Origin: a virus | Strand: one strand, 5' to 3' | IMG/VR virus record: IMGVR_UViG_3300025141_000021 | Length of the DNA stretch: 64,000 bases | Shown here: in pieces, positions 1 through 64,000 of the stretch | Position numbering within the stretch: position 1 is the stretch's first letter | Layout of the letters: each line of letters opens with the position of its first letter | Translations under genes and position numbers: made by a program | The notes under the pieces: generated by a model | Told to the model about the DNA's origin: nothing | Database searches by the model: none | The model's input: the letters and a program-made list of their open reading frames with translations, nothing else

Positions 1-436
1 CCTGAACTGTAGCTCCTGGGATAAGAGGGAACTCTTGTATGCTTGCAGAGTTTTGCCACGCTGTTGTGCTAATGCCTAAGCGCCAGCCAGTCGGAGGAAG
101 AGCCAACATCATTGCCTCAATTCCATTTACAACTGATTGTGCATGTTGATTCATAGACCCCGATTGATCTATAAGCCAAATGATATCAACCCCGTTAACC
201 GTGTAAGGTTGCTCAAAAGAGTCAATCCATACATCACCGCCGTTGCCGGGAACTGGTACCTCTACTTCAACTTCGACTTCAACTTCGACCGGGACTTCGA
301 CTTCGACTATTACTTCAACTTCGACCGGGACTTCGACATATACGGTCTCAGGTTCATGCAGGCTATAAAGTGCATAATCCCCCTCAATACAACTCGCCAG
401 CATCAACATAAGGAGTATCGGAAGGACGCGGCGCAT
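1..436 (-). CDS. Lipoprotein with (VE)n low-complexity linker and vWA (MIDAS) domain; 3' end runs off the window
   Basis: Manual translation from ATG at 436: MRRVLPILLMLMLASC (lipobox LASC), then VEVPVEVEV repeats, then DIIWLIDQSGSM (DxSxS MIDAS). Absent from the ORF track; its ATG overlaps the protease TGA by 1 nt. Confidence 0.8.
   Translation of the reverse strand, partial: MRRVLPILLMLMLASCIEGDYALYSLHEPETVYVEVPVEVEVIVEVEVPVEVEVEVEVEVPVPGNGGDVWIDSFEQPYTVNGVDIIWLIDQSGSMNQHAQSVVNGIEAMMLALPPTGWRLGISTTAWQNSASIQEFPLIPGATVQ
258..337. repeat. Coding tandem repeat (6-bp acttcg/acttca units) encoding Val-Glu repeats
   Basis: 26-bp acttcaacttcgaccgggacttcgac occurs at 276-301 and 312-337. Confidence 0.85.
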
Positions 437-1263
437 CAGTCTGGTAAACCTCCCCTTCTTGGCGAGGGTGCGCCTGGAATTTGTTTCATCTTGGGCCACT
501 GTTCCTTGTCAGATAATTTCAATCGCACCTTAATCATTTCCTCGTCTAGTTTCCACGAAGGAACAACCCAAATAAGATCTTCTACAATTTGTGGCGAATA
601 ATAGTCAAAGCTTGCGACATCAACTGCGACCACTATTCCAACGAAACGACCAGCGTAATCAAAAAGGCCAGAACCTGAAGCCCCCATCCATCCGTAGCTA
701 TGAACGATAAGCCGATCATCTTGCCCCACAGCCCCGGCAACTCTGCCAGTTATCGTCAGCAAATCATATTTGTTAGGATAGCCAGAATAGACAACATCTG
801 TTCCAACAAGATCATGTTCTTTTTGTGGACGATAATTTATAGGCTTGCGAGTTTTAAGTTGTGGCACCTGGATTATCGCATAATCGTCTATTAGACTTTT
901 GATTAGAACTCTGCCAAGTACTATTTCACCGTCGCGACCGTGTATTAAAACATTTGAAAAATTGTCGACAACGTGAGCGGCAGTTATTACAACGTGGTAA
1001 CCATACATTTTCATGTATGCACCAGAGCCATACCCGTCTTCATCCGGTCTCTCCACTTTGACAGCGGAGGTTCTAGAAAGGTCTAGTGCCCTAGGGGCGC
1101 CTGTATGTGTTTTGGGCTCTTCTGGGTTATCTTTGGTTAAAGATATAGGCAGGCTATCTTGCCAATCCTTTTGTATAAAAGTGTTACCAGCTTCTGCGTA
1201 TATGAAAAAACTAAGCCATATACTTAAAACTGATCCTATTATCCAACCTCTCCTAAATAACAC
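436..1263 (-). CDS. Trypsin-like serine protease with N-terminal signal/TM segment
   Basis: TAAHVV (His), DYAII (Asp) and GASGSG (Ser) triad motifs; hydrophobic N-terminus. Confidence 0.85.
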   Translation of the reverse strand: MLFRRGWIIGSVLSIWLSFFIYAEAGNTFIQKDWQDSLPISLTKDNPEEPKTHTGAPRALDLSRTSAVKVERPDEDGYGSGAYMKMYGYHVVITAAHVVDNFSNVLIHGRDGEIVLGRVLIKSLIDDYAIIQVPQLKTRKPINYRPQKEHDLVGTDVVYSGYPNKYDLLTITGRVAGAVGQDDRLIVHSYGWMGASGSGLFDYAGRFVGIVVAVDVASFDYYSPQIVEDLIWVVPSWKLDEEMIKVRLKLSDKEQWPKMKQIPGAPSPRRGGLPD

Positions 1264-1388
1264 ACGCGGCCCTCCACTACAGGCACCCTCTCCTTAGTAA
1301 CTATGCGGTTATAAGTTGTTTTCCGATAATCGGTAAAAAAATTGTGATATTATACCATAAAAATCAAAAATTTTCAGAATTTTGACTT

Positions 1389-2048
1389 TTAGTCTTTTTT
1401 ATTTTTGTTGAATCCGAAGCCTTTTAGCTTTCTGATGGTGTCGTCGGCATTTTTGTGATATATTCCGATTCCGCCGGCTTGTCTCCATGGAACAATGTTT
1501 GTCTGATAGAAATCGTCAATCAAAATTGCATTGGGCTTGGCCCAGCCACTCTTGCCGGGAGGGTTTGGCGCCATAAAAACTTTATTTGGGGTTATCCCTA
1601 AATGTTTTTCCGCCCAAACTCTTTTTCCTTCTTCTGAGCCGGGTTGCTGCGGAGTTGTAAGAAGTATGGGGTTGTACGGCTTAATAAATTCCCACAGTCG
1701 ATCTGCATCCGGCATCTTTGGCAGATTCGCCCAAAACTTTTCATCGTCGCCAACACGTTTTATCATGTAGCTTATGGCATGCCTAATTTTTCCTTCGCTC
1801 TTACCTATGTGTGTCAACGTGATTTCGTCAACCCCGGCTTCTTTTAATGCTTTTCTTAACTTACCCATTCTTGTCATGCCGCCAGTTGGCTTTCTGTCTG
1901 GAATTGACATGTCTTTAAGGTCTTTGTTTATTACTTCTAGCACGGGCGTAACAAAGTCTGCCAACACACCATCCATATCGCAAAATATTTGAAATTCGCC
2001 TTCAGCTTCATTCAAATACTTCCGCCAATTTTCAAGTATTAGTTTCAT
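1389..2048 (-). CDS. HAD-family 5'(3')-nucleotidase with ENW leader
   Basis: FCDMDGVLADF (DxD) and ILIDD motifs; N-terminus MKLILENWRKYLNE. Confidence 0.8.
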   Translation of the reverse strand: MKLILENWRKYLNEAEGEFQIFCDMDGVLADFVTPVLEVINKDLKDMSIPDRKPTGGMTRMGKLRKALKEAGVDEITLTHIGKSEGKIRHAISYMIKRVGDDEKFWANLPKMPDADRLWEFIKPYNPILLTTPQQPGSEEGKRVWAEKHLGITPNKVFMAPNPPGKSGWAKPNAILIDDFYQTNIVPWRQAGGIGIYHKNADDTIRKLKGFGFNKNKKD

Positions 2049-2428
2049 CCTGCACCTCCAAACATTCTCTTAAACACTTCTGGAGTTTCTGGATTATCTA
2101 GATCCAAGATTTTTGCTTTTATACTCTCGACCTTTTGATCTATCGCTTTTTGAAGACGATGATTTCCATCTAGAACAAATCGGTATTGTCCTCCGCTCTT
2201 TACAACGATAACTGGATACTCTAAACTTGCGGCTGCTACTCTTTCTGCTCCGCGTGTTGGCAAAGGCGGCAATTGTTGCGAGAGTTCTAAAACATTAACA
2301 TCAACAGTCTCATCTCCTAGATAATCAACCACATCTCCGATTGTAACTTTTTCATCGTCAGTTTCCCACGATGTATCGCGCCAATCTTCTGTTATATACT
2401 TCCGCCAGTTTTCAAGTAGGAGTTTCAT
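2045..2428 (-). CDS. ParB/Srx-like domain protein with ENW leader
   Basis: YPVIVV...VLDGNHRLQKA ParB-type motif; leader MKLLLENWRKYITE. Confidence 0.7.
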   Translation of the reverse strand: MKLLLENWRKYITEDWRDTSWETDDEKVTIGDVVDYLGDETVDVNVLELSQQLPPLPTRGAERVAAASLEYPVIVVKSGGQYRFVLDGNHRLQKAIDQKVESIKAKILDLDNPETPEVFKRMFGGAG

Positions 2429-3154
2429 TTATTCCTCCACATCGTGTCTCAATCGCTGTGCCACCGAACGCCCCGCAGAAGCAGCCTTTGTCCCTCTTTC
2501 TGACGGTTTGGGTCGGCCTCTGGCTTGCCATTCTTCTGAGCCGGGGCGCCTTGGTTTCTCACCACCAGGATGAGAATATAGCGTCAATAAAATGGCATTC
2601 TTCTCTTCTTTTGGCACAGCGGCCCAAACATCTTCGCCCCATAAATCTTTTACATAACGAATATAGGCGGCGGCATAATTAATGCCTATTTCATCATCAT
2701 CAGCGATAAGTCTTTGCAATTCACCCATGCTCATATCAGGAGAATAGCCGTCTGGTACATAAAGTCCTTTCTCGGATATTTTTTTGGCGGTTTCTCCTTT
2801 AACCTGTCCAATTCCCATTGATGTATTTTTAAGACCTATGTAACCTAATAAATCTCCTAGTGCTCTAGGATACATTCTTATGTACTCATCCATCAGAATT
2901 CCTATTAGCATTTCCGGCTCGATGCCTTGTTTTCTGGCTGCGGCATGTATCTCATTGGTATATTTTTGGAGGTAGCTCCACGCCTCGTCGGCTTTCTCTT
3001 TGTATTCTGAAGCTTCCCCTTCTTCTGGATCTTTCATTGACCAAGATCCGCGAGGCAAACCAAATACTTCGTCAAGTCGCTCTTCGGTTAAATTAAAGTT
3101 TTCACCTCGAACATCTTTTTGGTATCTTCGCCAATTTTCAAATAGTATCTTCAT
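2429..3154 (-). CDS. Lysozyme/transglycosylase-like fold protein with ENW leader
   Basis: AARKQGIEPEMLIGILMDE, SMGIGQV and GINYAAAY resemble SLT motifs; leader MKILFENWRRY. Confidence 0.5.
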   Translation of the reverse strand: MKILFENWRRYQKDVRGENFNLTEERLDEVFGLPRGSWSMKDPEEGEASEYKEKADEAWSYLQKYTNEIHAAARKQGIEPEMLIGILMDEYIRMYPRALGDLLGYIGLKNTSMGIGQVKGETAKKISEKGLYVPDGYSPDMSMGELQRLIADDDEIGINYAAAYIRYVKDLWGEDVWAAVPKEEKNAILLTLYSHPGGEKPRRPGSEEWQARGRPKPSERGTKAASAGRSVAQRLRHDVEE

Positions 3155-3377
3155 TACAATCCTTCCTGTTCTGAGGTGTTCTCTCTTCTAAGTAGTCAAT
3201 AAGTGAGCATATATCCGAACCCAACGGTGGTTTAAAAAAAGGCAAGGCGCCGTGGATCAATTGAGCCCAGGATGAGACCTGAAGTTTAATTGCAACCAAC
3301 AAGGCAACTTTAAAGTGTTCCCAGTAGCCCTCCTTAACTTCGCTAAGGTGGGTTGTTAAAAGCTCTCGCATTTTCAT
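3138..3377 (-). CDS. Small hypothetical protein
   Basis: Likely start MKMRELL at 3377; HLSEVKEGYWEHF...IHGALPF. Confidence 0.55.
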   Translation of the reverse strand: MKMRELLTTHLSEVKEGYWEHFKVALLVAIKLQVSSWAQLIHGALPFFKPPLGSDICSLIDYLEERTPQNRKDCNEDTI

Positions 3378-3393
3378 CACACAGAATCTCCCT

Positions 3394-4560
3394 TTAGGCC
3401 CGGAGGTATACCCTAAGATCATCGAAATTATTTTGGATTTTGCCGCCGTGGACCGCTGTTAATAAATAGTCAAGAATTTCGCCAACTTCCGGACCTCGAT
3501 AACCCAAGCTCATTATATCCTGACCAGTTATATCCAACTCTTTAGCATTAAGGGGAAGACTTAAAGCTTTGTCGGCCCTGGCTGCTTCTTCGGTGAATCC
3601 GGCGGAGTTGAGAACTTTAATTATGAACGGAAGCTTCTCCCGATGATTGGCTGCATACTGTGTTGGTGGTGCTCCAGATATTGCGTCTTGAGCTAGTTGA
3701 AGATACAGTTTCATTTCTCTAGATAAGGGCAGTCGTTCTATATCACCACCGCGAAGGAAAAAAGAAATAAAGTTGCCCAGTACGAGTTCCTCATCTGTGC
3801 TCTGATCAAGTTTAATTGGGATTGGGCGGAATGAGGGTCCAAACAATGTTTCTCCGACACCAGTACCTTTTAATAAATCAACGAGGTGGTCCGAGTCAGC
3901 TAAGCCCTTGGTCCAAGCCTTCGTTAACTCAGCCAGAATTCGCTCGCGAGCAACTAAATCTAGATTCTCCGCATATCTTTCCATCGCCATAGCTGTCTCG
4001 GGCTCAATATCAAATCCGAATCTAACTGCAAATTGAATTGCTCTAAGGATTCGCAGAGGGTCCTCCTTAAACCTTTCCATTGGATTGCCCACGGCTTTAA
4101 TAACTTTATTTTGGATATCTTGAACTCCTCCGAACAAATCGACTATTCTGCCATTTGTATCTTTTGCCAGAGCGTTCATGGTAAAATCTCTGCGACCTAA
4201 GTCATCTTCAATGGGCGCCATAGGGTCGGTAACAATATTGAAGTCCTTGTGCCCGAAGCCAGTGCTCTCTTCTTTTCTGGGTAGCGCAAAGTCAAAGCTT
4301 TCTCCGTCAATAATTGCCGTGACTGTGCCAAAAGCTGCGCCTATCGGCAAAACCTTACCCATAGGTTTTAGTGTTACAATCAATTCATCTAACGGCATGC
4401 CTCGGACCAAAAAATCAACGTCTTTTGATGCGGGCGTATCAGGCATGATCTCATCGCGGACGGCACCGCCAACAATATAAGTTTCTGCTCCGGCAGCTGC
4501 CAGTGTTGATTGAATTTCCTCAACCGTTGCAGGATCGATGGCTTCAATTAAGAGCTTCAT
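3394..4560 (-). CDS. cca: Class II tRNA nucleotidyltransferase (CCA-adding enzyme / poly(A) polymerase family)
   Basis: VGGAVRD, DVDF, DLGRRDFTMNALA and EDPLRILRA motifs; CCA-type C-terminus (LDITGQDIMSLG..GPEVGEIL); no HD domain; truncated leader MKLLIE. Confidence 0.9.
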   Translation of the reverse strand: MKLLIEAIDPATVEEIQSTLAAAGAETYIVGGAVRDEIMPDTPASKDVDFLVRGMPLDELIVTLKPMGKVLPIGAAFGTVTAIIDGESFDFALPRKEESTGFGHKDFNIVTDPMAPIEDDLGRRDFTMNALAKDTNGRIVDLFGGVQDIQNKVIKAVGNPMERFKEDPLRILRAIQFAVRFGFDIEPETAMAMERYAENLDLVARERILAELTKAWTKGLADSDHLVDLLKGTGVGETLFGPSFRPIPIKLDQSTDEELVLGNFISFFLRGGDIERLPLSREMKLYLQLAQDAISGAPPTQYAANHREKLPFIIKVLNSAGFTEEAARADKALSLPLNAKELDITGQDIMSLGYRGPEVGEILDYLLTAVHGGKIQNNFDDLRVYLRA

Positions 4561-5018
4561 CGCACTGAATCTCCCGGGTTGCCAGTTAAGTTTGCAAGAG
4601 AAATATGAAATACGCGATTGGGCTCGGGATCTGGCTCTCCCCCAACCATCTCCATAATTTGATTGATATAAAATCGCATCTCATCTTGGTTCTCTAAGAC
4701 AACAACCCACGACTTTCTCCCTAATTCGTCGTCGGCCCGCTCAGACCATCCACTTTGTATCCTAATATCGGGGGGTTCTGGGAGTTGACCAGCTTGCAAA
4801 AGTCCCTTAAAATGGCTCCTATGGGGCCTTAACACGCTCTGGTGAGCAAGTGTGACGTGTAGGTTCTTATCTTCCATCGGTACTGCTTCTTCTGGCAGCG
4901 TTTTCATCAGCCGATGGAGGTCTTCAATAACTTCTGGCGGTGGAGTAAGTTTTAATATACCTTTGAATTGAATCTCTTCGTTCAGATACTTCCGCCAGTT
5001 TTCAAGTAGGAGTTTCAC
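4557..5018 (-). CDS. 2H phosphoesterase (cyclic phosphodiesterase) with ENW leader
   Basis: Two HxT/S motifs (LHVTL, FHISL) in 153 aa; leader MKLLLENWRKYLNE. Confidence 0.75.
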   Translation of the reverse strand: MKLLLENWRKYLNEEIQFKGILKLTPPPEVIEDLHRLMKTLPEEAVPMEDKNLHVTLAHQSVLRPHRSHFKGLLQAGQLPEPPDIRIQSGWSERADDELGRKSWVVVLENQDEMRFYINQIMEMVGGEPDPEPNRVFHISLANLTGNPGDSVR

Positions 5019-5743
5019 CAGCCACCATCCCCCGGATCAGAACTAAATACTGAGGAGTCAATAATCTTGAAGTTACCGCCCTTGTCAAATCCAATATTGC
5101 CTTTGTCCAGTTCAAACTTATCAATCTCAAATTCGTGCATTGCTTTGCTTAGTTCTTGGTAAGCTCGTCCTGCAACAGGGGGGAGGACTTGTTGAAGCAC
5201 CTCTGCCCGGGCAGCCCAGGTAGCGGCCGAGGCGACTTCGTTAATCGGTCTATCGTCGCGAAAAGATGCCATAATCATCTTCATGACGTGAAAGGGGTCT
5301 GCCGGGTTAAACTGCAGTTCATCGGCGACTTTTAATAAAGCCTCCTGCTCTTTGGGAAAAGATTTATCTAGAACCCTCTGCATTTGACTTGGCCAAGTGA
5401 TTGGAGGCGTGTTTTCCATCACAATCCAAGAAAAATCATCGGAATGTGCATATGCCTTTGGAAAAATGAATGGGTAACGTTTTGCTGTCTCAAAGTCGTC
5501 CTTGTTCATCTGCATTTTATAGTCGTCAGGGTCATGAATAACTTTGATGACATATTCAGGGTCTCCAACGGGCTCATATACTTTGCGAAAAGAGCCACCT
5601 CCGATCTTTTTGAAACGATCAGATTCCACGATGGCTTGGATTTCTTTTAAGTCATCGGTTGCTTGGAATTCTTTAAGCCACGGGAAATGCTCCGCTTCTC
5701 CTTCTGTTATATACTTCCGCCAGTTTTCAAGTAGGAGTTTCAC
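5015..5743 (-). CDS. Protein kinase-like fold protein with ENW leader
   Basis: IGGGSFRKVY G-loop, VIK lysine, ELDKGNIG catalytic-loop-like segment and KIIDS; GTG start. Confidence 0.7.
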   Translation of the reverse strand: MKLLLENWRKYITEGEAEHFPWLKEFQATDDLKEIQAIVESDRFKKIGGGSFRKVYEPVGDPEYVIKVIHDPDDYKMQMNKDDFETAKRYPFIFPKAYAHSDDFSWIVMENTPPITWPSQMQRVLDKSFPKEQEALLKVADELQFNPADPFHVMKMIMASFRDDRPINEVASAATWAARAEVLQQVLPPVAGRAYQELSKAMHEFEIDKFELDKGNIGFDKGGNFKIIDSSVFSSDPGDGGW

Positions 5744-6636
5744 TTGTCACTCCTGTGATATCCCGATCTTTTTTTGCGCAAGCCAATAGCGACTCGGCTT
5801 TGAGGTTCTGATATGTCAGTTGCTGACGACTGCTGAAGGGTCATAAATATTTCTTTTGTCATTGCCATCATCATTCTTACGTCGGCTAACGCGTTATGCC
5901 ACTCGTCCGTACTAACTTCATACGCCGCGGCTACTGGGCCCATTGATGCTGATGTATATTCGCCATATTCGCCCTTCCTGGATAGTGCTTGCAAAATTCT
6001 TTGTGCTCTTTCGTCTCCCTCTTTAGCTAGAGCCTTAATTAGGGGGTGGTGCCACAGCTTAATCAACATCATGGTGTCGAAGATCGGATAGCTTCGAAGA
6101 TTGGCTTTTAACCCATAGAGATCTGCTCTGCCCTGAACGAAGTCTATATCAAATCTGGCATTCTGTGCAACCAATATTGGGTTGGGCTGGCTCTCGATAT
6201 ATGAGATGAATTCCTTTATGACATCAATTTCCTCGGGCATTCCTTTGGGGTACTTCTCTCGGTATTCATCACTTGGCATGCCGTAACGTGTTAATTTTAA
6301 AGGGAATTTTGGATCCTTGCCCTCTGGCGGTGGTTCTTTATAACCCGCTAAAGTTTCCGGAGTTAACTTTATTTTGTCGTAGAACAGCCCTCGCTCAGCC
6401 TCAACCTCAGTAAACTGCCAGTTGTCTGGGTGTGCAGATACTGCACCAATCTCTGTTATCTGCGCAGTATCCGGCTTAAAGCCTGTGGTTTCCGTGTCAA
6501 AGAATATCCAAGTACTATCACCAAAAGCCTTGAGCATTTCAAATAGCGATTCAATCGAGGACTCAAAAAAGTCATCGTTCAAGATATATGCTTCTTTAAG
6601 CATATACTTTCTCCAGTTTTCAAATAGAAGTTTCAT
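5740..6636 (-). CDS. DEDDh 3'-5' exonuclease (DnaQ-like) with ENW leader
   Basis: FFDTETTG, AQNARFD and HNALAD motifs; leader MKLLFENWRKYMLKE. Confidence 0.85.
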   Translation of the reverse strand: MKLLFENWRKYMLKEAYILNDDFFESSIESLFEMLKAFGDSTWIFFDTETTGFKPDTAQITEIGAVSAHPDNWQFTEVEAERGLFYDKIKLTPETLAGYKEPPPEGKDPKFPLKLTRYGMPSDEYREKYPKGMPEEIDVIKEFISYIESQPNPILVAQNARFDIDFVQGRADLYGLKANLRSYPIFDTMMLIKLWHHPLIKALAKEGDERAQRILQALSRKGEYGEYTSASMGPVAAAYEVSTDEWHNALADVRMMMAMTKEIFMTLQQSSATDISEPQSRVAIGLRKKRSGYHRSDK

Positions 6637-6857
6637 TAGTTTTCATATTCGCCGGCGCCGGGATCGGTTAAATAGTTCACGCGCAAAACTATATTTTTAG
6701 TTTTAACATCTGCCATCATTGTAATTAAATCATTTGCTACAACAGCGGTTAGCTCATCTTGAGAAAGTATAAGTTCTCCCCCCTCCTTCTTAACAATTGC
6801 TGTTAGCAATACGAGAAGATATTTTGCATCGCCTAAATAACTCCTTTTTTTTGACAT
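6636..6857 (-). CDS. Small hypothetical protein
   Basis: 73-aa ORF coupled by 1-nt overlaps to both neighbours. Confidence 0.6.
   Translation of the reverse strand: MSKKRSYLGDAKYLLVLLTAIVKKEGGELILSQDELTAVVANDLITMMADVKTKNIVLRVNYLTDPGAGEYEN
6669..6676 (-). promoter_or_regulatory. Putative late-promoter motif ACTATTTA
   Basis: Same motif as upstream of structural genes; 33 nt before the exonuclease start. Confidence 0.45.
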
Positions 6858-7357
6858 CAGTTACTCCATCCCATTCCTGCTCTTTGGCCTGGAGATTCGT
6901 GGCTGTCAAGCCACTCAAGCGCCTTTTGCAAAGAACTCCTAAGGCCGGGAACACTATCATATTGTTCTATTTCTTCCATCGCAACCCACGCAAAGTCGTC
7001 ATTTTCATAATCTAGTGTTACGTCTCCTGTAAACTCTCTTGTGGCATAAAAATGAATATCGGCCAAATCGTCTTTGCCCTCCATTTGAATTGTCTCTACC
7101 GATACCAAGCCCACACTCCCAAGGTCTAGGCTAGTTTCTTCTTTTGTTTCTCGCCTCATGCCTTCTTCCGCTGTCTCGCCCTCTTCAACGTGGCCGCCGA
7201 CCAAACTCCATTTTCCCGGCATCCAACTGGTGCCTTTGGCGCGCCTAAGAATTAAAGTTTTATTCTGGGAATCAAATATGGCTATCTTCGCAAGTTTAGT
7301 TTTCTCTTCCTCTTGCTCATTTATAAAATGGTGCCAGTTTTCGAAAAGTCGTTTCAT
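6857..7357 (-). CDS. Nudix hydrolase with ENW leader
   Basis: Nudix box GGHVEEGETAEEGMRRETKEET; leader MKRLFENWHHFINE. Confidence 0.88.
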   Translation of the reverse strand: MKRLFENWHHFINEQEEEKTKLAKIAIFDSQNKTLILRRAKGTSWMPGKWSLVGGHVEEGETAEEGMRRETKEETSLDLGSVGLVSVETIQMEGKDDLADIHFYATREFTGDVTLDYENDDFAWVAMEEIEQYDSVPGLRSSLQKALEWLDSHESPGQRAGMGWSN

Positions 7358-9666
7358 GAGTTAATAAAATCTCTCCAATTATTTTGTATGTTTTCTTGCA
7401 AGCTTCTGCGCTTTCTTCCCCACGCATCTTTCTCGCTGTCGCTCAACACTTCTTCAGCAACTCGGATCGCCATGGCCTGTACAGCCTTGGGGCTGACAGT
7501 AAGAACAACTGCGAGCATTGTATTAACAACATCGTCAGGGTCGTCACCAGTAACTTCAAACTCAAGCTCAAACTCTCCTGACTTGATGGCGCTTGATCCT
7601 CCTGTGGAATCTTCAGTGTCCTGGATCCACGTATTCGGGTAGGAGGGCCCACCCACTTTAGCATACTCCATATATTCTGAACCGGAATCAAGGGCGGCCT
7701 CAATTATTTCCTCTCGGAGTCTAATTTTAAATTCGCGGTAGCGGTTCTCTGGGATCGGCGGGACCTTTAGTCCCTCCAACTTTGCATTAACGTGACCGGG
7801 CATGTATTCATCATCGGTTGCAACTTCCCAGCCAGTAGTTCTAAATTCGTCAGTCCCAACATCTTGAGCTAAGTTAAGTATAGCGCCGCCATCCATGATC
7901 CCTTCGCGGCGGAGATATGTCTTGATCTCGGCATGGTAAGCTAGGTACGCCGAAATGAGTTGGTCCTGCATCATCGACAACAGTTCTTCATATTCATCTG
8001 GGCTGGTGAGGTAGCCGGTTACAGTAAAGCCATTGTCGGCAGACATTAAGTTTTCCTTATCGAACTCCATCTCGATTACAACATTTTCTCCCTCTTTTCT
8101 TATATAAGATCGCCCCTCTTCAAACAGATTAATCCCCATGTCACTAAAGTGAGTGCCCAAATATTCCATAGCGGGATAAGCGTTGTGTGGTAATTGTTTA
8201 AACTCATCTAGGGGATAGAGAAATTGCATCGAAGCGTTCACATCAATATAAGCTGATCCGGCGCCGTCGTCTTCTGCATTGGCAGCTACGAGAATCCTTC
8301 TAAAGTCATTAACCTTGAACGTCGGGCGATAGTCATTTTGAAGCCCCTGTATGGCTTGCTCAAATTCCGATACGGTGTTCATACCGATTCTAGATTTAAC
8401 TTCTTCCTCTGGCTCGTGATAAGTTCTCGGGTGCCCATCAAATTTCAGATCCGGCAGCCACCTTTTAAATAGGCTATCAAGCGGAGTGTCGGTGTACGTG
8501 CCCCCAACGAGCGAGAAGTCGTCAAGCAAAATGACAGTACCATCACCAGTGCGCGGTAAGTCCTTCATCTTGTCTTCCTGCTTTGTCTTCAACCAATCCC
8601 TAATCTCATCTCGGAATCCACCGATGTCCGGTCCATATACTCTTTCCTCTGGGACAGCCAGTTGACCAGCCCACTCGCGTGTATTGCGACTGAGAGACCC
8701 TTTCTTTGGATATACAAACTTCCGGATCCTAACTCTCGCGATTGGCTCTATGCCTTCAACGCCTCTTCTTTTGTCTGCAAAAAGCTCTTCATCGTCCCAC
8801 TCAGAAAACTTCCCACCTCCTAGCGGGCCCTCAACAAATTCACCCAACTGTACTAGATTGACGAGGTAGGCTATAGCTCCGTGACCGTGAGCCTCTGTCA
8901 CCGCACAGGCATAGTATTCTCCACCACCCCTGGACGTTGGAGAGTGACAGGACTGGATATGTTCATAGTCCGACATTCTGAGTATGTCTATCGGATGTCG
9001 CGAGAGAACAATTGCCAAAGGCTTTGACTTACCCCCGGATTGCCCCCAGGTGTCTAGCATCTCTTGTGCGTGTGCAGTGCCAACTCCGGACCCAAAATAT
9101 GACCCGGCAAAGTCATACACTTCGCCCTCGGCCTTCTCGGCTGCGTCGTAATCAATCGCGTTAGTGCCGGGCTTTGGCGTCCACTTGGCTTTTTCTGCTT
9201 TCTCCTTGAGCCTCTTATATTTTGTCAGGAACTTACCGATCTTCATTTGCTGGGTTTTAAACTTCCAGCCTTCTTTTTCAAGCTTTGCTCGATGTTCTTT
9301 GTTCGCCTTCTCAAAGCTCTTATTAAGCGGCACGGGCATCCAAATTGGGCGATCTTCTTCCGTCATGCCGGGGTTGCTCCAGATTTCTCGTCTCATCATT
9401 CCGGTGTCGAAGTCAATCTCCCAGGAACCGGGCTGGTTGGGTCTGTATGTCATGCGGTTGGCAAAGTCCTGGAGGCGGCGAGGCATTAACTTCTTGTCAA
9501 ATGGAATTAAAACTCGCATGCTTGACCCGAATAGGTGTTCGAACGGAAGATCATCTTCCTTCATGTCTGTCAAGAAGTCAGCGATATGCTCAAATTCTTC
9601 CTCGTCTATCTCGCGGAGGAGCGTGGGCTCATCCCTAAATTTTTTCCATGCGTCGTGAAATGTCAT
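7354..9666 (-). CDS. Large acidic protein, paralog of 9663..12743
   Basis: Shared block SRHPID(I/V)LRMSD...SCHS...CAV.EA.GHG.IAYLV...RRGVEGI...RVR.RKF. Confidence 0.75.
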   Translation of the reverse strand: MTFHDAWKKFRDEPTLLREIDEEEFEHIADFLTDMKEDDLPFEHLFGSSMRVLIPFDKKLMPRRLQDFANRMTYRPNQPGSWEIDFDTGMMRREIWSNPGMTEEDRPIWMPVPLNKSFEKANKEHRAKLEKEGWKFKTQQMKIGKFLTKYKRLKEKAEKAKWTPKPGTNAIDYDAAEKAEGEVYDFAGSYFGSGVGTAHAQEMLDTWGQSGGKSKPLAIVLSRHPIDILRMSDYEHIQSCHSPTSRGGGEYYACAVTEAHGHGAIAYLVNLVQLGEFVEGPLGGGKFSEWDDEELFADKRRGVEGIEPIARVRIRKFVYPKKGSLSRNTREWAGQLAVPEERVYGPDIGGFRDEIRDWLKTKQEDKMKDLPRTGDGTVILLDDFSLVGGTYTDTPLDSLFKRWLPDLKFDGHPRTYHEPEEEVKSRIGMNTVSEFEQAIQGLQNDYRPTFKVNDFRRILVAANAEDDGAGSAYIDVNASMQFLYPLDEFKQLPHNAYPAMEYLGTHFSDMGINLFEEGRSYIRKEGENVVIEMEFDKENLMSADNGFTVTGYLTSPDEYEELLSMMQDQLISAYLAYHAEIKTYLRREGIMDGGAILNLAQDVGTDEFRTTGWEVATDDEYMPGHVNAKLEGLKVPPIPENRYREFKIRLREEIIEAALDSGSEYMEYAKVGGPSYPNTWIQDTEDSTGGSSAIKSGEFELEFEVTGDDPDDVVNTMLAVVLTVSPKAVQAMAIRVAEEVLSDSEKDAWGRKRRSLQENIQNNWRDFINS

Positions 9667-12600
9667 GCGTTCAGGCTCTTCAGTACTGCTCGTCTAATTG
9701 CCTCTCTCAATACCTTCTCGGGTATGGCTCGCCTGTGTTCCTTCAGGCCTATCACGTTAAACACATCAGTATACCATGCCGGTGGCTTTATAGTTGACGG
9801 CTTCGTACTCATGATCTGCGCAGGGTCGAGACTACTGCGGTCTTGGTCCTCAATGGCAACGGTGCGATCAGTCTGCGCATCGTACCAGTATTTTTCCAAG
9901 CCTGCTGCAAACATAAATCGCTGGTGGACTCTCACAGCCGCGCCACTGAGGTCTAAGTCAATAAAATCTTTCGTAAATATCGTCAGGGTCTCAAATTGAT
10001 GTTTCGGATCTATGCCAAGATCGTGAAACCGACCGAAGTGCCACCTATTCGGAGCTTCGGTATACATAGCGTTTGACAATTCTATCATTTCGGAGACAGG
10101 TGCGTCTGCAATTTTGGCGATCTCTTCTCCCAAATTTTTAAGTCTCTCGGCAGCTTGAGCCCGCGGCGAGTCGGGAGTGAAACTGAGCATGCCCGCTGCC
10201 TCTTTTGAGACTATCTCAGCGCTCTTTTTAAGCTCTCCTCGCCAGTGTACGATCCTTGTAACCCTCTCGTCCCAAAGACCGGCTGCAACGAAGCCCTTAG
10301 CAAAGTCAATCAGATCGTCGATAGGCATTTCTTTTAGGTGCTTTGATATTTCTTCTCTTGTGGGAAGTTTAGCTTCAAGCTCTCTCCTGACTTTCGTCTC
10401 GTCCATCAGCGGCTTCATAGCTCTTCTTGCTGCTGCGAAAACATCATCCATGTGCTTGTCGACATATTCAACAAACTTTGATACAGCCTGGATTTGCACA
10501 TCTGTTGCCTCTGGAGTAATATCAAGCTCCATCCGCAGGAGCAGCCACATCTCTGAGGTGCTAGCGTCGAATCTTTCCGGCAAAGATATAGTGAGGATTG
10601 CTTCGAATTTGCCAGTCTTACTCTTTCTCTTCGTTAGCAGTGGCAGGCTCAAAACTTTATCGGCTGCAGCCATTTCAACGCCGGGGAGGGTTAGCTGCTT
10701 GTGTGCGTATTCCTGCGCTGCGGCTTCAAGTTTCTGAAGCTCCTTTGTCATGTTCTTATAAAAGCTCGGTGACCAAGAGGTGCGAGGATTATAGTCCTGG
10801 ATAGGATACTTTAATTCTGAGTGAACTCTTTGGTTTGTCTGTGCCAACTTAAGTCGCGGCGAATAGCCGGTATTAAATATGATGCTACGGCTCTCTACAT
10901 CGTAGTCCCAGTGTTCATACTCTGGCTCTTCTTCTTCTAGCTGCGCCGCCTTGACATCAAAGGGTTGGGGCGATATATATTCTAGCTTAACCAATGCCTT
11001 GCGGACTGCCTCTACGATATCTTCATGTTCGCCATCATATTCTCTCTCGATCCAGTCAATAAATTGTTCTAGATCGTCGGGCGTTCCACCGTAATCGTCG
11101 CGAGGGATATCAAAGTTAAAACTCACGGTGGATCCCCAGTGATTAATATTCATATCCTCGAAATGAATGTACAAATTCATATCATCAATTATACTTTCTA
11201 TGGTATCTTTGATTTGGACGGTAGTTTGCCAATCATCAAAACCGGGATGTTCGTCTTCAAACATGCTATCTGGAAATTCGACACCGTATGTTGCGCTCAT
11301 CATAACATATGGTTCCCCAGCATCCACCTCATCCACCTCGGCATAGACGGAAGCATGCTTCAGGTTGTTGTTGGCATAATCTGTAAGTTCCTCGACACGC
11401 TGCTCGTACTCATCCCAAAGACCCTCGTCTTCTTCCTCATCGGGGCCGTTAACGTCTGAACCGTCGTAGTAGTCTGCATCGACTCCCATCTTCTCAAAAA
11501 ACTTGTTGAGCGCTTCGCCATCTCTGGTATCACCGTAGGAACCGCCGTGACGGTACAGATCCGTAAACTCCGGCGCTACGAGATCTCCATCATCATTCGC
11601 TACAAAATACTTCTTCTGATTTTCGGCAGCCCACTCGCGAACAAAGCTGACAAAGCCTGGAATCTTTCTGCCGTAGGTTCTGCTTTCTGGTGCTACGAAG
11701 ACAACACCGCTGTCAGTGTCTTCAAATTTTCTTAGTCGGACCCGCTGAGTGGCACCAATGCCCTCGACTCCGCGTCGTGAGTCTCTAAAAATTTCTTTGT
11801 CGTCAAAATCCGAAATGTCTTTCGTCGTGATGGTGTCTGCAACATCTGCATCATAACCGTATGGTGCGTCTGTCAAAAAATTCTCCAAGTCATTGGTCGC
11901 GACGAGGTAGGCAATCGGACCATGACCTTTTGCTTCTGCGACGGCACACTTAAAGTGGCTGCTACCTTCAGAATGACAAGAGCTAATGGAGTCAATATCA
12001 CTCATGCGAAGCACATCAATCGGGTGCCGCGAGATAATAACTGACATGTCTCCAACAGGCTCACGTTCGTAGGCCGCGTTGCTAAAAACTCTGGCAACCT
12101 GCCTCCAGTTCTGCTCTTTAGTATAAAAAGTTTGTTTCTTCTGCCACCACTCTTTCAGGCGGGGTTCAATATCTTTTGACTTATTAATAGCCCTAGATAT
12201 TGTTGTTTGTTCTGTTTTTTGAATTTCCTGGCCGGCCTTTGGGCCCTTGGGGATTACCTTTGTTGTAGTTTTCTTGAGGTTCAACTTTGCGATAACCTCG
12301 TTCTCTTCATATTCTTCACCAGTTTCTAGGCGCCTTTTCTTTTGCTTAACCAGTTCTATCGGAAATTGCTCGCCCTGCAAATACGACACCCCCATGGTCG
12401 ACATAATCTCAAGCTCATCGCCGCTCGGTTCTTTCTGCTGAGATTTGTCTGGTTGCCAGCCTTCATGATGAAGCTGCCAAATGATGTCCGCGAGGTTCTT
12501 ATCGTCACTTGATTCTAGCGGCAAAGCAATACGCATGGCGCCACCGAAAAGCTCATCAAAATCGTAGTCTGTGATTTCCTTGTCTGACATCCAATCATAA

Positions 12601-12743
12601 ATTTTTTCAGCGGCATCTGTAGAAATCTCGTTTAAAATTTCTAGCTTTTCTTGTAGAATTGCCTTCTTCTTTTTTAGATCATTGTGAACTTTAATTTTAT
12701 TCTGAAATTGTTGCCACTTGGGCATAAAATCATTCATGGACAT
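9663..12743 (-). CDS. Large acidic protein, paralog of 7354..9666
   Basis: 1026 aa; same conserved block; GTGA/ATGA-type coupling to the downstream gene. Confidence 0.75.
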   Translation of the reverse strand: MSMNDFMPKWQQFQNKIKVHNDLKKKKAILQEKLEILNEISTDAAEKIYDWMSDKEITDYDFDELFGGAMRIALPLESSDDKNLADIIWQLHHEGWQPDKSQQKEPSGDELEIMSTMGVSYLQGEQFPIELVKQKKRRLETGEEYEENEVIAKLNLKKTTTKVIPKGPKAGQEIQKTEQTTISRAINKSKDIEPRLKEWWQKKQTFYTKEQNWRQVARVFSNAAYEREPVGDMSVIISRHPIDVLRMSDIDSISSCHSEGSSHFKCAVAEAKGHGPIAYLVATNDLENFLTDAPYGYDADVADTITTKDISDFDDKEIFRDSRRGVEGIGATQRVRLRKFEDTDSGVVFVAPESRTYGRKIPGFVSFVREWAAENQKKYFVANDDGDLVAPEFTDLYRHGGSYGDTRDGEALNKFFEKMGVDADYYDGSDVNGPDEEEDEGLWDEYEQRVEELTDYANNNLKHASVYAEVDEVDAGEPYVMMSATYGVEFPDSMFEDEHPGFDDWQTTVQIKDTIESIIDDMNLYIHFEDMNINHWGSTVSFNFDIPRDDYGGTPDDLEQFIDWIEREYDGEHEDIVEAVRKALVKLEYISPQPFDVKAAQLEEEEPEYEHWDYDVESRSIIFNTGYSPRLKLAQTNQRVHSELKYPIQDYNPRTSWSPSFYKNMTKELQKLEAAAQEYAHKQLTLPGVEMAAADKVLSLPLLTKRKSKTGKFEAILTISLPERFDASTSEMWLLLRMELDITPEATDVQIQAVSKFVEYVDKHMDDVFAAARRAMKPLMDETKVRRELEAKLPTREEISKHLKEMPIDDLIDFAKGFVAAGLWDERVTRIVHWRGELKKSAEIVSKEAAGMLSFTPDSPRAQAAERLKNLGEEIAKIADAPVSEMIELSNAMYTEAPNRWHFGRFHDLGIDPKHQFETLTIFTKDFIDLDLSGAAVRVHQRFMFAAGLEKYWYDAQTDRTVAIEDQDRSSLDPAQIMSTKPSTIKPPAWYTDVFNVIGLKEHRRAIPEKVLREAIRRAVLKSLNA

Positions 12744-12765
12744 ACCTCGACACAGCTTAACACAT

Positions 12766-12773
12766 TAATTAGT
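12766..12773 (-). promoter_or_regulatory. Putative late-promoter motif ACTAATTA heading the leader-bearing array
   Basis: Intergenic, 23 nt upstream of the 12743 start and just past a terminator. Confidence 0.55.
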
Positions 12774-12785
12774 TTTATATAAATG

Positions 12786-12811
12786 AAAAGGGCGCCCGAA
12801 GGCGCCCTTTT
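12786..12811 (-). terminator. Intrinsic terminator with cUUCGg tetraloop
   Basis: AAAAGGGCGCC-TTCG-GGCGCCCTTTT downstream of hsp20. Confidence 0.88.
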
Positions 12812-12833
12812 GTGGGAGGCCGTCGAAGTTTGT

Positions 12834-13280
12834 TTACTTAACTTCAACGCGGTGGGAAATAGTAGCCTTAGTATTGACCTTCGGTACTACGATAGACAGT
12901 ATACCTTGATCATACTTGGCAGAAATGTCTGACGCCTTGATATCCTGTGGCAGATTCCAAGTTCGCTTAAAAGAGTGGTAAGAAACAACACTGTTGTTAT
13001 CTTCCTTGGCTTCATATGAAATAGTTAGCGTCGTATCACCAACATCAACGACAATGTCGTTCTTATCTAGGCCCGGAATAACGACATCAATTCGATGATC
13101 GGTGTCAGACGTTGTAACGTTAGTCTTAATTCCGGTTTTATGCGTGTCATTGAAAAACGCATTCAAAATCGGGGAAAACCCCCAATCGTCTTCGAAGAAA
13201 TTGTCAAAGAAATTCTTCATTGCAGTGTGACGGTTGTGGCCGTCGACTACGGAGCCATTGCTCCTAATAACTGGATACAT
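12834..13280 (-). CDS. Small heat shock protein (Hsp20/alpha-crystallin)
   Basis: DVVIPGLDKNDI...SFKRTWNLP...ISAKYDQGILSIVVPK. Confidence 0.9.
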   Translation of the reverse strand: MYPVIRSNGSVVDGHNRHTAMKNFFDNFFEDDWGFSPILNAFFNDTHKTGIKTNVTTSDTDHRIDVVIPGLDKNDIVVDVGDTTLTISYEAKEDNNSVVSYHSFKRTWNLPQDIKASDISAKYDQGILSIVVPKVNTKATISHRVEVK

Positions 13281-13334
13281 AGTTAATCTCCTTATTTGTT
13301 GTATGAGCGGCTTTGCTCTTTTAACTATAGTACT

Positions 13335-13362
13335 ATTATAGTCATATTGATTATAATGTCAA
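13335..13362 (-). promoter_or_regulatory. Sigma70-type promoter for hsp20
   Basis: TTGACA-16 nt-TATAAT. Confidence 0.7.
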
Positions 13363-13754
13363 GCATTTAAATCAGGAATTCTTCCAAAATCGTCCTCAAG
13401 CCGTATTATATCGTTGGGATCTGTTGTGTTGCTGACCTCAATAAGTTCAACTTCATCGGCAAAATTTGCACAAACTCGGTGCACAAAGCCGGCTGGGATG
13501 TGGTATGAATCTCCAGTTTCCAGTATTACTTTTCTAATTGTGTCGCCGCTATGATCTGGGCCAGTCTCAATTAGAACAGGCCCAATCATAACCCAAAAAT
13601 GTTTATTTTTCTTTGTATGATAGTGCCGCGAAGTTCTCAGACCTTCTTCAATGTAAATTCTCTTGGCCGTAAAAGATTCATTGTTGGCCCATACTTCTTC
13701 ATGCCCCCACGGTTTATCTATGTAAAACATTTTATTTCCAAAAAATCTGTACAC
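13359..13754 (-). CDS. Cupin (mannose-6-phosphate isomerase type II C-terminal-like)
   Basis: DKPWGHEEVW...TSRHYH...HRV...LIEVS...DIIRLEDDFGR. Confidence 0.8.
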   Translation of the reverse strand: MYRFFGNKMFYIDKPWGHEEVWANNESFTAKRIYIEEGLRTSRHYHTKKNKHFWVMIGPVLIETGPDHSGDTIRKVILETGDSYHIPAGFVHRVCANFADEVELIEVSNTTDPNDIIRLEDDFGRIPDLNA

Positions 13755-13757
13755 AAA

Positions 13758-14282
13758 TCAATCTTTATTGCGTTTTCTTCTGGTGGATAGTTTTTGGCCA
13801 TTACCCCAAAAGTGCCTGTTGTTTCTATCGTTCACGATGAGTAAAGCCTGTATACAAGTCTCGCCCTCTTTCACTTTATAGGAATGAAGTTCAAGTTCCC
13901 CATACTTAGGCTTATTTGTTTTCTTTCGTTGATACTTTTTTCGCGGAGGCGGCTTGTTTAAAAAATCTAGACATCCATCAATAATTTCTTTTTCAGTATA
14001 TCCGGCCTCCAAATATAAGAGGTGATCAACTTTAATATTTGTTGCAACAACCCACTTTTTTACACCAAAACCAGAAACTTCCCAAAACATTGATCCATGA
14101 TAACGGCCCTTTTTGTACCGCCTCTTTTTACTAGATCCAACAAAACTCCACTTTGGGATATCCATTAATTCACATTTAATTTGTTCTATATCATCCACGG
14201 AGCAATTGTTTTTGTCCATGCAACTTTTCCTCCACTGCGGCTGGTGCGCCAATGACAGTGATATCCAGTCCGGTTTGACCAC
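13758..14282 (-). CDS. Hypothetical basic protein
   Basis: ORF only; the true start may be downstream of 14282. Confidence 0.55.
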   Translation of the reverse strand: MVKPDWISLSLAHQPQWRKSCMDKNNCSVDDIEQIKCELMDIPKWSFVGSSKKRRYKKGRYHGSMFWEVSGFGVKKWVVATNIKVDHLLYLEAGYTEKEIIDGCLDFLNKPPPRKKYQRKKTNKPKYGELELHSYKVKEGETCIQALLIVNDRNNRHFWGNGQKLSTRRKRNKD

Positions 14283-14502
14283 GGTTCATATAAACGCGTG
14301 TAAATTCTTGCCTCGAATCTAGATCATCCGGCAAATAGCCTTCTACAAGCTTTTTTTGTGTTTGCAAATCTTCTCTTATACACACAACGTGCTCTGGATT
14401 AACAAAAATCTCTCTTAGTGTGTATAACTCGCCTTTAAGAGAATTATCCAGAGAAGTGTGGTTTGAATTTATACGACAAACCTCAACTAGCTTAACCACC
14501 AT
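14191..14502 (-). CDS. Hypothetical protein
   Basis: 103-aa ORF in a coupled gene run. Confidence 0.6.
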   Translation of the reverse strand: MVVKLVEVCRINSNHTSLDNSLKGELYTLREIFVNPEHVVCIREDLQTQKKLVEGYLPDDLDSRQEFTRVYMNRGQTGLDITVIGAPAAVEEKLHGQKQLLRG

Positions 14503-14746
14503 GATTGGCCTCGATTAGTTCGAACAAATCTCTTTCCATGGCACTCCACTGTTCTCCGTCGTAGAGTACTTGATAATAACCGCTCTTATTAATACCCGTC
14601 ATTAGCGCCGGGATGGGTGCTTTTGTCTTTTTGTATCTTATTACTGTTCTGTCTTCGATGCCAGCATTTTCATCGAACTGGTAAAGTGTCACTTCAGATG
14701 GGATATAAACCAAATCACCCTTCTGAAACTGTTTGATCTTGCTCAT
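14492..14746 (-). CDS. Hypothetical protein (small beta-barrel-like)
   Basis: 84 aa; FQKGDLVYIP start; SD GGAG upstream. Confidence 0.6.
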   Translation of the reverse strand: MSKIKQFQKGDLVYIPSEVTLYQFDENAGIEDRTVIRYKKTKAPIPALMTGINKSGYYQVLYDGEQWSAMERDLFELIEANHGG

Positions 14747-15074
14747 TTTCTGTCTCCTCGTGTGTTTCTTGCTCTTCTACGCTTGGTGTAGCTGTACTTT
14801 GTGCCGGCGGATTTAATGTTGCCTGCAAGTAGCCTGAAAGTATTGCGGAGCAATCAGCTAACCGCAAATCAAGCTTAGCAAGAAGTTGACGTAGTTCATC
14901 GACGCGCTGTACGACAGCTAAAGCATTCTGTGTGTCATCCTCTCCAAGATTTCCTTCATAACTACCAGCTTCGCTGGCAGCCTGTTCTAATTTTTGTCCC
15001 ACATCAGTAAGAAGAGATCCGACTGCAGTCGGCACCTCTTGTAAATCAACTGAATAGGCTAGAGAAACTCTCAT
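14715..15074 (-). CDS. Hypothetical coiled-coil protein
   Basis: 119 aa; SD AGGAGG upstream. Confidence 0.65.
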   Translation of the reverse strand: MRVSLAYSVDLQEVPTAVGSLLTDVGQKLEQAASEAGSYEGNLGEDDTQNALAVVQRVDELRQLLAKLDLRLADCSAILSGYLQATLNPPAQSTATPSVEEQETHEETENEQDQTVSEG

Positions 15075-15095
15075 AAAAACCTCCTATACTGTTCT

Positions 15096-15124
15096 ATTAT
15101 AATGGTAAATTGTGTTTTTGTCAA
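15096..15124 (-). promoter_or_regulatory. Sigma70 consensus promoter
   Basis: TTGACA-17 nt-TATAAT. Confidence 0.8.
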
Positions 15125-15140
15125 CACTAATTGTGTTTTT

Positions 15141-15446
15141 TTATCCAACAATGGCGCGCCAGACGGTGGTCAATCCTAAACCAGCTACGGTGGTTGCGAT
15201 TAACCATGTAAATTTTGTAAATGTCGCTTTCCAATTTTCAATTTCTTTTAATCTTAAGTCCACTCTTTGTTCTAATTCTCTAAGTCGAGCATAAAGCCCC
15301 GAATCTGGATTATATACCGCTTCTTTAATTTTTGCAACATTCTCGGCTAATTCATCTTGCTTCTCTAGCAGCAGTTCTATTTTTCCAGAAAGTTCAGTTA
15401 GTTGAACCGAAATTCCCACATTTTCACCCTGACCTACTTCCGGCAT
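15141..15446 (-). CDS. Coiled-coil protein with C-terminal TM helix (possible lysis/membrane role)
   Basis: Heptad region followed by FTWLIATTVAGLGLTTVW; late-type motif at 15474-15481. Confidence 0.55.
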   Translation of the reverse strand: MPEVGQGENVGISVQLTELSGKIELLLEKQDELAENVAKIKEAVYNPDSGLYARLRELEQRVDLRLKEIENWKATFTKFTWLIATTVAGLGLTTVWRAIVG

Positions 15447-15482
15447 CGCACGTTTCTCCTACACGTTATAACTTAAATAGTA

Positions 15483-17075
15483 TCAATCTTCTACAATTGC
15501 ATGCGATGTTGTAATTAATATTGAAGCGACCGACGCAGCGTTCTGTAATGCCGATCTCGTAACTTTCAAAGGATCAATAATTCCAGCAACATACATATTT
15601 ACCATCTTTTGATTAACAAAATCATAGCCAAAATTTAGCTTATTTTTTTTGCTTACCAAACTTAAAACAATATCTGGACTCAGCCCTGCGTTTAGTGCCA
15701 TTTGTGATATTGGCGCCTTGACGGCGCTTTTAATAATTTCTACTCCAAGTTGTTGGGTATCATTATCAACCTCCACCTTTAACGATTTGACAGCATGCAC
15801 CAGGGCAGCGCCTCCCCCTGGAAGCATTCCCTCTTCTTGTGCCGCACGAACGGCCTCAAGAGCATCTTCGATTCGGTGTTTCTTCTCGACCATTTCAATT
15901 TCTGTGGCTGCGCCGACTTTAATTATGGCAACACCGCTGGCTAGTCTTGTGATACGCTCCTGGGCTTGGGCCGCTAAATGTCCTGCGCCGCCGTCTGTGT
16001 TATTTGCCTGGTCTGATTGAGATATCTCCTCTTTAAGGCTTTCAATTCTCTCCTCAATTTTTTCATAATTGCCGCGGCCACCAACAACAATTGTTCCAAA
16101 CTTAGAAATTTCAATCGTCTTTGCGGTGCCAAGATGTTCAAGTGTTACGCTGCGAATATCGGTACCCTCTTCTCTGGTAAGAAAAGTTGCACCAACAGAT
16201 AAAGCCAGATCGCTTAATATTTTCTTTCTCTCTTCTCCATAGCGCGGAGCTTTAATAGCCGCAACCTTCATCGTGCCGCGAACAGAATTCATTATGAGCG
16301 CTGCTAGCGCCTGTCCCTCGACCACCTCAGCAATAATTATAAATGGCCGGCCATCCCTAGCAGCAACTTCTAAAACTGGAAGCATCTGCTCAATTGTTTC
16401 AACTTTATGGTCGGTTATCAATAATAAAGGATCGTCATATTTAATTATACTTCGACGCTCATCTGTAACAAACGCGGCGGCGGTATAACCAGAATCAAGT
16501 TTAAACCCCTCTATTAAATCAAGGCTTGTATCTAAAGACTTGGCCTCCTCCACAGTGATCGATCCATCTTTTCCAACTTGATCGACTGCTGTCGCAATTA
16601 ATTTTCCGATATCACTATCCCCATTTGCAGATATTGTCGCAATATGTTCAATATCCTCAATTGTTGAAACTAATTTGGACTGGCCTTTGAGATTCTCAAC
16701 AATTACTTTAACAGCTTTATCAATGCCTCGTTTGAGTTCTATTGGTGAAGCCTCTGCCATTAAATATTTGCGTGCCTCTTTCAATATAGCCCGGGCCAAC
16801 ACTGTTGCGGTTGTTGTTCCATCGCCGGCGACAAGATTTGTTTGTGAAGACGCTTGTTTTAAAATTTGCACGCCGGCATTTTTAATTGGATCTTCCAATT
16901 CTATAAATTCTGCGACGGTCACACCATCTTTTGTAACAACTGGATTTCTGTCTTTTGGTTTTAATATTACGTTTCTGCCACGCGGGCCTAGGGTCGATGC
17001 GACATTGTCTGCTAATATATCAATTCCCTCTAATAGCCTTTGGCTTAGGCTGGCGCCTTTGTCATAATACTTCAC
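15483..17075 (-). CDS. groEL: Chaperonin GroEL (phage-encoded)
   Basis: TLGPRGRNV, VTKDGVTVA, GDGTTTA, RLASGVAIIKVGA and IIDPLKV motifs. Confidence 0.96.
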   Translation of the reverse strand: MKYYDKGASLSQRLLEGIDILADNVASTLGPRGRNVILKPKDRNPVVTKDGVTVAEFIELEDPIKNAGVQILKQASSQTNLVAGDGTTTATVLARAILKEARKYLMAEASPIELKRGIDKAVKVIVENLKGQSKLVSTIEDIEHIATISANGDSDIGKLIATAVDQVGKDGSITVEEAKSLDTSLDLIEGFKLDSGYTAAAFVTDERRSIIKYDDPLLLITDHKVETIEQMLPVLEVAARDGRPFIIIAEVVEGQALAALIMNSVRGTMKVAAIKAPRYGEERKKILSDLALSVGATFLTREEGTDIRSVTLEHLGTAKTIEISKFGTIVVGGRGNYEKIEERIESLKEEISQSDQANNTDGGAGHLAAQAQERITRLASGVAIIKVGAATEIEMVEKKHRIEDALEAVRAAQEEGMLPGGGAALVHAVKSLKVEVDNDTQQLGVEIIKSAVKAPISQMALNAGLSPDIVLSLVSKKNKLNFGYDFVNQKMVNMYVAGIIDPLKVTRSALQNAASVASILITTSHAIVED

Positions 17076-17093
17076 ACATACCTTCTTTCTTGT

Positions 17094-18734
17094 TTACTGG
17101 GGCTCTTCTGATAATTGTACATCAGGCGCGCCATTTTGTAAAATCGTTTCTTCTAGTTTTTCTTCTTCGGCGTGTTTCCTCGTACCTGTCTCAATTTCAT
17201 CGGCTGTGTCGGCCGCTTTCAAGCCTGCGGGCTTCTCACCAGCCACAAAGTACGAATTTAATTGATCCGTTAGCTGTTCTAGTTGTGCAAAAATATCAAA
17301 TATACGCTGCTGTAACTTATCGGCATATTTTTCAGCTATTGAATCGATTGCTGAGCGCCCCAGTTCAATCTCTCCAATCTTCCAATTTTTGTAATAATTG
17401 AAGTCAATATGGAATTGAGTTGCTTCGGCCGCTTCGGGCCCAAGATAACCGCTAGTCTGCCTTATAAGGCTCCAAAATTTTTCTGGTCCTTCTTGCTTCA
17501 GCGCATCTTCTAATATTCTTACTGAATACCCGAGTGGATAAAATTCCTCACTCTGCATTTTTTGGCCGGCGCGGGCTTTTCGTAATACATCAAAACCAGG
17601 CTTACCGGCTTTTCTTAACAATTCTTTGGCCGCGCTATTGAATTCACTAGGATCGTCTTCGGTGCCCCTTTTGCGCAAGCCGTATTTCAGCACTTGCGTG
17701 GGATTTTTCTTTTTATAAGCAATTGGTACTGGTTCATACTGATCTAAAAATTCTTTAACCGCGGCTGGTGTAAATTCTTCTATAATTTTAGAAACATATT
17801 TTCTAGCACTGACCTTTTCGCCGGGGCTTATAAAAGTTAGCTTTGATTTAACCTCGTCTATCAACCAGTCTGGTATATACTCTTCTTCTGCTCCTGGCTC
17901 TTCTCGGCCCTCAAGGGCATCTTTGCTTAGGTGTAGTAGTTTGCTATTATGCTTTTTGCTCTTGAGGGCTTCTAAAAAGGTCTTAGCTGTAAAATCAAAT
18001 TCATAGAAATGGATCGATCCTTTCATGTGCATGCCCTCTTCGGTCACATGCTTCTCCTTAAAATCTTTTAGACAAATAATATATTTCATTTCGCCTTTGG
18101 CGCCCGCTTTAGCAACGTAGCCTTCTTCACCCGGCTCTCTGACGCGCTCTGGCAAAAAGTGTGATACTAAATCTTTATAGCTTCCTTCAACAACTGCGGG
18201 ATACTCAGTTAACAATTTCAGACTAATCGGATTTTTGTCGTTGTCGACCAAGTCTTGAATCCCGGCGGTTCCAGCCGGAACTTGCTCGCCTTGCAGTAAG
18301 ACAGACAAAAATGATTCAAACGTAAATCCAGCAGCAGAGGGATTAAAGTGTACCATTATGTTTGTGAGGGTGTCCAAAAATATAATATGGGAAAGTACCT
18401 CACTCGTTGTAGCCTCTGGATCTGGTTCTCTCTTAAGAAAGTCATTAATAGATACAAGCTTGCCCGATAAAGAATCCCCGCTGGATATAACTTCTCCCAG
18501 CAACTTTGTTAAGACTTCTCTATCATTAGATCCGGCCTTGCCCCACATCTTTTCAGACAATCTTATGATTGGGAGCGTTATAGTCATTTTCTTTCCGGCT
18601 TTCCCCTTGCCTTCGAGCAAAGGTTCTCTCATGACTTCGCCTACCATTTCTAGTAGTGACGAAAATGACAAATTTGAATTTACTGTGTTGAAATAGTTTT
18701 CTACCAATATTTCTATATCTTTAATGCCGGCCAT
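17094..18734 (-). CDS. Hypothetical protein, possibly virion-associated; weak PD-(D/E)xK-like pattern
   Basis: Likely start MAGIKDIEILVENYF at 18734; FESFL...QDLV...ISLK pattern. Confidence 0.55.
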   Translation of the reverse strand: MAGIKDIEILVENYFNTVNSNLSFSSLLEMVGEVMREPLLEGKGKAGKKMTITLPIIRLSEKMWGKAGSNDREVLTKLLGEVISSGDSLSGKLVSINDFLKREPDPEATTSEVLSHIIFLDTLTNIMVHFNPSAAGFTFESFLSVLLQGEQVPAGTAGIQDLVDNDKNPISLKLLTEYPAVVEGSYKDLVSHFLPERVREPGEEGYVAKAGAKGEMKYIICLKDFKEKHVTEEGMHMKGSIHFYEFDFTAKTFLEALKSKKHNSKLLHLSKDALEGREEPGAEEEYIPDWLIDEVKSKLTFISPGEKVSARKYVSKIIEEFTPAAVKEFLDQYEPVPIAYKKKNPTQVLKYGLRKRGTEDDPSEFNSAAKELLRKAGKPGFDVLRKARAGQKMQSEEFYPLGYSVRILEDALKQEGPEKFWSLIRQTSGYLGPEAAEATQFHIDFNYYKNWKIGEIELGRSAIDSIAEKYADKLQQRIFDIFAQLEQLTDQLNSYFVAGEKPAGLKAADTADEIETGTRKHAEEEKLEETILQNGAPDVQLSEEPQ

Positions 18735-18741
18735 ACTATAA

Positions 18742-19338
18742 TTAGTCCCACTCATTTAATAGAGTATATGTAAAACTGTCCCAGCCTCTGTTATCTCGTT
18801 GCTTCTTGCAAATTTTCATAAATTGATCGAAATGAGCGGGGTTCGCAAAAACTTGACAGCCGGCGGAATATTTGTCAACTTTAATTGAGCCGCCGGATCT
18901 TGTTGTGGCACGATGGCAATTAATAGAAAAATTTCCAGTTTGTATGTTGTCTTCCCGATAATCGACTTTGCTGTTTAAATTATCATCGCGATGGACAGAA
19001 ATATCCGCCATTCCTCGCTGAACCAACGCAGTGTATTTTCCTCTGTGGAGTCCGATCTTCCATACACCACGATATTGCTTATCAGCTACAACTGCAGCAC
19101 AGCCTGCCGGATTCATCGGATGTTCTAGCCAATAAGTGCCAGGATCTGTTGTAATCGGCCATGAACGTTGAATCCACTGAGACTTTTCTTTGTAGATCAA
19201 AAACAGTTCGTCGTCGAAAACGTTCGGCCGGCCATTTTTGCTTCTGATACCGATTATGTTTAAATCAAAGTCCCCACTGTCAAACACTGCTCCTCCTATG
19301 TCTTCGACTCTTCTAAGAATTTTGTTAAATTTGCTCAT
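18742..19338 (-). CDS. L,D-transpeptidase/YkuD-like peptidoglycan enzyme (candidate endolysin)
   Basis: INCHR...YSAGCQV His/Cys motif; late-type motif just upstream. Confidence 0.55.
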   Translation of the reverse strand: MSKFNKILRRVEDIGGAVFDSGDFDLNIIGIRSKNGRPNVFDDELFLIYKEKSQWIQRSWPITTDPGTYWLEHPMNPAGCAAVVADKQYRGVWKIGLHRGKYTALVQRGMADISVHRDDNLNSKVDYREDNIQTGNFSINCHRATTRSGGSIKVDKYSAGCQVFANPAHFDQFMKICKKQRDNRGWDSFTYTLLNEWD

Positions 19339-19346
19339 TATATTAA

Positions 19347-19640
19347 TTAGTTGTTTTTATTGGCTTTGACTAGAGTTTTTGTGCCTCTCTTTGTTTCCTC
19401 TAGTAGTCGATAAGGAAAAGTTTTAGCCCATATTAGCCAGTCTCTGGAGCTTTCAAATTTTCTGGAGAACCCCAAGATAACTTCTTTTTCCTTAATATTA
19501 AATCCTTCTGCATAGATGGTCCATCCATCCATCAATTTTCTAATTTTGTTTTCGTTTCGCTTTCCCTTAATTTTATCAATTTGAATATTATATTTATATC
19601 CGCTTTCATCCCTAGACGATTTCCAAGCGACAGCTTCCAT
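19347..19640 (-). CDS. Hypothetical protein
   Basis: 97 aa; SD AGGAGG upstream. Confidence 0.65.
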   Translation of the reverse strand: MEAVAWKSSRDESGYKYNIQIDKIKGKRNENKIRKLMDGWTIYAEGFNIKEKEVILGFSRKFESSRDWLIWAKTFPYRLLEETKRGTKTLVKANKNN

Positions 19641-19661
19641 TCTGCACCCTCCTTTAGTATT

Positions 19662-19690
19662 ATTCTACCGATAATGGGGCAAGATGTCAA
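19662..19690 (-). promoter_or_regulatory. Sigma70-type promoter
   Basis: TTGACA-17 nt-TAGAAT. Confidence 0.65.
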
Positions 19691-20082
19691 GTATTTTTAT
19701 AAATTTTGGTTAATTCTTTCATGGCGCCTTCCCAACTATCAAACTTAATTAGGGGCAAAAATGTGTTAGGGCATGCTGCAATGAAATTATTAATCACAGT
19801 TTTCTTCCAGCTTTCGAAAGAACGCTCGTCAATTTCCTTGGCTAAATCTATTTCTCTCTCGCTAACTAACCCAGATTCTACCATAGTAGAATACTTCAGT
19901 TCTTTAATGAAAGCTATGTCTTCGGCTACCGCCCCAAGAAGCTGCAACGCGTGAATGTTTAAAAGTTTGGCCAATATAAATGCGTGGCCGTAGTTTAAAA
20001 GCCTCGTCAAAAATCTGCAGGCAATCACCCCTCCAAGAAACCAAGCTATTTCATACAATCCTTCAATACCAAAAAGTTCCAA
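19687..20082 (-). CDS. Hypothetical membrane protein
   Basis: TTG start with GGAGA SD; N-terminal hydrophobic helix. Confidence 0.6.
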   Translation of the reverse strand: MELFGIEGLYEIAWFLGGVIACRFLTRLLNYGHAFILAKLLNIHALQLLGAVAEDIAFIKELKYSTMVESGLVSEREIDLAKEIDERSFESWKKTVINNFIAACPNTFLPLIKFDSWEGAMKELTKIYKNT

Positions 20083-20098
20083 TGTGTTTTCTCCAAAA

Positions 20099-20127
20099 AC
20101 AAAAAACCACGGTGTTGTCCGTGGTTT
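20099..20127 (-). terminator. Intrinsic terminator
   Basis: Stem aaaccacgg/ccgtggttt with a T-tract on the minus strand. Confidence 0.75.
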
Positions 20128-20161
20128 AATGTTACTTCATTATGGGTGTGTTTGTTAAATT

Positions 20162-20848
20162 CTATTTTCTGTTTTTTCTCTTCCGGGATTCTTTAACTAG
20201 TCGAGCGGCAACGCGTCGGGCGACTTCTGCGACCAATGCGTCGTCATCAACAACGTCTACATCGGCCTCCTCAAGTCCTTCCTCTTCGTCTTCATTTTCG
20301 GCTAGAGAGCCAGCAGGAGCTTTTGCTTTCGAAAACTTGTGATTTTCTGGAGGCATAGAAGAACCCTTATGCTTATTACCGCCTTGGGTTTCTAAGCCCT
20401 CATCGTACATACCGCGTCCACCCGGCGGGAGAGCCTCTTCTTCTTCGGCTCCGGGGCCGAGTTCGGATCCCATGTCGAGTTCGGCAGGAGGTAGTTCCTC
20501 CTCTGGAGCGTCTGCAGGAGGTTCTAAACCAGCCTCTTCAGCTTCACCGCCCTCTACAGAAACAGAAACACCAGTTTCGGCCTCAATGGCGTCGGCAATT
20601 GCACTAACCAAGCCTTCAACATCAACCTCTCCCTCGCCTTCGGGGGGGCCCATATCAAGGTCAGCTTCGTCTTCGCCGCCAAGTTCTGCGGGTGGCATTT
20701 CCTCGGCACCGAGATCCAACTCTTCTTCCTCTTCTTCATAAAGATCATCAACAAATGGATCGCTGAGCGAATCAATTTCCGCCAACTTCATAAAGCGACG
20801 AACCGTTCCTTCATTGAGAAGCGGCTTTTTATTTTTATTGCGACTCAT
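20162..20848 (-). CDS. Highly acidic protein, candidate prohead core/internal head protein
   Basis: Glu/Pro/Gly-rich core, basic termini, many L-x-E sites; late motif at 20896-20903 and a downstream terminator. Confidence 0.55.
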   Translation of the reverse strand: MSRNKNKKPLLNEGTVRRFMKLAEIDSLSDPFVDDLYEEEEEELDLGAEEMPPAELGGEDEADLDMGPPEGEGEVDVEGLVSAIADAIEAETGVSVSVEGGEAEEAGLEPPADAPEEELPPAELDMGSELGPGAEEEEALPPGGRGMYDEGLETQGGNKHKGSSMPPENHKFSKAKAPAGSLAENEDEEEGLEEADVDVVDDDALVAEVARRVAARLVKESRKRKNRK

Positions 20849-20932
20849 ATTTTTATTCTCCTAGAATTTATAACACAACCACTATGGTTCAACAGTAAAT
20901 AGTCTAAACATATCGAAAAAGCTACTAAAAAC

Positions 20933-21157
20933 TCAACTTCTTTTACGCAGCTTTTTCAAGGCGGCTTCTTCAATTTGTTTAATTCTAACAAAGCTGACGC
21001 CAATTCTTTCTGCTACTTCTCTTAACGTCATTGGTCCGTTTTTCTTGGCCGCTATTAGCGTACAATTAAGATCCGATCCGTAATCAATCCATAATCGGCA
21101 ATCCTTGTTTTTACACTCTTCGCTAGCCATGTGACATTTTTTTGCGCATTCTCTCAT
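20933..21157 (-). CDS. Small Cys-rich protein with sigma70 region 4-like HTH
   Basis: GPMTLREVAERIGVSFVRIKQIEEAALKKL. Confidence 0.75.
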   Translation of the reverse strand: MRECAKKCHMASEECKNKDCRLWIDYGSDLNCTLIAAKKNGPMTLREVAERIGVSFVRIKQIEEAALKKLRKRS

Positions 21158-21216
21158 AATTCTGGGTATTCCTTTTCTATAAATTAAATTATTTCTTCTT
21201 CTTTTTCTTCTTCTAA
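21154..21216 (-). pseudogene. Decayed duplicate of the 3' end of gene 21931..22254
   Basis: Reads LEEEKEEEII*FIEKEYPEL* versus LDEEEVEDIFDLLEKEHPEL*; 21 codons, colinear and ungapped. Confidence 0.7.
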
Positions 21217-21923
21217 ATTAATGGTTGTGCTGAAATTATACGTTGTTTGCACGGCGAACATCTACCACAGTGCCTTCCTGGCTTTTTGCTCCGATTAGGG
21301 CGCCAACAAGACCATGTTTTGTAGAGAACGTCATCGAATTTCTTATTTTTAGAATCTTCCAACATTTCTTCCTTTGTTAAGTTTATTATTGGAAATTTCA
21401 AATTCTTAAATACGGAGCACAGCTCATCATGTTCATTTTTAAATTTTTTCTCGTCGACGAAGCCACAGTTGTTAGCATCATATGACAAAAACCTCAAATA
21501 GGCTGATGGCACCAGGCGCCGTCGATATCGTGGATCACCGATAAGCGTACCGTAATAAAGTTTGTGTGGATAATAACTGCAGAAATGAGCGATCATCGCT
21601 TGTTGAGTTCCCATAGGGAGGTGAAGCCTCGCGCCATAACCGCCCAACTTCACTAATTTTTGATCAACCTCTTTGTTCTTTTCAACCTTCATCTTAATAA
21701 ACTCTTTAATGCGGGGTCCATATTCAGGATATTTATCTCGAACAAAGTCTGTAATAGATTTCATAATATTAAGCTCAACAGTTTCTGATCGGCGGGTGTC
21801 TATAGAAGATAAATATATGGGCTGGACTTCGTGCCCTTCCCAAAGAAGCCTCATAACCACGTAGGTTGAATCAAACCCACCGCTCCATAAAACATATTTC
21901 ATTATACTCTTTCCATCATTCAC
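21213..21923 (-). CDS. queC: QueC-like (7-cyano-7-deazaguanine synthase family) PP-loop protein
   Basis: LWSGGFDST PP-loop; TWSC...CGRCSPC zinc site. Confidence 0.75.
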   Translation of the reverse strand: MNDGKSIMKYVLWSGGFDSTYVVMRLLWEGHEVQPIYLSSIDTRRSETVELNIMKSITDFVRDKYPEYGPRIKEFIKMKVEKNKEVDQKLVKLGGYGARLHLPMGTQQAMIAHFCSYYPHKLYYGTLIGDPRYRRRLVPSAYLRFLSYDANNCGFVDEKKFKNEHDELCSVFKNLKFPIINLTKEEMLEDSKNKKFDDVLYKTWSCWRPNRSKKPGRHCGRCSPCKQRIISAQPLI

Positions 21924-21930
21924 CTAGTTA

Positions 21931-22254
21931 TCACAACTCTGGATGTTCCTTTTCTAATAAATCAAATATATCTTCGACCTCTTCTTCGTCTAAACCAAAA
22001 TTTTTAATTGTCTGTTTTCCTTTTTCTCTTAGTTCCGCTGATTTAATTCGTTTTTGTTGACTATGAATATTGTTTCTTTCTTGAACTTCTTCTATGAATT
22101 TTATAACGTGCTCGTTTTTTTCTAAATATCCAGTTATTAAACTTCTAAAGAATAACGCTTGGGATATTCCATCATAATCCAAGCGTATTTTCAAATCCGC
22201 ATGCCGCTTATCTGTATCTTCAAATACAATTCTTTTTAAATCCTTTGCCATCAT
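21931..22254 (-). CDS. Hypothetical protein
   Basis: 107 aa; ATGA overlap with guaB. Confidence 0.65.
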   Translation of the reverse strand: MMAKDLKRIVFEDTDKRHADLKIRLDYDGISQALFFRSLITGYLEKNEHVIKFIEEVQERNNIHSQQKRIKSAELREKGKQTIKNFGLDEEEVEDIFDLLEKEHPEL

Positions 22255-23327
22255 CGACTCAAAATATGTGTTTTGCTTTCGTTCGTACCAGCAGAGGTTT
22301 GTCTTATAAACTTTGCCTTAGCCTGAAGTTCTCCAAGCGTTCTAGCACCCGAATATGAAAACCCGCTGCGTATGCCCCTGCCGAGTTCTTCAAGAACGTC
22401 CTCCACCGGACCTTTGCATGGCACTGTCGTGGCAATCCCCTCCAGTGAGGCAGTACTGCCCCTCCACTCAATCTGTGCATCTTGGCTAGCCATGCCCCGA
22501 TAGGGCTTAAACTTTCCCTTGCGCGTGTTAATTACATCTCCAGGAGTTTCATCAGTACCTGCAAGCAAAGACCCAAGCATAACGAAGTCAGCGCCAGCTG
22601 CCAAAGCCTTGACAATATCACCAGCGTTCCGTATTCCTCCGTCAGCAATGATGGCCGCTTCCCGGTCTGATTTCGCACAATCAATAATTGTTTGAAGCCC
22701 CGGAACACCATGGCCAGTTTGAATCCTAGTTGAACAAATAGAACCGCCGCCAATATTGCAGCGCACACTATCGGCTCCCCAATCGACCAAGTCATTATAA
22801 CCCTCCAATGTTGCAACGTTGCCCGCTATGATGTGAACAGTATCAGAAAAGACATTACGCAAGTCTTCTAAAGCTTCCTTCATCAAAACGTGATGTCCGT
22901 GGGCTACATCCACACACAGAATTCTTACACCCGCATCATATAAAGCTGTTGCTCTATCTAAATAGTCTCCAGAAGTTCCTATTGCTGCAGCCGCATTGGT
23001 TCTGGCAAACAAGACTTGATCTACGGTCTCGCACTGTTCTTCAATACTACTGTATCGATGTATCACTGCAAGGCCCCCCTCTTGCCACATCGCAATCCCC
23101 ATTTCTGATTCTGAAATGGTATCCATTGGGCTAGCAATAATTGGAAGCGATAGCCGAGTTACGCCGCTAGCGCCATTGAGAACACTTCCTATATTTATTT
23201 CAGATCGACTTCGGATGTTTGAATACTGAGGCACCAAAAGCACATCATCATAGGTTAAGGTTTCTCTAACTTTCTCGTCACGATCAGATGGGTGGTAATA
23301 TGTGACGTTATCCGGGCTGAACTTCAT
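22251..23327 (-). CDS. guaB: IMP dehydrogenase / GMP reductase family, lacking the CBS domain
   Basis: [31 protein letters not shown] (catalytic Cys), IADGGI and YRGMAS. Confidence 0.9.
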
Positions 23328-23598
23328 TTTCTTCCTTCTTCTGCAAAAAATCTTGTAATATGTTTTTTGCGTTATCCCAACACGTTGGGCACCAAAGATT
23401 AACTTTCTCTTCTTCTTTTCGAATTACAACAGTCCAAGTTTTAACCATCTCTTCATTTGTTTTGTCGAAAGGATCGTCACACGAAAGACACATCTCTGGC
23501 ATTCTATCAAACATATTTATTTTTTCTGATACCTCTTTTTCCAACAATCTACGAGCTTTTTTCTTCCCCGTGACTTTTCTAAGCTTTGGTCGTTTCAT
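23308..23598 (-). CDS. Hypothetical Zn-finger protein
   Basis: CLSC...CPTC. Confidence 0.65.
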   Translation of the reverse strand: MKRPKLRKVTGKKKARRLLEKEVSEKINMFDRMPEMCLSCDDPFDKTNEEMVKTWTVVIRKEEEKVNLWCPTCWDNAKNILQDFLQKKEENEVQPG

Positions 23599-24130
23599 TT
23601 TTCTCCATTGTATACATCTTGGGTACTAACCCTCTAGCTGGTGCCGGCAACATAACATCCGAATGAAAAACAACTATTGCCGATGGAAATGGGGCAGCAT
23701 TAGTGGAACTGCCAAACTTTAATCTTCCTTTAAGAAAATGTATTTCTTTTGCTTTCATTACGTAATTGTGCCACCACTTAGTATCGGTTCTAGATGGGAT
23801 AAGCATTACAACAATTGTATTGTGTTTTTTACTTTCCTCATGAGCCTTCTCGATCCATTCACCAATTCCTCGCCCATATGGGGGATTGACAAAAACATGG
23901 TGGCCGGCCCAATCTTGTGCCAAACCATCGTCTTTGATTGTAAAATATTTTTTGCACTTTGCGCTGCTGTGAGTTGCACACGGATCTAACGTAAAATTCC
24001 AGTCCCGATCCAAACGATCATAAAAATCCTGTGGTGTGTCCCATTCTGTAGATTTTGATTTAAAACCCACTGCGCCAGAATCCTTACTCCACAGTTTGGG
24101 GCCTCTTACATTTGGAGTTTCAGGTTTCAT
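23579..24130 (-). CDS. Phage DNA N6-adenine methyltransferase
   Basis: EWDTPQ..Y, LDPCA, FVNPPY and MLIPSRTDT; likely start at 24130. Confidence 0.85.
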   Translation of the reverse strand: MKPETPNVRGPKLWSKDSGAVGFKSKSTEWDTPQDFYDRLDRDWNFTLDPCATHSSAKCKKYFTIKDDGLAQDWAGHHVFVNPPYGRGIGEWIEKAHEESKKHNTIVVMLIPSRTDTKWWHNYVMKAKEIHFLKGRLKFGSSTNAAPFPSAIVVFHSDVMLPAPARGLVPKMYTMEKNETTKA

Positions 24131-24605
24131 CTGTACTCCCCAATGCGCCGTCGGCACGATCACTAATCGTAATAGGATACCAATCGTAAAGGTCTCCTGT
24201 ATTAGTTTCAACAGCCCTAAAGTGTACCACTGGTACCAGCACTGCCTGTGCAATTTTGTCTTCTGGCTTTATTGTCTGCGGAGTCTTGCCAATATTGTGC
24301 AGATTTACAAATATTTCTCCGTCGTATCCAGAATCTACAACGCATGCGCCAACAATTAAAGAACGCTTGGCGGCCATACTGGAACGATTTTTAATTTCTA
24401 GCATGTAGCCATGTGGTACGCCAAACCTATATCCCGTCGAAAGGACAGCGTTTTCTCCTGGTTCGATCACGACTGAATCATGTTCTGGCAACAAAAGCAT
24501 ATTTTTTGGTTCTGGATTAAAAAACAAATCCAACCCTGCATCACTAGGGTTTGCTCGTTCTGGCGGCTGAGCGCTTGGTCTCACTCTAAAATATTCAAGT
24601 AACAT
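24120..24605 (-). CDS. dut: Trimeric dUTPase
   Basis: AGLDL, RSS, VVDSGYDGE, KIAQAV and RADGALGST. Confidence 0.92.
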   Translation of the reverse strand: MLLEYFRVRPSAQPPERANPSDAGLDLFFNPEPKNMLLLPEHDSVVIEPGENAVLSTGYRFGVPHGYMLEIKNRSSMAAKRSLIVGACVVDSGYDGEIFVNLHNIGKTPQTIKPEDKIAQAVLVPVVHFRAVETNTGDLYDWYPITISDRADGALGSTDET

Positions 24606-24606
24606 A

Positions 24607-25608
24607 TTAAATTCTCTCCGGGTTATCTGAAAAATGTATTCTTATATCTGGAAAAACTTTCGTCAAATATTTTTTCAGCTCTGCCTCATTTTGTAATTTG
24701 GTGACAATTGAATTATCATCATCATGGCGGATTTTCCACACACCAACTTGCCTTAATACGTCCATTTTGTTTATGACTAGATCGGTAACATCGTTAATTG
24801 TAATTGCTTTCTTAAGCAAATTAATATTCATCCAATTGCACTGCCTGGGTCTTCCGGTAGTGGCACCAAACTCTTTACCAACCTCTCTAATCATATTAAA
24901 AATATCTTGGTCCTTGGGTTGGAATCGCTTGGAGCCTACATAGGTCTCATAACACTTTGCAACACCCCAAACCCTTCTTATGGCTCTATGGGATATTGCG
25001 TTTAATAGCGCTCCAGCAGTAGTGCAATGACTAGAGGTAACATAAGGAAAATCACCCCAGTCAATATCAAGCCCAAATCCTTGAGCACCCTCCAACAGTA
25101 CAACAGGTTCCTCTTTATCATTTTCGTAAAGTTCTTCATATAAATCCACCAAATAGCTATCTAATATTCTGGTGCTCTCTGCTCTGTATCCTGTTCTAGA
25201 ATACTTATCTCGATAGGCTGGGCCATTTCCTCGTCTTGTTGTTCCTAGCCAATCATCTTTCTGATCTTCTGATAGGTGCGCATCAGTAATAATATGAGTA
25301 TTGTTTGCAACTTTAACTAGTTCTTCACAGTCAATACCGCTATTTTGTAAATCTTTAATTTCGTTAAAAAATCTTTCTGGATCGAGAACACAGCCGGAAC
25401 CAATAATTGATTTAACGCCAAAAAACACCCCGGCCGGAATGTGATGGGTTACATATCTTTTCCCCTTGTGAAAAATTGTATGTCCCGCGTTACATCCCCC
25501 ATTGTATCGAATACAATGAGTATAATTATTATTTTCTAATAGATGGTGTGTGACTTTTCCTTTGCCACAATCACCATATTGTAAGTCAACAACTACATCT
25601 GCTATCAC
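24607..25608 (-). CDS. purA: Adenylosuccinate synthetase (short form)
   Basis: QYGDCGKGK, NAGHT, EGAQG, PYVTSS, GATTGRPR and NKMD. Confidence 0.9.
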   Translation of the reverse strand: MIADVVVDLQYGDCGKGKVTHHLLENNNYTHCIRYNGGCNAGHTIFHKGKRYVTHHIPAGVFFGVKSIIGSGCVLDPERFFNEIKDLQNSGIDCEELVKVANNTHIITDAHLSEDQKDDWLGTTRRGNGPAYRDKYSRTGYRAESTRILDSYLVDLYEELYENDKEEPVVLLEGAQGFGLDIDWGDFPYVTSSHCTTAGALLNAISHRAIRRVWGVAKCYETYVGSKRFQPKDQDIFNMIREVGKEFGATTGRPRQCNWMNINLLKKAITINDVTDLVINKMDVLRQVGVWKIRHDDDNSIVTKLQNEAELKKYLTKVFPDIRIHFSDNPERI

Positions 25609-25748
25609 TTTCCTTGCCCCCTATATTTTTTCTTATAATTTTTATTTCCCCCATGTGGGCCGGGGTGACCATGTTTAGTAAATTTACTACTACCAATCGA
25701 AGTTTTCTTTTTTCTCGTGTTTCCCTTTTCGCCATCTCTCTTTGCCAT
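25605..25748 (-). CDS. 47-aa basic protein ending KKKYRGQGK
   Basis: Manual translation; AGGAG SD; GTGA overlap with purA. Confidence 0.7.
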   Translation of the reverse strand: MAKRDGEKGNTRKKKTSIGSSKFTKHGHPGPHGGNKNYKKKYRGQGK

Positions 25749-25758
25749 TTGTTTCTCC

Positions 25759-26604
25759 TTAATAATTCGTAATTACGTAATGAACATTGTTGATTTCATC
25801 TCCAACTCTATTTGAGTGAAGTTTAAAAGCATATTTCTTGTCGTACTGATCAACAATCATTCCATCATAGAGCCTGTCGATTAGCTTGCTTCTTCCAATA
25901 ATGAGTAGACATTTACTCTTAGAATTCTTGACATAGTCTGCCAACAATATGTGTTCTTGTTTTCCGAATTCGTTTCTATAATTGCTAAACTTTGTATCGT
26001 AGGGCGGATCTAAGAAAAAGAAAGCATCTTTCTTTTTTCCATAGGTTTCAAACATCTGCTCAAATGAACAATTTTTAACTGTGGTCCTCTTGAGTATTTC
26101 TTCGTATTTCGGGTCCAAAAGATCATCGAAATTCAGCTTCTTATAGCGTCCATATGGAATATTAAATTTTCCGCCCGGGCCATATCTAAGCATGCCTCTA
26201 TAACAAGACTTTCTCAAAAAATAAAATTGAAAAGCTTCCTCCATTTTATTCCTAGGTCGATATTCATCACGAATATAATAATAGGCACGTTCGCTAGCCG
26301 TATCAAATCCGGGTGGCAAGTTTAAATCTTCTTTTTGTTTTCTACTTCGAAACAGGTGATGCCATGGATTTTTACATTTTTCATAAATCTTTTCACCCTT
26401 GCCAGACTTGATGTTTTTATAAAAATTTATAAGCCCCTCGTGCATGTCGGAAATGACATTTCGCCCCTGGTGCTCTAAATCAAAGTATGTGGCACCGCCT
26501 CCAACGAAAGGTTCGACGTATGTATCAAATTCATCGGGGTAATATTTTTTGAATAAAGAAATTTCTTTCCTTTTGCCACCTGTCCACTTAATTATTGGGC
26601 GCAT
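25759..26604 (-). CDS. Dam/D12-class N6-adenine DNA methyltransferase
   Basis: IKWTGGK, YVEPFVGGGA and FFLDPPY. Confidence 0.9.
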   Translation of the reverse strand: MRPIIKWTGGKRKEISLFKKYYPDEFDTYVEPFVGGGATYFDLEHQGRNVISDMHEGLINFYKNIKSGKGEKIYEKCKNPWHHLFRSRKQKEDLNLPPGFDTASERAYYYIRDEYRPRNKMEEAFQFYFLRKSCYRGMLRYGPGGKFNIPYGRYKKLNFDDLLDPKYEEILKRTTVKNCSFEQMFETYGKKKDAFFFLDPPYDTKFSNYRNEFGKQEHILLADYVKNSKSKCLLIIGRSKLIDRLYDGMIVDQYDKKYAFKLHSNRVGDEINNVHYVITNY

Positions 26605-27178
26605 GCGTTATAACGGCCTTTCCTAGTTTTACCAATGTTTCTTCATAAACTCGCTTTGTGGTTGTAACGTCACCCAGAAGAGCAAGGTATTCATTAATAT
26701 ATTCCACTCGCACTCCCCTTAAATTATCAACGGTGCCATCCCAACTCATTGTTACAACGGCTGAATCAACTTCGTATTCAGGATAAAGCCTTTCTAGCAA
26801 AGAGTGTATTTCACGAACTTTTTCAGCGGTTTTGGGTGCTTTCTCGCTATCCAAATTCAGATTGCACTTACATTCTCGATAGTATAGTTTGTACCCAACT
26901 GCAAAAAGAATATCAACATCTTTGTTGCCTCGCGCTTTTCGTACAAGACCCTTCTCTTCATGAATATATTGCTTATATTCAGAGGTTGTAATTGCATCAA
27001 CGCCGGGTGCTATATCTGCCAAATTATTTAGCCAGTCTTCAAAACTATTGCCGATGCGAATCAGTACCGACTGATTTAAATCTGGTCGACGAAGCAGTCT
27101 CTTGATAAGTGATCCGGATTGCGTTGGAGGGTAATAGCCGCCCACAGTTTCCAACAAATTTTCCATATTATTATTCAT
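26588..27178 (-). CDS. Putative PD-(D/E)xK nuclease (restriction endonuclease-like)
   Basis: FEDW...DVDIL...RECK pattern; overlaps the MTase start. Confidence 0.45.
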   Translation of the reverse strand: MNNNMENLLETVGGYYPPTQSGSLIKRLLRRPDLNQSVLIRIGNSFEDWLNNLADIAPGVDAITTSEYKQYIHEEKGLVRKARGNKDVDILFAVGYKLYYRECKCNLNLDSEKAPKTAEKVREIHSLLERLYPEYEVDSAVVTMSWDGTVDNLRGVRVEYINEYLALLGDVTTTKRVYEETLVKLGKAVITHAPNN

Positions 27179-27182
27179 GTTA

Positions 27183-30100
27183 TTATCCTAACATTACAAA
27201 ATTGTATTTAATTGATCTGGTTGAAAATCCCCATTGCGGATCGTGATTTAGCTTTGCCATATACACACGATTAGCACGAAGTACATCCCATCGTTTTACA
27301 CCCCAACATCGAATTCTTGTCACGGTGCTTGTAGAATCGATTGTCTCAACAACCAAATATTCGCTTCCATTCTTTGTTTGTCGCCTCTCAATTTTTCTAG
27401 GAATAAACCACACAGGTACATCACTATTATACAACGGATCGGCCGGATCGTACAACCCTAAAGGTGAAATAAATCGCTTTTCTAGGCCGGCCCTAATCTT
27501 GTCGCTCATGACAAGCTCTATTGGAAAAACACCGGTTAAATCAACTAGGTGCTGGATTTTTTCTTCGTCCGTGAAGTCTCCTTCGCCCTTAAAATATTCA
27601 ATGCCTTCTTTAAATTTCTTAGCATTCTTTGGGCGTTCAACTGCGACCGCTGCCCAAAAATGTTTAAGCCCACTAAACCGATCATCCATCAACGAGTTCA
27701 GTGTCTGAGAACGAATGAGAGCGTCTAAAGCCTTTTTGTTTAGTTTGCTGTAGACAATGTTTTCATTGAAAATAAACTCGTCGATTGTGTGAAATGGACG
27801 ACATTCAATAATCTGTTCAATCGCCACACTTCCCAGCCCCTTAATTGAAGTGAGGGGCTGAATTAAAGTTTTGCTGTCCGCCGATATCTCCCACACTGTC
27901 CCAGAAGTATTAATGTTGAGCGGCTCAATATTAAAGCCAAACTTCTTGGCTATGTTAATGGCCTTCTCTTTTCTTCCCTCTGGTTCTTTGTCCAAAAATG
28001 CGGCCATCCACTCAGCCGGATAATAATTTAGAAGCCATGCACACTGAAAAGACAAAACACAATATGAAACTGCGTGAGACTTGTTAAAGCCATATCCACT
28101 GAAGTATTCAAATTTTTGCCATAGGCCTTCGGCCTCGGAACGGCGTATCTTCTTTTCAACACAGCCCTCAATAAATTTAGTGTACAGATTTCTTTTTACC
28201 TCTGCTTCCTTGCCAGTGCCCTTTTTCGTCAAGACTTTGCGAAGCAGGTTGGCTTCATCGAGAGATAGATTCTTTCCCAAACGATGTGCCAATAAAGCAA
28301 TCTGCTCTTGGAAAATCAAAAACCCATAAGTTTCTTCCGTAATGTCACAAACAGTATCGTTAAGATAACTTATGTTGGCTGGGCTAGCCTTGGCATCAAT
28401 ATACTGTTCATGCACATTTGCTGCTAATGGACCCGGCCGATAAATCGATGTGATAGCGGCCAAGTCGATAAGGCTGGTTGGTGCTGCCCTCTTGCAAAAA
28501 TCTTGTGCACCAGTTTCGGTAAACTGGAATATTCCGGCCCACTTGCCTTTATGAAATATGTTTTTCCAAACTTTCTGATCATTAAAATCTACGCTATCAG
28601 GATGAAGTTCCTCGTTATAAAACTTCTGCACATCCTCGTGTCCTGGCGATTCAATCCCGTGGTGCCTTTTTAAAATATGTCTAATTGCACCATCAATCAT
28701 CCGAAGAGAGGCCAAACCTAAAACGTCAAACTTAATAAACCCCATTGGTTCTAAGTGACGCACATTCTGGCCTTCTGCCCACGGAGTTTGCCTGACGCCG
28801 CCACTGTTAATGAGCGGCATCCACCTATCCAAGTCCTCTCCAATAACAACGCCGCCAGCATGACGAGAAGCTGATCGAGTTTGTCCATGCAAAGTTTCAA
28901 CGTGAGTTTTAATAAATGGGTACTTGGCCAAGTATGCCTGTAGAGACTTACTATACTTCATAACTTCTTCAAAAGTCGGTACGTATACGCCGGCCTTAAT
29001 GCCGTGCGCTTGCTTAGCGGGACCGGTGGCTTCGAACATCATTTTGCTAGTTATTTCGTTCGTTTCCTTCCAGGGAACCCCGAAGAACTTTGAGATATCT
29101 TTGATTAGGCTCCGCAGCTTGAGTGTGTTCCAATTAGAAATTGGTGCAACTCTGTTATCTCCCCATGATTCTACCAAAAGCTCTTTGAGAACCATTGGAT
29201 CTGATACATCATAATCAATATCTGGATAGTCTGTTGCATCCTTTCTCAGAAATCTCTCAAAAAGAAGCCCCCATCTAATCGGATCAATTTGGGTAATGTT
29301 TAAGAGATAAGCAACCAAAGAGCCTGCTGCTGAACCTCGACCTGGGCCGGTCAATTGAAGGTCATTGGCCTTGTCGGATATTGCTTTCATTGTCAAAAAA
29401 TATTTGCTGAACCCTCTGTCATTAATGACCTTAAGTTCTGATTTTAAACGATTTTCATAAATCTCTTTTCCAGAAAGAGACAACCTCTTCATTCCCTCGG
29501 CGCTCAACTTTATAAGTGCTTGGTCTGCTGTCATTCCGTCTGGAACGACAAAATCCGGCAATCTAACTGTGTTGTCTGGAGTGAATTCTTCAATTCGTTC
29601 ATAAGCAATTACGAACGTTTCCTTAATAGAGGACAAGACTACTTCATCATCATATTCGGCTCCACATCTTTCTGAAAACCTTTTGTAGCTTTCCCACATC
29701 TGGTCACCATTTTTTGGATAGAGTTCCATCCCAAGCTCATCAACTGTTTCCGGAATCACATCGCTTAGATACCCTACCGTAGATGGTTTACCCTTTCCAA
29801 GCCAGCCCAGTCGCTTATAAAGCTCTCTGTCCTTCCATGCTTCTGGCCGCGGATAATGACTATCGGCTGCGGAAATCAACTTGATGCCAAATTCCTTTTG
29901 CATCTGAATGATATATCTATTGAGATCGTGTTGTTCTGGCGCGTCGTTCCATTGCAATTCTCCGTACCACCTGTCTCCAAATATCGACTGCATTTGACGC
30001 GTGGTTTCTCTCATTGCCTCTAGTACTGCCTCTTCGCCCTCTTCTCTATTTTCCCAGTAATTTCCAGCATATACACCACCTAGACACGCAGAAGAAGCGA

Positions 30101-30632
30101 TCACGCCTTCGCTATACTTTTCAAGCATTTTATAATCTAGACGAGGATACCGATAAAAGTTTTCTGCTCTAAAACTCTCTGAAATCATCTTAAAAAGATT
30201 ATTAAGGCCCGTTTGATTTTGCGCCAGCAGGATCAGGTGACGACGGCGATTTAGAACACTCTTAATTGCTTTTTTCGAAGCTTCTTCGTCTTCAATTGTG
30301 GTTGCTGATCTGTCGCCACTTAGCTTCTTTTTCTCGGATTTCGCCTTTTCATATTCTTTTCGCCACTCTTCGATTGAGGGCAAAAAATACGCCTCGACAC
30401 CATAAATCGGCTTAAAGTCCTTGCCTTCCTCCTTCATCTTTTTTGTATGCAACACCTGATAGGCCAAGCCGTTCATGTTGCCGTGATCTGTCAATGCTAG
30501 CGCATCCATGCCGTTCTCATATGCAAAATCCATATGTTCTTGCGGATATCCAATAGCGTCAAAAACGCTTCCCGCTACGCTGTGTGCATGAAGCCCAACG
30601 AAGGGGATTGATGACTTAGTTCTCTCACTCAT
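27183..30632 (-). CDS. dnaE: DNA polymerase III alpha subunit (family C)
   Basis: PHP domain (HAH, TDHG), GPGRGSAAGSLVAY, PDIDYD, HAGGVVI, KFDVLGL and FNKSH. Confidence 0.95.
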   Translation of the reverse strand: MSERTKSSIPFVGLHAHSVAGSVFDAIGYPQEHMDFAYENGMDALALTDHGNMNGLAYQVLHTKKMKEEGKDFKPIYGVEAYFLPSIEEWRKEYEKAKSEKKKLSGDRSATTIEDEEASKKAIKSVLNRRRHLILLAQNQTGLNNLFKMISESFRAENFYRYPRLDYKMLEKYSEGVIASSACLGGVYAGNYWENREEGEEAVLEAMRETTRQMQSIFGDRWYGELQWNDAPEQHDLNRYIIQMQKEFGIKLISAADSHYPRPEAWKDRELYKRLGWLGKGKPSTVGYLSDVIPETVDELGMELYPKNGDQMWESYKRFSERCGAEYDDEVVLSSIKETFVIAYERIEEFTPDNTVRLPDFVVPDGMTADQALIKLSAEGMKRLSLSGKEIYENRLKSELKVINDRGFSKYFLTMKAISDKANDLQLTGPGRGSAAGSLVAYLLNITQIDPIRWGLLFERFLRKDATDYPDIDYDVSDPMVLKELLVESWGDNRVAPISNWNTLKLRSLIKDISKFFGVPWKETNEITSKMMFEATGPAKQAHGIKAGVYVPTFEEVMKYSKSLQAYLAKYPFIKTHVETLHGQTRSASRHAGGVVIGEDLDRWMPLINSGGVRQTPWAEGQNVRHLEPMGFIKFDVLGLASLRMIDGAIRHILKRHHGIESPGHEDVQKFYNEELHPDSVDFNDQKVWKNIFHKGKWAGIFQFTETGAQDFCKRAAPTSLIDLAAITSIYRPGPLAANVHEQYIDAKASPANISYLNDTVCDITEETYGFLIFQEQIALLAHRLGKNLSLDEANLLRKVLTKKGTGKEAEVKRNLYTKFIEGCVEKKIRRSEAEGLWQKFEYFSGYGFNKSHAVSYCVLSFQCAWLLNYYPAEWMAAFLDKEPEGRKEKAINIAKKFGFNIEPLNINTSGTVWEISADSKTLIQPLTSIKGLGSVAIEQIIECRPFHTIDEFIFNENIVYSKLNKKALDALIRSQTLNSLMDDRFSGLKHFWAAVAVERPKNAKKFKEGIEYFKGEGDFTDEEKIQHLVDLTGVFPIELVMSDKIRAGLEKRFISPLGLYDPADPLYNSDVPVWFIPRKIERRQTKNGSEYLVVETIDSTSTVTRIRCWGVKRWDVLRANRVYMAKLNHDPQWGFSTRSIKYNFVMLG

Positions 30633-31509
30633 TATCTACTCCTATAGGATTAAACTCACGATAACTTAAAATTAACTTATGTGGTCTCTTAATCTGTTTT
30701 CTCTCTTCGGATCCTAAAAACTGGCAATAAGATTCCCAGTTATCGATATTGTAATGCCAAGGCAGTTCAACAACCTTAGACTCTTCTATATTAACACAAT
30801 TAAATACTCTGTCAAGGGTAAAAAAGCGTGCTGAAAATCTTTTTTGTATTGGTAAATATTCATTATCTTTATAGTCAGATCCTGGCATTTTTATTCCAGT
30901 ACCCTCGCGCACATTTCTTCGGAATTCGAGCCAGTCCTTGGCATTAAAGGTAAACCCAATATACTCGCCATCCCTTACGGTTTTGCCATTGTGCATCAAA
31001 AGAAAATTCTTTTCATCTTGTATTGCGCTTCGGTGTTCTCTCAAAATTTCCACAGGATACATGCCATATGGAAAACTGACATAATAGCGCTTTGGTGCAA
31101 CCCATCTACTAAGTATAGAACATGTTTTGTACGCTGTCAAGGCCCCATGTACAATACTCCAAGATAAACAGTCTCTTTTATTACGATCTTTGGGGTGGAT
31201 TGGGACATAAAAAATAGAAATTGGTTTTCTACTAGCGGAAGGAAACCTATCAAACTTACGACCGAGCCATATTGGATCCTGTATATAGTCGCCAATTCGG
31301 TGTCGAACCAGCGGGGTGACATCATCATTACAGATAATCCATATTGTTTTGCAGCCGGCCCAAGCACATTCTACAACGGCCTTTTCTACAGCCGTATAGT
31401 TTGGCGCAATTGGCATCAGGCAATCAGACCAGTCAAACTCAAAATCTAAAGGTTGACTAGCAACTGGCACAATCCCGGCTACGTGATGTCTGTTTCCTAT
31501 TGCTTCCAT
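30625..31509 (-). CDS. Divergent nucleotidyltransferase (GT-A/NTP_transferase)-like protein
   Basis: N-terminus AGIVPVA...LMPIA...AGCKTIWIICN resembles NTP-transferase starts. Confidence 0.45.
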   Translation of the reverse strand: MEAIGNRHHVAGIVPVASQPLDFEFDWSDCLMPIAPNYTAVEKAVVECAWAGCKTIWIICNDDVTPLVRHRIGDYIQDPIWLGRKFDRFPSASRKPISIFYVPIHPKDRNKRDCLSWSIVHGALTAYKTCSILSRWVAPKRYYVSFPYGMYPVEILREHRSAIQDEKNFLLMHNGKTVRDGEYIGFTFNAKDWLEFRRNVREGTGIKMPGSDYKDNEYLPIQKRFSARFFTLDRVFNCVNIEESKVVELPWHYNIDNWESYCQFLGSEERKQIKRPHKLILSYREFNPIGVDNE

Positions 31510-32420
31510 AAGTAGCTTTTAAGCTTCTCCAGATAGTTTTCTCTTTCTACCTTTTCGTATTCCATTAATATTTCTTCTTCAGTCTTATAAATAAACTTTA
31601 TAGAATCTGTATCATTGTATAGATTCTTTCCATCTTTGTTTACCTCGCGTTTTGAGGGTTCAACCTTTATTGCAAGATGCTTGTGCTTTTTAGGATCTTT
31701 AGGATCTCGTCCGTTTTTTCGACCCTTGATACCGGCATCCTTCATTATTTTTTTAACTTTAAATTTTACCATTGTGTCCGAGTACTCAAAATCATTTAGT
31801 TGTTTCTCTGTTAGATATGATATTGCTAAAATGTCCTTTTTCTTGTGTTTACCATCAATTCTTTCGGATGGGTAAAAACAAATACGCTTGACAAAATCTG
31901 ATGTGGTTTCTATCAAATCAATATCGTGCATGGCGCCTGAACGAACATCAATCCAGTCTAAAACTCTAAATCTGTCATCAGCGGTCTGCGAAGGAATTGG
32001 TAAACCATTAATGTTCTCGTCATCAAAAACTAATAACTGATTATAGGTCATTTTAGTCAATCTTGAGTTCTTTGTTATTATCTTTAACGTCTTGTTTTCC
32101 TCGATTCTTATCGAATAAACTTTATCAGCTAGCGGCAAAAGACCGGCGAGAGATAAAAAAAATAAAATGCATCTCCACGTTTCGAATTTGGCGCCACCAA
32201 CCTCTTTTTTGCCGGCCAGTGTTGTTATTTTCTGTTCACTGTTAAGCAAACTTATCTTTTGGAGATCCACATCCTTATCAAAAAAATCAGTGTGGAGGGG
32301 CGCCTTATTGACATTTATTATTAATGGTAAATTATTTAAATACGCATAAACTACTGCACTAAGGCTACCGCCAATAACGAGTTTATCAAATTGATAAACA
32401 TGGTTACTTAATGATGCCAA
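31497..32420 (-). CDS. Hypothetical protein with degenerate Rossmann-like N-terminus
   Basis: FDKLVIGGSLSAVVYA. Confidence 0.45.
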   Translation of the reverse strand: MASLSNHVYQFDKLVIGGSLSAVVYAYLNNLPLIINVNKAPLHTDFFDKDVDLQKISLLNSEQKITTLAGKKEVGGAKFETWRCILFFLSLAGLLPLADKVYSIRIEENKTLKIITKNSRLTKMTYNQLLVFDDENINGLPIPSQTADDRFRVLDWIDVRSGAMHDIDLIETTSDFVKRICFYPSERIDGKHKKKDILAISYLTEKQLNDFEYSDTMVKFKVKKIMKDAGIKGRKNGRDPKDPKKHKHLAIKVEPSKREVNKDGKNLYNDTDSIKFIYKTEEEILMEYEKVERENYLEKLKSYLWKQ

Positions 32421-32745
32421 GGACGTAATTCTCCAGAACTAGGTGATATATCACATCTTCATAATCAATTGCCTGCATCATGCTGGTGTTAATAGCTAGA
32501 ATATCTCCTTCTTCGTAAAGCTCAGAAGATTTAGCGTCTGGAGCAAAGGCTACCAGTCTCGCAATCGTATGTTCTTTTGGATCTTTATAGTCCTCTGGCA
32601 ACAATATACCAGTCTCAATCTTTTCTTCAGCGATAGGTTCAACTAAAAAATGACGATTTCTTGGAATTAAACTCTTTTTCATATTATCTCTCTTTCTAAC
32701 CACATTTCGAATATCCACAGTTTTTACAGGAAACGCATCCTTCAA
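32404..32745 (-). CDS. groES: Co-chaperonin GroES-like
   Basis: LIPRNRHFLVEP...TGILLP...GDI...YHLVLENYVLGII; the true start may be MKKSL. Confidence 0.7.
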   Translation of the reverse strand: MKDAFPVKTVDIRNVVRKRDNMKKSLIPRNRHFLVEPIAEEKIETGILLPEDYKDPKEHTIARLVAFAPDAKSSELYEEGDILAINTSMMQAIDYEDVIYHLVLENYVLGIIK

Positions 32746-35119
32746 TATAAATTAGGCCGTCGGTCTTACACTCAGAACAAGTTTTTTCAGACGCTTTTGT
32801 GCCGTCTTTGATATAGTTCTTCAATACTCTCGACACACATTTGGCAAAACTAAATAAATCTGAATCTCTATCCTTTTGCATCTGTTCAACAACATACTGT
32901 ATGCTAGCACCGTGACGAAGCCCCAACGATATCATTCTGGTAAATGCTGAGTGGTCTGGATTATCAAATACTTTCACCAAATCTTTGACAATGATGCTGT
33001 CGCCATTTCGACCAATTTTTAGGTCATATATTGAATTTATCGTCTTTCGTGGATGTTTAACCAGCAAGCCTTCTGTATACTTCTTGGGTAGTTCAATCAA
33101 ATTCGAGGCGCCTCCCATAACCTCATACGGCTTGCCCTCCATTAATCCAACCATAATTATCCATCTTTCTCCCTGAATCGTCGTGTGGTGAATGTTGCAA
33201 GGAAGTTCAATTGGTCGTCGAGGGGCTTTATGCTGTGGAAACACTTCCGTGCCCCTTTTCTTTGTAACCAAAACGCCGCTGCGAGATCCATCAACATAAA
33301 CCGTTAACCCCTTCAGTCCCAGTTTCCAGCCCTGAAAATATAATTCACCAACAACTTCTGGCGTGGTGTCAGAAGGTAGATTAATGGTTGAACTAATCGA
33401 ATGGTCGATGTTTTTCTGAATTACTGCTTGAACTGCAATTCGCCTTGTCCAATCGATACTGTTTGATTCCACAAAAAAATCTGGTGGTTGGTCAGGATCC
33501 TCAAACGGGTGCCAATTTAGCCAATCCTGTACGTTGTGGTGAAAAACCTTATATTCTGACCACTTGTCTCCCAGATCATCGATAAAATCCGCTTCAACGT
33601 CTTGTTCGTCGTGCGAAAGTTTTCTACGTCGAATATACCAGTTTCGAAATACCGGCTCCAAGCCAGAACTGGTCTGAGACATAATTGAAACAGAGCCGGT
33701 TGGCGCATTAGTCAGAATTGAAATGTTTCTTCTCCCATGCTTCGCAATCAAGTTCTTAAGAGGATCTGGCAATCGTTGGATATAATGATTGTTTTTCTCT
33801 AGCTCCCAATCAAATACAGAAAAGGCGCCTCGTTCTTGAGCTAGTCTAACACTTTCATAATATGCGGCATTCCTAGTCGTTTCGTAAATTTTTTCAATAA
33901 CCTTTATCGCTTCGTCGGAATCGTACCGTAGCCCTAGCCTAGCAATTGCATCTGCTAATCCATGGGTACCCAGGCCGGTGCGGCGACCAGAAATACACGC
34001 ATTTAATAAGCTTGTCCACAGCTTTATTTCATCGGGCGTGTCACAGCTTTGAATTAAATGATCTAGTTTTTCAATCTCCAGTTCAACAAGATCGTCGGAT
34101 AGCCGCATCCCCATACGAGCGATTTCTCCTAGTTTAACAAAATTAAATTCTGCATCATTCTCGAACGGGTTGTCAACTAAGTGCTTGAGGTTAATAGATA
34201 TTAATCTGCAGCTATCGTATGCCGATAGTGGTATTTCTCCACATGGGTTTGTGGTTATAGTCTCAAAGCCCTTATCTTTATACGAATGTGCCGGAAGATT
34301 GTTAATTATATTGTCCCACATTAAAAGCCCAGGCTCGGCGGTAGTTGTTGCGGAATTTATAATCGTATTCCAGAGTTCTTCTGCTTCTATCTCTTTTGTG
34401 TGAGTTGGGTTGTCAGAGCCTATTGGAAAATGCAAAGTAAACTTCTCTTTATTTTCGACAGCTGACATGAAAGAATTGTTTATTTTCACTGAAACATTCG
34501 CTCCTGTGACTTTAGTGAGATCTTTCTTCATTACAACAAATTTCTCAATATCGGGATGGCGAATATCCATCGATATCATTAATGCGCCCCTGCGGCCATT
34601 TTGGCCAATCATACGGCAGACATAAGAATAGAAATCAGCGAAAGACCAAGCTCCAGTAGTAGTCCTAGCAGAATTATTAACAATAGCACCTTCAGGCCGA
34701 AGATTAGAAATGTCCAGACCAACTCCACAACGGCGCTTAAAGAGATTAGCGAGATCTTTACCAGCATCCACAATAGAGGAAATGTTATCTTGAGGACTAT
34801 CAACAACAACACAATTAGACAGAGATACATTAACATGATTATTTCCAATTCCCATCATAGGAGACCCTTGAGGGACAATATGCTTAAATTTATGCAAAGC
34901 GTCATATATTTCTTCTGTAGTAAGCGCTTCGCCACCAAACTTTTGTTCTATTCTGGCAAACTCTTTTGTTAAACGTTTGTGCATATCATCTGGCGTTTTC
35001 TCCAAAAATTCGCCATTTGTATCTTTAAGACAATATTTTGTCATAAAAACGTTTGTTGCCAGTTCATCGCCGCCAAAATATTCGAGCGTAGCCTCTCTTA
35101 CCTCTTTGCTATCATACAT
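32696..35119 (-). CDS. nrdJ: Class II (B12-dependent) ribonucleotide reductase
   Basis: SLSNC, TTNPCGEIPL, GLGTHG and APTGSVS; C-terminal Zn ribbon; no beta subunit nearby. Confidence 0.85.
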   Translation of the reverse strand: MYDSKEVREATLEYFGGDELATNVFMTKYCLKDTNGEFLEKTPDDMHKRLTKEFARIEQKFGGEALTTEEIYDALHKFKHIVPQGSPMMGIGNNHVNVSLSNCVVVDSPQDNISSIVDAGKDLANLFKRRCGVGLDISNLRPEGAIVNNSARTTTGAWSFADFYSYVCRMIGQNGRRGALMISMDIRHPDIEKFVVMKKDLTKVTGANVSVKINNSFMSAVENKEKFTLHFPIGSDNPTHTKEIEAEELWNTIINSATTTAEPGLLMWDNIINNLPAHSYKDKGFETITTNPCGEIPLSAYDSCRLISINLKHLVDNPFENDAEFNFVKLGEIARMGMRLSDDLVELEIEKLDHLIQSCDTPDEIKLWTSLLNACISGRRTGLGTHGLADAIARLGLRYDSDEAIKVIEKIYETTRNAAYYESVRLAQERGAFSVFDWELEKNNHYIQRLPDPLKNLIAKHGRRNISILTNAPTGSVSIMSQTSSGLEPVFRNWYIRRRKLSHDEQDVEADFIDDLGDKWSEYKVFHHNVQDWLNWHPFEDPDQPPDFFVESNSIDWTRRIAVQAVIQKNIDHSISSTINLPSDTTPEVVGELYFQGWKLGLKGLTVYVDGSRSGVLVTKKRGTEVFPQHKAPRRPIELPCNIHHTTIQGERWIIMVGLMEGKPYEVMGGASNLIELPKKYTEGLLVKHPRKTINSIYDLKIGRNGDSIIVKDLVKVFDNPDHSAFTRMISLGLRHGASIQYVVEQMQKDRDSDLFSFAKCVSRVLKNYIKDGTKASEKTCSECKTDGLIYIEGCVSCKNCGYSKCG

Positions 35120-36503
35120 CTTTACTATCTCCCTTTTTTTGATTGCGATATTGTTTATACTTTTCTCTTAATGTTTTTGCCTCTTCCTTGGCTGAATTTT
35201 GCGCAATTTCTCCTATTGTTTCTCCAGTTGGGTCCAACACCTCAATTGCAACGTTACTTGGGTCCATAAAAATCGGATATATCAAGCCGTCTGGCCCGTT
35301 TCTATTTTTTGCTATAAAAATCCGGCCGCCTTTGGTATTTTTATCCTCGATGGTGCGAGAAACAGAAAATATGAAATCAGCTACGAAACATTTACTAAAT
35401 GCTTCCGATATCGACTCCATGGTTATGACTTCGGCGTTTAATCCAGAACGATTTGTCTGAGAAGCCGTCCAAATCGGACATTCAAATTCTTGAGCCATGC
35501 CTCGCAGTTCTTCATAAATAGATTCCAGGTCGTGTCTCTTCTCTCTGGTTACAGTAACCGGCTTAAGTAAATCTCCGTAGTCTACGATCACCATATCGAT
35601 ATCCATACCCCGTTGCCTAAGCTTCTCAAGATGGCTTTTAATAGTTCTGGTTGAGGCAGACTTGGTTGGGTATTCTTTTACGACTAGAGTGCCCTTTATA
35701 TCTTTTACCGCTTCAAACACTTTCTCTTTCATTGGGATTAAATCACCAAGATCAATACTGGTAATACAACTATCATATCGCGAAGCAATAGAAACATCTG
35801 CCAATTCTAAAGTATAGTGCACCACCGTTTTTCCTATTTTCAAAGCCTCGGTGCCGAGATGGACGAGAACCATGGATTTTCCAGCACCAGTAGGAGAGAT
35901 AACAACGCCAAGTTCGCCTTTTCCCAGCCCATTTCTAGATATGAGATCGATCTGGTCCCAGCCAGTCGTGATTGGACTTCGCGATTTAATTTGAAATCTC
36001 TCTTCAAAGTCTTTAACGTAGTCATACCCATAATCGTTGTTGGCGCCAAGTTTAAGCGCATCATTAATTACCTTCGAAACATCGTCAAAGGAAGACTTTT
36101 GCAAAAGTTTAACAGATTTTACAATCGCCTCTTTCAGCTTTTGTTTTCTACAAAAATCTAGTGACTGCTCTTTGATATAATCGGCATCGTGTATCGGCGT
36201 TGTGCACTTGCTGATTCTTACAAAATAATCTCTAATTGCCTTTTTTGTGGTCTCGGATTCATCTTCAAATTCCGTTCGAACTATTGTGTACATTATTTTA
36301 TAAGAAGGGTGTACACCATATCTCTCACGATATGCAAAAATTTTATTTGTAAATGCTTGTAAGTACTTGAGTTCTAAAAAATTTATGTCTAGTACTTCTT
36401 GCATCTGATCGCAAAAAGTCCTCTCTTCCAGAATGAGCTGAGTTAAGTTTTCTTGGAAATGTTTTCCAAACTTTGAAAAGTTATCTGTCTCATATAGATT
36501 CAC
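35112..36503 (-). CDS. DnaB-like replicative helicase (gp41-like)
   Basis: Walker A SPTGAGKS, VIVDYGD, WTASQTNR and KNRNG. Confidence 0.92.
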   Translation of the reverse strand: MNLYETDNFSKFGKHFQENLTQLILEERTFCDQMQEVLDINFLELKYLQAFTNKIFAYRERYGVHPSYKIMYTIVRTEFEDESETTKKAIRDYFVRISKCTTPIHDADYIKEQSLDFCRKQKLKEAIVKSVKLLQKSSFDDVSKVINDALKLGANNDYGYDYVKDFEERFQIKSRSPITTGWDQIDLISRNGLGKGELGVVISPTGAGKSMVLVHLGTEALKIGKTVVHYTLELADVSIASRYDSCITSIDLGDLIPMKEKVFEAVKDIKGTLVVKEYPTKSASTRTIKSHLEKLRQRGMDIDMVIVDYGDLLKPVTVTREKRHDLESIYEELRGMAQEFECPIWTASQTNRSGLNAEVITMESISEAFSKCFVADFIFSVSRTIEDKNTKGGRIFIAKNRNGPDGLIYPIFMDPSNVAIEVLDPTGETIGEIAQNSAKEEAKTLREKYKQYRNQKKGDSKDV

Positions 36504-36529
36504 GAATTCTCCTTAAAACTGTACACTTG

Positions 36530-36558
36530 ATAATACTACAAATTTCGAATTTCGTCAA
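36530..36558 (-). promoter_or_regulatory. Sigma70-type promoter for the helicase/RNR/dnaE operon
   Basis: TTGACG-17 nt-TATTAT. Confidence 0.55.
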
Positions 36559-36563
36559 GGCAT

Positions 36564-37340
36564 CTATTGATGAATTGACATTTTTCTATCATATGCGTTT
36601 CGTTTGATATCGTTTAGCTTAGCAAGATAATCTTCGCGGCGCAGAACTTTAAATGCGAGATTTTCAACCGAAAACGCGCCACCGGTTTCTAGCCCGGTTT
36701 TCCTCATTCTTCGAATTTTGTCTTTCAGCCTTTCGACGGAACTTATCGCCAAATCATGTTCTTCTTCATCAAAAAGATCTTCAATTCGATCTATTTCGTC
36801 CATTAGGCCGGCTGCTTTGAGTCTTATTTGAGATTCGTCAAAATCTTCAACACTTCGCGAAGGGCGCAAAATCCACGCATCGCTCATAATTGAATAAAGG
36901 CCCGTGGATGCATGTGGTTCCGTGTTGTCTTGTACATAAAGCTCAACTTCAAAACCGTGAATCTCTATCTGATGTTCTCTGTTCCAAAGGGCGCGCTTAG
37001 CATTTAAGTATTCGCGTACCAAATCCTCATTTTCATCAACTTGGGCGTAATCTACAATAATGTGTAAATCAATGTCCGAAAACCTCGACCAGTTATAATT
37101 TGCCAGCGATCCGGTCAAAACAATATCTAATGTGTCGACCCATGGAATTGCAAGCCATTGCCAAAAATCTTCTACTATTTCAAGTAAATTTTTGACGATT
37201 TCGGGATTCATCTTTTCGTTATTGTCAACCCATACCTTTTGGTTTAAGTCATCCTGAACTTCGAAACTGGAAAGGTCTATAGCATCAGGATCGACATCCT
37301 CCTGTACGTATTTCTGCCAGTTTTCAATTAGGGCCCTCAT
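36564..37340 (-). CDS. Pol-beta-superfamily nucleotidyltransferase with ENW leader
   Basis: LTGSLANYNW..SDIDLH...ELYVQD; probable start MRALIENWQKYVQE at 37340 (ATGA overlap). Confidence 0.78.
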   Translation of the reverse strand: MRALIENWQKYVQEDVDPDAIDLSSFEVQDDLNQKVWVDNNEKMNPEIVKNLLEIVEDFWQWLAIPWVDTLDIVLTGSLANYNWSRFSDIDLHIIVDYAQVDENEDLVREYLNAKRALWNREHQIEIHGFEVELYVQDNTEPHASTGLYSIMSDAWILRPSRSVEDFDESQIRLKAAGLMDEIDRIEDLFDEEEHDLAISSVERLKDKIRRMRKTGLETGGAFSVENLAFKVLRREDYLAKLNDIKRNAYDRKMSIHQ

Positions 37341-38506
37341 ACGTTTGGGTTTCCAAGCATTATTTTTAGTTCGTCTTTGCGGCCGGATACGCTTCTGGTA
37401 TACCAGCCATTGTATTCTGAATATTTCTCTTCTGGATGATCGCCAAGCCAATTAATTGGTTTGTTAGACCCAAGGACCTTTTGAACTGTTTCTGGATCAC
37501 CAACAAAAGGAACGCCATATCTCGTAATCATGATGTGTGCAATTGCTTTTGACATTTCTGCGTAATATCCGGGCTCATATAATAATTCTGCAGTTTTTTC
37601 TAGATACGCAGTTTTCGCACTTTTAGAGCCATCATGTCCAGAACCAGTCAATTTGACGCCATGGGGAGTTTTTTTACCAAATCGAACAGCGTCAGGGTCT
37701 GGATCGTCATCAACATCTGTGGCTATCCATTCATCATGATCAGCCGGTACATCTGAAGCTTTTTTGAAATCAAAATGGCCTCCTATTTTTGAATAGGCCG
37801 TATCAATAAGACCATATATTTCATCCGTTAAATCGACATTTTTTGGGTCATATTCAAAATCTCCTGTTGGAATGTCGACCCACTTATTCTTTGGAGCTTC
37901 ATAGTCAGCAAAAACTTTTTCGCTCAAATCGATATTTTCTGATAATTCTTGACCCAAAGATCTCATGGTTGCTTTCTTGACTATTCCTGATTTTCCAATA
38001 GCAGCTGCAGCGGTACCCAAATTTAAATCACCAGCGCTGCGATCAGTTCCAGCAGAGCCGGCAACAGTTCGGTCATTAAAAATTGTTTTTAATTCATTTT
38101 CAAGCCAGTCATTGATATTCCAACCAGCTGGAATTTGTTCATTCGGTGACTGCTTTGATATTAAATCAGACAGGCGATTAAGTAGTGTATTTTCAACTCT
38201 GTCATCAATTAATTTAGAATATTCATCATCAACGTTAAACATATCTAAAAATGGAAATTTATCAGTTTTCTGATCCGGTAATTTGCCAACATTCTTTATA
38301 AGGCCTTTAATACCGCCAGCCGCCCTGATAAAATCTACAATTGCGTTACCACCGAGAAGTCGACTAGCTATCCCCGCAACTTCTGAGCCCTTTTTTGCTA
38401 GCAAAACTGTGTCTAAAACCTTTTTTAGCTCGCCCCAGGTGTCTTCGGTTATAATTTCTTCTTGATAGCCACGCCAATTCTCCATTAACACTTTCATATC
38501 AGACAT
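37337..38506 (-). CDS. Two-domain hypothetical protein with ENW leader
   Basis: MSDMKVLMENWRGYQEEIITE; late motif at 38527-38534. Confidence 0.7.
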   Translation of the reverse strand: MSDMKVLMENWRGYQEEIITEDTWGELKKVLDTVLLAKKGSEVAGIASRLLGGNAIVDFIRAAGGIKGLIKNVGKLPDQKTDKFPFLDMFNVDDEYSKLIDDRVENTLLNRLSDLISKQSPNEQIPAGWNINDWLENELKTIFNDRTVAGSAGTDRSAGDLNLGTAAAAIGKSGIVKKATMRSLGQELSENIDLSEKVFADYEAPKNKWVDIPTGDFEYDPKNVDLTDEIYGLIDTAYSKIGGHFDFKKASDVPADHDEWIATDVDDDPDPDAVRFGKKTPHGVKLTGSGHDGSKSAKTAYLEKTAELLYEPGYYAEMSKAIAHIMITRYGVPFVGDPETVQKVLGSNKPINWLGDHPEEKYSEYNGWYTRSVSGRKDELKIMLGNPNV

Positions 38507-38529
38507 ATGTGAAACCCCTATACGTATAA

Positions 38530-39501
38530 TTAGTCTTTATTCTTGCTCTCAACCACAATTCTTTTCATCGTTGAAAACAAATCTTCAAGACCGGTTTCCG
38601 CGAATCCGTCTTCAATTATCATTGTCCGAGTACGAGTTAAATTAAATTCTGGAATAAAATTCTTAATGGTGGACTTTATCTTTCTTTTTCCCTGTACAGA
38701 AATTGATGGAGCGTACAATTGCATCATTTTATAGTTACTCTTGACCACATCTTCATTTTCCAGAATGCTGTCATAAACTTTTAGATTGCTGTCAGCTTTT
38801 TCACACTGATCTAAAATTTCAGTTATTGTATATGACTTTTCCTCCGCTAAAAACGGAAATCTTTTAGCTACAGTTGCAAGGCCAACTCCACCAACCCCTT
38901 GTAGATTATCAGACTTATCGCCAACGATAGCTCTTGCCAGTGCAAAATTGTTTGGATGAATCTTATACTTCTTAACAATGTCATTTGAATTTAATACCTC
39001 TTTTTGAATTGGACGGAATAAAACCGTATTCCCGTCACATAATTGTAAAAAATCTTTATCGCTTGAAACGATAACCCTTTGCCATTCTTCATATCGCGGG
39101 TTTTGTACAACTTGAGCGATAATATCATCGGCCTCGACCGCTGCAAGCATAAGCTGGATAACTGCCAAATTATTCAGATATTCAGCCAGTCTTGTTTGTT
39201 GCCAAACCTTATTTTCAATCTCTTCGTTCTCGGTTAGGTTTCGAATATCTCTATTCAGTCTGATCGGGTTTCTTCCAGCTTTGTAATTCTTATTTACCAA
39301 CTTTCTCTTGCGAGAGCCGCCTTCCCCGTCCCAACATACAATAATTTCATCCGGATGAGTCTCTCGACAAAGTTTTTGAAGAATCTTTAAAAACCCGACC
39401 ATGCCACCAATTGGCTGACCATTAGTCGATAAAGTTGGGTTGACGATATATGCTCTGTAATACATATTCAAAGCATCGATTACTAGTAGTCTTTTAGCCA
39501 T
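38530..39501 (-). CDS. 5'-3' exonuclease / flap endonuclease (T4 RNase H-like)
   Basis: LLVIDALN, VCWDG, EADDII, SSDKDFLQ and GDKSDNLQGVGGVG. Confidence 0.92.
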   Translation of the reverse strand: MAKRLLVIDALNMYYRAYIVNPTLSTNGQPIGGMVGFLKILQKLCRETHPDEIIVCWDGEGGSRKRKLVNKNYKAGRNPIRLNRDIRNLTENEEIENKVWQQTRLAEYLNNLAVIQLMLAAVEADDIIAQVVQNPRYEEWQRVIVSSDKDFLQLCDGNTVLFRPIQKEVLNSNDIVKKYKIHPNNFALARAIVGDKSDNLQGVGGVGLATVAKRFPFLAEEKSYTITEILDQCEKADSNLKVYDSILENEDVVKSNYKMMQLYAPSISVQGKRKIKSTIKNFIPEFNLTRTRTMIIEDGFAETGLEDLFSTMKRIVVESKNKD

Positions 39502-39673
39502 GCAGTAGTCCTAATTCTTTTCCGCGGCATGCAGCAGCAGATTCATTTATATATTTCTTTTTTCGCCACTCAATAATATAAAGCAGCTCATTCTCTATTT
39601 TTAATGTCGAAACGATCTGGCCGGCTCTTCCGGATCGGTGTACTACTTTATCACCGATCCTTAGTTTTGCCAT
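39494..39673 (-). CDS. 59-aa small protein (KOW/SH3-like)
   Basis: Manual translation MAKLRIGDKVVHRSGRAGQIV...; fills the intergenic gap. Confidence 0.5.
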   Translation of the reverse strand: MAKLRIGDKVVHRSGRAGQIVSTLKIENELLYIIEWRKKKYINESAAACRGKELGLLHG

Positions 39674-40118
39674 GTCCTTCTACCGCTGCTAGCATAGCAA
39701 CTAGTGCATCATTGTCATTCATTCGATGATCTTCTCCGGTTTTGATTAGCCTAGCCTTGTTTAGTGTTGATAGTAATACACTGTCATCGTATGGTATAAC
39801 ATCGTCATTTTCTGAGTGTAAAATGGTCGAATTTCTGGCAATTTTAGCGCTGTTGCCATATTTGTTCCATGCGGGAGCTATTAGAACTAGGCGGGCGCCT
39901 CTGGGGTCAATTCCCATCGCCACTGCACCGCCGCGGCTGGATCCAACAATCACATCGGGTATATGGTCGTCAATAGTAGCTTGTGCGACGAATAACGATT
40001 CTTGAAAATCATTATTTGGAAGTTCGGGCTCATAAACTTCATGGCCTGCACTTTGTAAATATTTTGGCTTATCACCACCTGGTTTGGATTCCAATCCATG
40101 TAAAAAAATTATTTTCAT
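39651..40118 (-). CDS. Alpha/beta hydrolase (YqiA-like esterase)
   Basis: FLHGLES, GSSRGG nucleophile elbow, D and H downstream. Confidence 0.85.
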   Translation of the reverse strand: MKIIFLHGLESKPGGDKPKYLQSAGHEVYEPELPNNDFQESLFVAQATIDDHIPDVIVGSSRGGAVAMGIDPRGARLVLIAPAWNKYGNSAKIARNSTILHSENDDVIPYDDSVLLSTLNKARLIKTGEDHRMNDNDALVAMLAAVEGHGKTKDR

Positions 40119-40519
40119 GCTATCTCTTTCTCAAGTTTAAATGTCTCAATTGTTCCTTTTGAAGTTGTATATGTTACCTTTTTAACACCACAATGTATTA
40201 GTGCAGCTTCACACATAGAACACGGTTTGCTCATACGAGCGTTGCCCTCGTTGTTAATCCTGGCGACATATACAGTTGAGCCTTGCGTCACACTTCTGTC
40301 CAAACCAAGAATTACACCAAGCTCTGCGTGAAGTGTCGGGTTTCCTTGGTCATTCCTTCTAAATCGACAGCCAAAGCCGCAATATCGATCTTTGTTACTT
40401 GAAACGTTTCTTACTGAACTGCCCTTAACCAAAACTGCACCGTGTCTAAATTTTCCATAATTAGATTGCATTGCAATTGTCTTTGCTAGTGAAATGTATT
40501 TGTTTGCTTTTCTAGACAT
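40115..40519 (-). CDS. Zn-dependent cytidine/dCMP deaminase family
   Basis: HAE...KPCSMC. Confidence 0.88.
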   Translation of the reverse strand: MSRKANKYISLAKTIAMQSNYGKFRHGAVLVKGSSVRNVSSNKDRYCGFGCRFRRNDQGNPTLHAELGVILGLDRSVTQGSTVYVARINNEGNARMSKPCSMCEAALIHCGVKKVTYTTSKGTIETFKLEKEIA

Positions 40520-40526
40520 TATAAGT

Positions 40527-40571
40527 GACAGCCCCTATTCTAAGTTTACTAGAATAGGGGCTGTCTGTCAA
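40527..40571 (-). promoter_or_regulatory. Sigma70-like promoter embedded in a perfect 16-bp inverted repeat
   Basis: gacagcccctattcta-agtttac-tagaataggggctgtc; TTGACA (40571-40566), 17 nt spacer, TAAACT in the loop. Confidence 0.6.
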
Positions 40572-40587
40572 GAAAAAACTGAAACTT

Positions 40588-40845
40588 TTACCTTCTCGGG
40601 GCTCTATGGTTATGTCTAGTGTGGCTCCTATGTCGAGTATTGATATACCTTGTGCGAGGATGAAAATGCACACGATAATATCTCACGTGATTATGACGCT
40701 TGTTGCAATAAGAAAAGTGATAGCAAACGTGATTTTTTAATATTTCAACCGGTAACCGGTTGGCATGCGTTGCACATGCGTTTGCCGCAACAGGAGCTAG
40801 CGTCAAAAACGCCAATATAACACCAAGAGAAGTCAAGTACTTCAT
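40588..40845 (-). CDS. Secreted His/Arg-rich small protein
   Basis: Signal peptide ending APVAANA; basic His-rich tail. Confidence 0.55.
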   Translation of the reverse strand: MKYLTSLGVILAFLTLAPVAANACATHANRLPVEILKNHVCYHFSYCNKRHNHVRYYRVHFHPRTRYINTRHRSHTRHNHRAPRR

Positions 40846-40866
40846 AAAATTTCCTCTCTACACTAA

Positions 40867-42009
40867 TTATAAACTTGATGTAGAATTTTGTAAAGTTTCT
40901 TCTTCATCTAAATTATAAAATTCCGAAGCTTCTCCTTGTCGTTTGTCAAACCTCATAACAATTTCCTGTTCCATCAATTGCAAAACCCTATTTCGAAACT
41001 TTTCATCTTTCAGCATGTTAAGCCACTTGGATGCCTGAAATTTAATTTCTTCACCGTCTTCATGAACCAGCGAAAACCATGCACCAGCTTGCTTAATTTG
41101 GTCAGAAGACTTAATCGCTTCAAACCAGCTTAATTCATCCTGAATGCCAATTTCGTCACCCCACATAATCTTAAAGCTACATTGTCTACCTTCGGTACCA
41201 AATCGACTTTTCTTAAGTGTTGCTTTAACCTCTGATCCGATTCTAAACCCTTGATCGTCCGTGATAAAGCTTGCCTTAGCTTTCCTGCCGGTAAGCCACA
41301 CTCGCAATGAGTAGGCATAGATCATAGCCTTGCCACCAGGGGTCATATAAGGCTCTACAAGCGCCTGTGAGGGACTTCTGGTGATGTTCGTCTTGAGTTG
41401 GTTGAGTACTAGGAAAGTGCTCTTAGAATTGGCTATAGGCACTGTTAGCTTAGACATACCTTTTGCCAAAATTCTTGCCTTGACTGCCATAGATGAGAGG
41501 GGATTGAAATCACCCTCAATATCTGAGACTGCTGGCGTAAGTGCCAGCGAATCCCAAATAAAAAGCATCTGGTTATCGTTGGAACCCAACAGCTCTTCAA
41601 TTGTTTCTAAAACAAACTCAACAGAAGTTGCTTGAATATAAAGCAGACTATTAAGATCGCAGCCTGTGCGTTCTAAAAAAGTTGGGTCAATCGCAGATTC
41701 GGAATCGAAGTAAAATACATCAATTCCCATCTTTTGAGCATTTGCGGCAACCTGTGCAGCCATAAAAGACTTTCCGGAAGATTCCAGACCAGCAATCTCA
41801 ATGATTTTTCCAACAGGTATGCCCGCTCGATAACCACGACAAATAATTGAATCTAGCCAGCGAGAGCCAGTTGGGATCCATTCTTTAACCGCGGTTGGAT
41901 TATCATCTTTTAAACTATGAGCGACAGTCATGCCAGCTTTCTTATTAATAAGCTGACGCATCTGATCAATCGATAGCTTGCCAGCCTTAACTTTCTTTGC
42001 CCGGGCCAT
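40867..42009 (-). CDS. recA: RecA/UvsX recombinase
   Basis: Walker A GLESSGKS, FIWDS, NQLK and TPGGKA; start MARAKK at 42009. Confidence 0.92.
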   Translation of the reverse strand: MARAKKVKAGKLSIDQMRQLINKKAGMTVAHSLKDDNPTAVKEWIPTGSRWLDSIICRGYRAGIPVGKIIEIAGLESSGKSFMAAQVAANAQKMGIDVFYFDSESAIDPTFLERTGCDLNSLLYIQATSVEFVLETIEELLGSNDNQMLFIWDSLALTPAVSDIEGDFNPLSSMAVKARILAKGMSKLTVPIANSKSTFLVLNQLKTNITRSPSQALVEPYMTPGGKAMIYAYSLRVWLTGRKAKASFITDDQGFRIGSEVKATLKKSRFGTEGRQCSFKIMWGDEIGIQDELSWFEAIKSSDQIKQAGAWFSLVHEDGEEIKFQASKWLNMLKDEKFRNRVLQLMEQEIVMRFDKRQGEASEFYNLDEEETLQNSTSSL

Positions 42010-42010
42010 C

Positions 42011-42565
42011 TTAGTCTCCCCTCTCTGCGATATCGAGGGCGCGCTGTTCCATGGTATTAAGGGCTTCAAGGGCCCTGCGTTCATCGAGCAGTTCAAATCG
42101 ATACTTCTCACCAAGCCTTATCTTTCTTAAGGCATCCGGATGACGTGCTGCGATACTACGCAGTCGCGACGTTAGAGACCCCTTTTTACGATTCCAGCGA
42201 GCGCAAAGCTCACGAGGGGCAAAAAACCGCTTTCCCAAAAGATCTAGCGGCATATTCTCACCAATATGGGTAGCTAGTTGCGATTCCCTCACAACCAAAT
42301 GACCATTAGAACCTGGAAAGAGATCAATATCGCCATTAACGACCCGGGTGGATCGGGGAGAAATGGAATATCCAAAAACTTCTAGAATTTTTGATACTGA
42401 TATCTCCCTATCTTCGAATACTTCAGGCGTATCTTCCATTTCCATGGTTACCGTAGCAATGTTTTCAATTTCTGGTTCCAAGGGGGTGTCTTTCCCCAGT
42501 GCTAGCAAAAGTATTTCATTCTGCATCTTAATCAGTTCTATAATTTTTTCTTTTTCTATATTCAT
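42011..42565 (-). CDS. Hypothetical protein, possible C-terminal HTH
   Basis: FAPRELCARWNRKKGSL pattern. Confidence 0.55.
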   Translation of the reverse strand: MNIEKEKIIELIKMQNEILLLALGKDTPLEPEIENIATVTMEMEDTPEVFEDREISVSKILEVFGYSISPRSTRVVNGDIDLFPGSNGHLVVRESQLATHIGENMPLDLLGKRFFAPRELCARWNRKKGSLTSRLRSIAARHPDALRKIRLGEKYRFELLDERRALEALNTMEQRALDIAERGD

Positions 42566-42567
42566 TT

Positions 42568-43863
42568 TTATTCGCCTCTCTTTCCTACAGTGTGGTTATC
42601 AATAAACTTGAGTTTTGTTCCAGACGTATAATTCTGTTGCAACAGCTTCAATACACTGTTTGCAAACTTCTCAATTTCAGCTTTAGAGTGCTGACCAGCA
42701 ATAAGCTCCATAATATTATAATAATCAGACCAATCTACTACTTGCGACTTTTCAAAGCCTTCTGCGCTGTTCAGCTTAGTCTTATAATTCTTTGCGGTTT
42801 CGAAAATATCCTTAGTTGAATACACAAAGCTTTCAAGCCCAACATCGTTAATATACTTGGTCAGTTGAGTATCATCCCACTTAAGTGCAACTAGGGCGAG
42901 AAGCATCTTGAAAAAGGTCTTTGAATATCTTTCAGTTTTGCTCAATGTTAGCGTTCCACTATTATTCAGACTATACAAGTCAATAAGCGCATCCTTAAGA
43001 TTTTTAAAAATCTTATTAAAATTCTTATCTTTTGAAATATCGTTTCCATTGTCCATGACGCCGTTAACGATAAAAAGGCCGGCCCTGCCGTAATATACCT
43101 GTAGAGGTCTGCTGTCCAACAAACATTGGATAACGTTTGCGGCGAACAAATTCATGTCACGCTTCATGTTGTTCAACTTCGTAATATTGCTAAGGGGGTC
43201 TTTGCTATTACTAGAAATTGAGAAAAGTGAACAAACCTTCTGTGCAAAGTCGTTCCCACCGCTAGGGTCGCCCAAAGTGTGGATGAAATCACCATATTGA
43301 AGCGGCATGTGGTTTTGAAGTCTCAAAAACCACCTAATCTTTTCTTCAACTGTAAGTACTTGCTCGTGTGTTACAACGGTGTGCCTTTCAAACTGCCTTT
43401 GTGCAGTCTTTGGCAGATCCGAAAAATAAAACATATTCGGAGCCTTTCCAGAATCAAAGGCTTCTACGATTTTTCGCAACTTCTTGCTACGTTCACTCGA
43501 TGTGTTGGTATTGTTGATTTCTTCTAAGTAATCCTTGCGATACATATCATATATCATCTTGGAATACTTCTTCGAAACATGCACCTGATCCACGATAAAC
43601 TTATAGCCAGTCAAAAACCTTTGCTGGCCATCCTCTATCTCAGATTCGTGAATTGGTGTCTTTTGGCTGTCGGTTCCCTTAACATCGTTAAGAAACAAGA
43701 TGCCATAGAATTTACCACATAAAATGTCAAAAATTAATTCATCAATGAAATTTTGTTTGGTGCCCCACACATATTCTCTCTGGTGTGGGGGGATGGTTAA
43801 TGCACCATCATTGTATTCGCTAACTAGATCTCTAAAAGATCTATGTGTAAAATTAAAACTCAT
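42568..43863 (-). CDS. DUF262 (ParB-like, GmrS/SspE-type) domain protein
   Basis: IPPHQREYVW and EIEDGQQRF motifs. Confidence 0.8.
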   Translation of the reverse strand: MSFNFTHRSFRDLVSEYNDGALTIPPHQREYVWGTKQNFIDELIFDILCGKFYGILFLNDVKGTDSQKTPIHESEIEDGQQRFLTGYKFIVDQVHVSKKYSKMIYDMYRKDYLEEINNTNTSSERSKKLRKIVEAFDSGKAPNMFYFSDLPKTAQRQFERHTVVTHEQVLTVEEKIRWFLRLQNHMPLQYGDFIHTLGDPSGGNDFAQKVCSLFSISSNSKDPLSNITKLNNMKRDMNLFAANVIQCLLDSRPLQVYYGRAGLFIVNGVMDNGNDISKDKNFNKIFKNLKDALIDLYSLNNSGTLTLSKTERYSKTFFKMLLALVALKWDDTQLTKYINDVGLESFVYSTKDIFETAKNYKTKLNSAEGFEKSQVVDWSDYYNIMELIAGQHSKAEIEKFANSVLKLLQQNYTSGTKLKFIDNHTVGKRGE

Positions 43864-43935
43864 TTTGTACCTCCTTAAATTAATGGTGGCCTTACACGCG
43901 CCTAATTTGCTAACGTGTCTTGCCTAATAAGTTTA

Positions 43936-43962
43936 GTGAGACACCTGATAACCCTGTGCCTC
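43936..43962. repeat. 27-bp direct repeat/hairpin, copy 1
   Basis: gtgagacacctgataaccctgtgcctc; one mismatch to 44454-44480. Confidence 0.85.
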
Positions 43963-43980
43963 TCCCGTGGATAATAATAT

Positions 43981-44430
43981 TTATTTGAAGCTTATAAGCT
44001 CAATTTCAAAATTTAAATTCTTCCCCGCCATTGGGTGGTTAAAATCCAGTACAACAGTGTCTTCGCCTACTGAATCAATTCTCGCGACGGCTTGCTCTCC
44101 CACGGCGCTTTGTCCCTGCACCATGGCTCCTACCTCAAAATCAAAATCTGGAGGGAAGGCTGTTTGCGGAATAGGGTGAAAAAGTTCTGCGTCGGGTTCT
44201 CCATAAGCCTCTTCGGGGGTCAACTTAATTGTCTTCGTTTCTCCGACAGCCATTCCCTTCAAGGCCGAATCAAATCCGGCAATTAGCTCTCCAGAACCAA
44301 CCTTGAAGGATAGCTCTTCTCCGCGGATACGGGAACTATCAAATTCGGTACCATCATCAAATGTTCCGACGTAGTGAATATTCACTCTCGTTCCCTTTCT
44401 CGCTTTTCTTACTTTACTAGTATTACTCAT
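43981..44430 (-). CDS. FKBP-type peptidyl-prolyl isomerase (SlyD/FkpB-like)
   Basis: IHYVGTFDDGTEFDSS, LIAGF, PEEAYG and DFNHPMAGKNLNFEI. Confidence 0.92.
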   Translation of the reverse strand: MSNTSKVRKARKGTRVNIHYVGTFDDGTEFDSSRIRGEELSFKVGSGELIAGFDSALKGMAVGETKTIKLTPEEAYGEPDAELFHPIPQTAFPPDFDFEVGAMVQGQSAVGEQAVARIDSVGEDTVVLDFNHPMAGKNLNFEIELISFK

Positions 44431-44453
44431 GTATTAATTCCATTCTTGTTAAT

Positions 44454-44480
44454 GTGAGGCACCTGATAACCCTGTGCCTC
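44454..44480. repeat. 27-bp direct repeat/hairpin, copy 2
   Basis: gtgaggcacctgataaccctgtgcctc; GAGGCAC/GTGCCTC stem. Confidence 0.85.
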
Positions 44481-44497
44481 CCTGTGGGAGCGGAAAT

Positions 44498-45247
44498 TTA
44501 GCTCATTAGCTGATCGAACGCTTCATCAACCGAAGTGGCAGCCTTGTCTGTATTATACTGAGTAGTCTCAGACGAAGTGCCCTCTGCTGTATCATCGCTA
44601 GCAAGATATTCATCAAGCAGCGTTTCAACATCAGCAGTGGTCTTTCTCTCAAAGAGAGAATCAAAATCTGGAATTGAATCCAGAAGTTCGCTACACTGTT
44701 CTTCAGTGATATTGTCGCAAAGCTCAGAGGGATTGCGACGAGGCTGCAACTTAGTCTGCGGGAACTGAGCGCCTGCAGGCTTTCCATAGTTGAGTATCAA
44801 ATCGGTACCAGCCTCGGTATCGGTGATATCGCCATATTCTGGGTTCAATACAAGATTTAGCAAACTTTCATATGCCATCTTGCCATATCCCCAGACCCGA
44901 ACTCCGGATTCCTCTTCTCCGCGAACAAGAACGGGAGAAAAGAAGCGTTGGCGAGCAAAGAAACTCTTAGCCAGCTTGACGCTCTCGGGAGTGCCCTCTT
45001 GATAAAGCTTGTAAGCAAAATCACAGACTGCACATCGATCTCCAAAATTCTTCTTAGGACATAAAAATCCCGGGTTGTTGCCAACGTTATAATGGAAATA
45101 CTGTTCCTTAAAGGGATCTCCATCTTCTGTGGGAACAATCCTAATTGTCTGTTCACCGTCCTGTGGTCGCCAAAAGGCAGAAGTGCTGCCTCCGCGATTC
45201 TGTGTTGCGGCCAACTTGGCGCGCATCTTCTTCAAATTAATAGCCAT
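44498..45247 (-). CDS. Single-stranded DNA-binding protein (gp32-like)
   Basis: FWRP..GEQTIRIVP, H/C metal motif, acidic C-terminus; TTTACA-16-TATAAT promoter at 45321-45348. Confidence 0.8.
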   Translation of the reverse strand: MAINLKKMRAKLAATQNRGGSTSAFWRPQDGEQTIRIVPTEDGDPFKEQYFHYNVGNNPGFLCPKKNFGDRCAVCDFAYKLYQEGTPESVKLAKSFFARQRFFSPVLVRGEEESGVRVWGYGKMAYESLLNLVLNPEYGDITDTEAGTDLILNYGKPAGAQFPQTKLQPRRNPSELCDNITEEQCSELLDSIPDFDSLFERKTTADVETLLDEYLASDDTAEGTSSETTQYNTDKAATSVDEAFDQLMS

Positions 45248-45334
45248 AATATATTTCCTCCTATATTGTGGGTGGCTACCCTATAGTACATCCAGCAAAT
45301 CTTCCGAATGTCTAGTATCTATTATAATCCTTTT

Positions 45335-46192
45335 TCATAAATTGTAAAGCTGTATTTTGTTAGTATGACATAAAATATATCCCAGGTCGTGTTCATATTC
45401 TGTGGGGTATAGGCCATATAAAACTTTCATATTTTTCTTTAGATTCTCTTCCAGGTTCTTCTTGGCTCTGGCCTTAATTTCTGTAAAAAATTTCCCGTCT
45501 GTTTCAAGCTTCGTTTTGTTTATACCATAATAATACCTCTTTTCGCGAACTAAGTCAAGGTCAAAAAATATTTTTTCTTCACCAGTTTCAACATCAATGA
45601 TTCCTATCGTCGAAATTCGTACTGAGGGGATTGGTTCCGAAAATGTGTCAATAACCGAAGTAGAGTGATTAAAAACATTTATCATGTGAAGCGTCGGTAC
45701 TATCGCATCGTTTATTTTGTCATAATAACCAATTGCGGGCACGTTTTCTAATATTTGTTCAATTTTTGAATTTGACACAAGATAGATTCTGTTAATCATG
45801 GCGGATCTTGCAAATTCTTGTAAAATTCCGCAAGTTACACGTTCTTGCTTCTTTCTAAGATCGCTCAATAATTCATATTCTGGCTGAATGTATAAAACGC
45901 TAATTCTACAATGCCTAATCTGCTCTAATATTCTCAATGATGAGCCGGCGATAGCCCCAGAGCCGCCAACAATAAAAAGAACCTCTTCGTTGATGTCTCC
46001 GAAAAACTCTTTCATGTCTGGGCAGCTTTCTTCATAGGCTTCGTGACTACCTTTTTTTGGAAAGTCGAATGTTTTACTTTTTTCACCAAGTTCTAGACCA
46101 ACATCGATTTTAAAAATCTTATATTGAGAATATTGTGCAAACTTATCGGCAATATTACATCCTGCAGCACCTAGGCCGATTATTGTTCTCAC
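45335..46192 (-). CDS. Divergent tubulin/FtsZ-like GTPase
   Basis: IIGLGAAGCNIA T1 loop; GGSGAIAGS in place of GGGTGSG; YYDKIN. Confidence 0.6.
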   Translation of the reverse strand: MRTIIGLGAAGCNIADKFAQYSQYKIFKIDVGLELGEKSKTFDFPKKGSHEAYEESCPDMKEFFGDINEEVLFIVGGSGAIAGSSLRILEQIRHCRISVLYIQPEYELLSDLRKKQERVTCGILQEFARSAMINRIYLVSNSKIEQILENVPAIGYYDKINDAIVPTLHMINVFNHSTSVIDTFSEPIPSVRISTIGIIDVETGEEKIFFDLDLVREKRYYYGINKTKLETDGKFFTEIKARAKKNLEENLKKNMKVLYGLYPTEYEHDLGYILCHTNKIQLYNL

Positions 46193-46491
46193 TCGTTCTC
46201 CAAAACTTTCTCTAGGATGATCCTCTTATCAAATCTTCCATTAACATATGCTTTCATACCCATTTTATGGCCCGAAAGCCTCATATGTCCCTTAATAGCG
46301 TCTAACACTTCTAGAACATCCGCAAATTCTTCTTCGCTTGGATTATCTAGAAATTCTTGAGCTTCTTCAACCAGCTTCTCTCTGAGCTTTAGATTATACT
46401 CTCTATCATCTGCAATATGATAAGTGCACTTCTTCCCTCTCTCAGTTATAAGCTTGGGGATATTGTCTCTTACAAGTTTGTTGTATTCCAT
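46189..46491 (-). CDS. MazG-like/PRA-PH all-alpha NTP pyrophosphohydrolase
   Basis: NKLVRDNIP...KLVEEAQEF...EEFADVLEV. Confidence 0.85.
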   Translation of the reverse strand: MEYNKLVRDNIPKLITERGKKCTYHIADDREYNLKLREKLVEEAQEFLDNPSEEEFADVLEVLDAIKGHMRLSGHKMGMKAYVNGRFDKRIILEKVLENE

Positions 46492-47669
46492 TTTAGTTCC
46501 CTCATCTCGCCAAAGTTTTTTCCAACTTTTATGTTAACTCGAAAATCTCCAAAATTTGTCCGAGAAAAAATTTTGACAAATTCCGATATTGAAAGTGAAT
46601 CTGTTTTTGAGAAGTCAATTACAAGACTATCATGAATCAAAAAAGATATAAAGCTATTTTTTCCGTCTAACAGATCATGTATCTTGATTGCCTGTCTTAA
46701 GAAAATATCTGACGCCGTTGACTGCACCAAATAGTTAACCGCATGAAATTCATCCGATTCAATCAGTCTTCCATATGGATTAATAACGTGTGATCCGTTC
46801 CAATATTTATCTTTAATATATCCTCGATCATATGTTCTGTTTGCTAGGTGATCTTGAGATTCTGAATTATAAAGCCAAGCAAATATTCTTTTCTTTGCTT
46901 CTTCTCTAGAGCCAATACCTCGATAAACATTCTTTAAATTCCACTCATGTATATCTTCTAGTGGCTGTTGTTTATCAGAAAGAGCCAACAACGTCCGAAG
47001 CTCTGCAGCATTAAAATCTAGCTCAATAAAACAGTCATTAGTCGGCTTAAGTACTTTTCTATGTTCTTTGTTCATTGTCAATATTGGAAAGCTGCTTTTT
47101 TGAGTTGTAAGTCGGCCAGTCTTGGTGCCAAACGTCTTGTATATACAATTTGGTGAAATTCTATTTAGCTTCTGTACGAATTTTCGTGTGCTTAATTCCG
47201 GCATGCTATTGCGAAGCACAGAGGTATCAATGTTTAGCTTTTTAGTTTTAACCTCTTCTAAAACTTTTGTGAGAGAAACGAGAAACTCGTAGTTCTCTGG
47301 TTTATTGTAAGTTTCAAGCACGTGCTTTGTAATCTGATTTTTTATGTCACAAAATTCTAGCAAGAACTGTTCAGGCACTAAATCGAAAAAGCAGTTGTCA
47401 TCTAAAGATATTTTTGCTTCTCTAAAAGAGGTAAAAAATGCTTTTAGCTTTTGACTGATCGTCGTCCACCTTTCTTTGAGGTGTTCTGGACACACTTCTT
47501 CCAAAGACTTCCCTCCACAATATAAAAAGGCATAGTTTACATCTAAATTTTTAAGGAAGGGTGCGTATTTCCAAGTTGCTGTTAGATCGGTTGATAACGC
47601 TTCTGTTATTTTACCATCGACATAATATTTTGCGCACTCGTTTTTATCGTCGAGCATTTGAAATAACAT
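46470..47669 (-). CDS. polA: Compact family A DNA polymerase domain
   Basis: TKTGRL, LDFNAAELR (motif A), R.EAKKRIF..LY (motif B), NYLVQSTAS and IHDS (motif C). Confidence 0.78.
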   Translation of the reverse strand: MLFQMLDDKNECAKYYVDGKITEALSTDLTATWKYAPFLKNLDVNYAFLYCGGKSLEEVCPEHLKERWTTISQKLKAFFTSFREAKISLDDNCFFDLVPEQFLLEFCDIKNQITKHVLETYNKPENYEFLVSLTKVLEEVKTKKLNIDTSVLRNSMPELSTRKFVQKLNRISPNCIYKTFGTKTGRLTTQKSSFPILTMNKEHRKVLKPTNDCFIELDFNAAELRTLLALSDKQQPLEDIHEWNLKNVYRGIGSREEAKKRIFAWLYNSESQDHLANRTYDRGYIKDKYWNGSHVINPYGRLIESDEFHAVNYLVQSTASDIFLRQAIKIHDLLDGKNSFISFLIHDSLVIDFSKTDSLSISEFVKIFSRTNFGDFRVNIKVGKNFGEMRELKWNTTNL

Positions 47670-47682
47670 TGATTATCCGTTG

Positions 47683-48912
47683 TCAGTAACTAGGATTGGG
47701 CGCTGGTGCCTTGGGGATGAAAGGCTTGTCTTTTGCCGCGTCCATTTTGTTGGCAGCAACAGGTGTCTTTGTCTTGTTAGTCATATCATTAATATAACTG
47801 ATTGCTTTGCTTTTGTCAAGGTGTTTTAGTCGAGCATTTATGTGTCGTAAAAAATTTTTCTGCTGATGTGAATCTAAATTTCTTCTCGTCTCGCCAAGTC
47901 TGAGGCGCGCATAGACTTCTAATACAAACATATCTCCATATTTATTATCAAATTGGCTTGAGAGCAGTTGTGTACGATTTCCAATAAGGCTGATTGTGTG
48001 ATTTTTGTTAATTACGTAGGGCACCGCAGTGAGTGGATTGGTTGCAACAAACGCATTATAAAATTGTAGCATATAAAACTTAACGATATCAAAATCTAAT
48101 CTGTGTGCAACATAAAAATAGTTTTTGAACAAGTTCTCTTCATTAATCCCATACGCATGCATATAAAGCTGCATTTGTGGAGAGGTTATGTCAGCCACAA
48201 GGCGCCATGGCGCATTTTTATCAATTTTGAAACCAAATCCAGTGGCTGCGTCGACATAACATCGAAAGTTCGGATCGCTAATAAATTTTGCAAGCTTGTC
48301 CGGATCATCCGAATGGGAGAGGTCGGCAATTTCAATGCACAGACCACTAATCATCGGTGAACAGTACGAAGACTTAATAAATCCTGTTTTCGTAAATGGT
48401 ATTTTTCCAACAATTGAATTGGAGAAGTCCATGAAGACATCGCTAAACGTTTTAAAATTCCTAATCGATCTTTCTTTGGGAGTTACAAAATTTTGGCCAA
48501 ATCCCGCGTACATTTGCTCAACATGTTTGTGGTATAAGTTATTAACACTAACCCATCCTTTCTTTGCCTCAAACCTTTTTAAAAATCCAGAATCCGAAGC
48601 AACATTATTAAGTTTTAATTTTTGTATGTGAAGTGCCATGGCCTTGAATGCGGTGGCAACAAAGTTGATCGCTCGTGGGGAGCCTGCTGTAGAGGGTATA
48701 TTTTTGAGTATTGATTCTGAAGGATATACCGCATCTCCTCTGTGGTTTAGTCTGCCATAAAGTCTTTTATTTTTAAGCGGTATGCTTTGGTCGTACCAGA
48801 GATCGATAGGTGTCGCAAGATCTCTTGGATACACTGCTCTTTTATAATATTTTCTTTCTTCGAAAATATCTCTGGCGCCTAAGTCATTATTTCCTAGTGG
48901 TGTTCTTGGCAT
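47683..48912 (-). CDS. Hypothetical protein at the end of the baseplate operon
   Basis: 409-aa ORF coupled to upstream structural genes. Confidence 0.65.
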   Translation of the reverse strand: MPRTPLGNNDLGARDIFEERKYYKRAVYPRDLATPIDLWYDQSIPLKNKRLYGRLNHRGDAVYPSESILKNIPSTAGSPRAINFVATAFKAMALHIQKLKLNNVASDSGFLKRFEAKKGWVSVNNLYHKHVEQMYAGFGQNFVTPKERSIRNFKTFSDVFMDFSNSIVGKIPFTKTGFIKSSYCSPMISGLCIEIADLSHSDDPDKLAKFISDPNFRCYVDAATGFGFKIDKNAPWRLVADITSPQMQLYMHAYGINEENLFKNYFYVAHRLDFDIVKFYMLQFYNAFVATNPLTAVPYVINKNHTISLIGNRTQLLSSQFDNKYGDMFVLEVYARLRLGETRRNLDSHQQKNFLRHINARLKHLDKSKAISYINDMTNKTKTPVAANKMDAAKDKPFIPKAPAPNPSY

Positions 48913-48914
48913 GG

Positions 48915-51851
48915 CTACTCGTACTGCTCCCGGAAGCGCCGCGAAGTCAGCAGCTCGGCGTGGGCTGTGGGTCTGCCGCGTCGTTCGGCACGTTCGCGAC
49001 GGTTGGCCGCTCTCTGTTCAGGGGTAAATGTGTGCATGTCCCGCTCATATTCTTCCTGAGATATCTCGCCGGCTTCGAGGCGCTGATTCTGCACACGCGA
49101 ATGCGCATATGCTTCATCGGATGTTGGAACATAGCCATCAGGAATTGGCCCCTCTGGCATCTCGCCACCAGCAACCGCATCCTGCCAAGCTTTAACTGCG
49201 GCATCCCTTTCTGAGACAAACGTGCCCATCGGGGGTTCGCTGTTTGTTCTATCGCTGCGCCCCATAACCCACTTGGGGGAAGGTGCTGTCTTCTCCATGG
49301 TGGAGGGGGATTGCCATATGCCTTCCATTTCCGTTGTGTACTCTCCGCTCTCAATTGTAGAGCCAACCTTAATTATCATATAATAGCCCCCGAGGCCAAG
49401 CTGTGCCGCTAGTGAATTTGTTCCCTTGCCTAGGCCTACAATTGACGGTGTAACAAAAACTTTCTGGCCTGGTATAAAAAGTGTATTGCCCATCATTTCA
49501 ATAGTTACGTTGTACGGCTCCCTTATCGGTATGAGTGATTTTTCATCAGTCTGTTTAATAATGTTTGAGGCTCTCAAATTTGGATCATCTAGTCTTGAAA
49601 ATGACATATTCTTTACAATACCCCTATCTCTACCTATGAACAAGTGAAATATTCCTCGGCTTTTATTAAAACTTTCTATGTCGCCAGCTGTCTCTGGCCC
49701 CCATTTAATATCTTCATTCAGTGCGTAAATTAATACATAATTGTCTAGTTTGTCAGCAGTTTTATGAGCTGGAGCAAGAGCTTTGGCCAAATCTTTTGCA
49801 TCCAATTGAAATCCAGGGTTTAGTTTTTTATTTCCTTCGGCATCACGGGAAGTTGAAATGTATGCCATAGCAGGGTGTACTCTTGGGGCGACTTCCTTTC
49901 CTTTGCAGACATCTACTTCTTTATCTTCTCTCTTCTTTTCTTCTCCGCAGGAGTTTCGCAGCACATCAATAACCAGCATGTTGATTATATCCTTTAGAAA
50001 TCTATCTAGAGTATACGAAGTTTCTTTATTTTTAACGACGGCTGAAAGCCAAAAATTTGAAAATGCTTTAACCGATATCGGAATCCAGGCTAAATTTACG
50101 ATCATCGGTTCTCCACCATGTTTAATATCACGAAAAACCGCTGGACCGACTAATAAATTTGTTTTAGTTCCTCCTCTCTTTTCTGCTCTGCCATATAATA
50201 CTTCGCCAACTGCATCCAGTATGTCGCCCAAAAACGTAAACTGAATAGCTACGTCTTTCTTAGACTCCCCGGGTGTTAATCTATTATTGAGGTTCTCAAG
50301 AATATCCTCAAATTTTTTCGCACCCTTTGCGCCGTTGACGTAGTCAGTTATTTGGGAAGTTATCGCCGTGTCGTTGTCCCTCACCGTCTCGCGGCGCGTG
50401 ATTACCTGCTTCTTGCGGATGTCGGAGGCGAGGGTCGCTACGTTCTTTAGGGTAGCCAAGCCTACACCAGCTATTGTTTTGTTGGGGTCGTTTTCACTAA
50501 GTTCCGACGCGGCAATCGAAAAATTCCAAATATCAATATTTGGTTTGTTTAAGAATGTTGTTAAAACACTGTTATAACGCAGGGCATTATCTCCAAACTT
50601 TCGTTCTTTTAAAACACTTAACCTGCCATTTGCTGTCGCCTCCTCCATGCGAAGATCCTGCTGGAGTGCCCGGGCGCGACGTAGAGTCTCACGCTGTTCT
50701 TGTTCGGGTGTTTCCCATAGGGTCTCGCCGGTGGCTGGGTCGATGCGCAGGACTTCCGCATCGCCCAGTTGCGCGCCTTCGATCTCCATCTCGCCAAATT
50801 CCCGATCTGATACAGACAGTTCCACTATCTCACCGGTGTTGGGCGCCAATATTTGTCGTACCCCTGCAGGAAGAGCATCCCACCTAGCCTGTATCTGGCC
50901 TAAGAGTAATTGTGTATCGGTAATTTCCGCTAATGTATCCTCTCTTGAGGCCTCGTCGGTGCTAGTAAATTTCAATATATCTGCGTCCCTTGTACTTGTG
51001 GCCGCGGCGCCCTCTGCAATATATTCAATTGCTAGTCCGACCGTGCCGTCTTGATTGAAAGTGAACTCGTGCGCCACAAAGCCTAGATAATAGCTTTTTT
51101 GCATATTTCCTAGAGCTTCCATGAGTTCTGTGTTTCCAAAAATAGCACGTTCAGATGGAGGCACTGCATACCCAACAACCAGTCTGAGCCGGCTATAGTC
51201 GCTGCCCCATTGTACTGATGGATGCAGTTCCATTTTGCAGCCTTTCTTTTCGGCGCCGTTTTCGGGAGAAGATGCTGCTGCACTCGGCGGCCCTTCCGGC
51301 TTGGCAGCGCCCCTAGCTCTTGCATTAATTAATTCGGAAAATGCAATACCGGACTCGTTGGGATTCGTTAAATCTTCAATTGTTTGAAAGTGCAGATGTA
51401 ATTTAATTTTAAAATAGTTTCCCGTTTCTGCCGGCTGAGTTGACAAATCTTCAATCTCAAGCTTTTTTAATCCAACTGCGGATGGTCGACCATGAGTCTG
51501 TCGAGTTATACCTTCAATATCTTCCTTGCTTAATTTGGTATCAAATAAAAATTCTTTTTCACCACCCTCTATTGGTGCGCCATTCTCAAATGCGACATTA
51601 AATATACGAATTTGTGGAATAATGGCGGCTGCTTCTTGCGATGAAATCTCCATAAAGGAATCTCGTCCTGGTGTATTATTAACTAAATTCATAAAAAATG
51701 ACGGCTCACCGTTAACCAAATTTATGTGCGTAAATTTCTTACCAGCCGGCGAGCCTTTGAAGTGATAATTCGTAAGCTGCAACAGTTTGCGCCACTGTGT
51801 TAATAAAAGACACTGTTCATTATATATTTCAGAGTGTAATTCTAAAGCCAT
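48915..51851 (-). CDS. Large baseplate hub-like protein
   Basis: Position after the tube initiator and LysM-like genes; GNTLFIPGQKV...GGYYMIIKV resembles a hub C-terminal barrel. Confidence 0.55.
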   Translation of the reverse strand: MALELHSEIYNEQCLLLTQWRKLLQLTNYHFKGSPAGKKFTHINLVNGEPSFFMNLVNNTPGRDSFMEISSQEAAAIIPQIRIFNVAFENGAPIEGGEKEFLFDTKLSKEDIEGITRQTHGRPSAVGLKKLEIEDLSTQPAETGNYFKIKLHLHFQTIEDLTNPNESGIAFSELINARARGAAKPEGPPSAAASSPENGAEKKGCKMELHPSVQWGSDYSRLRLVVGYAVPPSERAIFGNTELMEALGNMQKSYYLGFVAHEFTFNQDGTVGLAIEYIAEGAAATSTRDADILKFTSTDEASREDTLAEITDTQLLLGQIQARWDALPAGVRQILAPNTGEIVELSVSDREFGEMEIEGAQLGDAEVLRIDPATGETLWETPEQEQRETLRRARALQQDLRMEEATANGRLSVLKERKFGDNALRYNSVLTTFLNKPNIDIWNFSIAASELSENDPNKTIAGVGLATLKNVATLASDIRKKQVITRRETVRDNDTAITSQITDYVNGAKGAKKFEDILENLNNRLTPGESKKDVAIQFTFLGDILDAVGEVLYGRAEKRGGTKTNLLVGPAVFRDIKHGGEPMIVNLAWIPISVKAFSNFWLSAVVKNKETSYTLDRFLKDIINMLVIDVLRNSCGEEKKREDKEVDVCKGKEVAPRVHPAMAYISTSRDAEGNKKLNPGFQLDAKDLAKALAPAHKTADKLDNYVLIYALNEDIKWGPETAGDIESFNKSRGIFHLFIGRDRGIVKNMSFSRLDDPNLRASNIIKQTDEKSLIPIREPYNVTIEMMGNTLFIPGQKVFVTPSIVGLGKGTNSLAAQLGLGGYYMIIKVGSTIESGEYTTEMEGIWQSPSTMEKTAPSPKWVMGRSDRTNSEPPMGTFVSERDAAVKAWQDAVAGGEMPEGPIPDGYVPTSDEAYAHSRVQNQRLEAGEISQEEYERDMHTFTPEQRAANRRERAERRGRPTAHAELLTSRRFREQYE

Positions 51852-51857
51852 AATATT

Positions 51858-52196
51858 TTAAACATCAAGATAGTTTAATATCTTATCTATTGGAAGTGGA
51901 ATAAATATAATATCGCCAACTTTTACATGAGATTCTGTCGGTTTTTGATTATACCATGCAATAACCCACCAAAGCTTAGAGTCTCCATAATATCTATGCG
52001 CCAATTTAAAGTATCGGTCACCGATGGCCCACATATGCCCAACGGTTCTAAGTTTGCCTATTTGCGCAGCTGTAGGGTGTTTAAGTTTTGCCGTATTGTA
52101 GTGGCGAATATATTTTAGGCCGCGGTCTTCAAAATATTTTTCATATATTTCTTCAATATTTCGAAAAATTGTTCTATCGTCGTATCTACTAACCAT
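51858..52196 (-). CDS. LysM/tail X-like baseplate protein
   Basis: GDRYFKLAHRYYGDSKLWWVIAWYN...GDIIFIP. Confidence 0.8.
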   Translation of the reverse strand: MVSRYDDRTIFRNIEEIYEKYFEDRGLKYIRHYNTAKLKHPTAAQIGKLRTVGHMWAIGDRYFKLAHRYYGDSKLWWVIAWYNQKPTESHVKVGDIIFIPLPIDKILNYLDV

Positions 52197-52199
52197 AAT

Positions 52200-53264
52200 T
52201 TACTCCTCCGAAAAGAGATCCTCGGAGTCGGTGAGGAGCCCCGCATCCCCAGCCCAGTCGGCATCAGCGCGCTGGCGCGGCCTTGGCAGACGAGGGGGGC
52301 GAGGAGGTGGCGGCGGTGCTCGATGTCGTTGCCGAGCAACGATAGGGGGCCCCATGGGTAGGTCACCCATGTTTGTAGGCGTCGGATTATCGCCCTCTGC
52401 CGTTGTTTGTCTGCCCGCGGCTGACCTTTGTCCTGCATTCTCAGATAATTCTGCAGCTGCAGCTTCTTGTTGATTATCTACACCAGAGCCAGCGGTGTCG
52501 CCGGCACCCTTTGTATCTTTGCCCGAAAGCTTAACTCCGATTTGGTCCGCAAATTTGGCCGACTTGCTCTTCATAGTCGAACTTTGACCATAAAAACCAT
52601 GGCCAAGACTTCGGGCGCTGCTCCAATGATTGTTTTCTCCATTCCACCCCAAAGTATCAGTATGAAGTATCGTCATGGTGCAGGTGATGCCAATTTTTTT
52701 AGGATATATACTACTGCCTTCGCTTCCAAAAAACCCGCCCTCAATATCTGGACTAACATTGAAGCCACCAATTGCAGCAACAAGGCCACCTGTATCAACA
52801 GAGCCATCGCCAGAGGCGATCAAGTTCATAAACTTTACTTTAAACAAAGGTGGAGAATTAATTGATGTTGCACTTTCAACCTTTTTATATGAGGGATACA
52901 ACATTGACATTAACAATTCAACTTTTGCCAAATTTTCTATAGCCTCGTCCTCAGATGTAGCAAGAGTATCAAAGCCTAATGATATAGTTCTTTTTGTACC
53001 CTGAAAAGTCATTATTGGATCCATTCGGCCATAAACACTTTCAGGGTTCCATTCAGATTCAAAGTTATCTTCTAGTCCTGTTAGCCAAGATTTAAAGCCC
53101 ACCGCTCGTCCAGTTGGCACATGATAAAATTCAATTCGATATCCTCGATTAAAAAATCCTTCTATGGCGCTCTCGGCGCGGGGTCCAAATAGTGCTTCTT
53201 TAATATCTCCAGCAATTTGTCCTCCCAACCGAGCGGCTCCCGGGGGAACATCAAAAAATGCCAT
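52200..53264 (-). CDS. Tail tube initiator/baseplate protein with low-complexity C-terminus
   Basis: EWNPESVYGRMDPIMTFQGTKRTISLGF; follows the tape measure gene. Confidence 0.65.
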   Translation of the reverse strand: MAFFDVPPGAARLGGQIAGDIKEALFGPRAESAIEGFFNRGYRIEFYHVPTGRAVGFKSWLTGLEDNFESEWNPESVYGRMDPIMTFQGTKRTISLGFDTLATSEDEAIENLAKVELLMSMLYPSYKKVESATSINSPPLFKVKFMNLIASGDGSVDTGGLVAAIGGFNVSPDIEGGFFGSEGSSIYPKKIGITCTMTILHTDTLGWNGENNHWSSARSLGHGFYGQSSTMKSKSAKFADQIGVKLSGKDTKGAGDTAGSGVDNQQEAAAAELSENAGQRSAAGRQTTAEGDNPTPTNMGDLPMGPPIVARQRHRAPPPPPRPPRLPRPRQRADADWAGDAGLLTDSEDLFSEE

Positions 53265-53276
53265 GTTTTTTTCCTC

Positions 53277-55577
53277 CTATCTGTGATATCGTCCTGGCAG
53301 CATACGCGCTTGACTATCTTTAATAGACTTCGCAATTGCTTTACCAAGTGCCGATGTATCTTTAACTACTATCTCAACAGAAATATTACCTCCGGGGGCC
53401 GCAGCTGCTGCAGCTACACCACCAATTCCTGCTGTTCGGCGGGCTGCTGCCGCCCCGCCGGCTGCACGTGCTGAGTGAGATGCTGCTGTTTGAATTAGTT
53501 GCTTAATCTTAACGACCTTTTCTATATTAAGATCGTCAACACTGTTAATCATTTCTTTAACCGATTTGGTGAAAGCTGTTGTATCAACCGCTGCCGTAAG
53601 TTTAATCGCATTAAATGTGTCTGCTAGTGACTTAATCTTTTCCAAATCTACTTTAGACAAAGCATATGCTATACTAAGAATGCCAAGTGCCATGGCTGCA
53701 AATCCGGTAACCGCTGCAAGGCCAGCATGCGATAATATCCAACTAGCTGCAGCTAGGGCTAGCAAGCCGAGAGCAAACTCCAGCATTACACCAGCCTTGG
53801 CAACCTCAAAAAGAACATTGAAAAAGGGCAATAACGCTTCCATAGCCATTTTGAATGCAAATGCCATGCCCAGCGCCGCCAATGTTACTACGATTGCGCC
53901 AATTATAACTTTGGGGTGAGACAGGGATCGAAGACCCCCAGCTATTATCGTCATTGCTCTAGCAATTCGCGGGGCTCCTTCCTCGGCAGCTTCGGGAGCA
54001 TCCCCAAATATTTTTTCTATAAGTATGTCGGCCAATTTTGGCAATAAAACGGCCTTAAGAAGAAAAGCTCCCATGGCACCAGTAAGGGCAATAAACCCGA
54101 CTGTAATTAGCTTAAAACCAGATGGAAGTTTATTAATCATATCTAGCATGCTGCCCAAGCCCTCCATCATAGGAAGTATCATGCCTGTAACTATTGGTTC
54201 AACTGCCCCTTTCCAAACGGCTGACCACTTTTCGCCCAATGATGTACTAGTTTCAAGCATTTTGTTCCACTGTTTAGTAGAGGTTGCACCTCCACCCATT
54301 TGTTGCTGTAGTTCTTCACTTGTTTTGCCGAAGAATTTTGCAGCATCATTAACGTTTTGAAATCCTGCTGCCTCTGCAATTAGTTTCTTTTCAAATCGGT
54401 CCATCGTAGCAAAGCTCTTACCAGACATTTCCATCATTTTGCTAACCTGGATGATCCGTTCGTCATCTTCCATTCTAAGCAAGCTTATTGCGTCGACTTG
54501 ATGGCCAAGGACCATTGATAGTCGTCCAACAGATGTTGCAGCTTGTTCATATGTATCGTATTGAGCCGCTACGCCTAGTAATGAATTAACTTCGATGCCG
54601 GCGGTCTTTGCTGCTGCAGCAACATTTGCAAAAATCCTTGGGGCGTTCTTTCCAAACATTGCTAATCTTGGCATTGCTGCATTAAAGCCTTGAAGCATTG
54701 CCGAAAATGGCATGTCAATGGCATCAGCAGTGCCGGATAATTCCATTGCAATACCCCTGAGTTCACCTTGGCTATAGCCTAAAGCGTTTGTCATTGAATT
54801 AATAAATTCTGCAGATTCGCCAGCGCCGATGCCAAGTTTGCCCATTTCGGCAGAAAGAGCTATCATTTCAAGCCTAGCACCATCTGTTACATTTGCAAAA
54901 TTACCAACTTGCATTGCTAGCGCCTGGGTAACGCCGCCAATATCTTCGAAGCTTAGGCCTAAATGGCGAGCGTCTGCTGTTGCTTGAGTTAGAACATCAT
55001 CCATTTCACCAGCAAAGCCAGTGGCGGCATTAAATGCTGGATATGCGTTGTGAACTTCCATCGTAACTGCAGCAAATGTTTCCTGCAACTTCATGGCTGT
55101 TGAGCCGAGAATGTTCATCGGCGTTACTGTTTCGGCTATGGCCTCTTGTACTTTTTCAAAGCCACCTTCGGTGTCAAAGAGCCCACCAATAAAAGTGTTT
55201 TTCCAGGAATCACTTACGCCAGTGAAGGCCTTAATGGTCTCCTTTGTGTTCTCACGAATTTGTTTTAATTTATCGAGAGCCTCGCGCATGAGCGCAAGAC
55301 GAACTTTTTGAGCAGCCTCTGATTCAATATCAAGGCCAAGTATTTCTTCTTTTACGCGCTGTTCAGTTGTGAGAGAATCTGCATATGCAAGTTGAGTTTC
55401 TTTAAGTCTCTCGCGAGCGTCGTTAATTGCGCCCTGTGCGGCGCCGGCATCTTGTAAAGCTTTAACAAATTCTCTTTGTTTAGTTACCGCTACTTCAAGT
55501 TGCTCAACAGTTTTGTCAGCGTGAACAGCTTTCAGCAATTCTTCAAGTTGTTTTTTAGGGTCTTTTTCTTCAGCCAT
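53277..55577 (-). CDS. Tape measure protein
   Basis: 766 aa, Ala-rich helical with hydrophobic segments; canonical position. Confidence 0.8.
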   Translation of the reverse strand: MAEEKDPKKQLEELLKAVHADKTVEQLEVAVTKQREFVKALQDAGAAQGAINDARERLKETQLAYADSLTTEQRVKEEILGLDIESEAAQKVRLALMREALDKLKQIRENTKETIKAFTGVSDSWKNTFIGGLFDTEGGFEKVQEAIAETVTPMNILGSTAMKLQETFAAVTMEVHNAYPAFNAATGFAGEMDDVLTQATADARHLGLSFEDIGGVTQALAMQVGNFANVTDGARLEMIALSAEMGKLGIGAGESAEFINSMTNALGYSQGELRGIAMELSGTADAIDMPFSAMLQGFNAAMPRLAMFGKNAPRIFANVAAAAKTAGIEVNSLLGVAAQYDTYEQAATSVGRLSMVLGHQVDAISLLRMEDDERIIQVSKMMEMSGKSFATMDRFEKKLIAEAAGFQNVNDAAKFFGKTSEELQQQMGGGATSTKQWNKMLETSTSLGEKWSAVWKGAVEPIVTGMILPMMEGLGSMLDMINKLPSGFKLITVGFIALTGAMGAFLLKAVLLPKLADILIEKIFGDAPEAAEEGAPRIARAMTIIAGGLRSLSHPKVIIGAIVVTLAALGMAFAFKMAMEALLPFFNVLFEVAKAGVMLEFALGLLALAAASWILSHAGLAAVTGFAAMALGILSIAYALSKVDLEKIKSLADTFNAIKLTAAVDTTAFTKSVKEMINSVDDLNIEKVVKIKQLIQTAASHSARAAGGAAAARRTAGIGGVAAAAAAPGGNISVEIVVKDTSALGKAIAKSIKDSQARMLPGRYHR

Positions 55578-55593
55578 CTATAGTGGTTCCTTA

Positions 55594-55983
55594 TTATTTA
55601 AGCGGCCACTTTAGACCTGTCTTTTTTTCAAATCGATGAACTGCTCGATCAAGTTTATATTTGCTATCGTATGTCTTTGGGTCCATTAGGCCATATTCTT
55701 TAAAGGCGCTCATATAATCTTTTTCGCCACTCAAGACATTTGCAAATGAATTAATTTCTGATTTGGTTCCTCGGATTTTAATTGGAGACTGGTACGAGCC
55801 ACCGAAGCTTGGATCGACATATTGCATGAAGCCTTTCTTCTCTGAGCCAAACATTCTTTTCATGATCATTTTGATCATCGATCCAAACTGCACAAGAAAA
55901 CTTTCATCAATTTCTCCGCGACGGGCGGTGCCTAAATCGATAACTGTATCTGTTAATACTTCTTCTTGTATTTCTTGTTTCAT
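55594..55983 (-). CDS. Hypothetical protein in the tail operon
   Basis: 129 aa; late motif at 56017-56024. Confidence 0.65.
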   Translation of the reverse strand: MKQEIQEEVLTDTVIDLGTARRGEIDESFLVQFGSMIKMIMKRMFGSEKKGFMQYVDPSFGGSYQSPIKIRGTKSEINSFANVLSGEKDYMSAFKEYGLMDPKTYDSKYKLDRAVHRFEKKTGLKWPLK

Positions 55984-56033
55984 ACGTAGATGTCCCTTGA
56001 TATAATTAGCTATTAATAAATAGTTATCATATC

Positions 56034-56060
56034 AAATAAAAAGCCAGGAGAACCCTGGCT
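56034..56060 (-). terminator. Intrinsic terminator
   Basis: agccagg/cctggct stem followed by TTTTATTT on the minus strand. Confidence 0.75.
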
Positions 56061-56062
56061 AT

Positions 56063-56252
56063 TTACTTCTTTTGATGTTTTTTAATTTCGTCTGCCTCTT
56101 TTTGCATCTGATCGGTCAAACGCCTTAAGAACCAAGTCCTTATTTTAACTGGTAAATTATAGGCTTCTATAAAGCTCCAACTTCCATAATACTTTAGCAG
56201 AAAAAATTGTTCGTATACACTAGCAATGTATCTATCGCCTAGGCCAAAAAAA
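56063..56252 (-). CDS. gp51-like/T-like extension, probably reached by frameshift from 56232..57089
   Basis: FFGLGDRY...FFLLKYYGSWSFIEAYNLPVKIR; no good independent start; T7 run at 56246-56252. Confidence 0.55.
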
Positions 56253-57089
56253 GTCCGCTGTAAACGGAACCTCCATCTCCATCTCATAGCTACAAGCTTC
56301 GCAAGCAAATTCTTGTGTGAGATCGACATTTGGAACAATTTTCTGATAGGCTCCTCTTAAATAACGAGCGTCTGTTGCCGGCATATTTTCAACAAAGCTA
56401 GTAATTGTAACAAGCTCAGTATGGCCATTGACAGAAACGGTAAATAATTTAAATTGCTCTGTCATAAAAGATTCGGGAAGCTTGTGCTTCTTTCTTTTTT
56501 CCATGATAGTCAAAAGTTTCTTTTCATCCGCTCCAGTTAATAGGCGGACCTCAATATCAACTCCCGTTGTTGGCATTTTTATAACACAAGTTTGGCTATC
56601 GGTTCTTCTGATATCAAAATCGCCAAAATCTTCGCCATAATTACACGTACTCTCTTCTAGATTAAAGGAAAAATCAGAAGTTTTGCTGCAGGCAGGACAC
56701 GTAACACGGGTTTCATACTCTGGCCCATATCCAGTAATTCTAGAAGCAACAATTAGAGCGTTTTTATCACCAACAAGGAGATCTCCAACGTTAATTCGTT
56801 TATCAACAATAACATTTTGAAGCAGCCGATCAATCGCCACTCCCTTTTTCAATAAAGTTTTAGATGAAAGAATATCTTCGTCCTTTGCTGTCATAAAACG
56901 AATTTCTATTTCTTCTACATTGTGAAGAAGGTGGTCCTCTGGATAAAACCTTCCCCTGGTAGGAAGTTCAACAAACTCTGTTGGAGTTGTAAATGTTAAT
57001 GGGCTTTTTTCGTTTATAAGATCTGGGGTAGGGGCAGCTGTATCAGAGCCAGCTGCTCCGACACGATCTTCATTATTTCTGGGGGGCAT
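56232..57089 (-). CDS. gp26-like baseplate hub/tail assembly chaperone
   Basis: VELPTRGRFY, MTAKDEDIL, CPAC and CEAC; lies between tube and tape measure genes. Confidence 0.75.
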   Translation of the reverse strand: MPPRNNEDRVGAAGSDTAAPTPDLINEKSPLTFTTPTEFVELPTRGRFYPEDHLLHNVEEIEIRFMTAKDEDILSSKTLLKKGVAIDRLLQNVIVDKRINVGDLLVGDKNALIVASRITGYGPEYETRVTCPACSKTSDFSFNLEESTCNYGEDFGDFDIRRTDSQTCVIKMPTTGVDIEVRLLTGADEKKLLTIMEKRKKHKLPESFMTEQFKLFTVSVNGHTELVTITSFVENMPATDARYLRGAYQKIVPNVDLTQEFACEACSYEMEMEVPFTADFFWPRR

Positions 57090-57158
57090 TAATTACCTCT
57101 TTCTTTGGTAGCTTGTTTAGTTTAACAAAAAATAAAGATTAATTTAAGTTAAATTTAG

Positions 57159-57689
57159 CTAACCAATAAGACTTGGAGCAGCTGCATCACCAAGCTTGGC
57201 CCAATCGTAACGAATGCTAAGAGTAACCTCGGTCAGTCCATCTTCACTATAAGTTAGATCGCCAAATTTTGCAGACTTAACCCAAGCATTGCCTAAACTC
57301 CACTGGTTCACGACCGCTCCATCGATGCCTAGCTCTTGAATTGTAATATTTCCAAGTGCAGAAGTCGCGGAAACTTTTGAGATAAGTCCTCTACCGGCTT
57401 CGCCATCGGCAGTTGGGATATCATATCCAGCATTAAACAACATCTCCATAACTTTCTTGGTACTATCTTCTTCTCCAATAGGATCAACTAAAGTAACTTC
57501 AAGTTCCTGCCAAGCCAAAATACCTGGAAAGTAAAAGGTGTGATTTAGATATTTGTGTTCCGATTCGCCAACTTCGTAACTTGGCTTTCCAGCGGCTTTA
57601 ATAACCCAAGAACCAATATTGTTACTAATCAACACAAATCTATTTGATCTCTTTGGTTCTACATTGACATCGCTCCAAAATCCAGGCAT
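57159..57689 (-). CDS. gp19: Tail tube protein
   Basis: 176 aa directly after the sheath; NAWVKSAKFGDLTYSEDG...IRYDWA; late motif at 57715-57722. Confidence 0.85.
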   Translation of the reverse strand: MPGFWSDVNVEPKRSNRFVLISNNIGSWVIKAAGKPSYEVGESEHKYLNHTFYFPGILAWQELEVTLVDPIGEEDSTKKVMEMLFNAGYDIPTADGEAGRGLISKVSATSALGNITIQELGIDGAVVNQWSLGNAWVKSAKFGDLTYSEDGLTEVTLSIRYDWAKLGDAAAPSLIG

Positions 57690-57756
57690 TATCTTAAATC
57701 TCCTTGTTCATCTTTAAATAGTAAATTGCGGGTAAAAAACTCGTTATCCATTTATT

Positions 57757-60700
57757 TTAATCCTCGAATGCTGCGCCGGTCGACGTAATCACAAAATCAA
57801 GAGCAATAAATTCAATCGCCCTAGCCGGCTTCAAGAAAATCTTTGCATACAAGATGTTTCTATCAATCAAATCTGGAGTTGTGGTAGTTTCATCAAGCAC
57901 CACTCTAAAGTCCGACAATCCAAGTCGAGCTTTGACACTATCAAGGAATGGCACAACTTGGCTCAAGAACCGGTTCCATGTCTGTTGTACATTCTGGTCG
58001 AATAGAATTGTTGCAGCCATTCTTGAAACTTCTTTCTTCAAGAAGATTAAGAGTCGTCGAACATTAATTCTATCGAGTGCCGAGGGGGTTACCTGAAGCG
58101 TCTTCTGACCGAAGATCACGATGCCTTCAGCCGGGAAAGTCGCAATCGGATTAATATTTGCGCCATATAGTTTGTCGCGATCCTTGGACGTTAATCTTTC
58201 TCGAACATCCAGTACTGGAATTCCAGCAGATCCCTCTGTTAGGCCGCCCCTGGTGAAACCAGCGGGTGCAAACCAAAGTTCGCTTCTAGATTCCGCACTA
58301 GCTAGCGTTCCTAGAGCAACAATCGAAGGTGGCGCCCACAGGGTCTGTGCACTAATACTGTCACGAATTCTAACCCATGGGTAATATGCGCAGCCGTAAC
58401 TTGAATTAAGGCTTCTAGTTCGCATATTATCAACAGTGGTCTTTACATCACCTGCTCTGGATGCTTCATTGTCCGTGCTCTCGTAACGAGCTTCATAATC
58501 GCCATCCAAATCAATAATCGCAAGAGCATCGCCGCGATCTTCGCAGACCTTAATTAGATGCTCAGTAAGCGTATCTTTCTTGATGCCAGGCATCGTCATC
58601 AAGTTAGCCTCAACAACTTCTGGATCTGCAACAGAATCAATTGCCCGTTTCACAGAGTTAAAAGTATAACTCGTAGTTTCCTTCGGGTTATTAATTCCGC
58701 CTCCGCCAGAAGACCATAGGGTATTTCTGAACGGCTCTAATTCTCTAATATCGAGGCCATCGTAGCCTCCGAAGAATGGTGCAGTAAATCTATCGAATCC
58801 TCGATCTAAGACCTCTTTGTATGTACCACTGACCGCGGTCATTGACCGGGCCCCGGAACGCTCTCCTGCGCCCGCACGGGAGCCAGATGAGTAGTATGCA
58901 TCACTACCATTCGGAGTGCCCCCAGATGGAGCAGAACCCGTCGCGACAACGTCGTCCAGTGAGAAGATCCAAGAAATCTTTGTAAAGTCTCCAGCAGTGA
59001 ACGAATCAATGTCATTAGGCTTGTCTCTTAAAAGATCCGGATTGCTTTCATCATATCGAATAACGGAGACACCGGTTCTCGATGTATCCCAGCCAAAGAA
59101 CGCATTCTTTGGATTGTCCATAACGCCGTGTGACGCTGAAATTCTGAGTGGCAGTGTGGGCATCCTGAAACAGATAGATGAGCCAGAAGTCATTCCGGCA
59201 GCTTCTACGAATGGGGCGACACCACGAACAGAGCTATTCCCAGCGACCGAACCGAGGCTTGCCGGCGCGTTGGGGATTTGATTCCCGCCCGGGCCTCTGG
59301 CTTCGACGAGAACCGTTCCAGCGGTTGCCCCGGCCTGTGCTAATGGGACGGGACTGCTAACGTTCTCAGGGCGAACTTCAGCAGCGCCACTTAGGATTGT
59401 AAACCCGTTGTACTGAATTGGGCCGTATACACCGAATGGCAAATATTCGGGATCGGCGGCGCCGTTGTCAACGTCTGAATTCATCTCGACACGAATAAAC
59501 CTAGATCGATTTGGAAATTCTCCAAATTCGTCGTACTTGCGGTTGTCCTCACTCCAGGTTCGATTCTTGGTACCAATTTTCTTTCCAATGTAGTTGGCCG
59601 CATATGGGTTCAAAGTACAGTTGTCAAACCTTTCTACAACTCTTATTGATTTGTCAGTATCATTAATTTTGCGAATGATAACATTAAATACTCCATATAG
59701 ATCGTTGTCGTTCGTAGAATATTCAATTTTTTCAATTGATACTTTTAAGTTACTCTGAAGCCACTCGCCCTCACTTAGTGCAATAAACCTGAATAGTTTC
59801 TGCATTTTCCCTGGTCCATAACTACCAGAGTTTTGAGTGATGTCTTGGGAAATAAACCAGCCAGTCTTCGAGGCTTGCATTCCATGGCGCATATCCTGGT
59901 GTCCGAGGGTGCCAGAGCCGAGACCAAGAATAACAGCCTGTGTATTCGATGAAGTAACAACATCGGCCAAGTGACGATCAAACGTCTCTCCTAGCCAATA
60001 AGTCTGTGTGCTTGAGGCAATGTTACTGTTCGTAAGAGTTGGGTTGGTGTTAAACACTTTCCGAATATATTTCGACGACGCTCTATTAAAATTAAATACA
60101 GTAGTTACCTTGTTGGCATTGCTGCTATTTTTGATGAGCACCTTGTATTCATTATTGGATGCCATACTGTTGATAAACCGTGCGGTGCCAGTCAGAACAT
60201 TTTCTGTGGTGGTTTCGCTCGTCGAGCCGGATTGATAACCCGTACCAGAAAGCTCAATCGAGCCCTCGGTTAAGTAAAAGACTGCCGCTAGCGCGCCAGT
60301 AATTTTGGTCATGTGCGCGCTGCCAGAGTTCGCAATAAAGAGGCCGAAAGCTCCACCATTGCTGGCGACAGCAATATTGTGTGCAGCGGTATCCCAGCCT
60401 GCCTTACCACCGTGGTCACCTTGGCTGATGGCTCCTGCGGCGCTATTTTGAGTGCCCAGTAATCTAACGAACGTTAGTGGGCTATTGTTTCGAAGCCAGG
60501 CTTGTGCGGCATATGCGGCGTAGGTTGGCGCCATTGTGTTGCCATCTCTCCAGACATCTTCTCCTTGACCGCCTGGAATTGGGTTGCCGAAAACGTCGAT
60601 AAATTCTGAGAAAGAATTAACCTTTACCGGCACCATCGCAGGCCCTCGACGGGCCCTACCTATAACAACCGGCCCGATCTGTTCGGGAACACGGGGCAAT

Positions 60701-60765
60701 TGCGAATTATCAATTTCGTTAATAAATATACCCGGTGATACAAACTTAAACTTCTTTACTGACAT
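57757..60765 (-). CDS. gp18: Contractile tail sheath protein (extended)
   Basis: FVSPGIFINEID, WFAPAG..RG, NPIATFP, IFGQKTLQ and LDRINVRRL. Confidence 0.95.
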   Translation of the reverse strand: MSVKKFKFVSPGIFINEIDNSQLPRVPEQIGPVVIGRARRGPAMVPVKVNSFSEFIDVFGNPIPGGQGEDVWRDGNTMAPTYAAYAAQAWLRNNSPLTFVRLLGTQNSAAGAISQGDHGGKAGWDTAAHNIAVASNGGAFGLFIANSGSAHMTKITGALAAVFYLTEGSIELSGTGYQSGSTSETTTENVLTGTARFINSMASNNEYKVLIKNSSNANKVTTVFNFNRASSKYIRKVFNTNPTLTNSNIASSTQTYWLGETFDRHLADVVTSSNTQAVILGLGSGTLGHQDMRHGMQASKTGWFISQDITQNSGSYGPGKMQKLFRFIALSEGEWLQSNLKVSIEKIEYSTNDNDLYGVFNVIIRKINDTDKSIRVVERFDNCTLNPYAANYIGKKIGTKNRTWSEDNRKYDEFGEFPNRSRFIRVEMNSDVDNGAADPEYLPFGVYGPIQYNGFTILSGAAEVRPENVSSPVPLAQAGATAGTVLVEARGPGGNQIPNAPASLGSVAGNSSVRGVAPFVEAAGMTSGSSICFRMPTLPLRISASHGVMDNPKNAFFGWDTSRTGVSVIRYDESNPDLLRDKPNDIDSFTAGDFTKISWIFSLDDVVATGSAPSGGTPNGSDAYYSSGSRAGAGERSGARSMTAVSGTYKEVLDRGFDRFTAPFFGGYDGLDIRELEPFRNTLWSSGGGGINNPKETTSYTFNSVKRAIDSVADPEVVEANLMTMPGIKKDTLTEHLIKVCEDRGDALAIIDLDGDYEARYESTDNEASRAGDVKTTVDNMRTRSLNSSYGCAYYPWVRIRDSISAQTLWAPPSIVALGTLASAESRSELWFAPAGFTRGGLTEGSAGIPVLDVRERLTSKDRDKLYGANINPIATFPAEGIVIFGQKTLQVTPSALDRINVRRLLIFLKKEVSRMAATILFDQNVQQTWNRFLSQVVPFLDSVKARLGLSDFRVVLDETTTTPDLIDRNILYAKIFLKPARAIEFIALDFVITSTGAAFED

Positions 60766-60864
60766 TCTTTGTTTCTCCTATGGTCTTCAAATTTAATTCG
60801 GAGGCGCTTTATAGCCCAACACTATTTCTCTAGTAAGTAGTTTAGAAAAATCCTAAACTCCAAA

Positions 60865-61758
60865 CTATTCTCTATATTTCGCCCTCTTGACATCGATGTG
60901 CTCTGGCATATCTCCGACCATTGTGCGCTCCCTTTTGAACTTTAAATCAACAGCGTTTTCACGAATAACAATTTTTGGCCTTTCTTCGTTCTTGTCGCCG
61001 CCAATTATATAACCAAGAACATTTATATCAATTTTCATATTATAGGTGCGCTCATTTTCTTCCATGTTCGTAACATTGTTTTCTTGGGCAAATTCTTGCT
61101 GTATAAATGCTTCATATTTATGTCCATCTCTTGAAATTCCGAAATAGTTTAGGCCGCCAGTGCGAGTCGCGAATGGCGTCATTATGTCATTCATCTGTTG
61201 TAAATATTCTGTCCTGATGTTCAAACTATATGTGATGTCCAAATAAACTGGTATGGGTATGGATATTGTTTCATATACAACTCTACTATTATTTTTTCTT
61301 GTTCGAAAGTTAATCTGTCCATGGCCAACACTCATCTTCCGACTGCGCTTGCGAGCAGACGCTGCATTTGCAAACGCTGCAGTCTTATCTTGTTGAATCC
61401 TTTTAGCTATTATAATTGATCCGCCTTTCTCATCATCGATAGGTGGAATGCCTGCCTGAATGACCCCTTTCCTCTCTGGATTTTTTACAATATTGCTTCT
61501 TTCAATGGTAATCAAGGGCAATTTAAGTAAGCCCTTTGAATCGCGGAGGTCCTTGTTATCTTTAATTTGAAATGCCCTTTCTGCGGAAACCCAAATAATT
61601 GGTACTTTCTTCCATCCCTTGTTTGAGTTTGAGTGTATATTTAATTTTTCGTCCAGCCAATCGTGTAAAGCATAATCGATTGTTTCAATAGTCGAGGGCA
61701 TCAATATTTCTTCTTTTATAATGCTCGGATCTGATACTTTTGTATATTTAGGTGGCAT
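60865..61758 (-). CDS. Tail terminator/completion protein (gp15-like)
   Basis: LPLITIER...IPVYLDITYSLNI; likely start MPPKY at 61758. Confidence 0.65.
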   Translation of the reverse strand: MPPKYTKVSDPSIIKEEILMPSTIETIDYALHDWLDEKLNIHSNSNKGWKKVPIIWVSAERAFQIKDNKDLRDSKGLLKLPLITIERSNIVKNPERKGVIQAGIPPIDDEKGGSIIIAKRIQQDKTAAFANAASARKRSRKMSVGHGQINFRTRKNNSRVVYETISIPIPVYLDITYSLNIRTEYLQQMNDIMTPFATRTGGLNYFGISRDGHKYEAFIQQEFAQENNVTNMEENERTYNMKIDINVLGYIIGGDKNEERPKIVIRENAVDLKFKRERTMVGDMPEHIDVKRAKYRE

Positions 61759-62236
61759 CGAATAATCCCTCGCGTGCTCTAATGCACTTAGCTGATACTT
61801 CCATCTTGTGATCGGCTTGTCCAAATATTTGTTTGGGCTCATCAAGCGCCACAATTTCATAATAATTGCTACCATATAGAACGAAATCGCCCTCTCTAAC
61901 ATATAAGTTTTGATCTTCTGTTAAGCGCCTCTTGTGAAAGTGCACAACTATTGAAGTATCTTTATCCATACCAATATTTTGGCTATATGCAGTTTTCAAA
62001 CCTTCCCATTCTACCAACGCGTAAACACGAACTGGAGGTAAAAACGTTTTTTCAATCGCCTCGCCATAGATTGGATGAAAGTTTGTTCGGTCTATATCTA
62101 TTGGATAGTAAACAACTTGTTGGCCCACAACTCTTTCAATAAGCTCATCGTTAACTTGTTTAACTAAATTACGCTCTTTCTCTCCAAAGAACATCGGAGG
62201 TGGCGGATTATCGGGTTGGTTCCATTCATCGGACAT
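61748..62236 (-). CDS. Neck/head-closure protein (gp14-like)
   Basis: ELIERVVGQQVVYY...IYGE...GDFVLYG..YYEI. Confidence 0.7.
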   Translation of the reverse strand: MSDEWNQPDNPPPPMFFGEKERNLVKQVNDELIERVVGQQVVYYPIDIDRTNFHPIYGEAIEKTFLPPVRVYALVEWEGLKTAYSQNIGMDKDTSIVVHFHKRRLTEDQNLYVREGDFVLYGSNYYEIVALDEPKQIFGQADHKMEVSAKCIRAREGLFDAT

Positions 62237-62242
62237 TTCCTA

Positions 62243-63523
62243 TCACCCCACAAAGATGCCCATTGGCACCTTGTTAAGAACTGTATCAGTATTATCAACT
62301 ATCTTCGCAGTATCTTCTGCCAGGGCACTATATCTCATTTCATCTAGAACCGTCTTAAGCTCCTCTCTTAAGGCGTCTTGTTCGGCCTTTGCTTGGCCTA
62401 ACAACTGTTCTGAATTTAACGTTACCGATTCTCCTGGAATGGGAATTGCGCCAAACTTGCCTCTAATTTGTCCAAGCGTTTCTTTTATTAAAGCAAGGGA
62501 AAATCTTCTAATCCACTGCTTACCTATGCTATTGATATTCTCATACGGAACATTTTCAAACGGCAGGGTATTCATATTATTAACACCGTTAACCCCAGTC
62601 TGCCTGTCGCTCGTATCATCCCAAGCATCTTCTTTAACAGTAAACCGAACCCAGAATTTACTTGGCGAAGCTCCTCTCGGAACTGGATAAATCCTTAATT
62701 TATTGTTCATAATTTCATATGAAAAGTGAGAGTTCCTAGTATAAATTGAATCTTCAAAAGCTGATGCTTGAAGTTTGTTTTGCCAAGCTGGAATTACTTC
62801 CCATGTTGAATCATCGGCCCACTGTCCATAATTTGATAAGTTGCCAATAACGTTTAAGCCGCCATAATATCCATAAAACCTCCATACGGCATTTGGTGTT
62901 TTATAAAAAACGTTTCTGATTGTGACCTTCTTGTCTCCAATCTTTTTACTTCCCAAATTAGAGTCTGAATAAGGATAGCTTGAAGTTTGCGCAGCTGATG
63001 AAGAGATTATTGTTTGTAAATCGTAATCTTGTACATCTGTGGTCGTTTCAAAAGATGCTGAATATATTTGTGAAGTTCCGCCTAGGCCGGCCTCAGTGGA
63101 TAATGCTTCCGCGACTCTGTGCCCATACTCAAAATTAAATTTCGGATATTTAAGAGCAATGTTAGATCCAGATAAACCATCGCCAGATTTGAGGGAGCCA
63201 TCATGATCAAATGTGCCCGTTGTGTTTCCAAGAACATTGGCTAAAACATTTTTAGATTGATGTACATTAACAATATATGAATATTCCAAAACTGCCTCTT
63301 CATACGCAGCATAAACATTGTCGGATTTAAGCTCAATATCCAGTACATCTCCCCCAAGTTTTTTATATGCATATGCAACTTGGTCTACTGCACCTGAAAG
63401 AAAATCTGTATTGCTTGAATAAATTCCAAAAGGTAACGCGGATGAAACATCACCATATGTGCCAGTAGCGGGTAATGCAATTACGCTAGTCTTTGATGAA
63501 GGTGTTAGTTTTGGAACAGCCAT
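62243..63523 (-). CDS. Neck/head-tail adaptor protein (gp13-like)
   Basis: KKLGGDVLDIEL...WIRRFSLALIKETLGQIRGKFG...GESVTLN; late motif at 63540-63547. Confidence 0.75.
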   Translation of the reverse strand: MAVPKLTPSSKTSVIALPATGTYGDVSSALPFGIYSSNTDFLSGAVDQVAYAYKKLGGDVLDIELKSDNVYAAYEEAVLEYSYIVNVHQSKNVLANVLGNTTGTFDHDGSLKSGDGLSGSNIALKYPKFNFEYGHRVAEALSTEAGLGGTSQIYSASFETTTDVQDYDLQTIISSSAAQTSSYPYSDSNLGSKKIGDKKVTIRNVFYKTPNAVWRFYGYYGGLNVIGNLSNYGQWADDSTWEVIPAWQNKLQASAFEDSIYTRNSHFSYEIMNNKLRIYPVPRGASPSKFWVRFTVKEDAWDDTSDRQTGVNGVNNMNTLPFENVPYENINSIGKQWIRRFSLALIKETLGQIRGKFGAIPIPGESVTLNSEQLLGQAKAEQDALREELKTVLDEMRYSALAEDTAKIVDNTDTVLNKVPMGIFVG

Positions 63524-63580
63524 TTAATGTCCTCCATCTTAAATAGTTCTTTTCCCTCTTAAACGCTCTCAAAGTATATA

Positions 63581-63616
63581 AAAGAAAAGGCCCCACCTCG
63601 TAATAAGGTGGAGCCC
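63581..63616 (-). terminator. Intrinsic terminator after the major capsid gene
   Basis: ccacct/aggtgg core stem with TTTTCTTT tail on the minus strand. Confidence 0.65.
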
Positions 63617-63643
63617 CTCTTATTTAATCTTCAGTTGAAGATT

Positions 63644-64000
63644 TTACACCAAATCGGTAACAATAACCAATCCGTACATATCAGGACGGACCATCTTCTT
63701 GGCGTATCTAGTCATCACGCCCTTGCGGGGCACGAAGTCTTCAACACCGAAAATGGTGGGAGTGACCTGTAGTGGCACATATGGTGAGTACACGTAACCG
63801 CTCTCTAAGAAGCTGTTACCTCTACGTCCAACCAAAACCACATTACGCGGGAAGTAGGGGTTAACCCAGACATCCCACTTCTTACTCAGACTACCCACAT
63901 TGACCGCTCCAACGGTACCCTTGTTGTCATCACCGGTTATGTTTGCACGGAAACCCGCGGTGAACTCAAGAATATTAGCGACTTCAGGTCCCATGACCAG
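63644..64000 (-). CDS. gp23: Major capsid protein (T4 gp23-like), C-terminal part only
   Basis: SGYVYSPYVPL...GVMTRY gp23-family motif. Confidence 0.88.
   Translation of the reverse strand: MVMGPEVANILEFTAGFRANITGDDNKGTVGAVNVGSLSKKWDVWVNPYFPRNVVLVGRRGNSFLESGYVYSPYVPLQVTPTIFGVEDFVPRKGVMTRYAKKMVRPDMYGLVIVTDLV

Follow-up and report, generated by a model that had tools for sequence, protein, structure and literature searches.

In phage T4, a few small internal proteins and Alt are known to carry a capsid-targeting sequence (CTS); all of them are front-line anti-restriction and takeover factors. For IPI-III, this sequence is M-K-T-Y-Q-E-F-I-A-E, and gp21, the prohead protease, removes it (Mullaney and Black 1996, as cited in PMC5694885 and PMC3012670). 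From Alt, gp21 removes both an N-terminal (I-T-E-6) and a C-terminal (L-T-E-619) propeptide (PMC5694885). In the phiKZ-like giants (SPN3US, phiKZ), propeptides of ejection or inner-body proteins are cut at A/S/G-x-E by a gp21-related protease, and many head-internal proteins are processed after Glu, including paralog pairs with identical N-termini (PMC5694885). We checked the CTS in the T4 genome (NC_000866): ipII and ipIII indeed show M-K, Glu6, an aromatic residue and then I-A-E. The leader DNA is identical within the pairs ipII/ipIII and alt/alt.-1, and gp21 itself starts ...L-L-I-E-T-W.

The DNA analysed here is a stretch of 64,000 nt (hereafter the window), in which 11 otherwise unrelated proteins carry a peptide that we call the ENW tag: nine have a clear leader and two large paralogs have degenerate copies. 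Like the T4 CTS, the tag is a short N-terminal peptide on otherwise unrelated proteins: it starts with M-K, an aromatic residue comes after Glu6, and (I/L)-x-E forms its end. As in T4, there are gp21, a gp22-like scaffold and a gp23-like capsid protein in the lineage, the leaders of one genome are partly homogenised at the DNA level, and the tagged set differs greatly between relatives. However, the T4 CTS has 10 residues and the ENW tag 14, with an invariant E-N-W that is missing in T4. In place of a few small internal proteins, the ENW tag marks at least 92 protein clusters, including many enzymes, and its motif doubles as a C-terminal module. It is the layout alone that the two have in common, with no alignable homology; 10-14 residues are too short for a significant alignment. 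The phiKZ-like phages have no single address peptide common to dozens of unrelated enzymes, and their cleavage rule and lineage are different. In our opinion, the balance tips slightly towards a capsid-targeting role: the 14-residue peptide would be a propeptide specific to one lineage, a large group of uncultured marine T4-like myophages.

The leader and the genes that carry it

A six-frame search of the window with the expression E-N-W-(R/Q/H)-x-(Y/F) returns nine matches, each at codons 6-11 of a minus-strand ORF, which bears out the claim of an earlier, sequence-only reading that at least nine unrelated proteins have such a leader. The start codons are at 2048, 2428, 3154, 5018 (GTG), 5743 (GTG), 6636, 7357, 37340 and 38497, the last with an alternative three codons upstream at 38506. 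Seven of these ORFs do lie in the range 1389-12743 first assigned to the system, while two are outside it. With a degenerate leader pattern, the DNA of the window gives six matches versus 0.00 expected from 100 shuffles. Over the nine ORFs the consensus of 14 residues is M-K-(L)-(L/I)-(L/M/F)-E-N-W-(R/N/K)-x-(F/Y)-(L/I/V)-x-E. It had been said that most leaders end in (L/I/V)-x-E, and seven of the nine do so at residues 12-14 or 13-15 (LNE, ITE, LNE, ITE, LKE, INE, VQE); of the other two, the muramidase-like protein has Q-K-D instead and the 386-aa protein Q-E-E, with I-T-E further on at 18-20. The features are as follows.

12766..12773, minus strand: promoter-like motif ACTAATTA, 23 nt ahead of the gene that opens the array
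9663..12743, minus strand: 1026-aa protein of the family tagged at both ends, degenerate leader W10-Q-Q-F
7354..9666, minus strand: its 770-aa paralog, degenerate N-terminal leader W7-K-K-F, then L-L-R-E
6857..7357, minus strand: tagged Nudix hydrolase (domain match), leader end I-N-E
6636-6857: untagged 73-aa ORF, contains ACTATTTA
5740..6636, minus strand: tagged DEDDh (RNase T-like) exonuclease (domain match)
5015..5743, minus strand: tagged protein-kinase-like protein, GTG start, leader end I-T-E, kinase motifs by eye
4557..5018, minus strand: tagged putative 2H phosphoesterase, GTG start, two H-x-T/S motifs by eye
3394..4560, minus strand: CCA-adding tRNA nucleotidyltransferase, cca (domain match), with the first half of the tag only, M-K-L-L-I-E
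2429..3154, minus strand: tagged Tse3-like muramidase candidate (weak Tse3-type match, E 0.002)
2045..2428, minus strand: tagged small ParB/Srx-like protein (weak ParB match, E 0.069)
1389..2048, minus strand: tagged HAD-type 5'(3')-deoxyribonucleotidase (domain match)
36564..37340, minus strand: tagged nucleotidyltransferase (phrog_36119), leader M-R-A-L-I-E-N-W...V-Q-E
37337..38506, minus strand: tagged protein of 386-389 aa

The two paralogs are the first two genes of the operon. The last two genes of the list (36564-37340 and 37337..38506) form a tagged island within the replication block; in the six-frame scan, no replication or nucleotide-synthesis gene of the window carries the motif, and in this respect the original reading was correct. 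It was also right about cca, where M-K-L-L-I-E alone is present (start 4560). Its domain calls are confirmed by database matches for the nucleotidase, the Nudix hydrolase, the DEDDh exonuclease, the nucleotidyltransferase and the CCA enzyme. The lysozyme-like and ParB-like calls stand on the weak E values given above, and the 2H and kinase-like calls on motifs seen by eye: the putative 2H phosphoesterase has no database match, and the sole match of the kinase-like protein is a PHROG of unknown function. Housekeeping-type enzymes, e.g. the nucleotidase, are unusual as capsid cargo, which is a counterpoint to packaging.

Promoter-like motifs and the family tagged at both ends

The sigma70-driven Hsp20 gene runs into a strong terminator hairpin (12786-12811), directly after which comes ACTAATTA. 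Further copies of this class, ACTAHTTA, are found 33 nt upstream of the exonuclease gene (ACTATTTA, within the 73-aa ORF), 35 nt upstream of the muramidase candidate (ACTACTTA) and 21 nt upstream of the gene for the 386-389-aa protein (a second ACTAATTA, 38527-38534). Altogether the window has 16 copies versus 6.7 expected. On the minus strand, 11 of 15 are placed 17-69 nt upstream of starts, six of these before structural, late or unassigned genes and five before array or tagged genes. Replication genes of the window have no copy before them, and sigma70-like promoters are found instead at three of them or more (helicase-like 35112-36503, 40115-40519, SSB 44498-45247). In about 70 relatives a motif of the ACTAHTTA class lies upstream of the homologous structural gene, and we assume from this association with structural genes that the class is late. 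The earlier suggestion that tagged and structural genes share the motif is correct within the window; across the IMG/VR loci, 19% of tagged genes and 14% of other ORFs are preceded by it, hardly a difference.

The large paralogs belong to a family of proteins of about 800 residues that has the motif at both ends, is present in 311 contigs and is new in this analysis. In the 1026-aa protein, L-N-E at residues 37-39 marks the start of homology to the 770-aa paralog; the latter ends (about 7357-7407) in S-L-Q-E and then a second copy of the motif, N-N-W-R-D-F-I. A variant of the leader is at the N-terminus of nearly all of 120 homologs. An alignment of 30 sequences shows L-L-R-E after it, the E being invariant (E19 in the 770-aa protein) and the first L (L17) conserved in at least 90%. 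The C-terminal motif is present in 74 of the 120, and 63 of these 74 have (L/I/V/M)-x-E at most 22 residues upstream of it, compared with a background of 36%. In an AF2 model of the 770-aa protein, the terminal helices (3-12 and 756-769) are on low-pLDDT linkers, and these hold the (L/I/V/M)-x-E sites. According to the model, each terminal copy is joined to the body of the protein by a flexible linker with such a site.

The family has features in common with T4 Alt: its members are large proteins with removable-looking segments at both ends, each delimited by (L/I/V/M)-x-E on a flexible linker, and some relatives encode them among structural genes. In three loci (L020, L029, L034) an ENW-tagged homolog of about 810 aa lies between an MCP-proximal gene and the neck and sheath genes, starting 3 nt after the preceding stop; usually the family is found away from structural genes. 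Alt is a packaged and injected ADP-ribosyltransferase; no signature of such an enzyme was seen in the family, whose core domain gave no sequence match in Pfam, PHROG or PDB and only weak GNAT-like rows (Z at most 4.3) in fold searches. In Alt, moreover, the two propeptides do not repeat a single motif.

Spread of the tag and head machinery of relatives

The tag occurs in at least 119 IMG/VR contigs. After its removal, 144 tagged proteins fall into 92 BLAST clusters, hence at least 92 unrelated clusters, and the proteins range from 60 to over 1000 aa. Cell-wall hydrolases (M23, Amidase_2, Tse3-like) are among them, as they are among known ejection proteins. Prokaryote genomes, where the tag is nearly absent, give 42 pattern matches, most of them in ORFs of less than 40 aa; only 14 of the 42, real ORFs in MAG contigs, have the (L/I/V/M)-x-E ending. 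In 5000 ORFs of the fetched loci, a set biased by the choice of these loci, the core motif is N-terminal in 214 cases, C-terminal in 68 and internal in 33. Shorter variants keep only a W-x-x-F-L-x-E core, and the nucleotidyltransferase family has different leaders in other lineages (Maribacter phage Molly, a 635-kb phage). We found no cultured phage, virion proteome or N-terminal protein sequence with the ENW tag.

Over 153 leaders every synonymous codon family is in use (six codons for Leu3; both CGN and AGR for Arg9), and the 30 nt upstream have at most 0.5 bit per position. Since synonymous sites are variable and the DNA upstream lacks conservation, the tag is under selection as a peptide rather than as DNA. 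The ending (L/I/V/M)-x-E, of the type that T4 gp21 cuts, is present at residues 12-14 in 118 of 151 distinct leaders, an agreement with the protease rule that is partly built in, since L-L-E within this motif, a Leu/Glu-rich helix, is itself an L-x-E; conservation stops sharply at residue 14, and the ending was not imposed by the DNA search pattern, which constrained residues 1-11 only.

Peptidase_S77 (gp21; PF03420) is encoded in all five long ENW contigs. No head protease is found in the 64,000 nt of the window, which ends inside the MCP gene; in its relatives (e.g. L130) the gene order is portal, protease, scaffold, MCP. The delta domain of the relatives' MCP aligns to T4 gp23 and ends in L-L-R-E where T4 has L-T-E. 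A phage GroEL is likewise present in each of the five long ENW genomes; thus the co-occurrence with the protease does not discriminate, both being traits of the lineage. The scaffold protein of these phages has a conserved C-terminal peptide, D-R-W-K-x-L-A-G-I.

Explanations of the tag

The idea of a T4-style address tag had been put forward in the original reading. Every sequence-level prediction of it that was checked held, namely conservation at the peptide level, the (L/I/V/M)-x-E boundary, at least 92 clusters with a near-restriction to viruses, a gp21-type protease and a T4-type head module in relatives, and, in the window, a promoter-like motif common to tagged and structural genes that replication genes lack; the interpretation itself is partly supported. 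Tagged proteins would be made from a promoter class that also serves structural genes. The amphipathic helix, with its core W-(R/K)-x-(F/Y)-(L/I), would then dock them into the scaffold core while the prohead assembles, the gp21-type head protease would cut after the (L/I/V/M)-x-E that bounds the tag, and the mature enzymes would be retained by the head until they pass into the cell together with the DNA. We infer docking, cleavage, packaging and delivery of the tagged proteins, and with them a library of enzymes delivered at infection. In the window, the cargo would be a kit for RNA and nucleotide handling and for the cell wall (Nudix hydrolase, exonuclease, 2H esterase, kinase-like protein, nucleotidase, nucleotidyltransferase, muramidase), together with two copies of the conserved ~800-aa protein, tagged at both ends as T4 Alt is.

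A bolder form of this idea, which we regard as doubtful, is that the W-(R/K)-x-(F/Y)-(L/I) helix, perhaps copying the scaffold peptide D-R-W-K-x-L-A-G-I, acts at either end of a protein as a portable and cleavable 'sticker', with which a whole lineage of T4-like ocean phages loads an enzyme repertoire of at least 90 families into capsids as a counter-defence kit. The repertoire, large and fast-changing, would include RNA-repair and nucleotide enzymes, a SAM lyase and cell-wall hydrolases, which would act as an immediate counter-defence on delivery. As a copy of the scaffold peptide, the tag would be a reprogrammable natural cargo-loading system.

It is also possible, though in our view unlikely, that the tag is a docking helix unrelated to capsids, which brings enzymes into a cytoplasmic complex or condensate (e.g. 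with the ~800-aa protein as a hub) or hands them over to the phage GroEL or Hsp20. The motif is indeed a short amphipathic helix that is found at either terminus, members of the two-ended family have tagged neighbours across the lineage (at -2 in 53%, at +1 in 28%), GroEL is in every one of the long ENW genomes, and the array of the window has Hsp20 and GroEL just upstream of it. However, this explanation accounts neither for the (L/I/V/M)-x-E boundary nor for the presence of such sites on the body side of both terminal copies, and the supposed hub was not detected in three of the five long ENW genomes. Tagged proteins reach 770-1100 aa, and the size limit of the GroEL cage is generally taken to be below this; Hsp20 is set apart from the array by the terminator and a different promoter type.

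A role of the tag in degradation or regulation, e.g. as an N-terminal degron that a host AAA+ protease reads to limit the lifetime of the enzymes, seems very improbable to us. The tag is terminal and exposed, and its M-K-(hydrophobic)3-x5-(hydrophobic) start agrees with a published, loosely defined ClpX N-terminal recognition class, but we know of no degron that contains the invariant E-N-W or the (L/I/V/M)-x-E ending, and a C-terminal copy with a cleavage-type site upstream would be left unexplained. We give still less credence to a membrane or envelope-targeting helix that places enzymes at the inner membrane: L4, L5, W8, Y/F11 and L12 do share one helix face and part of the cargo acts on the cell wall, but most of it consists of nucleotide or RNA enzymes, which have no reason to be at a membrane, the helix is short with two or three acidic residues, and the flanking cleavage-type sites again find no explanation. 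Finally, the view that the leader is mainly a DNA recombination joint for swapping gene cassettes, its peptide having little function, can draw on 30 identical nt in three window leaders and 42 in two, on a synonymous codon identity of 0.67-0.68 within a genome versus 0.56 between genomes (a modest excess that may partly be codon usage) and on the identical leaders of the T4 pairs, but it is hardly credible when across the lineage amino acids are fixed with synonymous sites free and upstream DNA unconserved, and when the motif also exists at C-termini and as the W-x-x-F-L-x-E core; moreover, recombination at the tag is compatible with targeting, and in T4 both go together.

If the tag is indeed a capsid-targeting propeptide, dozens of different enzymes are injected alongside the DNA of an abundant ocean phage group, which would change the view of the first minute of infection and of phage counter-defence. 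The first 14 residues would then give a location, if not a function, to much of the 'viral dark matter', and foreign proteins could be packed into T4-type capsids with a second natural tag, which is longer and can be placed at either terminus.

The ENW leader in the window and in other viruses

The claim of the sequence-only reading, that at least nine unrelated window proteins share an N-terminal leader which mostly ends in (L/I/V)-x-E, holds. In a six-frame scan of the window, E-N-W-(R/Q/H)-x-(Y/F) is found nine times, in each case as residues 6-11 of an ORF; the 14-residue leader (the ENW tag), searched as a degenerate DNA pattern, has six matches against 0.00 expected in shuffles, and (L/I/V)-x-E closes seven of the nine leaders. 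The minus strand is the coding strand for all window genes, and two of the nine tagged ORFs start with GTG.

Tagged genes of the window
1389-12743, minus strand: array, an operon of tagged genes headed by the ORF at 9663-12743
36564-37340 and 37337-38506, minus strand: tagged island
2048, 2428, 3154, 5018, 5743, 6636, 7357, 37340, 38497, minus strand: start codons of the tagged ORFs (six-frame scan)

The DNA 5' of the tagged start codons shows no relatedness, and neighbouring genes abut or overlap, so the repeat runs from the start codon to about 14 codons on. The cca gene retains only M-K-L-L-I-E of the leader. Of the enzyme identities proposed earlier, five are confirmed by Pfam and PHROGs (nucleotidase, Nudix, DEDDh exonuclease, nucleotidyltransferase and CCA enzyme). 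The 'lysozyme-like' protein matches the Tse3 muramidase weakly, and the ParB-like assignment of a small tagged protein is weak. With nine canonical leaders, against one to five in each of the five long ENW-bearing IMG/VR contigs, the window is unusually rich.

A search pattern that fixed residues 1-11 only matches at least 166 sites on at least 119 IMG/VR contigs, nearly all at ORF starts. The matches listed hold 151 distinct leaders: 136 of them have L/I/V/M at position 12 and 120 have Glu at position 14, and beyond position 14 conservation collapses. Synonymous sites in the leader vary freely and the 30 nt upstream are not conserved; hence selection acts on the peptide. Once stripped of the tag, 144 proteins among the matches listed form at least 92 BLAST clusters. 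The few with a Pfam match include 'Swiss-army-knife' RNA-repair HAD domains, Nudix, GNAT, tRNA-ligase-type phosphodiesterase, SAM lyase, Peptidase_M23, Amidase_2 and nucleotidase.

Prokaryote genomes (596 Gb) served as an internal control. The same pattern has 42 matches there, mostly in ORFs of less than 40 aa, and only 14 of the 42, all of them real ORFs in MAG contigs, have the L-x-E ending; the tag is therefore essentially confined to viruses. Two complete ENW-tagged ORFs (loci L226 and L236) lie in the 2.8-Mb MAG chromosome of a WOR-3 bacterium (CP070664.1); they could come from a piece of phage DNA that was mis-binned, or from an integrated element, and might be a clue to the host.

Searches of 50,697 phage records gave no match to the array (megablast), to a 22-aa leader peptide or to a common tagged HAD protein (both tblastn), and a literature string search for the motif returned spurious matches only and no description of it. 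The ENW tag is absent from cargo homologs in Pelagibacter phage HTVC008M and Synechococcus phage S-CRM01, and the window's nucleotidyltransferase family bears different leaders in other phage lineages. In the cultured flavobacterial phage Maribacter phage Molly_1 (locus L127, NC_062751 9667-18362), at least five adjacent genes, including a homolog of the window's tagged nucleotidyltransferase, have another common leader, …L-K-(S/T)-L-(V/I)-E-(S/T)…; Molly_1 may be a cultured system suited to the study of leader tags.

A family with the motif at both ends

The ORFs at 7354-9666 (770 aa) and 9663-12743 (1026 aa) are paralogs (E 4e-34), both homologous to an ENW-tagged protein of about 810 aa at locus L029. 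Their family, the 800-aa family, comprises at least 125 clusters on 311 IMG/VR contigs and has no annotation. One of two leader forms, the canonical one or x-F-H-N-N-W-R-K-F-L-x-E, opens almost all members. An alignment of 30 sequences shows L-L-R-E after the leader; every sequence has the E, and at least 90% have the first L. The motif is also C-terminal in 74 of 120 members, and in 63 of these 74 an (L/I/V/M)-x-E lies at most 22 residues upstream of it, against 36% at random positions. The AF2 model of the 770-aa protein (pLDDT 78.9) predicts a helix for the motif at each terminus, on linkers of low confidence in which (L/I/V/M)-x-E sites lie. A precedent for such two-ended segments is T4 Alt, from each end of which gp21, the T4 head protease, cuts a propeptide (PMC5694885).

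In 5000 ORFs from the loci retrieved, a set biased by locus choice, 282 copies of the core motif are terminal and 33 internal. C-terminal copies also occur in a few proteins that do not belong to the family (loci L065, L083, L053, L064 and L109), for example as ...L-F-E-N-W-R-G-F-L-K-E-D before the stop; C-terminal tagging concerns more than one family.

At loci L020, L029 and L034, the gene for the ~810-aa homolog has a capsid-proximal gene on one side and the genes for neck and sheath on the other; among relatives, the gene of this family mostly lies away from structural genes, flanked by other leader-bearing genes. The idea that the family is an obligatory receptor (hub) is weakened, as it was not detected in three of the five long ENW genomes. 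As to the 770-aa protein itself, it has no Pfam or PHROG match, nothing in a PDB profile search, no PDB match below E 0.001 for the whole model (Foldseek), and no close relative in IMG/VR by exact peptides. Its core domain gives weak GNAT-like rows only (VIA-align, Z at most 4.3), its ESM Atlas matches are viral hypothetical proteins only, and its BFVD matches are uncharacterised proteins of 480-900 aa, those with a named source coming from jumbo phages (Atu_ph07, Dickeya JA29).

Head module and promoters

The tail sheath of the window phage is distantly T4-like. The window breaks off inside the major capsid gene and its own head protease is not within the window; relatives at 55-64% identity have the order terminase, portal, protease, scaffold, capsid, and all five long ENW contigs encode a Peptidase_S77 (the gp21 family). 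The capsid propeptide can be aligned with its T4 gp23 counterpart and ends in L-L-R-E where T4 has L-T-E; M-S-K-L-L-L-R-E-Y-Y, at the start of the protease, aligns with ...L-L-I-E-T-W of T4 gp21. Scaffold homologs contain 5.5% (L/I/V/M)-x-E against about 2.2% in ordinary proteins, an excess that is largely compositional. The scaffold proteins (L130:7137-8129 and 29 homologs, alignment A3) have a conserved C-terminal D-R-(W/M)-K-x-L-A-G-I, loosely like the tag core W-(R/K)-x-F-L; judging from this likeness, the tag may mimic the scaffold's own shell-binding end. A complex prediction for the scaffold (30-row alignment) and residues 1-40 of the tagged 2H protein scored 0.00, which speaks neither for nor against binding. 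In T4 (64000-67500, L335), ipII and ipIII, which bear capsid-targeting sequences, adjoin e (lysozyme) and nudE (Nudix), enzyme types that in the window themselves bear the tag.

ACTAHTTA occurs 16 times in the window against 6.7 expected, 15 times on the coding strand, and 11 of these 15 copies are 17-69 nt upstream of starts.

ACTAHTTA in the window
Before non-array genes: capsid-adjacent gene (start 63523), sheath, tube, two unassigned genes (starts 55983 and 15446), 228-aa gene
Before array or tagged genes: array head, exonuclease, muramidase, 94-aa ORF, two-gene tagged island in the replication block
Example sites: 63540-63547, 57715-57722, 15474-15481, 12766-12773, 38527-38534

About 70 relatives have conserved the motif in front of the homologous structural gene; it is strand-specific and promoter-like, with a timing that we infer. 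The array start has no sigma70-like site, ACTAATTA standing 23 nt before the first ATG, whereas at least three replication genes (helicase-like 35112-36503, 40115-40519 and the SSB gene) have sigma70-like promoters instead. The earlier suggestion that structural and tagged genes share a motif is supported by the window (11 sites); in the IMG/VR loci, however, ACTAHTTA is no commoner before tagged than before other genes. The T4 late promoter TATAAATA, from which ACTAHTTA differs, is not enriched in the window, nor is CTATTTAW alone, and TTTATATA has only two coding-strand copies.

The phage encodes a GroEL-type chaperonin (15483-17075) and an Hsp20 (12834-13280), the gene of the latter lying upstream of the array with a perfect TTGACA-16-TATAAT sigma70 promoter and a strong terminator. 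Each of the five long IMG/VR genomes with the ENW tag also encodes GroEL; an entire lineage of marine T4-like phages therefore carries a chaperonin of its own. Two neighbouring intergenic regions (43864-43980 and 44431-44497) have a common hairpin element of about 30 nt, GAGGCAC-AGGGTTATCAG-GTGYCTC. A trypsin-like protease with a membrane anchor and a sigma70-like promoter of its own adjoins a protein with a long (E-V/P-V) repeat (2-499 and 436-1263); both are untagged.

What the tag may do

In our opinion, the simplest account, and one that we hold to be somewhat probable, is that the ENW tag is a form, specific to the lineage, of the capsid-targeting propeptide known from T4. The terminal helix would dock the tagged proteins in the core of the prohead, and the head protease would then cut the helix off at the (L/I/V/M)-x-E that bounds it. 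The four alternatives that we considered all leave unexplained why both terminal copies have boundaries of the cleavage type. A docking tag for something other than the capsid, possibly tied to the phage GroEL, is favoured by the presence of that chaperonin in all five long genomes, yet we find it unlikely. A degron seems to us very improbable, and a membrane-targeting helix a little more so. Leader synonymous sites are somewhat more alike within a genome (0.67) than between genomes (0.56), and the leader DNA of T4 ipII/ipIII and of alt/alt.-1 is identical; on these grounds the tag DNA may double as a recombination joint, but that it is purely such a joint is the least credible of all.

Returning to the capsid-targeting propeptide, several findings would agree with a tag that serves as an interchangeable address label for proteins required when the phage enters the cell: the different leaders on one nucleotidyltransferase family, the tagging of cell-wall hydrolases and very large proteins, and the leaning of the cargo towards RNA repair and nucleotides.

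Follow-up and report, generated by a model that had tools for sequence, protein, structure and literature searches.

In at least 119 IMG/VR contigs, several co-oriented genes start with a short coding leader that we consider likely to do two jobs: the peptide would target its protein to the capsid, and the DNA would act as a joint for ordinary homologous recombination. The leader DNA is conserved at silent sites throughout the clade, homology between related loci breaks at its copies, cassettes are inserted or deleted there, and single cassettes have identities discordant with those of the phages that carry them.

The leader and the genes that carry it

The window, i.e. the whole stretch of 64,000 nt analyzed here (IMG/VR record IMGVR_UViG_3300025141_000021), comes from an uncultured marine T4-like phage. 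Variants of MKLLLENWRKY[LI]xE begin 10 of its genes, the tag being 14 codons long, and every copy corresponds to the first 11-14 codons of a minus-strand gene. A repeat search returned a family of seven copies (at 2006, 2386, 3112, 4976, 5701, 6594, and 7315), and additional copies lie at the gene starts 37340 and 38497. The relevant features are the following.

1389-2048, minus strand: tagged HAD/5'-nucleotidase-like gene, 219 aa
2007..2048, minus strand: leader copy MKLILENWRKYLNE of this 219-aa gene, in a 4-nt ATGA overlap with the upstream gene
2045..2428, minus strand: cassette g127, ParB-like nuclease-domain protein, 127 aa; leader at 2387-2428
2429..3154, minus strand: tagged gene, 241 aa, no assigned function; diverged leader MKILFENWRRYQKD at 3113-3154
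3394..4560, minus strand: CCA-adding tRNA nucleotidyltransferase gene; 18-nt leader remnant at 4543-4560 (MKLLIE)
4557..5018, minus strand: tagged gene, 153 aa, GTG start; leader at 4977-5018
5015..5743, minus strand: cassette g242, 242 aa, phrog_4301, no assigned function, GTG start; leader at 5702-5743
5740..6636, minus strand: tagged DnaQ/RNase T-like exonuclease gene, 298 aa; leader at 6595-6636
6857..7357, minus strand: tagged Nudix hydrolase gene, 166 aa; diverged leader MKRLFENWHHFINE at 7316-7357
7354..12743, minus strand: pair of large paralogues (770 and 1026 aa) with which the chain starts at its upstream end; repeat D4
36564..38497, minus strand: separate two-gene unit, the second gene nucleotidyltransferase-like; diverged leaders MKVLMENWRGYQEE at 38456-38497 and MRALIENWQKYVQE at 37299-37340
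40867..42114, minus strand: UvsX/RecA-type recombinase gene, a homologue of UvsX
44498-45247: gp32-like gene

String comparison bore out the repeats reported in a preliminary description of this DNA: 2386-2427 and 5701-5742 agree at 42 of 42 positions, with identity ending at both flanks, 4986-5018 and 5711-5743 at 33 of 33, and 2011-2048 is a near-match to the other three copies (31-33 of 38 positions). The 4-nt ATGA/GTGA overlaps that it listed (2045/2048, 4557/4560, 5015/5018, 5740/5743, 7354/7357, and 9663/9666) are all correct. The remainders of the genes are unrelated, as it had also claimed: without the leader, the bodies of the tagged genes have no mutual similarity (best BLASTP E-value of 0.012). 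Exact words of at least 20 nt that occur twice in the window belong to the leader copies and to two other repeats only, and 20 shuffles of the window contain none. The two other repeats are a 12-nt tandem repeat (252-335) and a 21-nt intergenic hairpin pair (43942/44460).

Among related phages, the leader is carried by 298 dereplicated genes in 96 contig groups, and the gene bodies are unrelated. A 4-nt overlap with the upstream gene occurs in about half of the tagged genes (51%), and an overlap of any length or a start within 10 nt in 87%. Five complete genomes of 184-204 kb have 5-11 copies each, all on one strand (direct repeats) and clustered in arrays. The N-termini of the 770- and 1026-aa paralogues are just faintly leader-like (DAWKKF, PKWQQF), and these genes have orthologues at 25-30% identity in many related loci. 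The CCA-enzyme orthologue of contig L032 has MKLLLENWWKFTRLHE followed by AIDPAT, where the window has MKLLIE followed by AIDPAT, a comparison indicating that the window gene lost the leader core internally.

Judging from its sequence, the tag probably acts as a propeptide that targets proteins to the capsid in the manner of T4. Position 12 is L, I, V, or M in 334 of 349 leaders (96%) and E14 is present in 299 (86%), which fits an (L/I)-x-E site; gp21 cleaves after L/I-X-E (PMC9026906). Peptidase_S77, the gp21-type prohead protease, is encoded in all five complete leader-bearing genomes, the window itself being without a head module. In genome G001, a tagged acidic gene of 182 aa lies ~300 bp upstream of this protease, with one small ORF between them. 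A tblastn search for homology to the T4 leader, with our leader against 50,697 phage records, gave no match, and the two are alike in layout alone (M-K, E at position 6, an aromatic residue, then L/I-x-E).

Silent sites of the leader DNA

The codons at positions 2-11 are non-preferred, position-specific, and conserved clade-wide, with the rare set CTC CTA CTT ... CGR AAG recurring in ~96 independent contig groups. L3 is CTC in 59% of the leaders and in 8% of the cases in gene bodies, L4 is CTA in 70% (vs 12%), L5 is CTT for 98% of the Leu codons (vs 25%), and R9 is CGA or CGG in 79% (vs 18%). Codons 12-14 are at background usage, and conservation of the peptide extends to codon 14. Under background codon usage, two leaders with the same amino acids are expected to share all codons 2-11 with a probability of ~1.3e-4, and three copies in the window share them all. 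Synonymous identity over these codons is 0.713 within genomes and 0.654 between them, against 0.41 and 0.42 in the bodies, hence the synonymous divergence of the leader is far below the expectation from codon bias. Since the between-genome value is near the within-genome one, the silent-site identity is mainly clade-wide, with a small but real within-genome extra. The identity of third codon positions had been taken to indicate recent copying; this stands for the within-genome excess of +0.06, reached in 0 of 300 permutations, but not for most of the identity, given the codons shared by ~96 contig groups.

At silent sites, the departure from the consensus is smaller for leaders in arrays (0.19) than for isolated ones (0.28-0.30; p = 0.002 and 2e-6), while the departure at the amino-acid level is about equal. 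In genome G005, eight genes keep the peptide motif with scrambled codons, which indicates that the tag can work without DNA identity. The identical leaders of g127 and g242 in the window each differ by 1-4 bases from the leaders of their orthologues. More precisely, codon 12 of g242 is ATA, like that of g127 in the same genome, where the orthologues of g242 have CTC or CTT, and this pattern points to local conversion.

Gene turnover at leader junctions and its explanation

The proposal that the leader is a recombination anchor, by which genes are gained, lost, or swapped, is supported by the loss of neighbours at its junctions, by indels, and by the silent-site identity. In a comparison of orthologous arrays across about a hundred related phage contigs, neither content nor order is fixed, and the breakpoints lie in the leader. 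Neighbours of orthologues with at least 80% identity are conserved in 30-36% of the cases across leader junctions and in 78-87% elsewhere, and those of lower-identity orthologues in 1-5% and 32-53%, i.e. a drop of 2-3-fold for close and 10-40-fold for distant orthologues, part of which may be due to a general plasticity of the region and not to the leader, as the tagged genes are accessory. When the body is the same and the upstream gene differs (136 pairs), identity rises from baseline to high exactly at +1, and when the upstream gene is the same and the body differs (70 pairs), it drops to baseline after ~+42; as all leaders resemble each other, any model in which gene boundaries are kept predicts that homology ends at the leader edge.

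The blocks shared with the window run from 2432 to 2007 or begin at 5743 or 6637. The one common to L052, L023, and L009 terminates at ~2007, the one common to L095, L072, and L035 begins exactly at 5743, and the one common to L099 and L039 begins at 6636-6637. The cassette g127 has relatives at 83-97% amino-acid identity in L052, L109, L023, L022, L035, L046, and L009, and the neighbours of these copies differ on both sides. Copies of it at 89-97% identity occur in phages with which the window otherwise shares genes at 30-39%; in L022 and L023, for example, the identity of the untagged genes to those of the window is just 30-39%. We found eight independent cassette indels between related contigs, most with at least one end inside a leader. 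The indel between L003 and L006 involves two cassettes, and the alignments on its two sides have exactly the 42-nt leader in common; the one between L009 and L023 also involves two cassettes (777 nt), and others separate L047 from L085 and L074 from L082. After these events exactly one leader remains, sometimes a chimeric one.

In the mechanism that we propose, whose enzymology of exchange, packaging, and cleavage we infer, the leader peptide would be an amphipathic N-terminal helix ending in [LIVM]-x-E, cut following the T4-type prohead protease rule, and it would bring unrelated enzymes into the head, from which they would be injected. The first 33-42 bp of the leader DNA are nearly identical among copies, tagged genes abut, and the ATGA of the leader often gives the preceding gene its stop codon. 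Each gene is thus placed between direct leader repeats. Through the T4-type homologous recombination of the phage, crossovers could join any pair of leaders, be they in a single genome or in two phages that infect the same cell, and thereby delete, duplicate, insert, or swap whole genes. In each product the start, the tag, and the upstream stop would remain intact and the chaining tight. Such exchange, when repeated, and short gene conversions would homogenise the leader DNA, and this uniformity would keep it recombinogenic. The UvsX/RecA-type recombinase of the window, which also encodes a gp32 homologue, is the likely enzyme of leader exchange, a role that we infer. Repeats of 33-42 bp are at the low end for efficient homologous recombination. 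T4-type recombination requires less than 50 bp of homology (PMC2839356).

Other explanations account for parts of these data. Direct selection on the nucleotide sequence, as a translation-initiation or reinitiation element or as an RNA- or DNA-binding site, combined with illegitimate shuffling from which selection retains the junctions at gene borders, would fit the rare codons repeated at the same positions in ~96 groups, the between-genome identity almost equal to the within-genome one, the sharp end of conservation after codon 11 in a peptide conserved to codon 14, and the association of positions +13 and +30 (odds ratio of 3.4), as for a weak hairpin. However, the candidate hairpin reaches just -1.6 kcal/mol, its covariation is confounded by lineage, and the CTCCT word shows no association with an upstream Shine-Dalgarno sequence. 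The scrambled codons of G005 and the dependence of silent-site (and not amino-acid) conservation on array context also argue against such selection, and the single, sometimes chimeric leader left by each indel is a mark of homologous exchange and not of illegitimate exchange, so that we regard this explanation as unlikely. We give slightly more weight, still with doubt, to a selected joint, in which the leader nucleotide sequence itself would be kept against codon bias, clade-wide, as a 33-bp in-frame joint of an integrase-free cassette system; a candidate nuclease or recombination-initiating factor might recognise this 33-bp word.

A dedicated system of integron-like or homing type, where a phage nuclease or recombinase recognises the leader DNA and initiates exchange, seems very unlikely to us. 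The scan of ~40 window proteins revealed no IntI or other integrase, tyrosine or serine recombinase, or homing-endonuclease domain, and a fold check found no attC-like inverted repeat in the leader. The conserved core is indeed a defined 33-bp word kept against codon bias, and single cassettes pass between distantly related phages with precise ends, the most widely spread of them, g127, bearing a ParB-like nuclease domain, yet discordantly similar cassettes are not peculiar to g127, as families 12 and 38 supply more. It is even less probable that the copies in the window are recent tandem duplications and the differences between contigs assembly chimeras. All recombination events are deduced from metagenome contigs, in principle mis-joinable at repeats, which are classic sites of such errors. 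Against this, the bodies behind the leaders are unrelated and hence not duplications, usual assemblers end with k-mers longer than a repeat of 33-42 bp, 12 groups of near-identical loci have the same arrays (at least 6 of them mixing contigs from different samples), and five genomes close by terminal repeats or are rated complete.

If exchange by homologous recombination between leaders is true, large marine phages maintain in this way a fast-changing set of probably injected enzymes, likely a counter-defence or host-takeover cargo (nucleotidase, Nudix, exonuclease, tRNA-repair-like, and ParB-like proteins), and one short coding word provides a protein address, the previous stop, the next start, and the homology for exchange. 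If the joint is itself selected, any tagged enzyme gene could cross between distant phages with its capsid address and its chaining for expression in place. As a simple sequence handle, the leader makes it possible to catalogue the genes that these phages may carry as payload, and for phage engineering it suggests a natural rule for designing cargo swaps.

Comparison with known cassette systems

The closest parallels are in T4-type phages. As the IPI, IPII, and IPIII loci and their capsid targeting sequence are described in the sources cited here (Repoila et al. 1994, via PMC2839356, PMC3012670, and PMC12373910), T-even internal proteins are unrelated and have in common a short N-terminal leader ending in L/I-x-E. 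According to these accounts, their loci are hypervariable in gene number, order, and identity among related phages, like the arrays described here, and exchange is attributed to recombination in the conserved gene-start sequence. The leader described here has 14 residues instead of the 10 of T4, with no significant sequence similarity, and the proteins behind it are enzymes of 127-298 aa (nucleotidase, ParB-like, exonuclease, Nudix), whereas the T-even proteins are presented as small inhibitors. The conserved T-even element is reported to include the upstream promoter and the translation-initiation region; unlike in those loci, genes here are joined by ATGA overlaps with no intergenic DNA, the coding leader being the sole common sequence. 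Packaging is described as proven in T4 and is a prediction here.

The promoter-early stem-loop (PeSL) cassettes of T4-type phages (Arbiol et al. 2010, PMC2839356; PMC4122927) also have short conserved repeats around accessory ORFs in hyperplastic regions, and insertions, deletions, and replacements among close relatives fall at these repeats. The mechanism proposed for them is of the same kind, namely the phage's own homologous recombination on patches of <50-100 bp. However, PeSL is an intergenic regulatory element, with a sigma-70 promoter and a terminator hairpin, that makes each cassette transcriptionally independent, whereas our leader is coding, folds at only -1.6 kcal/mol, and provides, in frame, the protein tag and tight chaining. 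Mini-circle intermediates have been shown for PeSL, and the system described here is known from contig sequences. Integron cassettes resemble it in their promoterless arrays of a single orientation, with each gene bounded by a recurring short site, and in the occurrence of single cassettes in distant genomes. Unlike in integrons, the joint is a coding sequence and exchange looks homology-driven. The leader system would extend the shuffling principle of the T-even internal protein loci and of PeSL cassettes to a widespread uncultured clade, without intergenic DNA.

Leader copies in the window and among its relatives

The preliminary description noted near-identical DNA at the starts of genes whose remaining parts are unrelated. 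Direct sequence comparison bears this out: 2386-2427 and 5701-5742 are identical (42/42), as are 4986-5018 and 5711-5743 (33/33), and 2011-2048 agrees with the remaining copies at 31-33 of its 38 positions. The repeat search returned a family of seven copies, each forming the first codons of a minus-strand gene and encoding MKLLLENWRKY[LI]xE or a variant of it (hereafter the leader, or tag; a tagged gene is a cassette, and its body is the gene minus the leader). The genes at 37340 and 38497 begin with more diverged copies. The CCA-enzyme gene at 4560 has a leader reduced to its first six codons, and its orthologue in the related contig L032 has a full, if degenerate, leader preceding the same AIDPAT sequence. 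The W-R-K core of the window leaders (e.g., 2398-2406) is TGGCGGAAG, and the clade-wide consensus is TGGCGAAAG. The bodies have no mutual relationship, and the ATGA/GTGA overlaps said to chain the genes are all present. Other exact repeats of at least 20 nt are nearly absent from the window, and 20 shuffles gave none.

The window belongs to a large T4-like myovirus whose closest cultured relatives are remote (tail-sheath identity of 33% at best), and it forms one long minus-strand stretch. We found no match to 1389-9666 by megablast against 50,697 phage records, and one exact 30-mer searched for in IMG/VR is absent there. The products of its tagged genes include a HAD-type nucleotidase, a ParB-like nuclease-domain protein, a DnaQ-like exonuclease, a Nudix hydrolase, a nucleotidyltransferase, and several unknowns.

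Features of the window
Structural genes recognised: tail sheath, baseplate protein, and a faint gp15-like match (below the cut-off)
Replication and other genes recognised: gp32, UvsX, DnaB, DnaE-type polymerase, ribonucleotide reductase, GroEL, Hsp20
2045..2428, minus strand: g127, the ParB-like nuclease-domain cassette
5015..5743, minus strand: g242, the phrog_4301 cassette
252-335: 12-nt tandem repeat encoding a (V/P)E(V)-rich stretch, within a partial lipoprotein-like ORF (2-499); a secreted trypsin-like protease gene (436-1263) adjoins it
3373-3392 and 4556-4575: second repeated junction (18/20 nt; coding strand, GGGAGATTC.GTG.GATGAA), covering the ribosome site and start codon in each of two genes that lack a full leader, a 94-aa gene (probable internal start around 3377) and the CCA enzyme
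7354-12743: two large paralogues (770 and 1026 aa) with a common SRHPID.LRMSD...SCHS block and no family match
24607-25608: PurA/PurZ-like adenylosuccinate-synthetase homologue (phrog_1211), which could be a sign of 2-aminoadenine (Z) DNA or of plain purine metabolism
42568-43863: protein with a GmrSD N-terminal (DUF262) domain; GmrSD is a host nuclease family inhibited by the T4 internal protein IPI
43942-43962 and 44460-44480: exact 21-nt direct repeat within a GC-rich hairpin (GAGGCAC...GTGCCTC), both copies intergenic, on either side of an FKBP-type isomerase gene (43981-44430); the arrangement resembles a terminator or PeSL-like (promoter-early stem-loop) cassette border enclosing one accessory gene

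Orthologues of the two large paralogues, 25-30% identical, lie close to tagged arrays in many related contigs. For the 770-aa protein, the related-locus search returned no relative and tblastn against phages gave none.

A degenerate DNA pattern for the leader peptide has matches in at least 119 IMG/VR contigs, always at a gene start and mostly several per locus. In each of five complete genomes (184-204 kb) there are 5-11 copies, all on a single strand and grouped into one to three arrays; a reversed control pattern had 0 matches in these five. A 4-nt overlap with the upstream gene is found for 51% of tagged genes versus 11% of untagged ones, and the upstream stop is supplied by the leader's own ATGA, because codon 2 is AAR. 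Searching cultured phages with 21 leader residues by tblastn gave no match, a weak test given the short query and the low-complexity filter. Literature searches gave irrelevant matches only for the motif letters and nothing relevant on a marine capsid-targeting tag.

Gene exchange at leader junctions

Gene order breaks at leaders, cassettes are present or absent between leader copies, and cassettes are transferred between genomes. We called genes in all loci, clustered the bodies without their leaders, and compared neighbour conservation at matched orthologue identity.

Conservation of the neighbouring gene family across junctions
Orthologues at 80% identity or more: leader junctions 30-36%; other junctions 78-87%
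Orthologues at 60-80% identity: leader junctions 4-5%; other junctions 50-53%
Orthologues below 60% identity: leader junctions about 1-3%; other junctions 32-38%

Neighbour conservation is low in all tagged families, which leaves no immobile class with which to relate leader divergence to family mobility. Where the same body follows different upstream genes (136 pairs), DNA identity stays at baseline through -1 and is high from +1, the first base of the leader start codon. Where the same upstream gene precedes different bodies (70 pairs), identity is raised across the leader and returns to baseline past about +42. Blocks of homology between the window and other contigs either extend from a start codon through the leader of the following gene (2432-2007) or begin at 5743 or 6637.

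Eight independent large indels distinguish related contigs whose flanks are 80% identical or more; in most of them, one or both ends fall within a recognised leader. Between L003 and L006, two cassettes are present or absent, the overlap of the flanking alignments is exactly the 42-nt leader, and the surviving leader is a mix of variants from both flanking copies. Between L009 and L023, the indel comprises two cassettes (777 nt) between a common upstream gene and g127. Array content and order thus vary between relatives, as had been anticipated from the window. These differences are unlikely to be assembly chimeras, since the repeat is short and identical arrays turn up in contigs of different samples.

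Some tagged genes are far more similar than the genomes that carry them. The g127 protein has 89-97% identity to those of L022, L023, and L052; for the untagged genes common to the window and L022/L023, identity is 30-39%. The best tagged orthologue exceeds the median untagged one in similarity by more than 30 points in 32 of 180 contig-group pairs, and this excess is spread across several families. We therefore rejected the idea that g127 is a selfish homing gene, since discordant high-identity transfers also occur outside it. That a dedicated recombinase or homing nuclease moves the cassettes has no positive evidence in its favour. In the mechanism we propose, every tagged gene is flanked by direct repeats of 33-42 bp, and any two leaders could cross over, presumably through the phage's UvsX-type machinery. 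Within one genome this would delete or duplicate cassettes, and between co-infecting genomes it would swap them. Because the crossover would lie inside the reading frame of the common tag, the start, the tag, the upstream stop, and the chaining would be kept in every product. The literature on T4 accepts exchange over stretches shorter than 50 bp (PMC2839356).

As a separate observation, the g127 copy at L009:2249-2290 has lost a 24-nt segment between the TGGCG words at W8-R9 of the leader and W16-R17 of the body, so that the leader is fused directly to the body (MKLLLENW then RDTSW). This is a microhomology deletion within the tag.

Silent sites of the leader

Codon use was studied in a dereplicated set of 298 leaders representing 96 contig groups. 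At positions 2-11 the choice is position-specific and falls on codons that the bodies of these genes seldom use; Leu 12 and Glu 14 follow background usage.

Codon use in leaders and gene bodies
Leu 3: CTC 59% in the leader, 8% in gene bodies
Leu 4: CTA 70% in the leader, 12% in gene bodies
Leu 5: CTT 98% of Leu in the leader, 25% in gene bodies
Arg 9: CGA/CGG 79% in the leader, 18% in gene bodies
Lys 10: AAG 70% in the leader, 32% in gene bodies

Using one locus per contig group and excluding paralogues, we obtained a synonymous identity over codons 2-11 of 0.713 within genomes and 0.654 between them, versus 0.41 and 0.42 in bodies (leaving in overlapping near-identical contigs gave 0.58 vs 0.43 in the body control, hence one locus per group). 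Leader dS is thus clearly far lower than codon bias would predict. The preliminary description attributed the third-position identity to recent copying or gene conversion, and this holds for a smaller part only: most of the effect is clade-wide rather than a trace of recent events in this genome, but the within-genome excess was matched by 0 of 300 permutations and is absent from bodies. In the window, the g127 and g242 leaders are mutually identical over 42 nt, the g127 leader differs from every orthologous one at 1-4 positions (AAC/AAT, CGG/CGA, and others), and g242 codon 12 is ATA but reads CTC or CTT in the orthologues of g242. Over these few sites, the pattern is as would be expected from short gene conversion between paralogous leaders.

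Less probably, the silent sites are held by a nucleotide-level function; two results speak against this. In the complete genome G005, eight tagged genes encode the same peptide motif with scrambled codons; the peptide being kept, the tag does not need DNA identity. Moreover, silent-site departure from the consensus is 0.19 for leaders in arrays or abutting the gene upstream versus 0.28-0.30 for isolated ones (p = 0.002 and 2e-6), while amino-acid departure is about equal. Homogenisation through exchange fits both results better than a sequence-level function. The eight G005 genes (L125, G005:C1:9000-21000), with highly varied codons and looser spacing, are a naturally occurring contrast with the homogenised arrays.

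Three specific functions were considered and rejected. CTCCT at +7..+11, which might sequester an upstream Shine-Dalgarno sequence, has no association with an upstream GGAG-type word (p = 0.26). A conserved UACUU/AAGUA RNA hairpin would reach only -1.6 kcal/mol, and its +13/+30 association is confounded by a genome-specific L/F state. A promoter within the leader would rely on TTGAAA at +14..+19, which by eye lacks a -10 partner at workable spacing.

The peptide and its precedents

Leader position 12 is L, I, V, or M in 96% of cases and position 14 is E in 86%. In T4, the protease gp21 cleaves behind L/I-X-E, and IPIII needs no more than its first ten residues for head targeting (PMC9026906). 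All five complete tagged genomes encode a Peptidase_S77 protease. By analogy, the leader is probably a head-targeting tag that the protease would cleave, and we infer that tagged proteins are packaged. In the complete genome G001, a tagged, highly acidic 182-aa protein (L122:533-1081, G001:C1:122477-123025) is encoded about 300 bp upstream of a gp21-like protease gene, from which a 101-aa ORF separates it. The protease gene is followed by a 356-aa gene with a leader-like WRTFLNE at residues 18-24. Both products are possible scaffold or core proteins with the same address.

The closest precedents are the internal protein (IP) loci of T-even phages and PeSL-mediated modular shuffling (PMC2839356). 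The former (PMC12373910, PMC3012670, and Repoila 1994 as cited there) are a variable hotspot of unrelated injected proteins with the leader alone in common. Unlike in either system, the joint described here is purely coding, with no intergenic DNA, promoter, or terminator, and its cargo is made up of enzymes.
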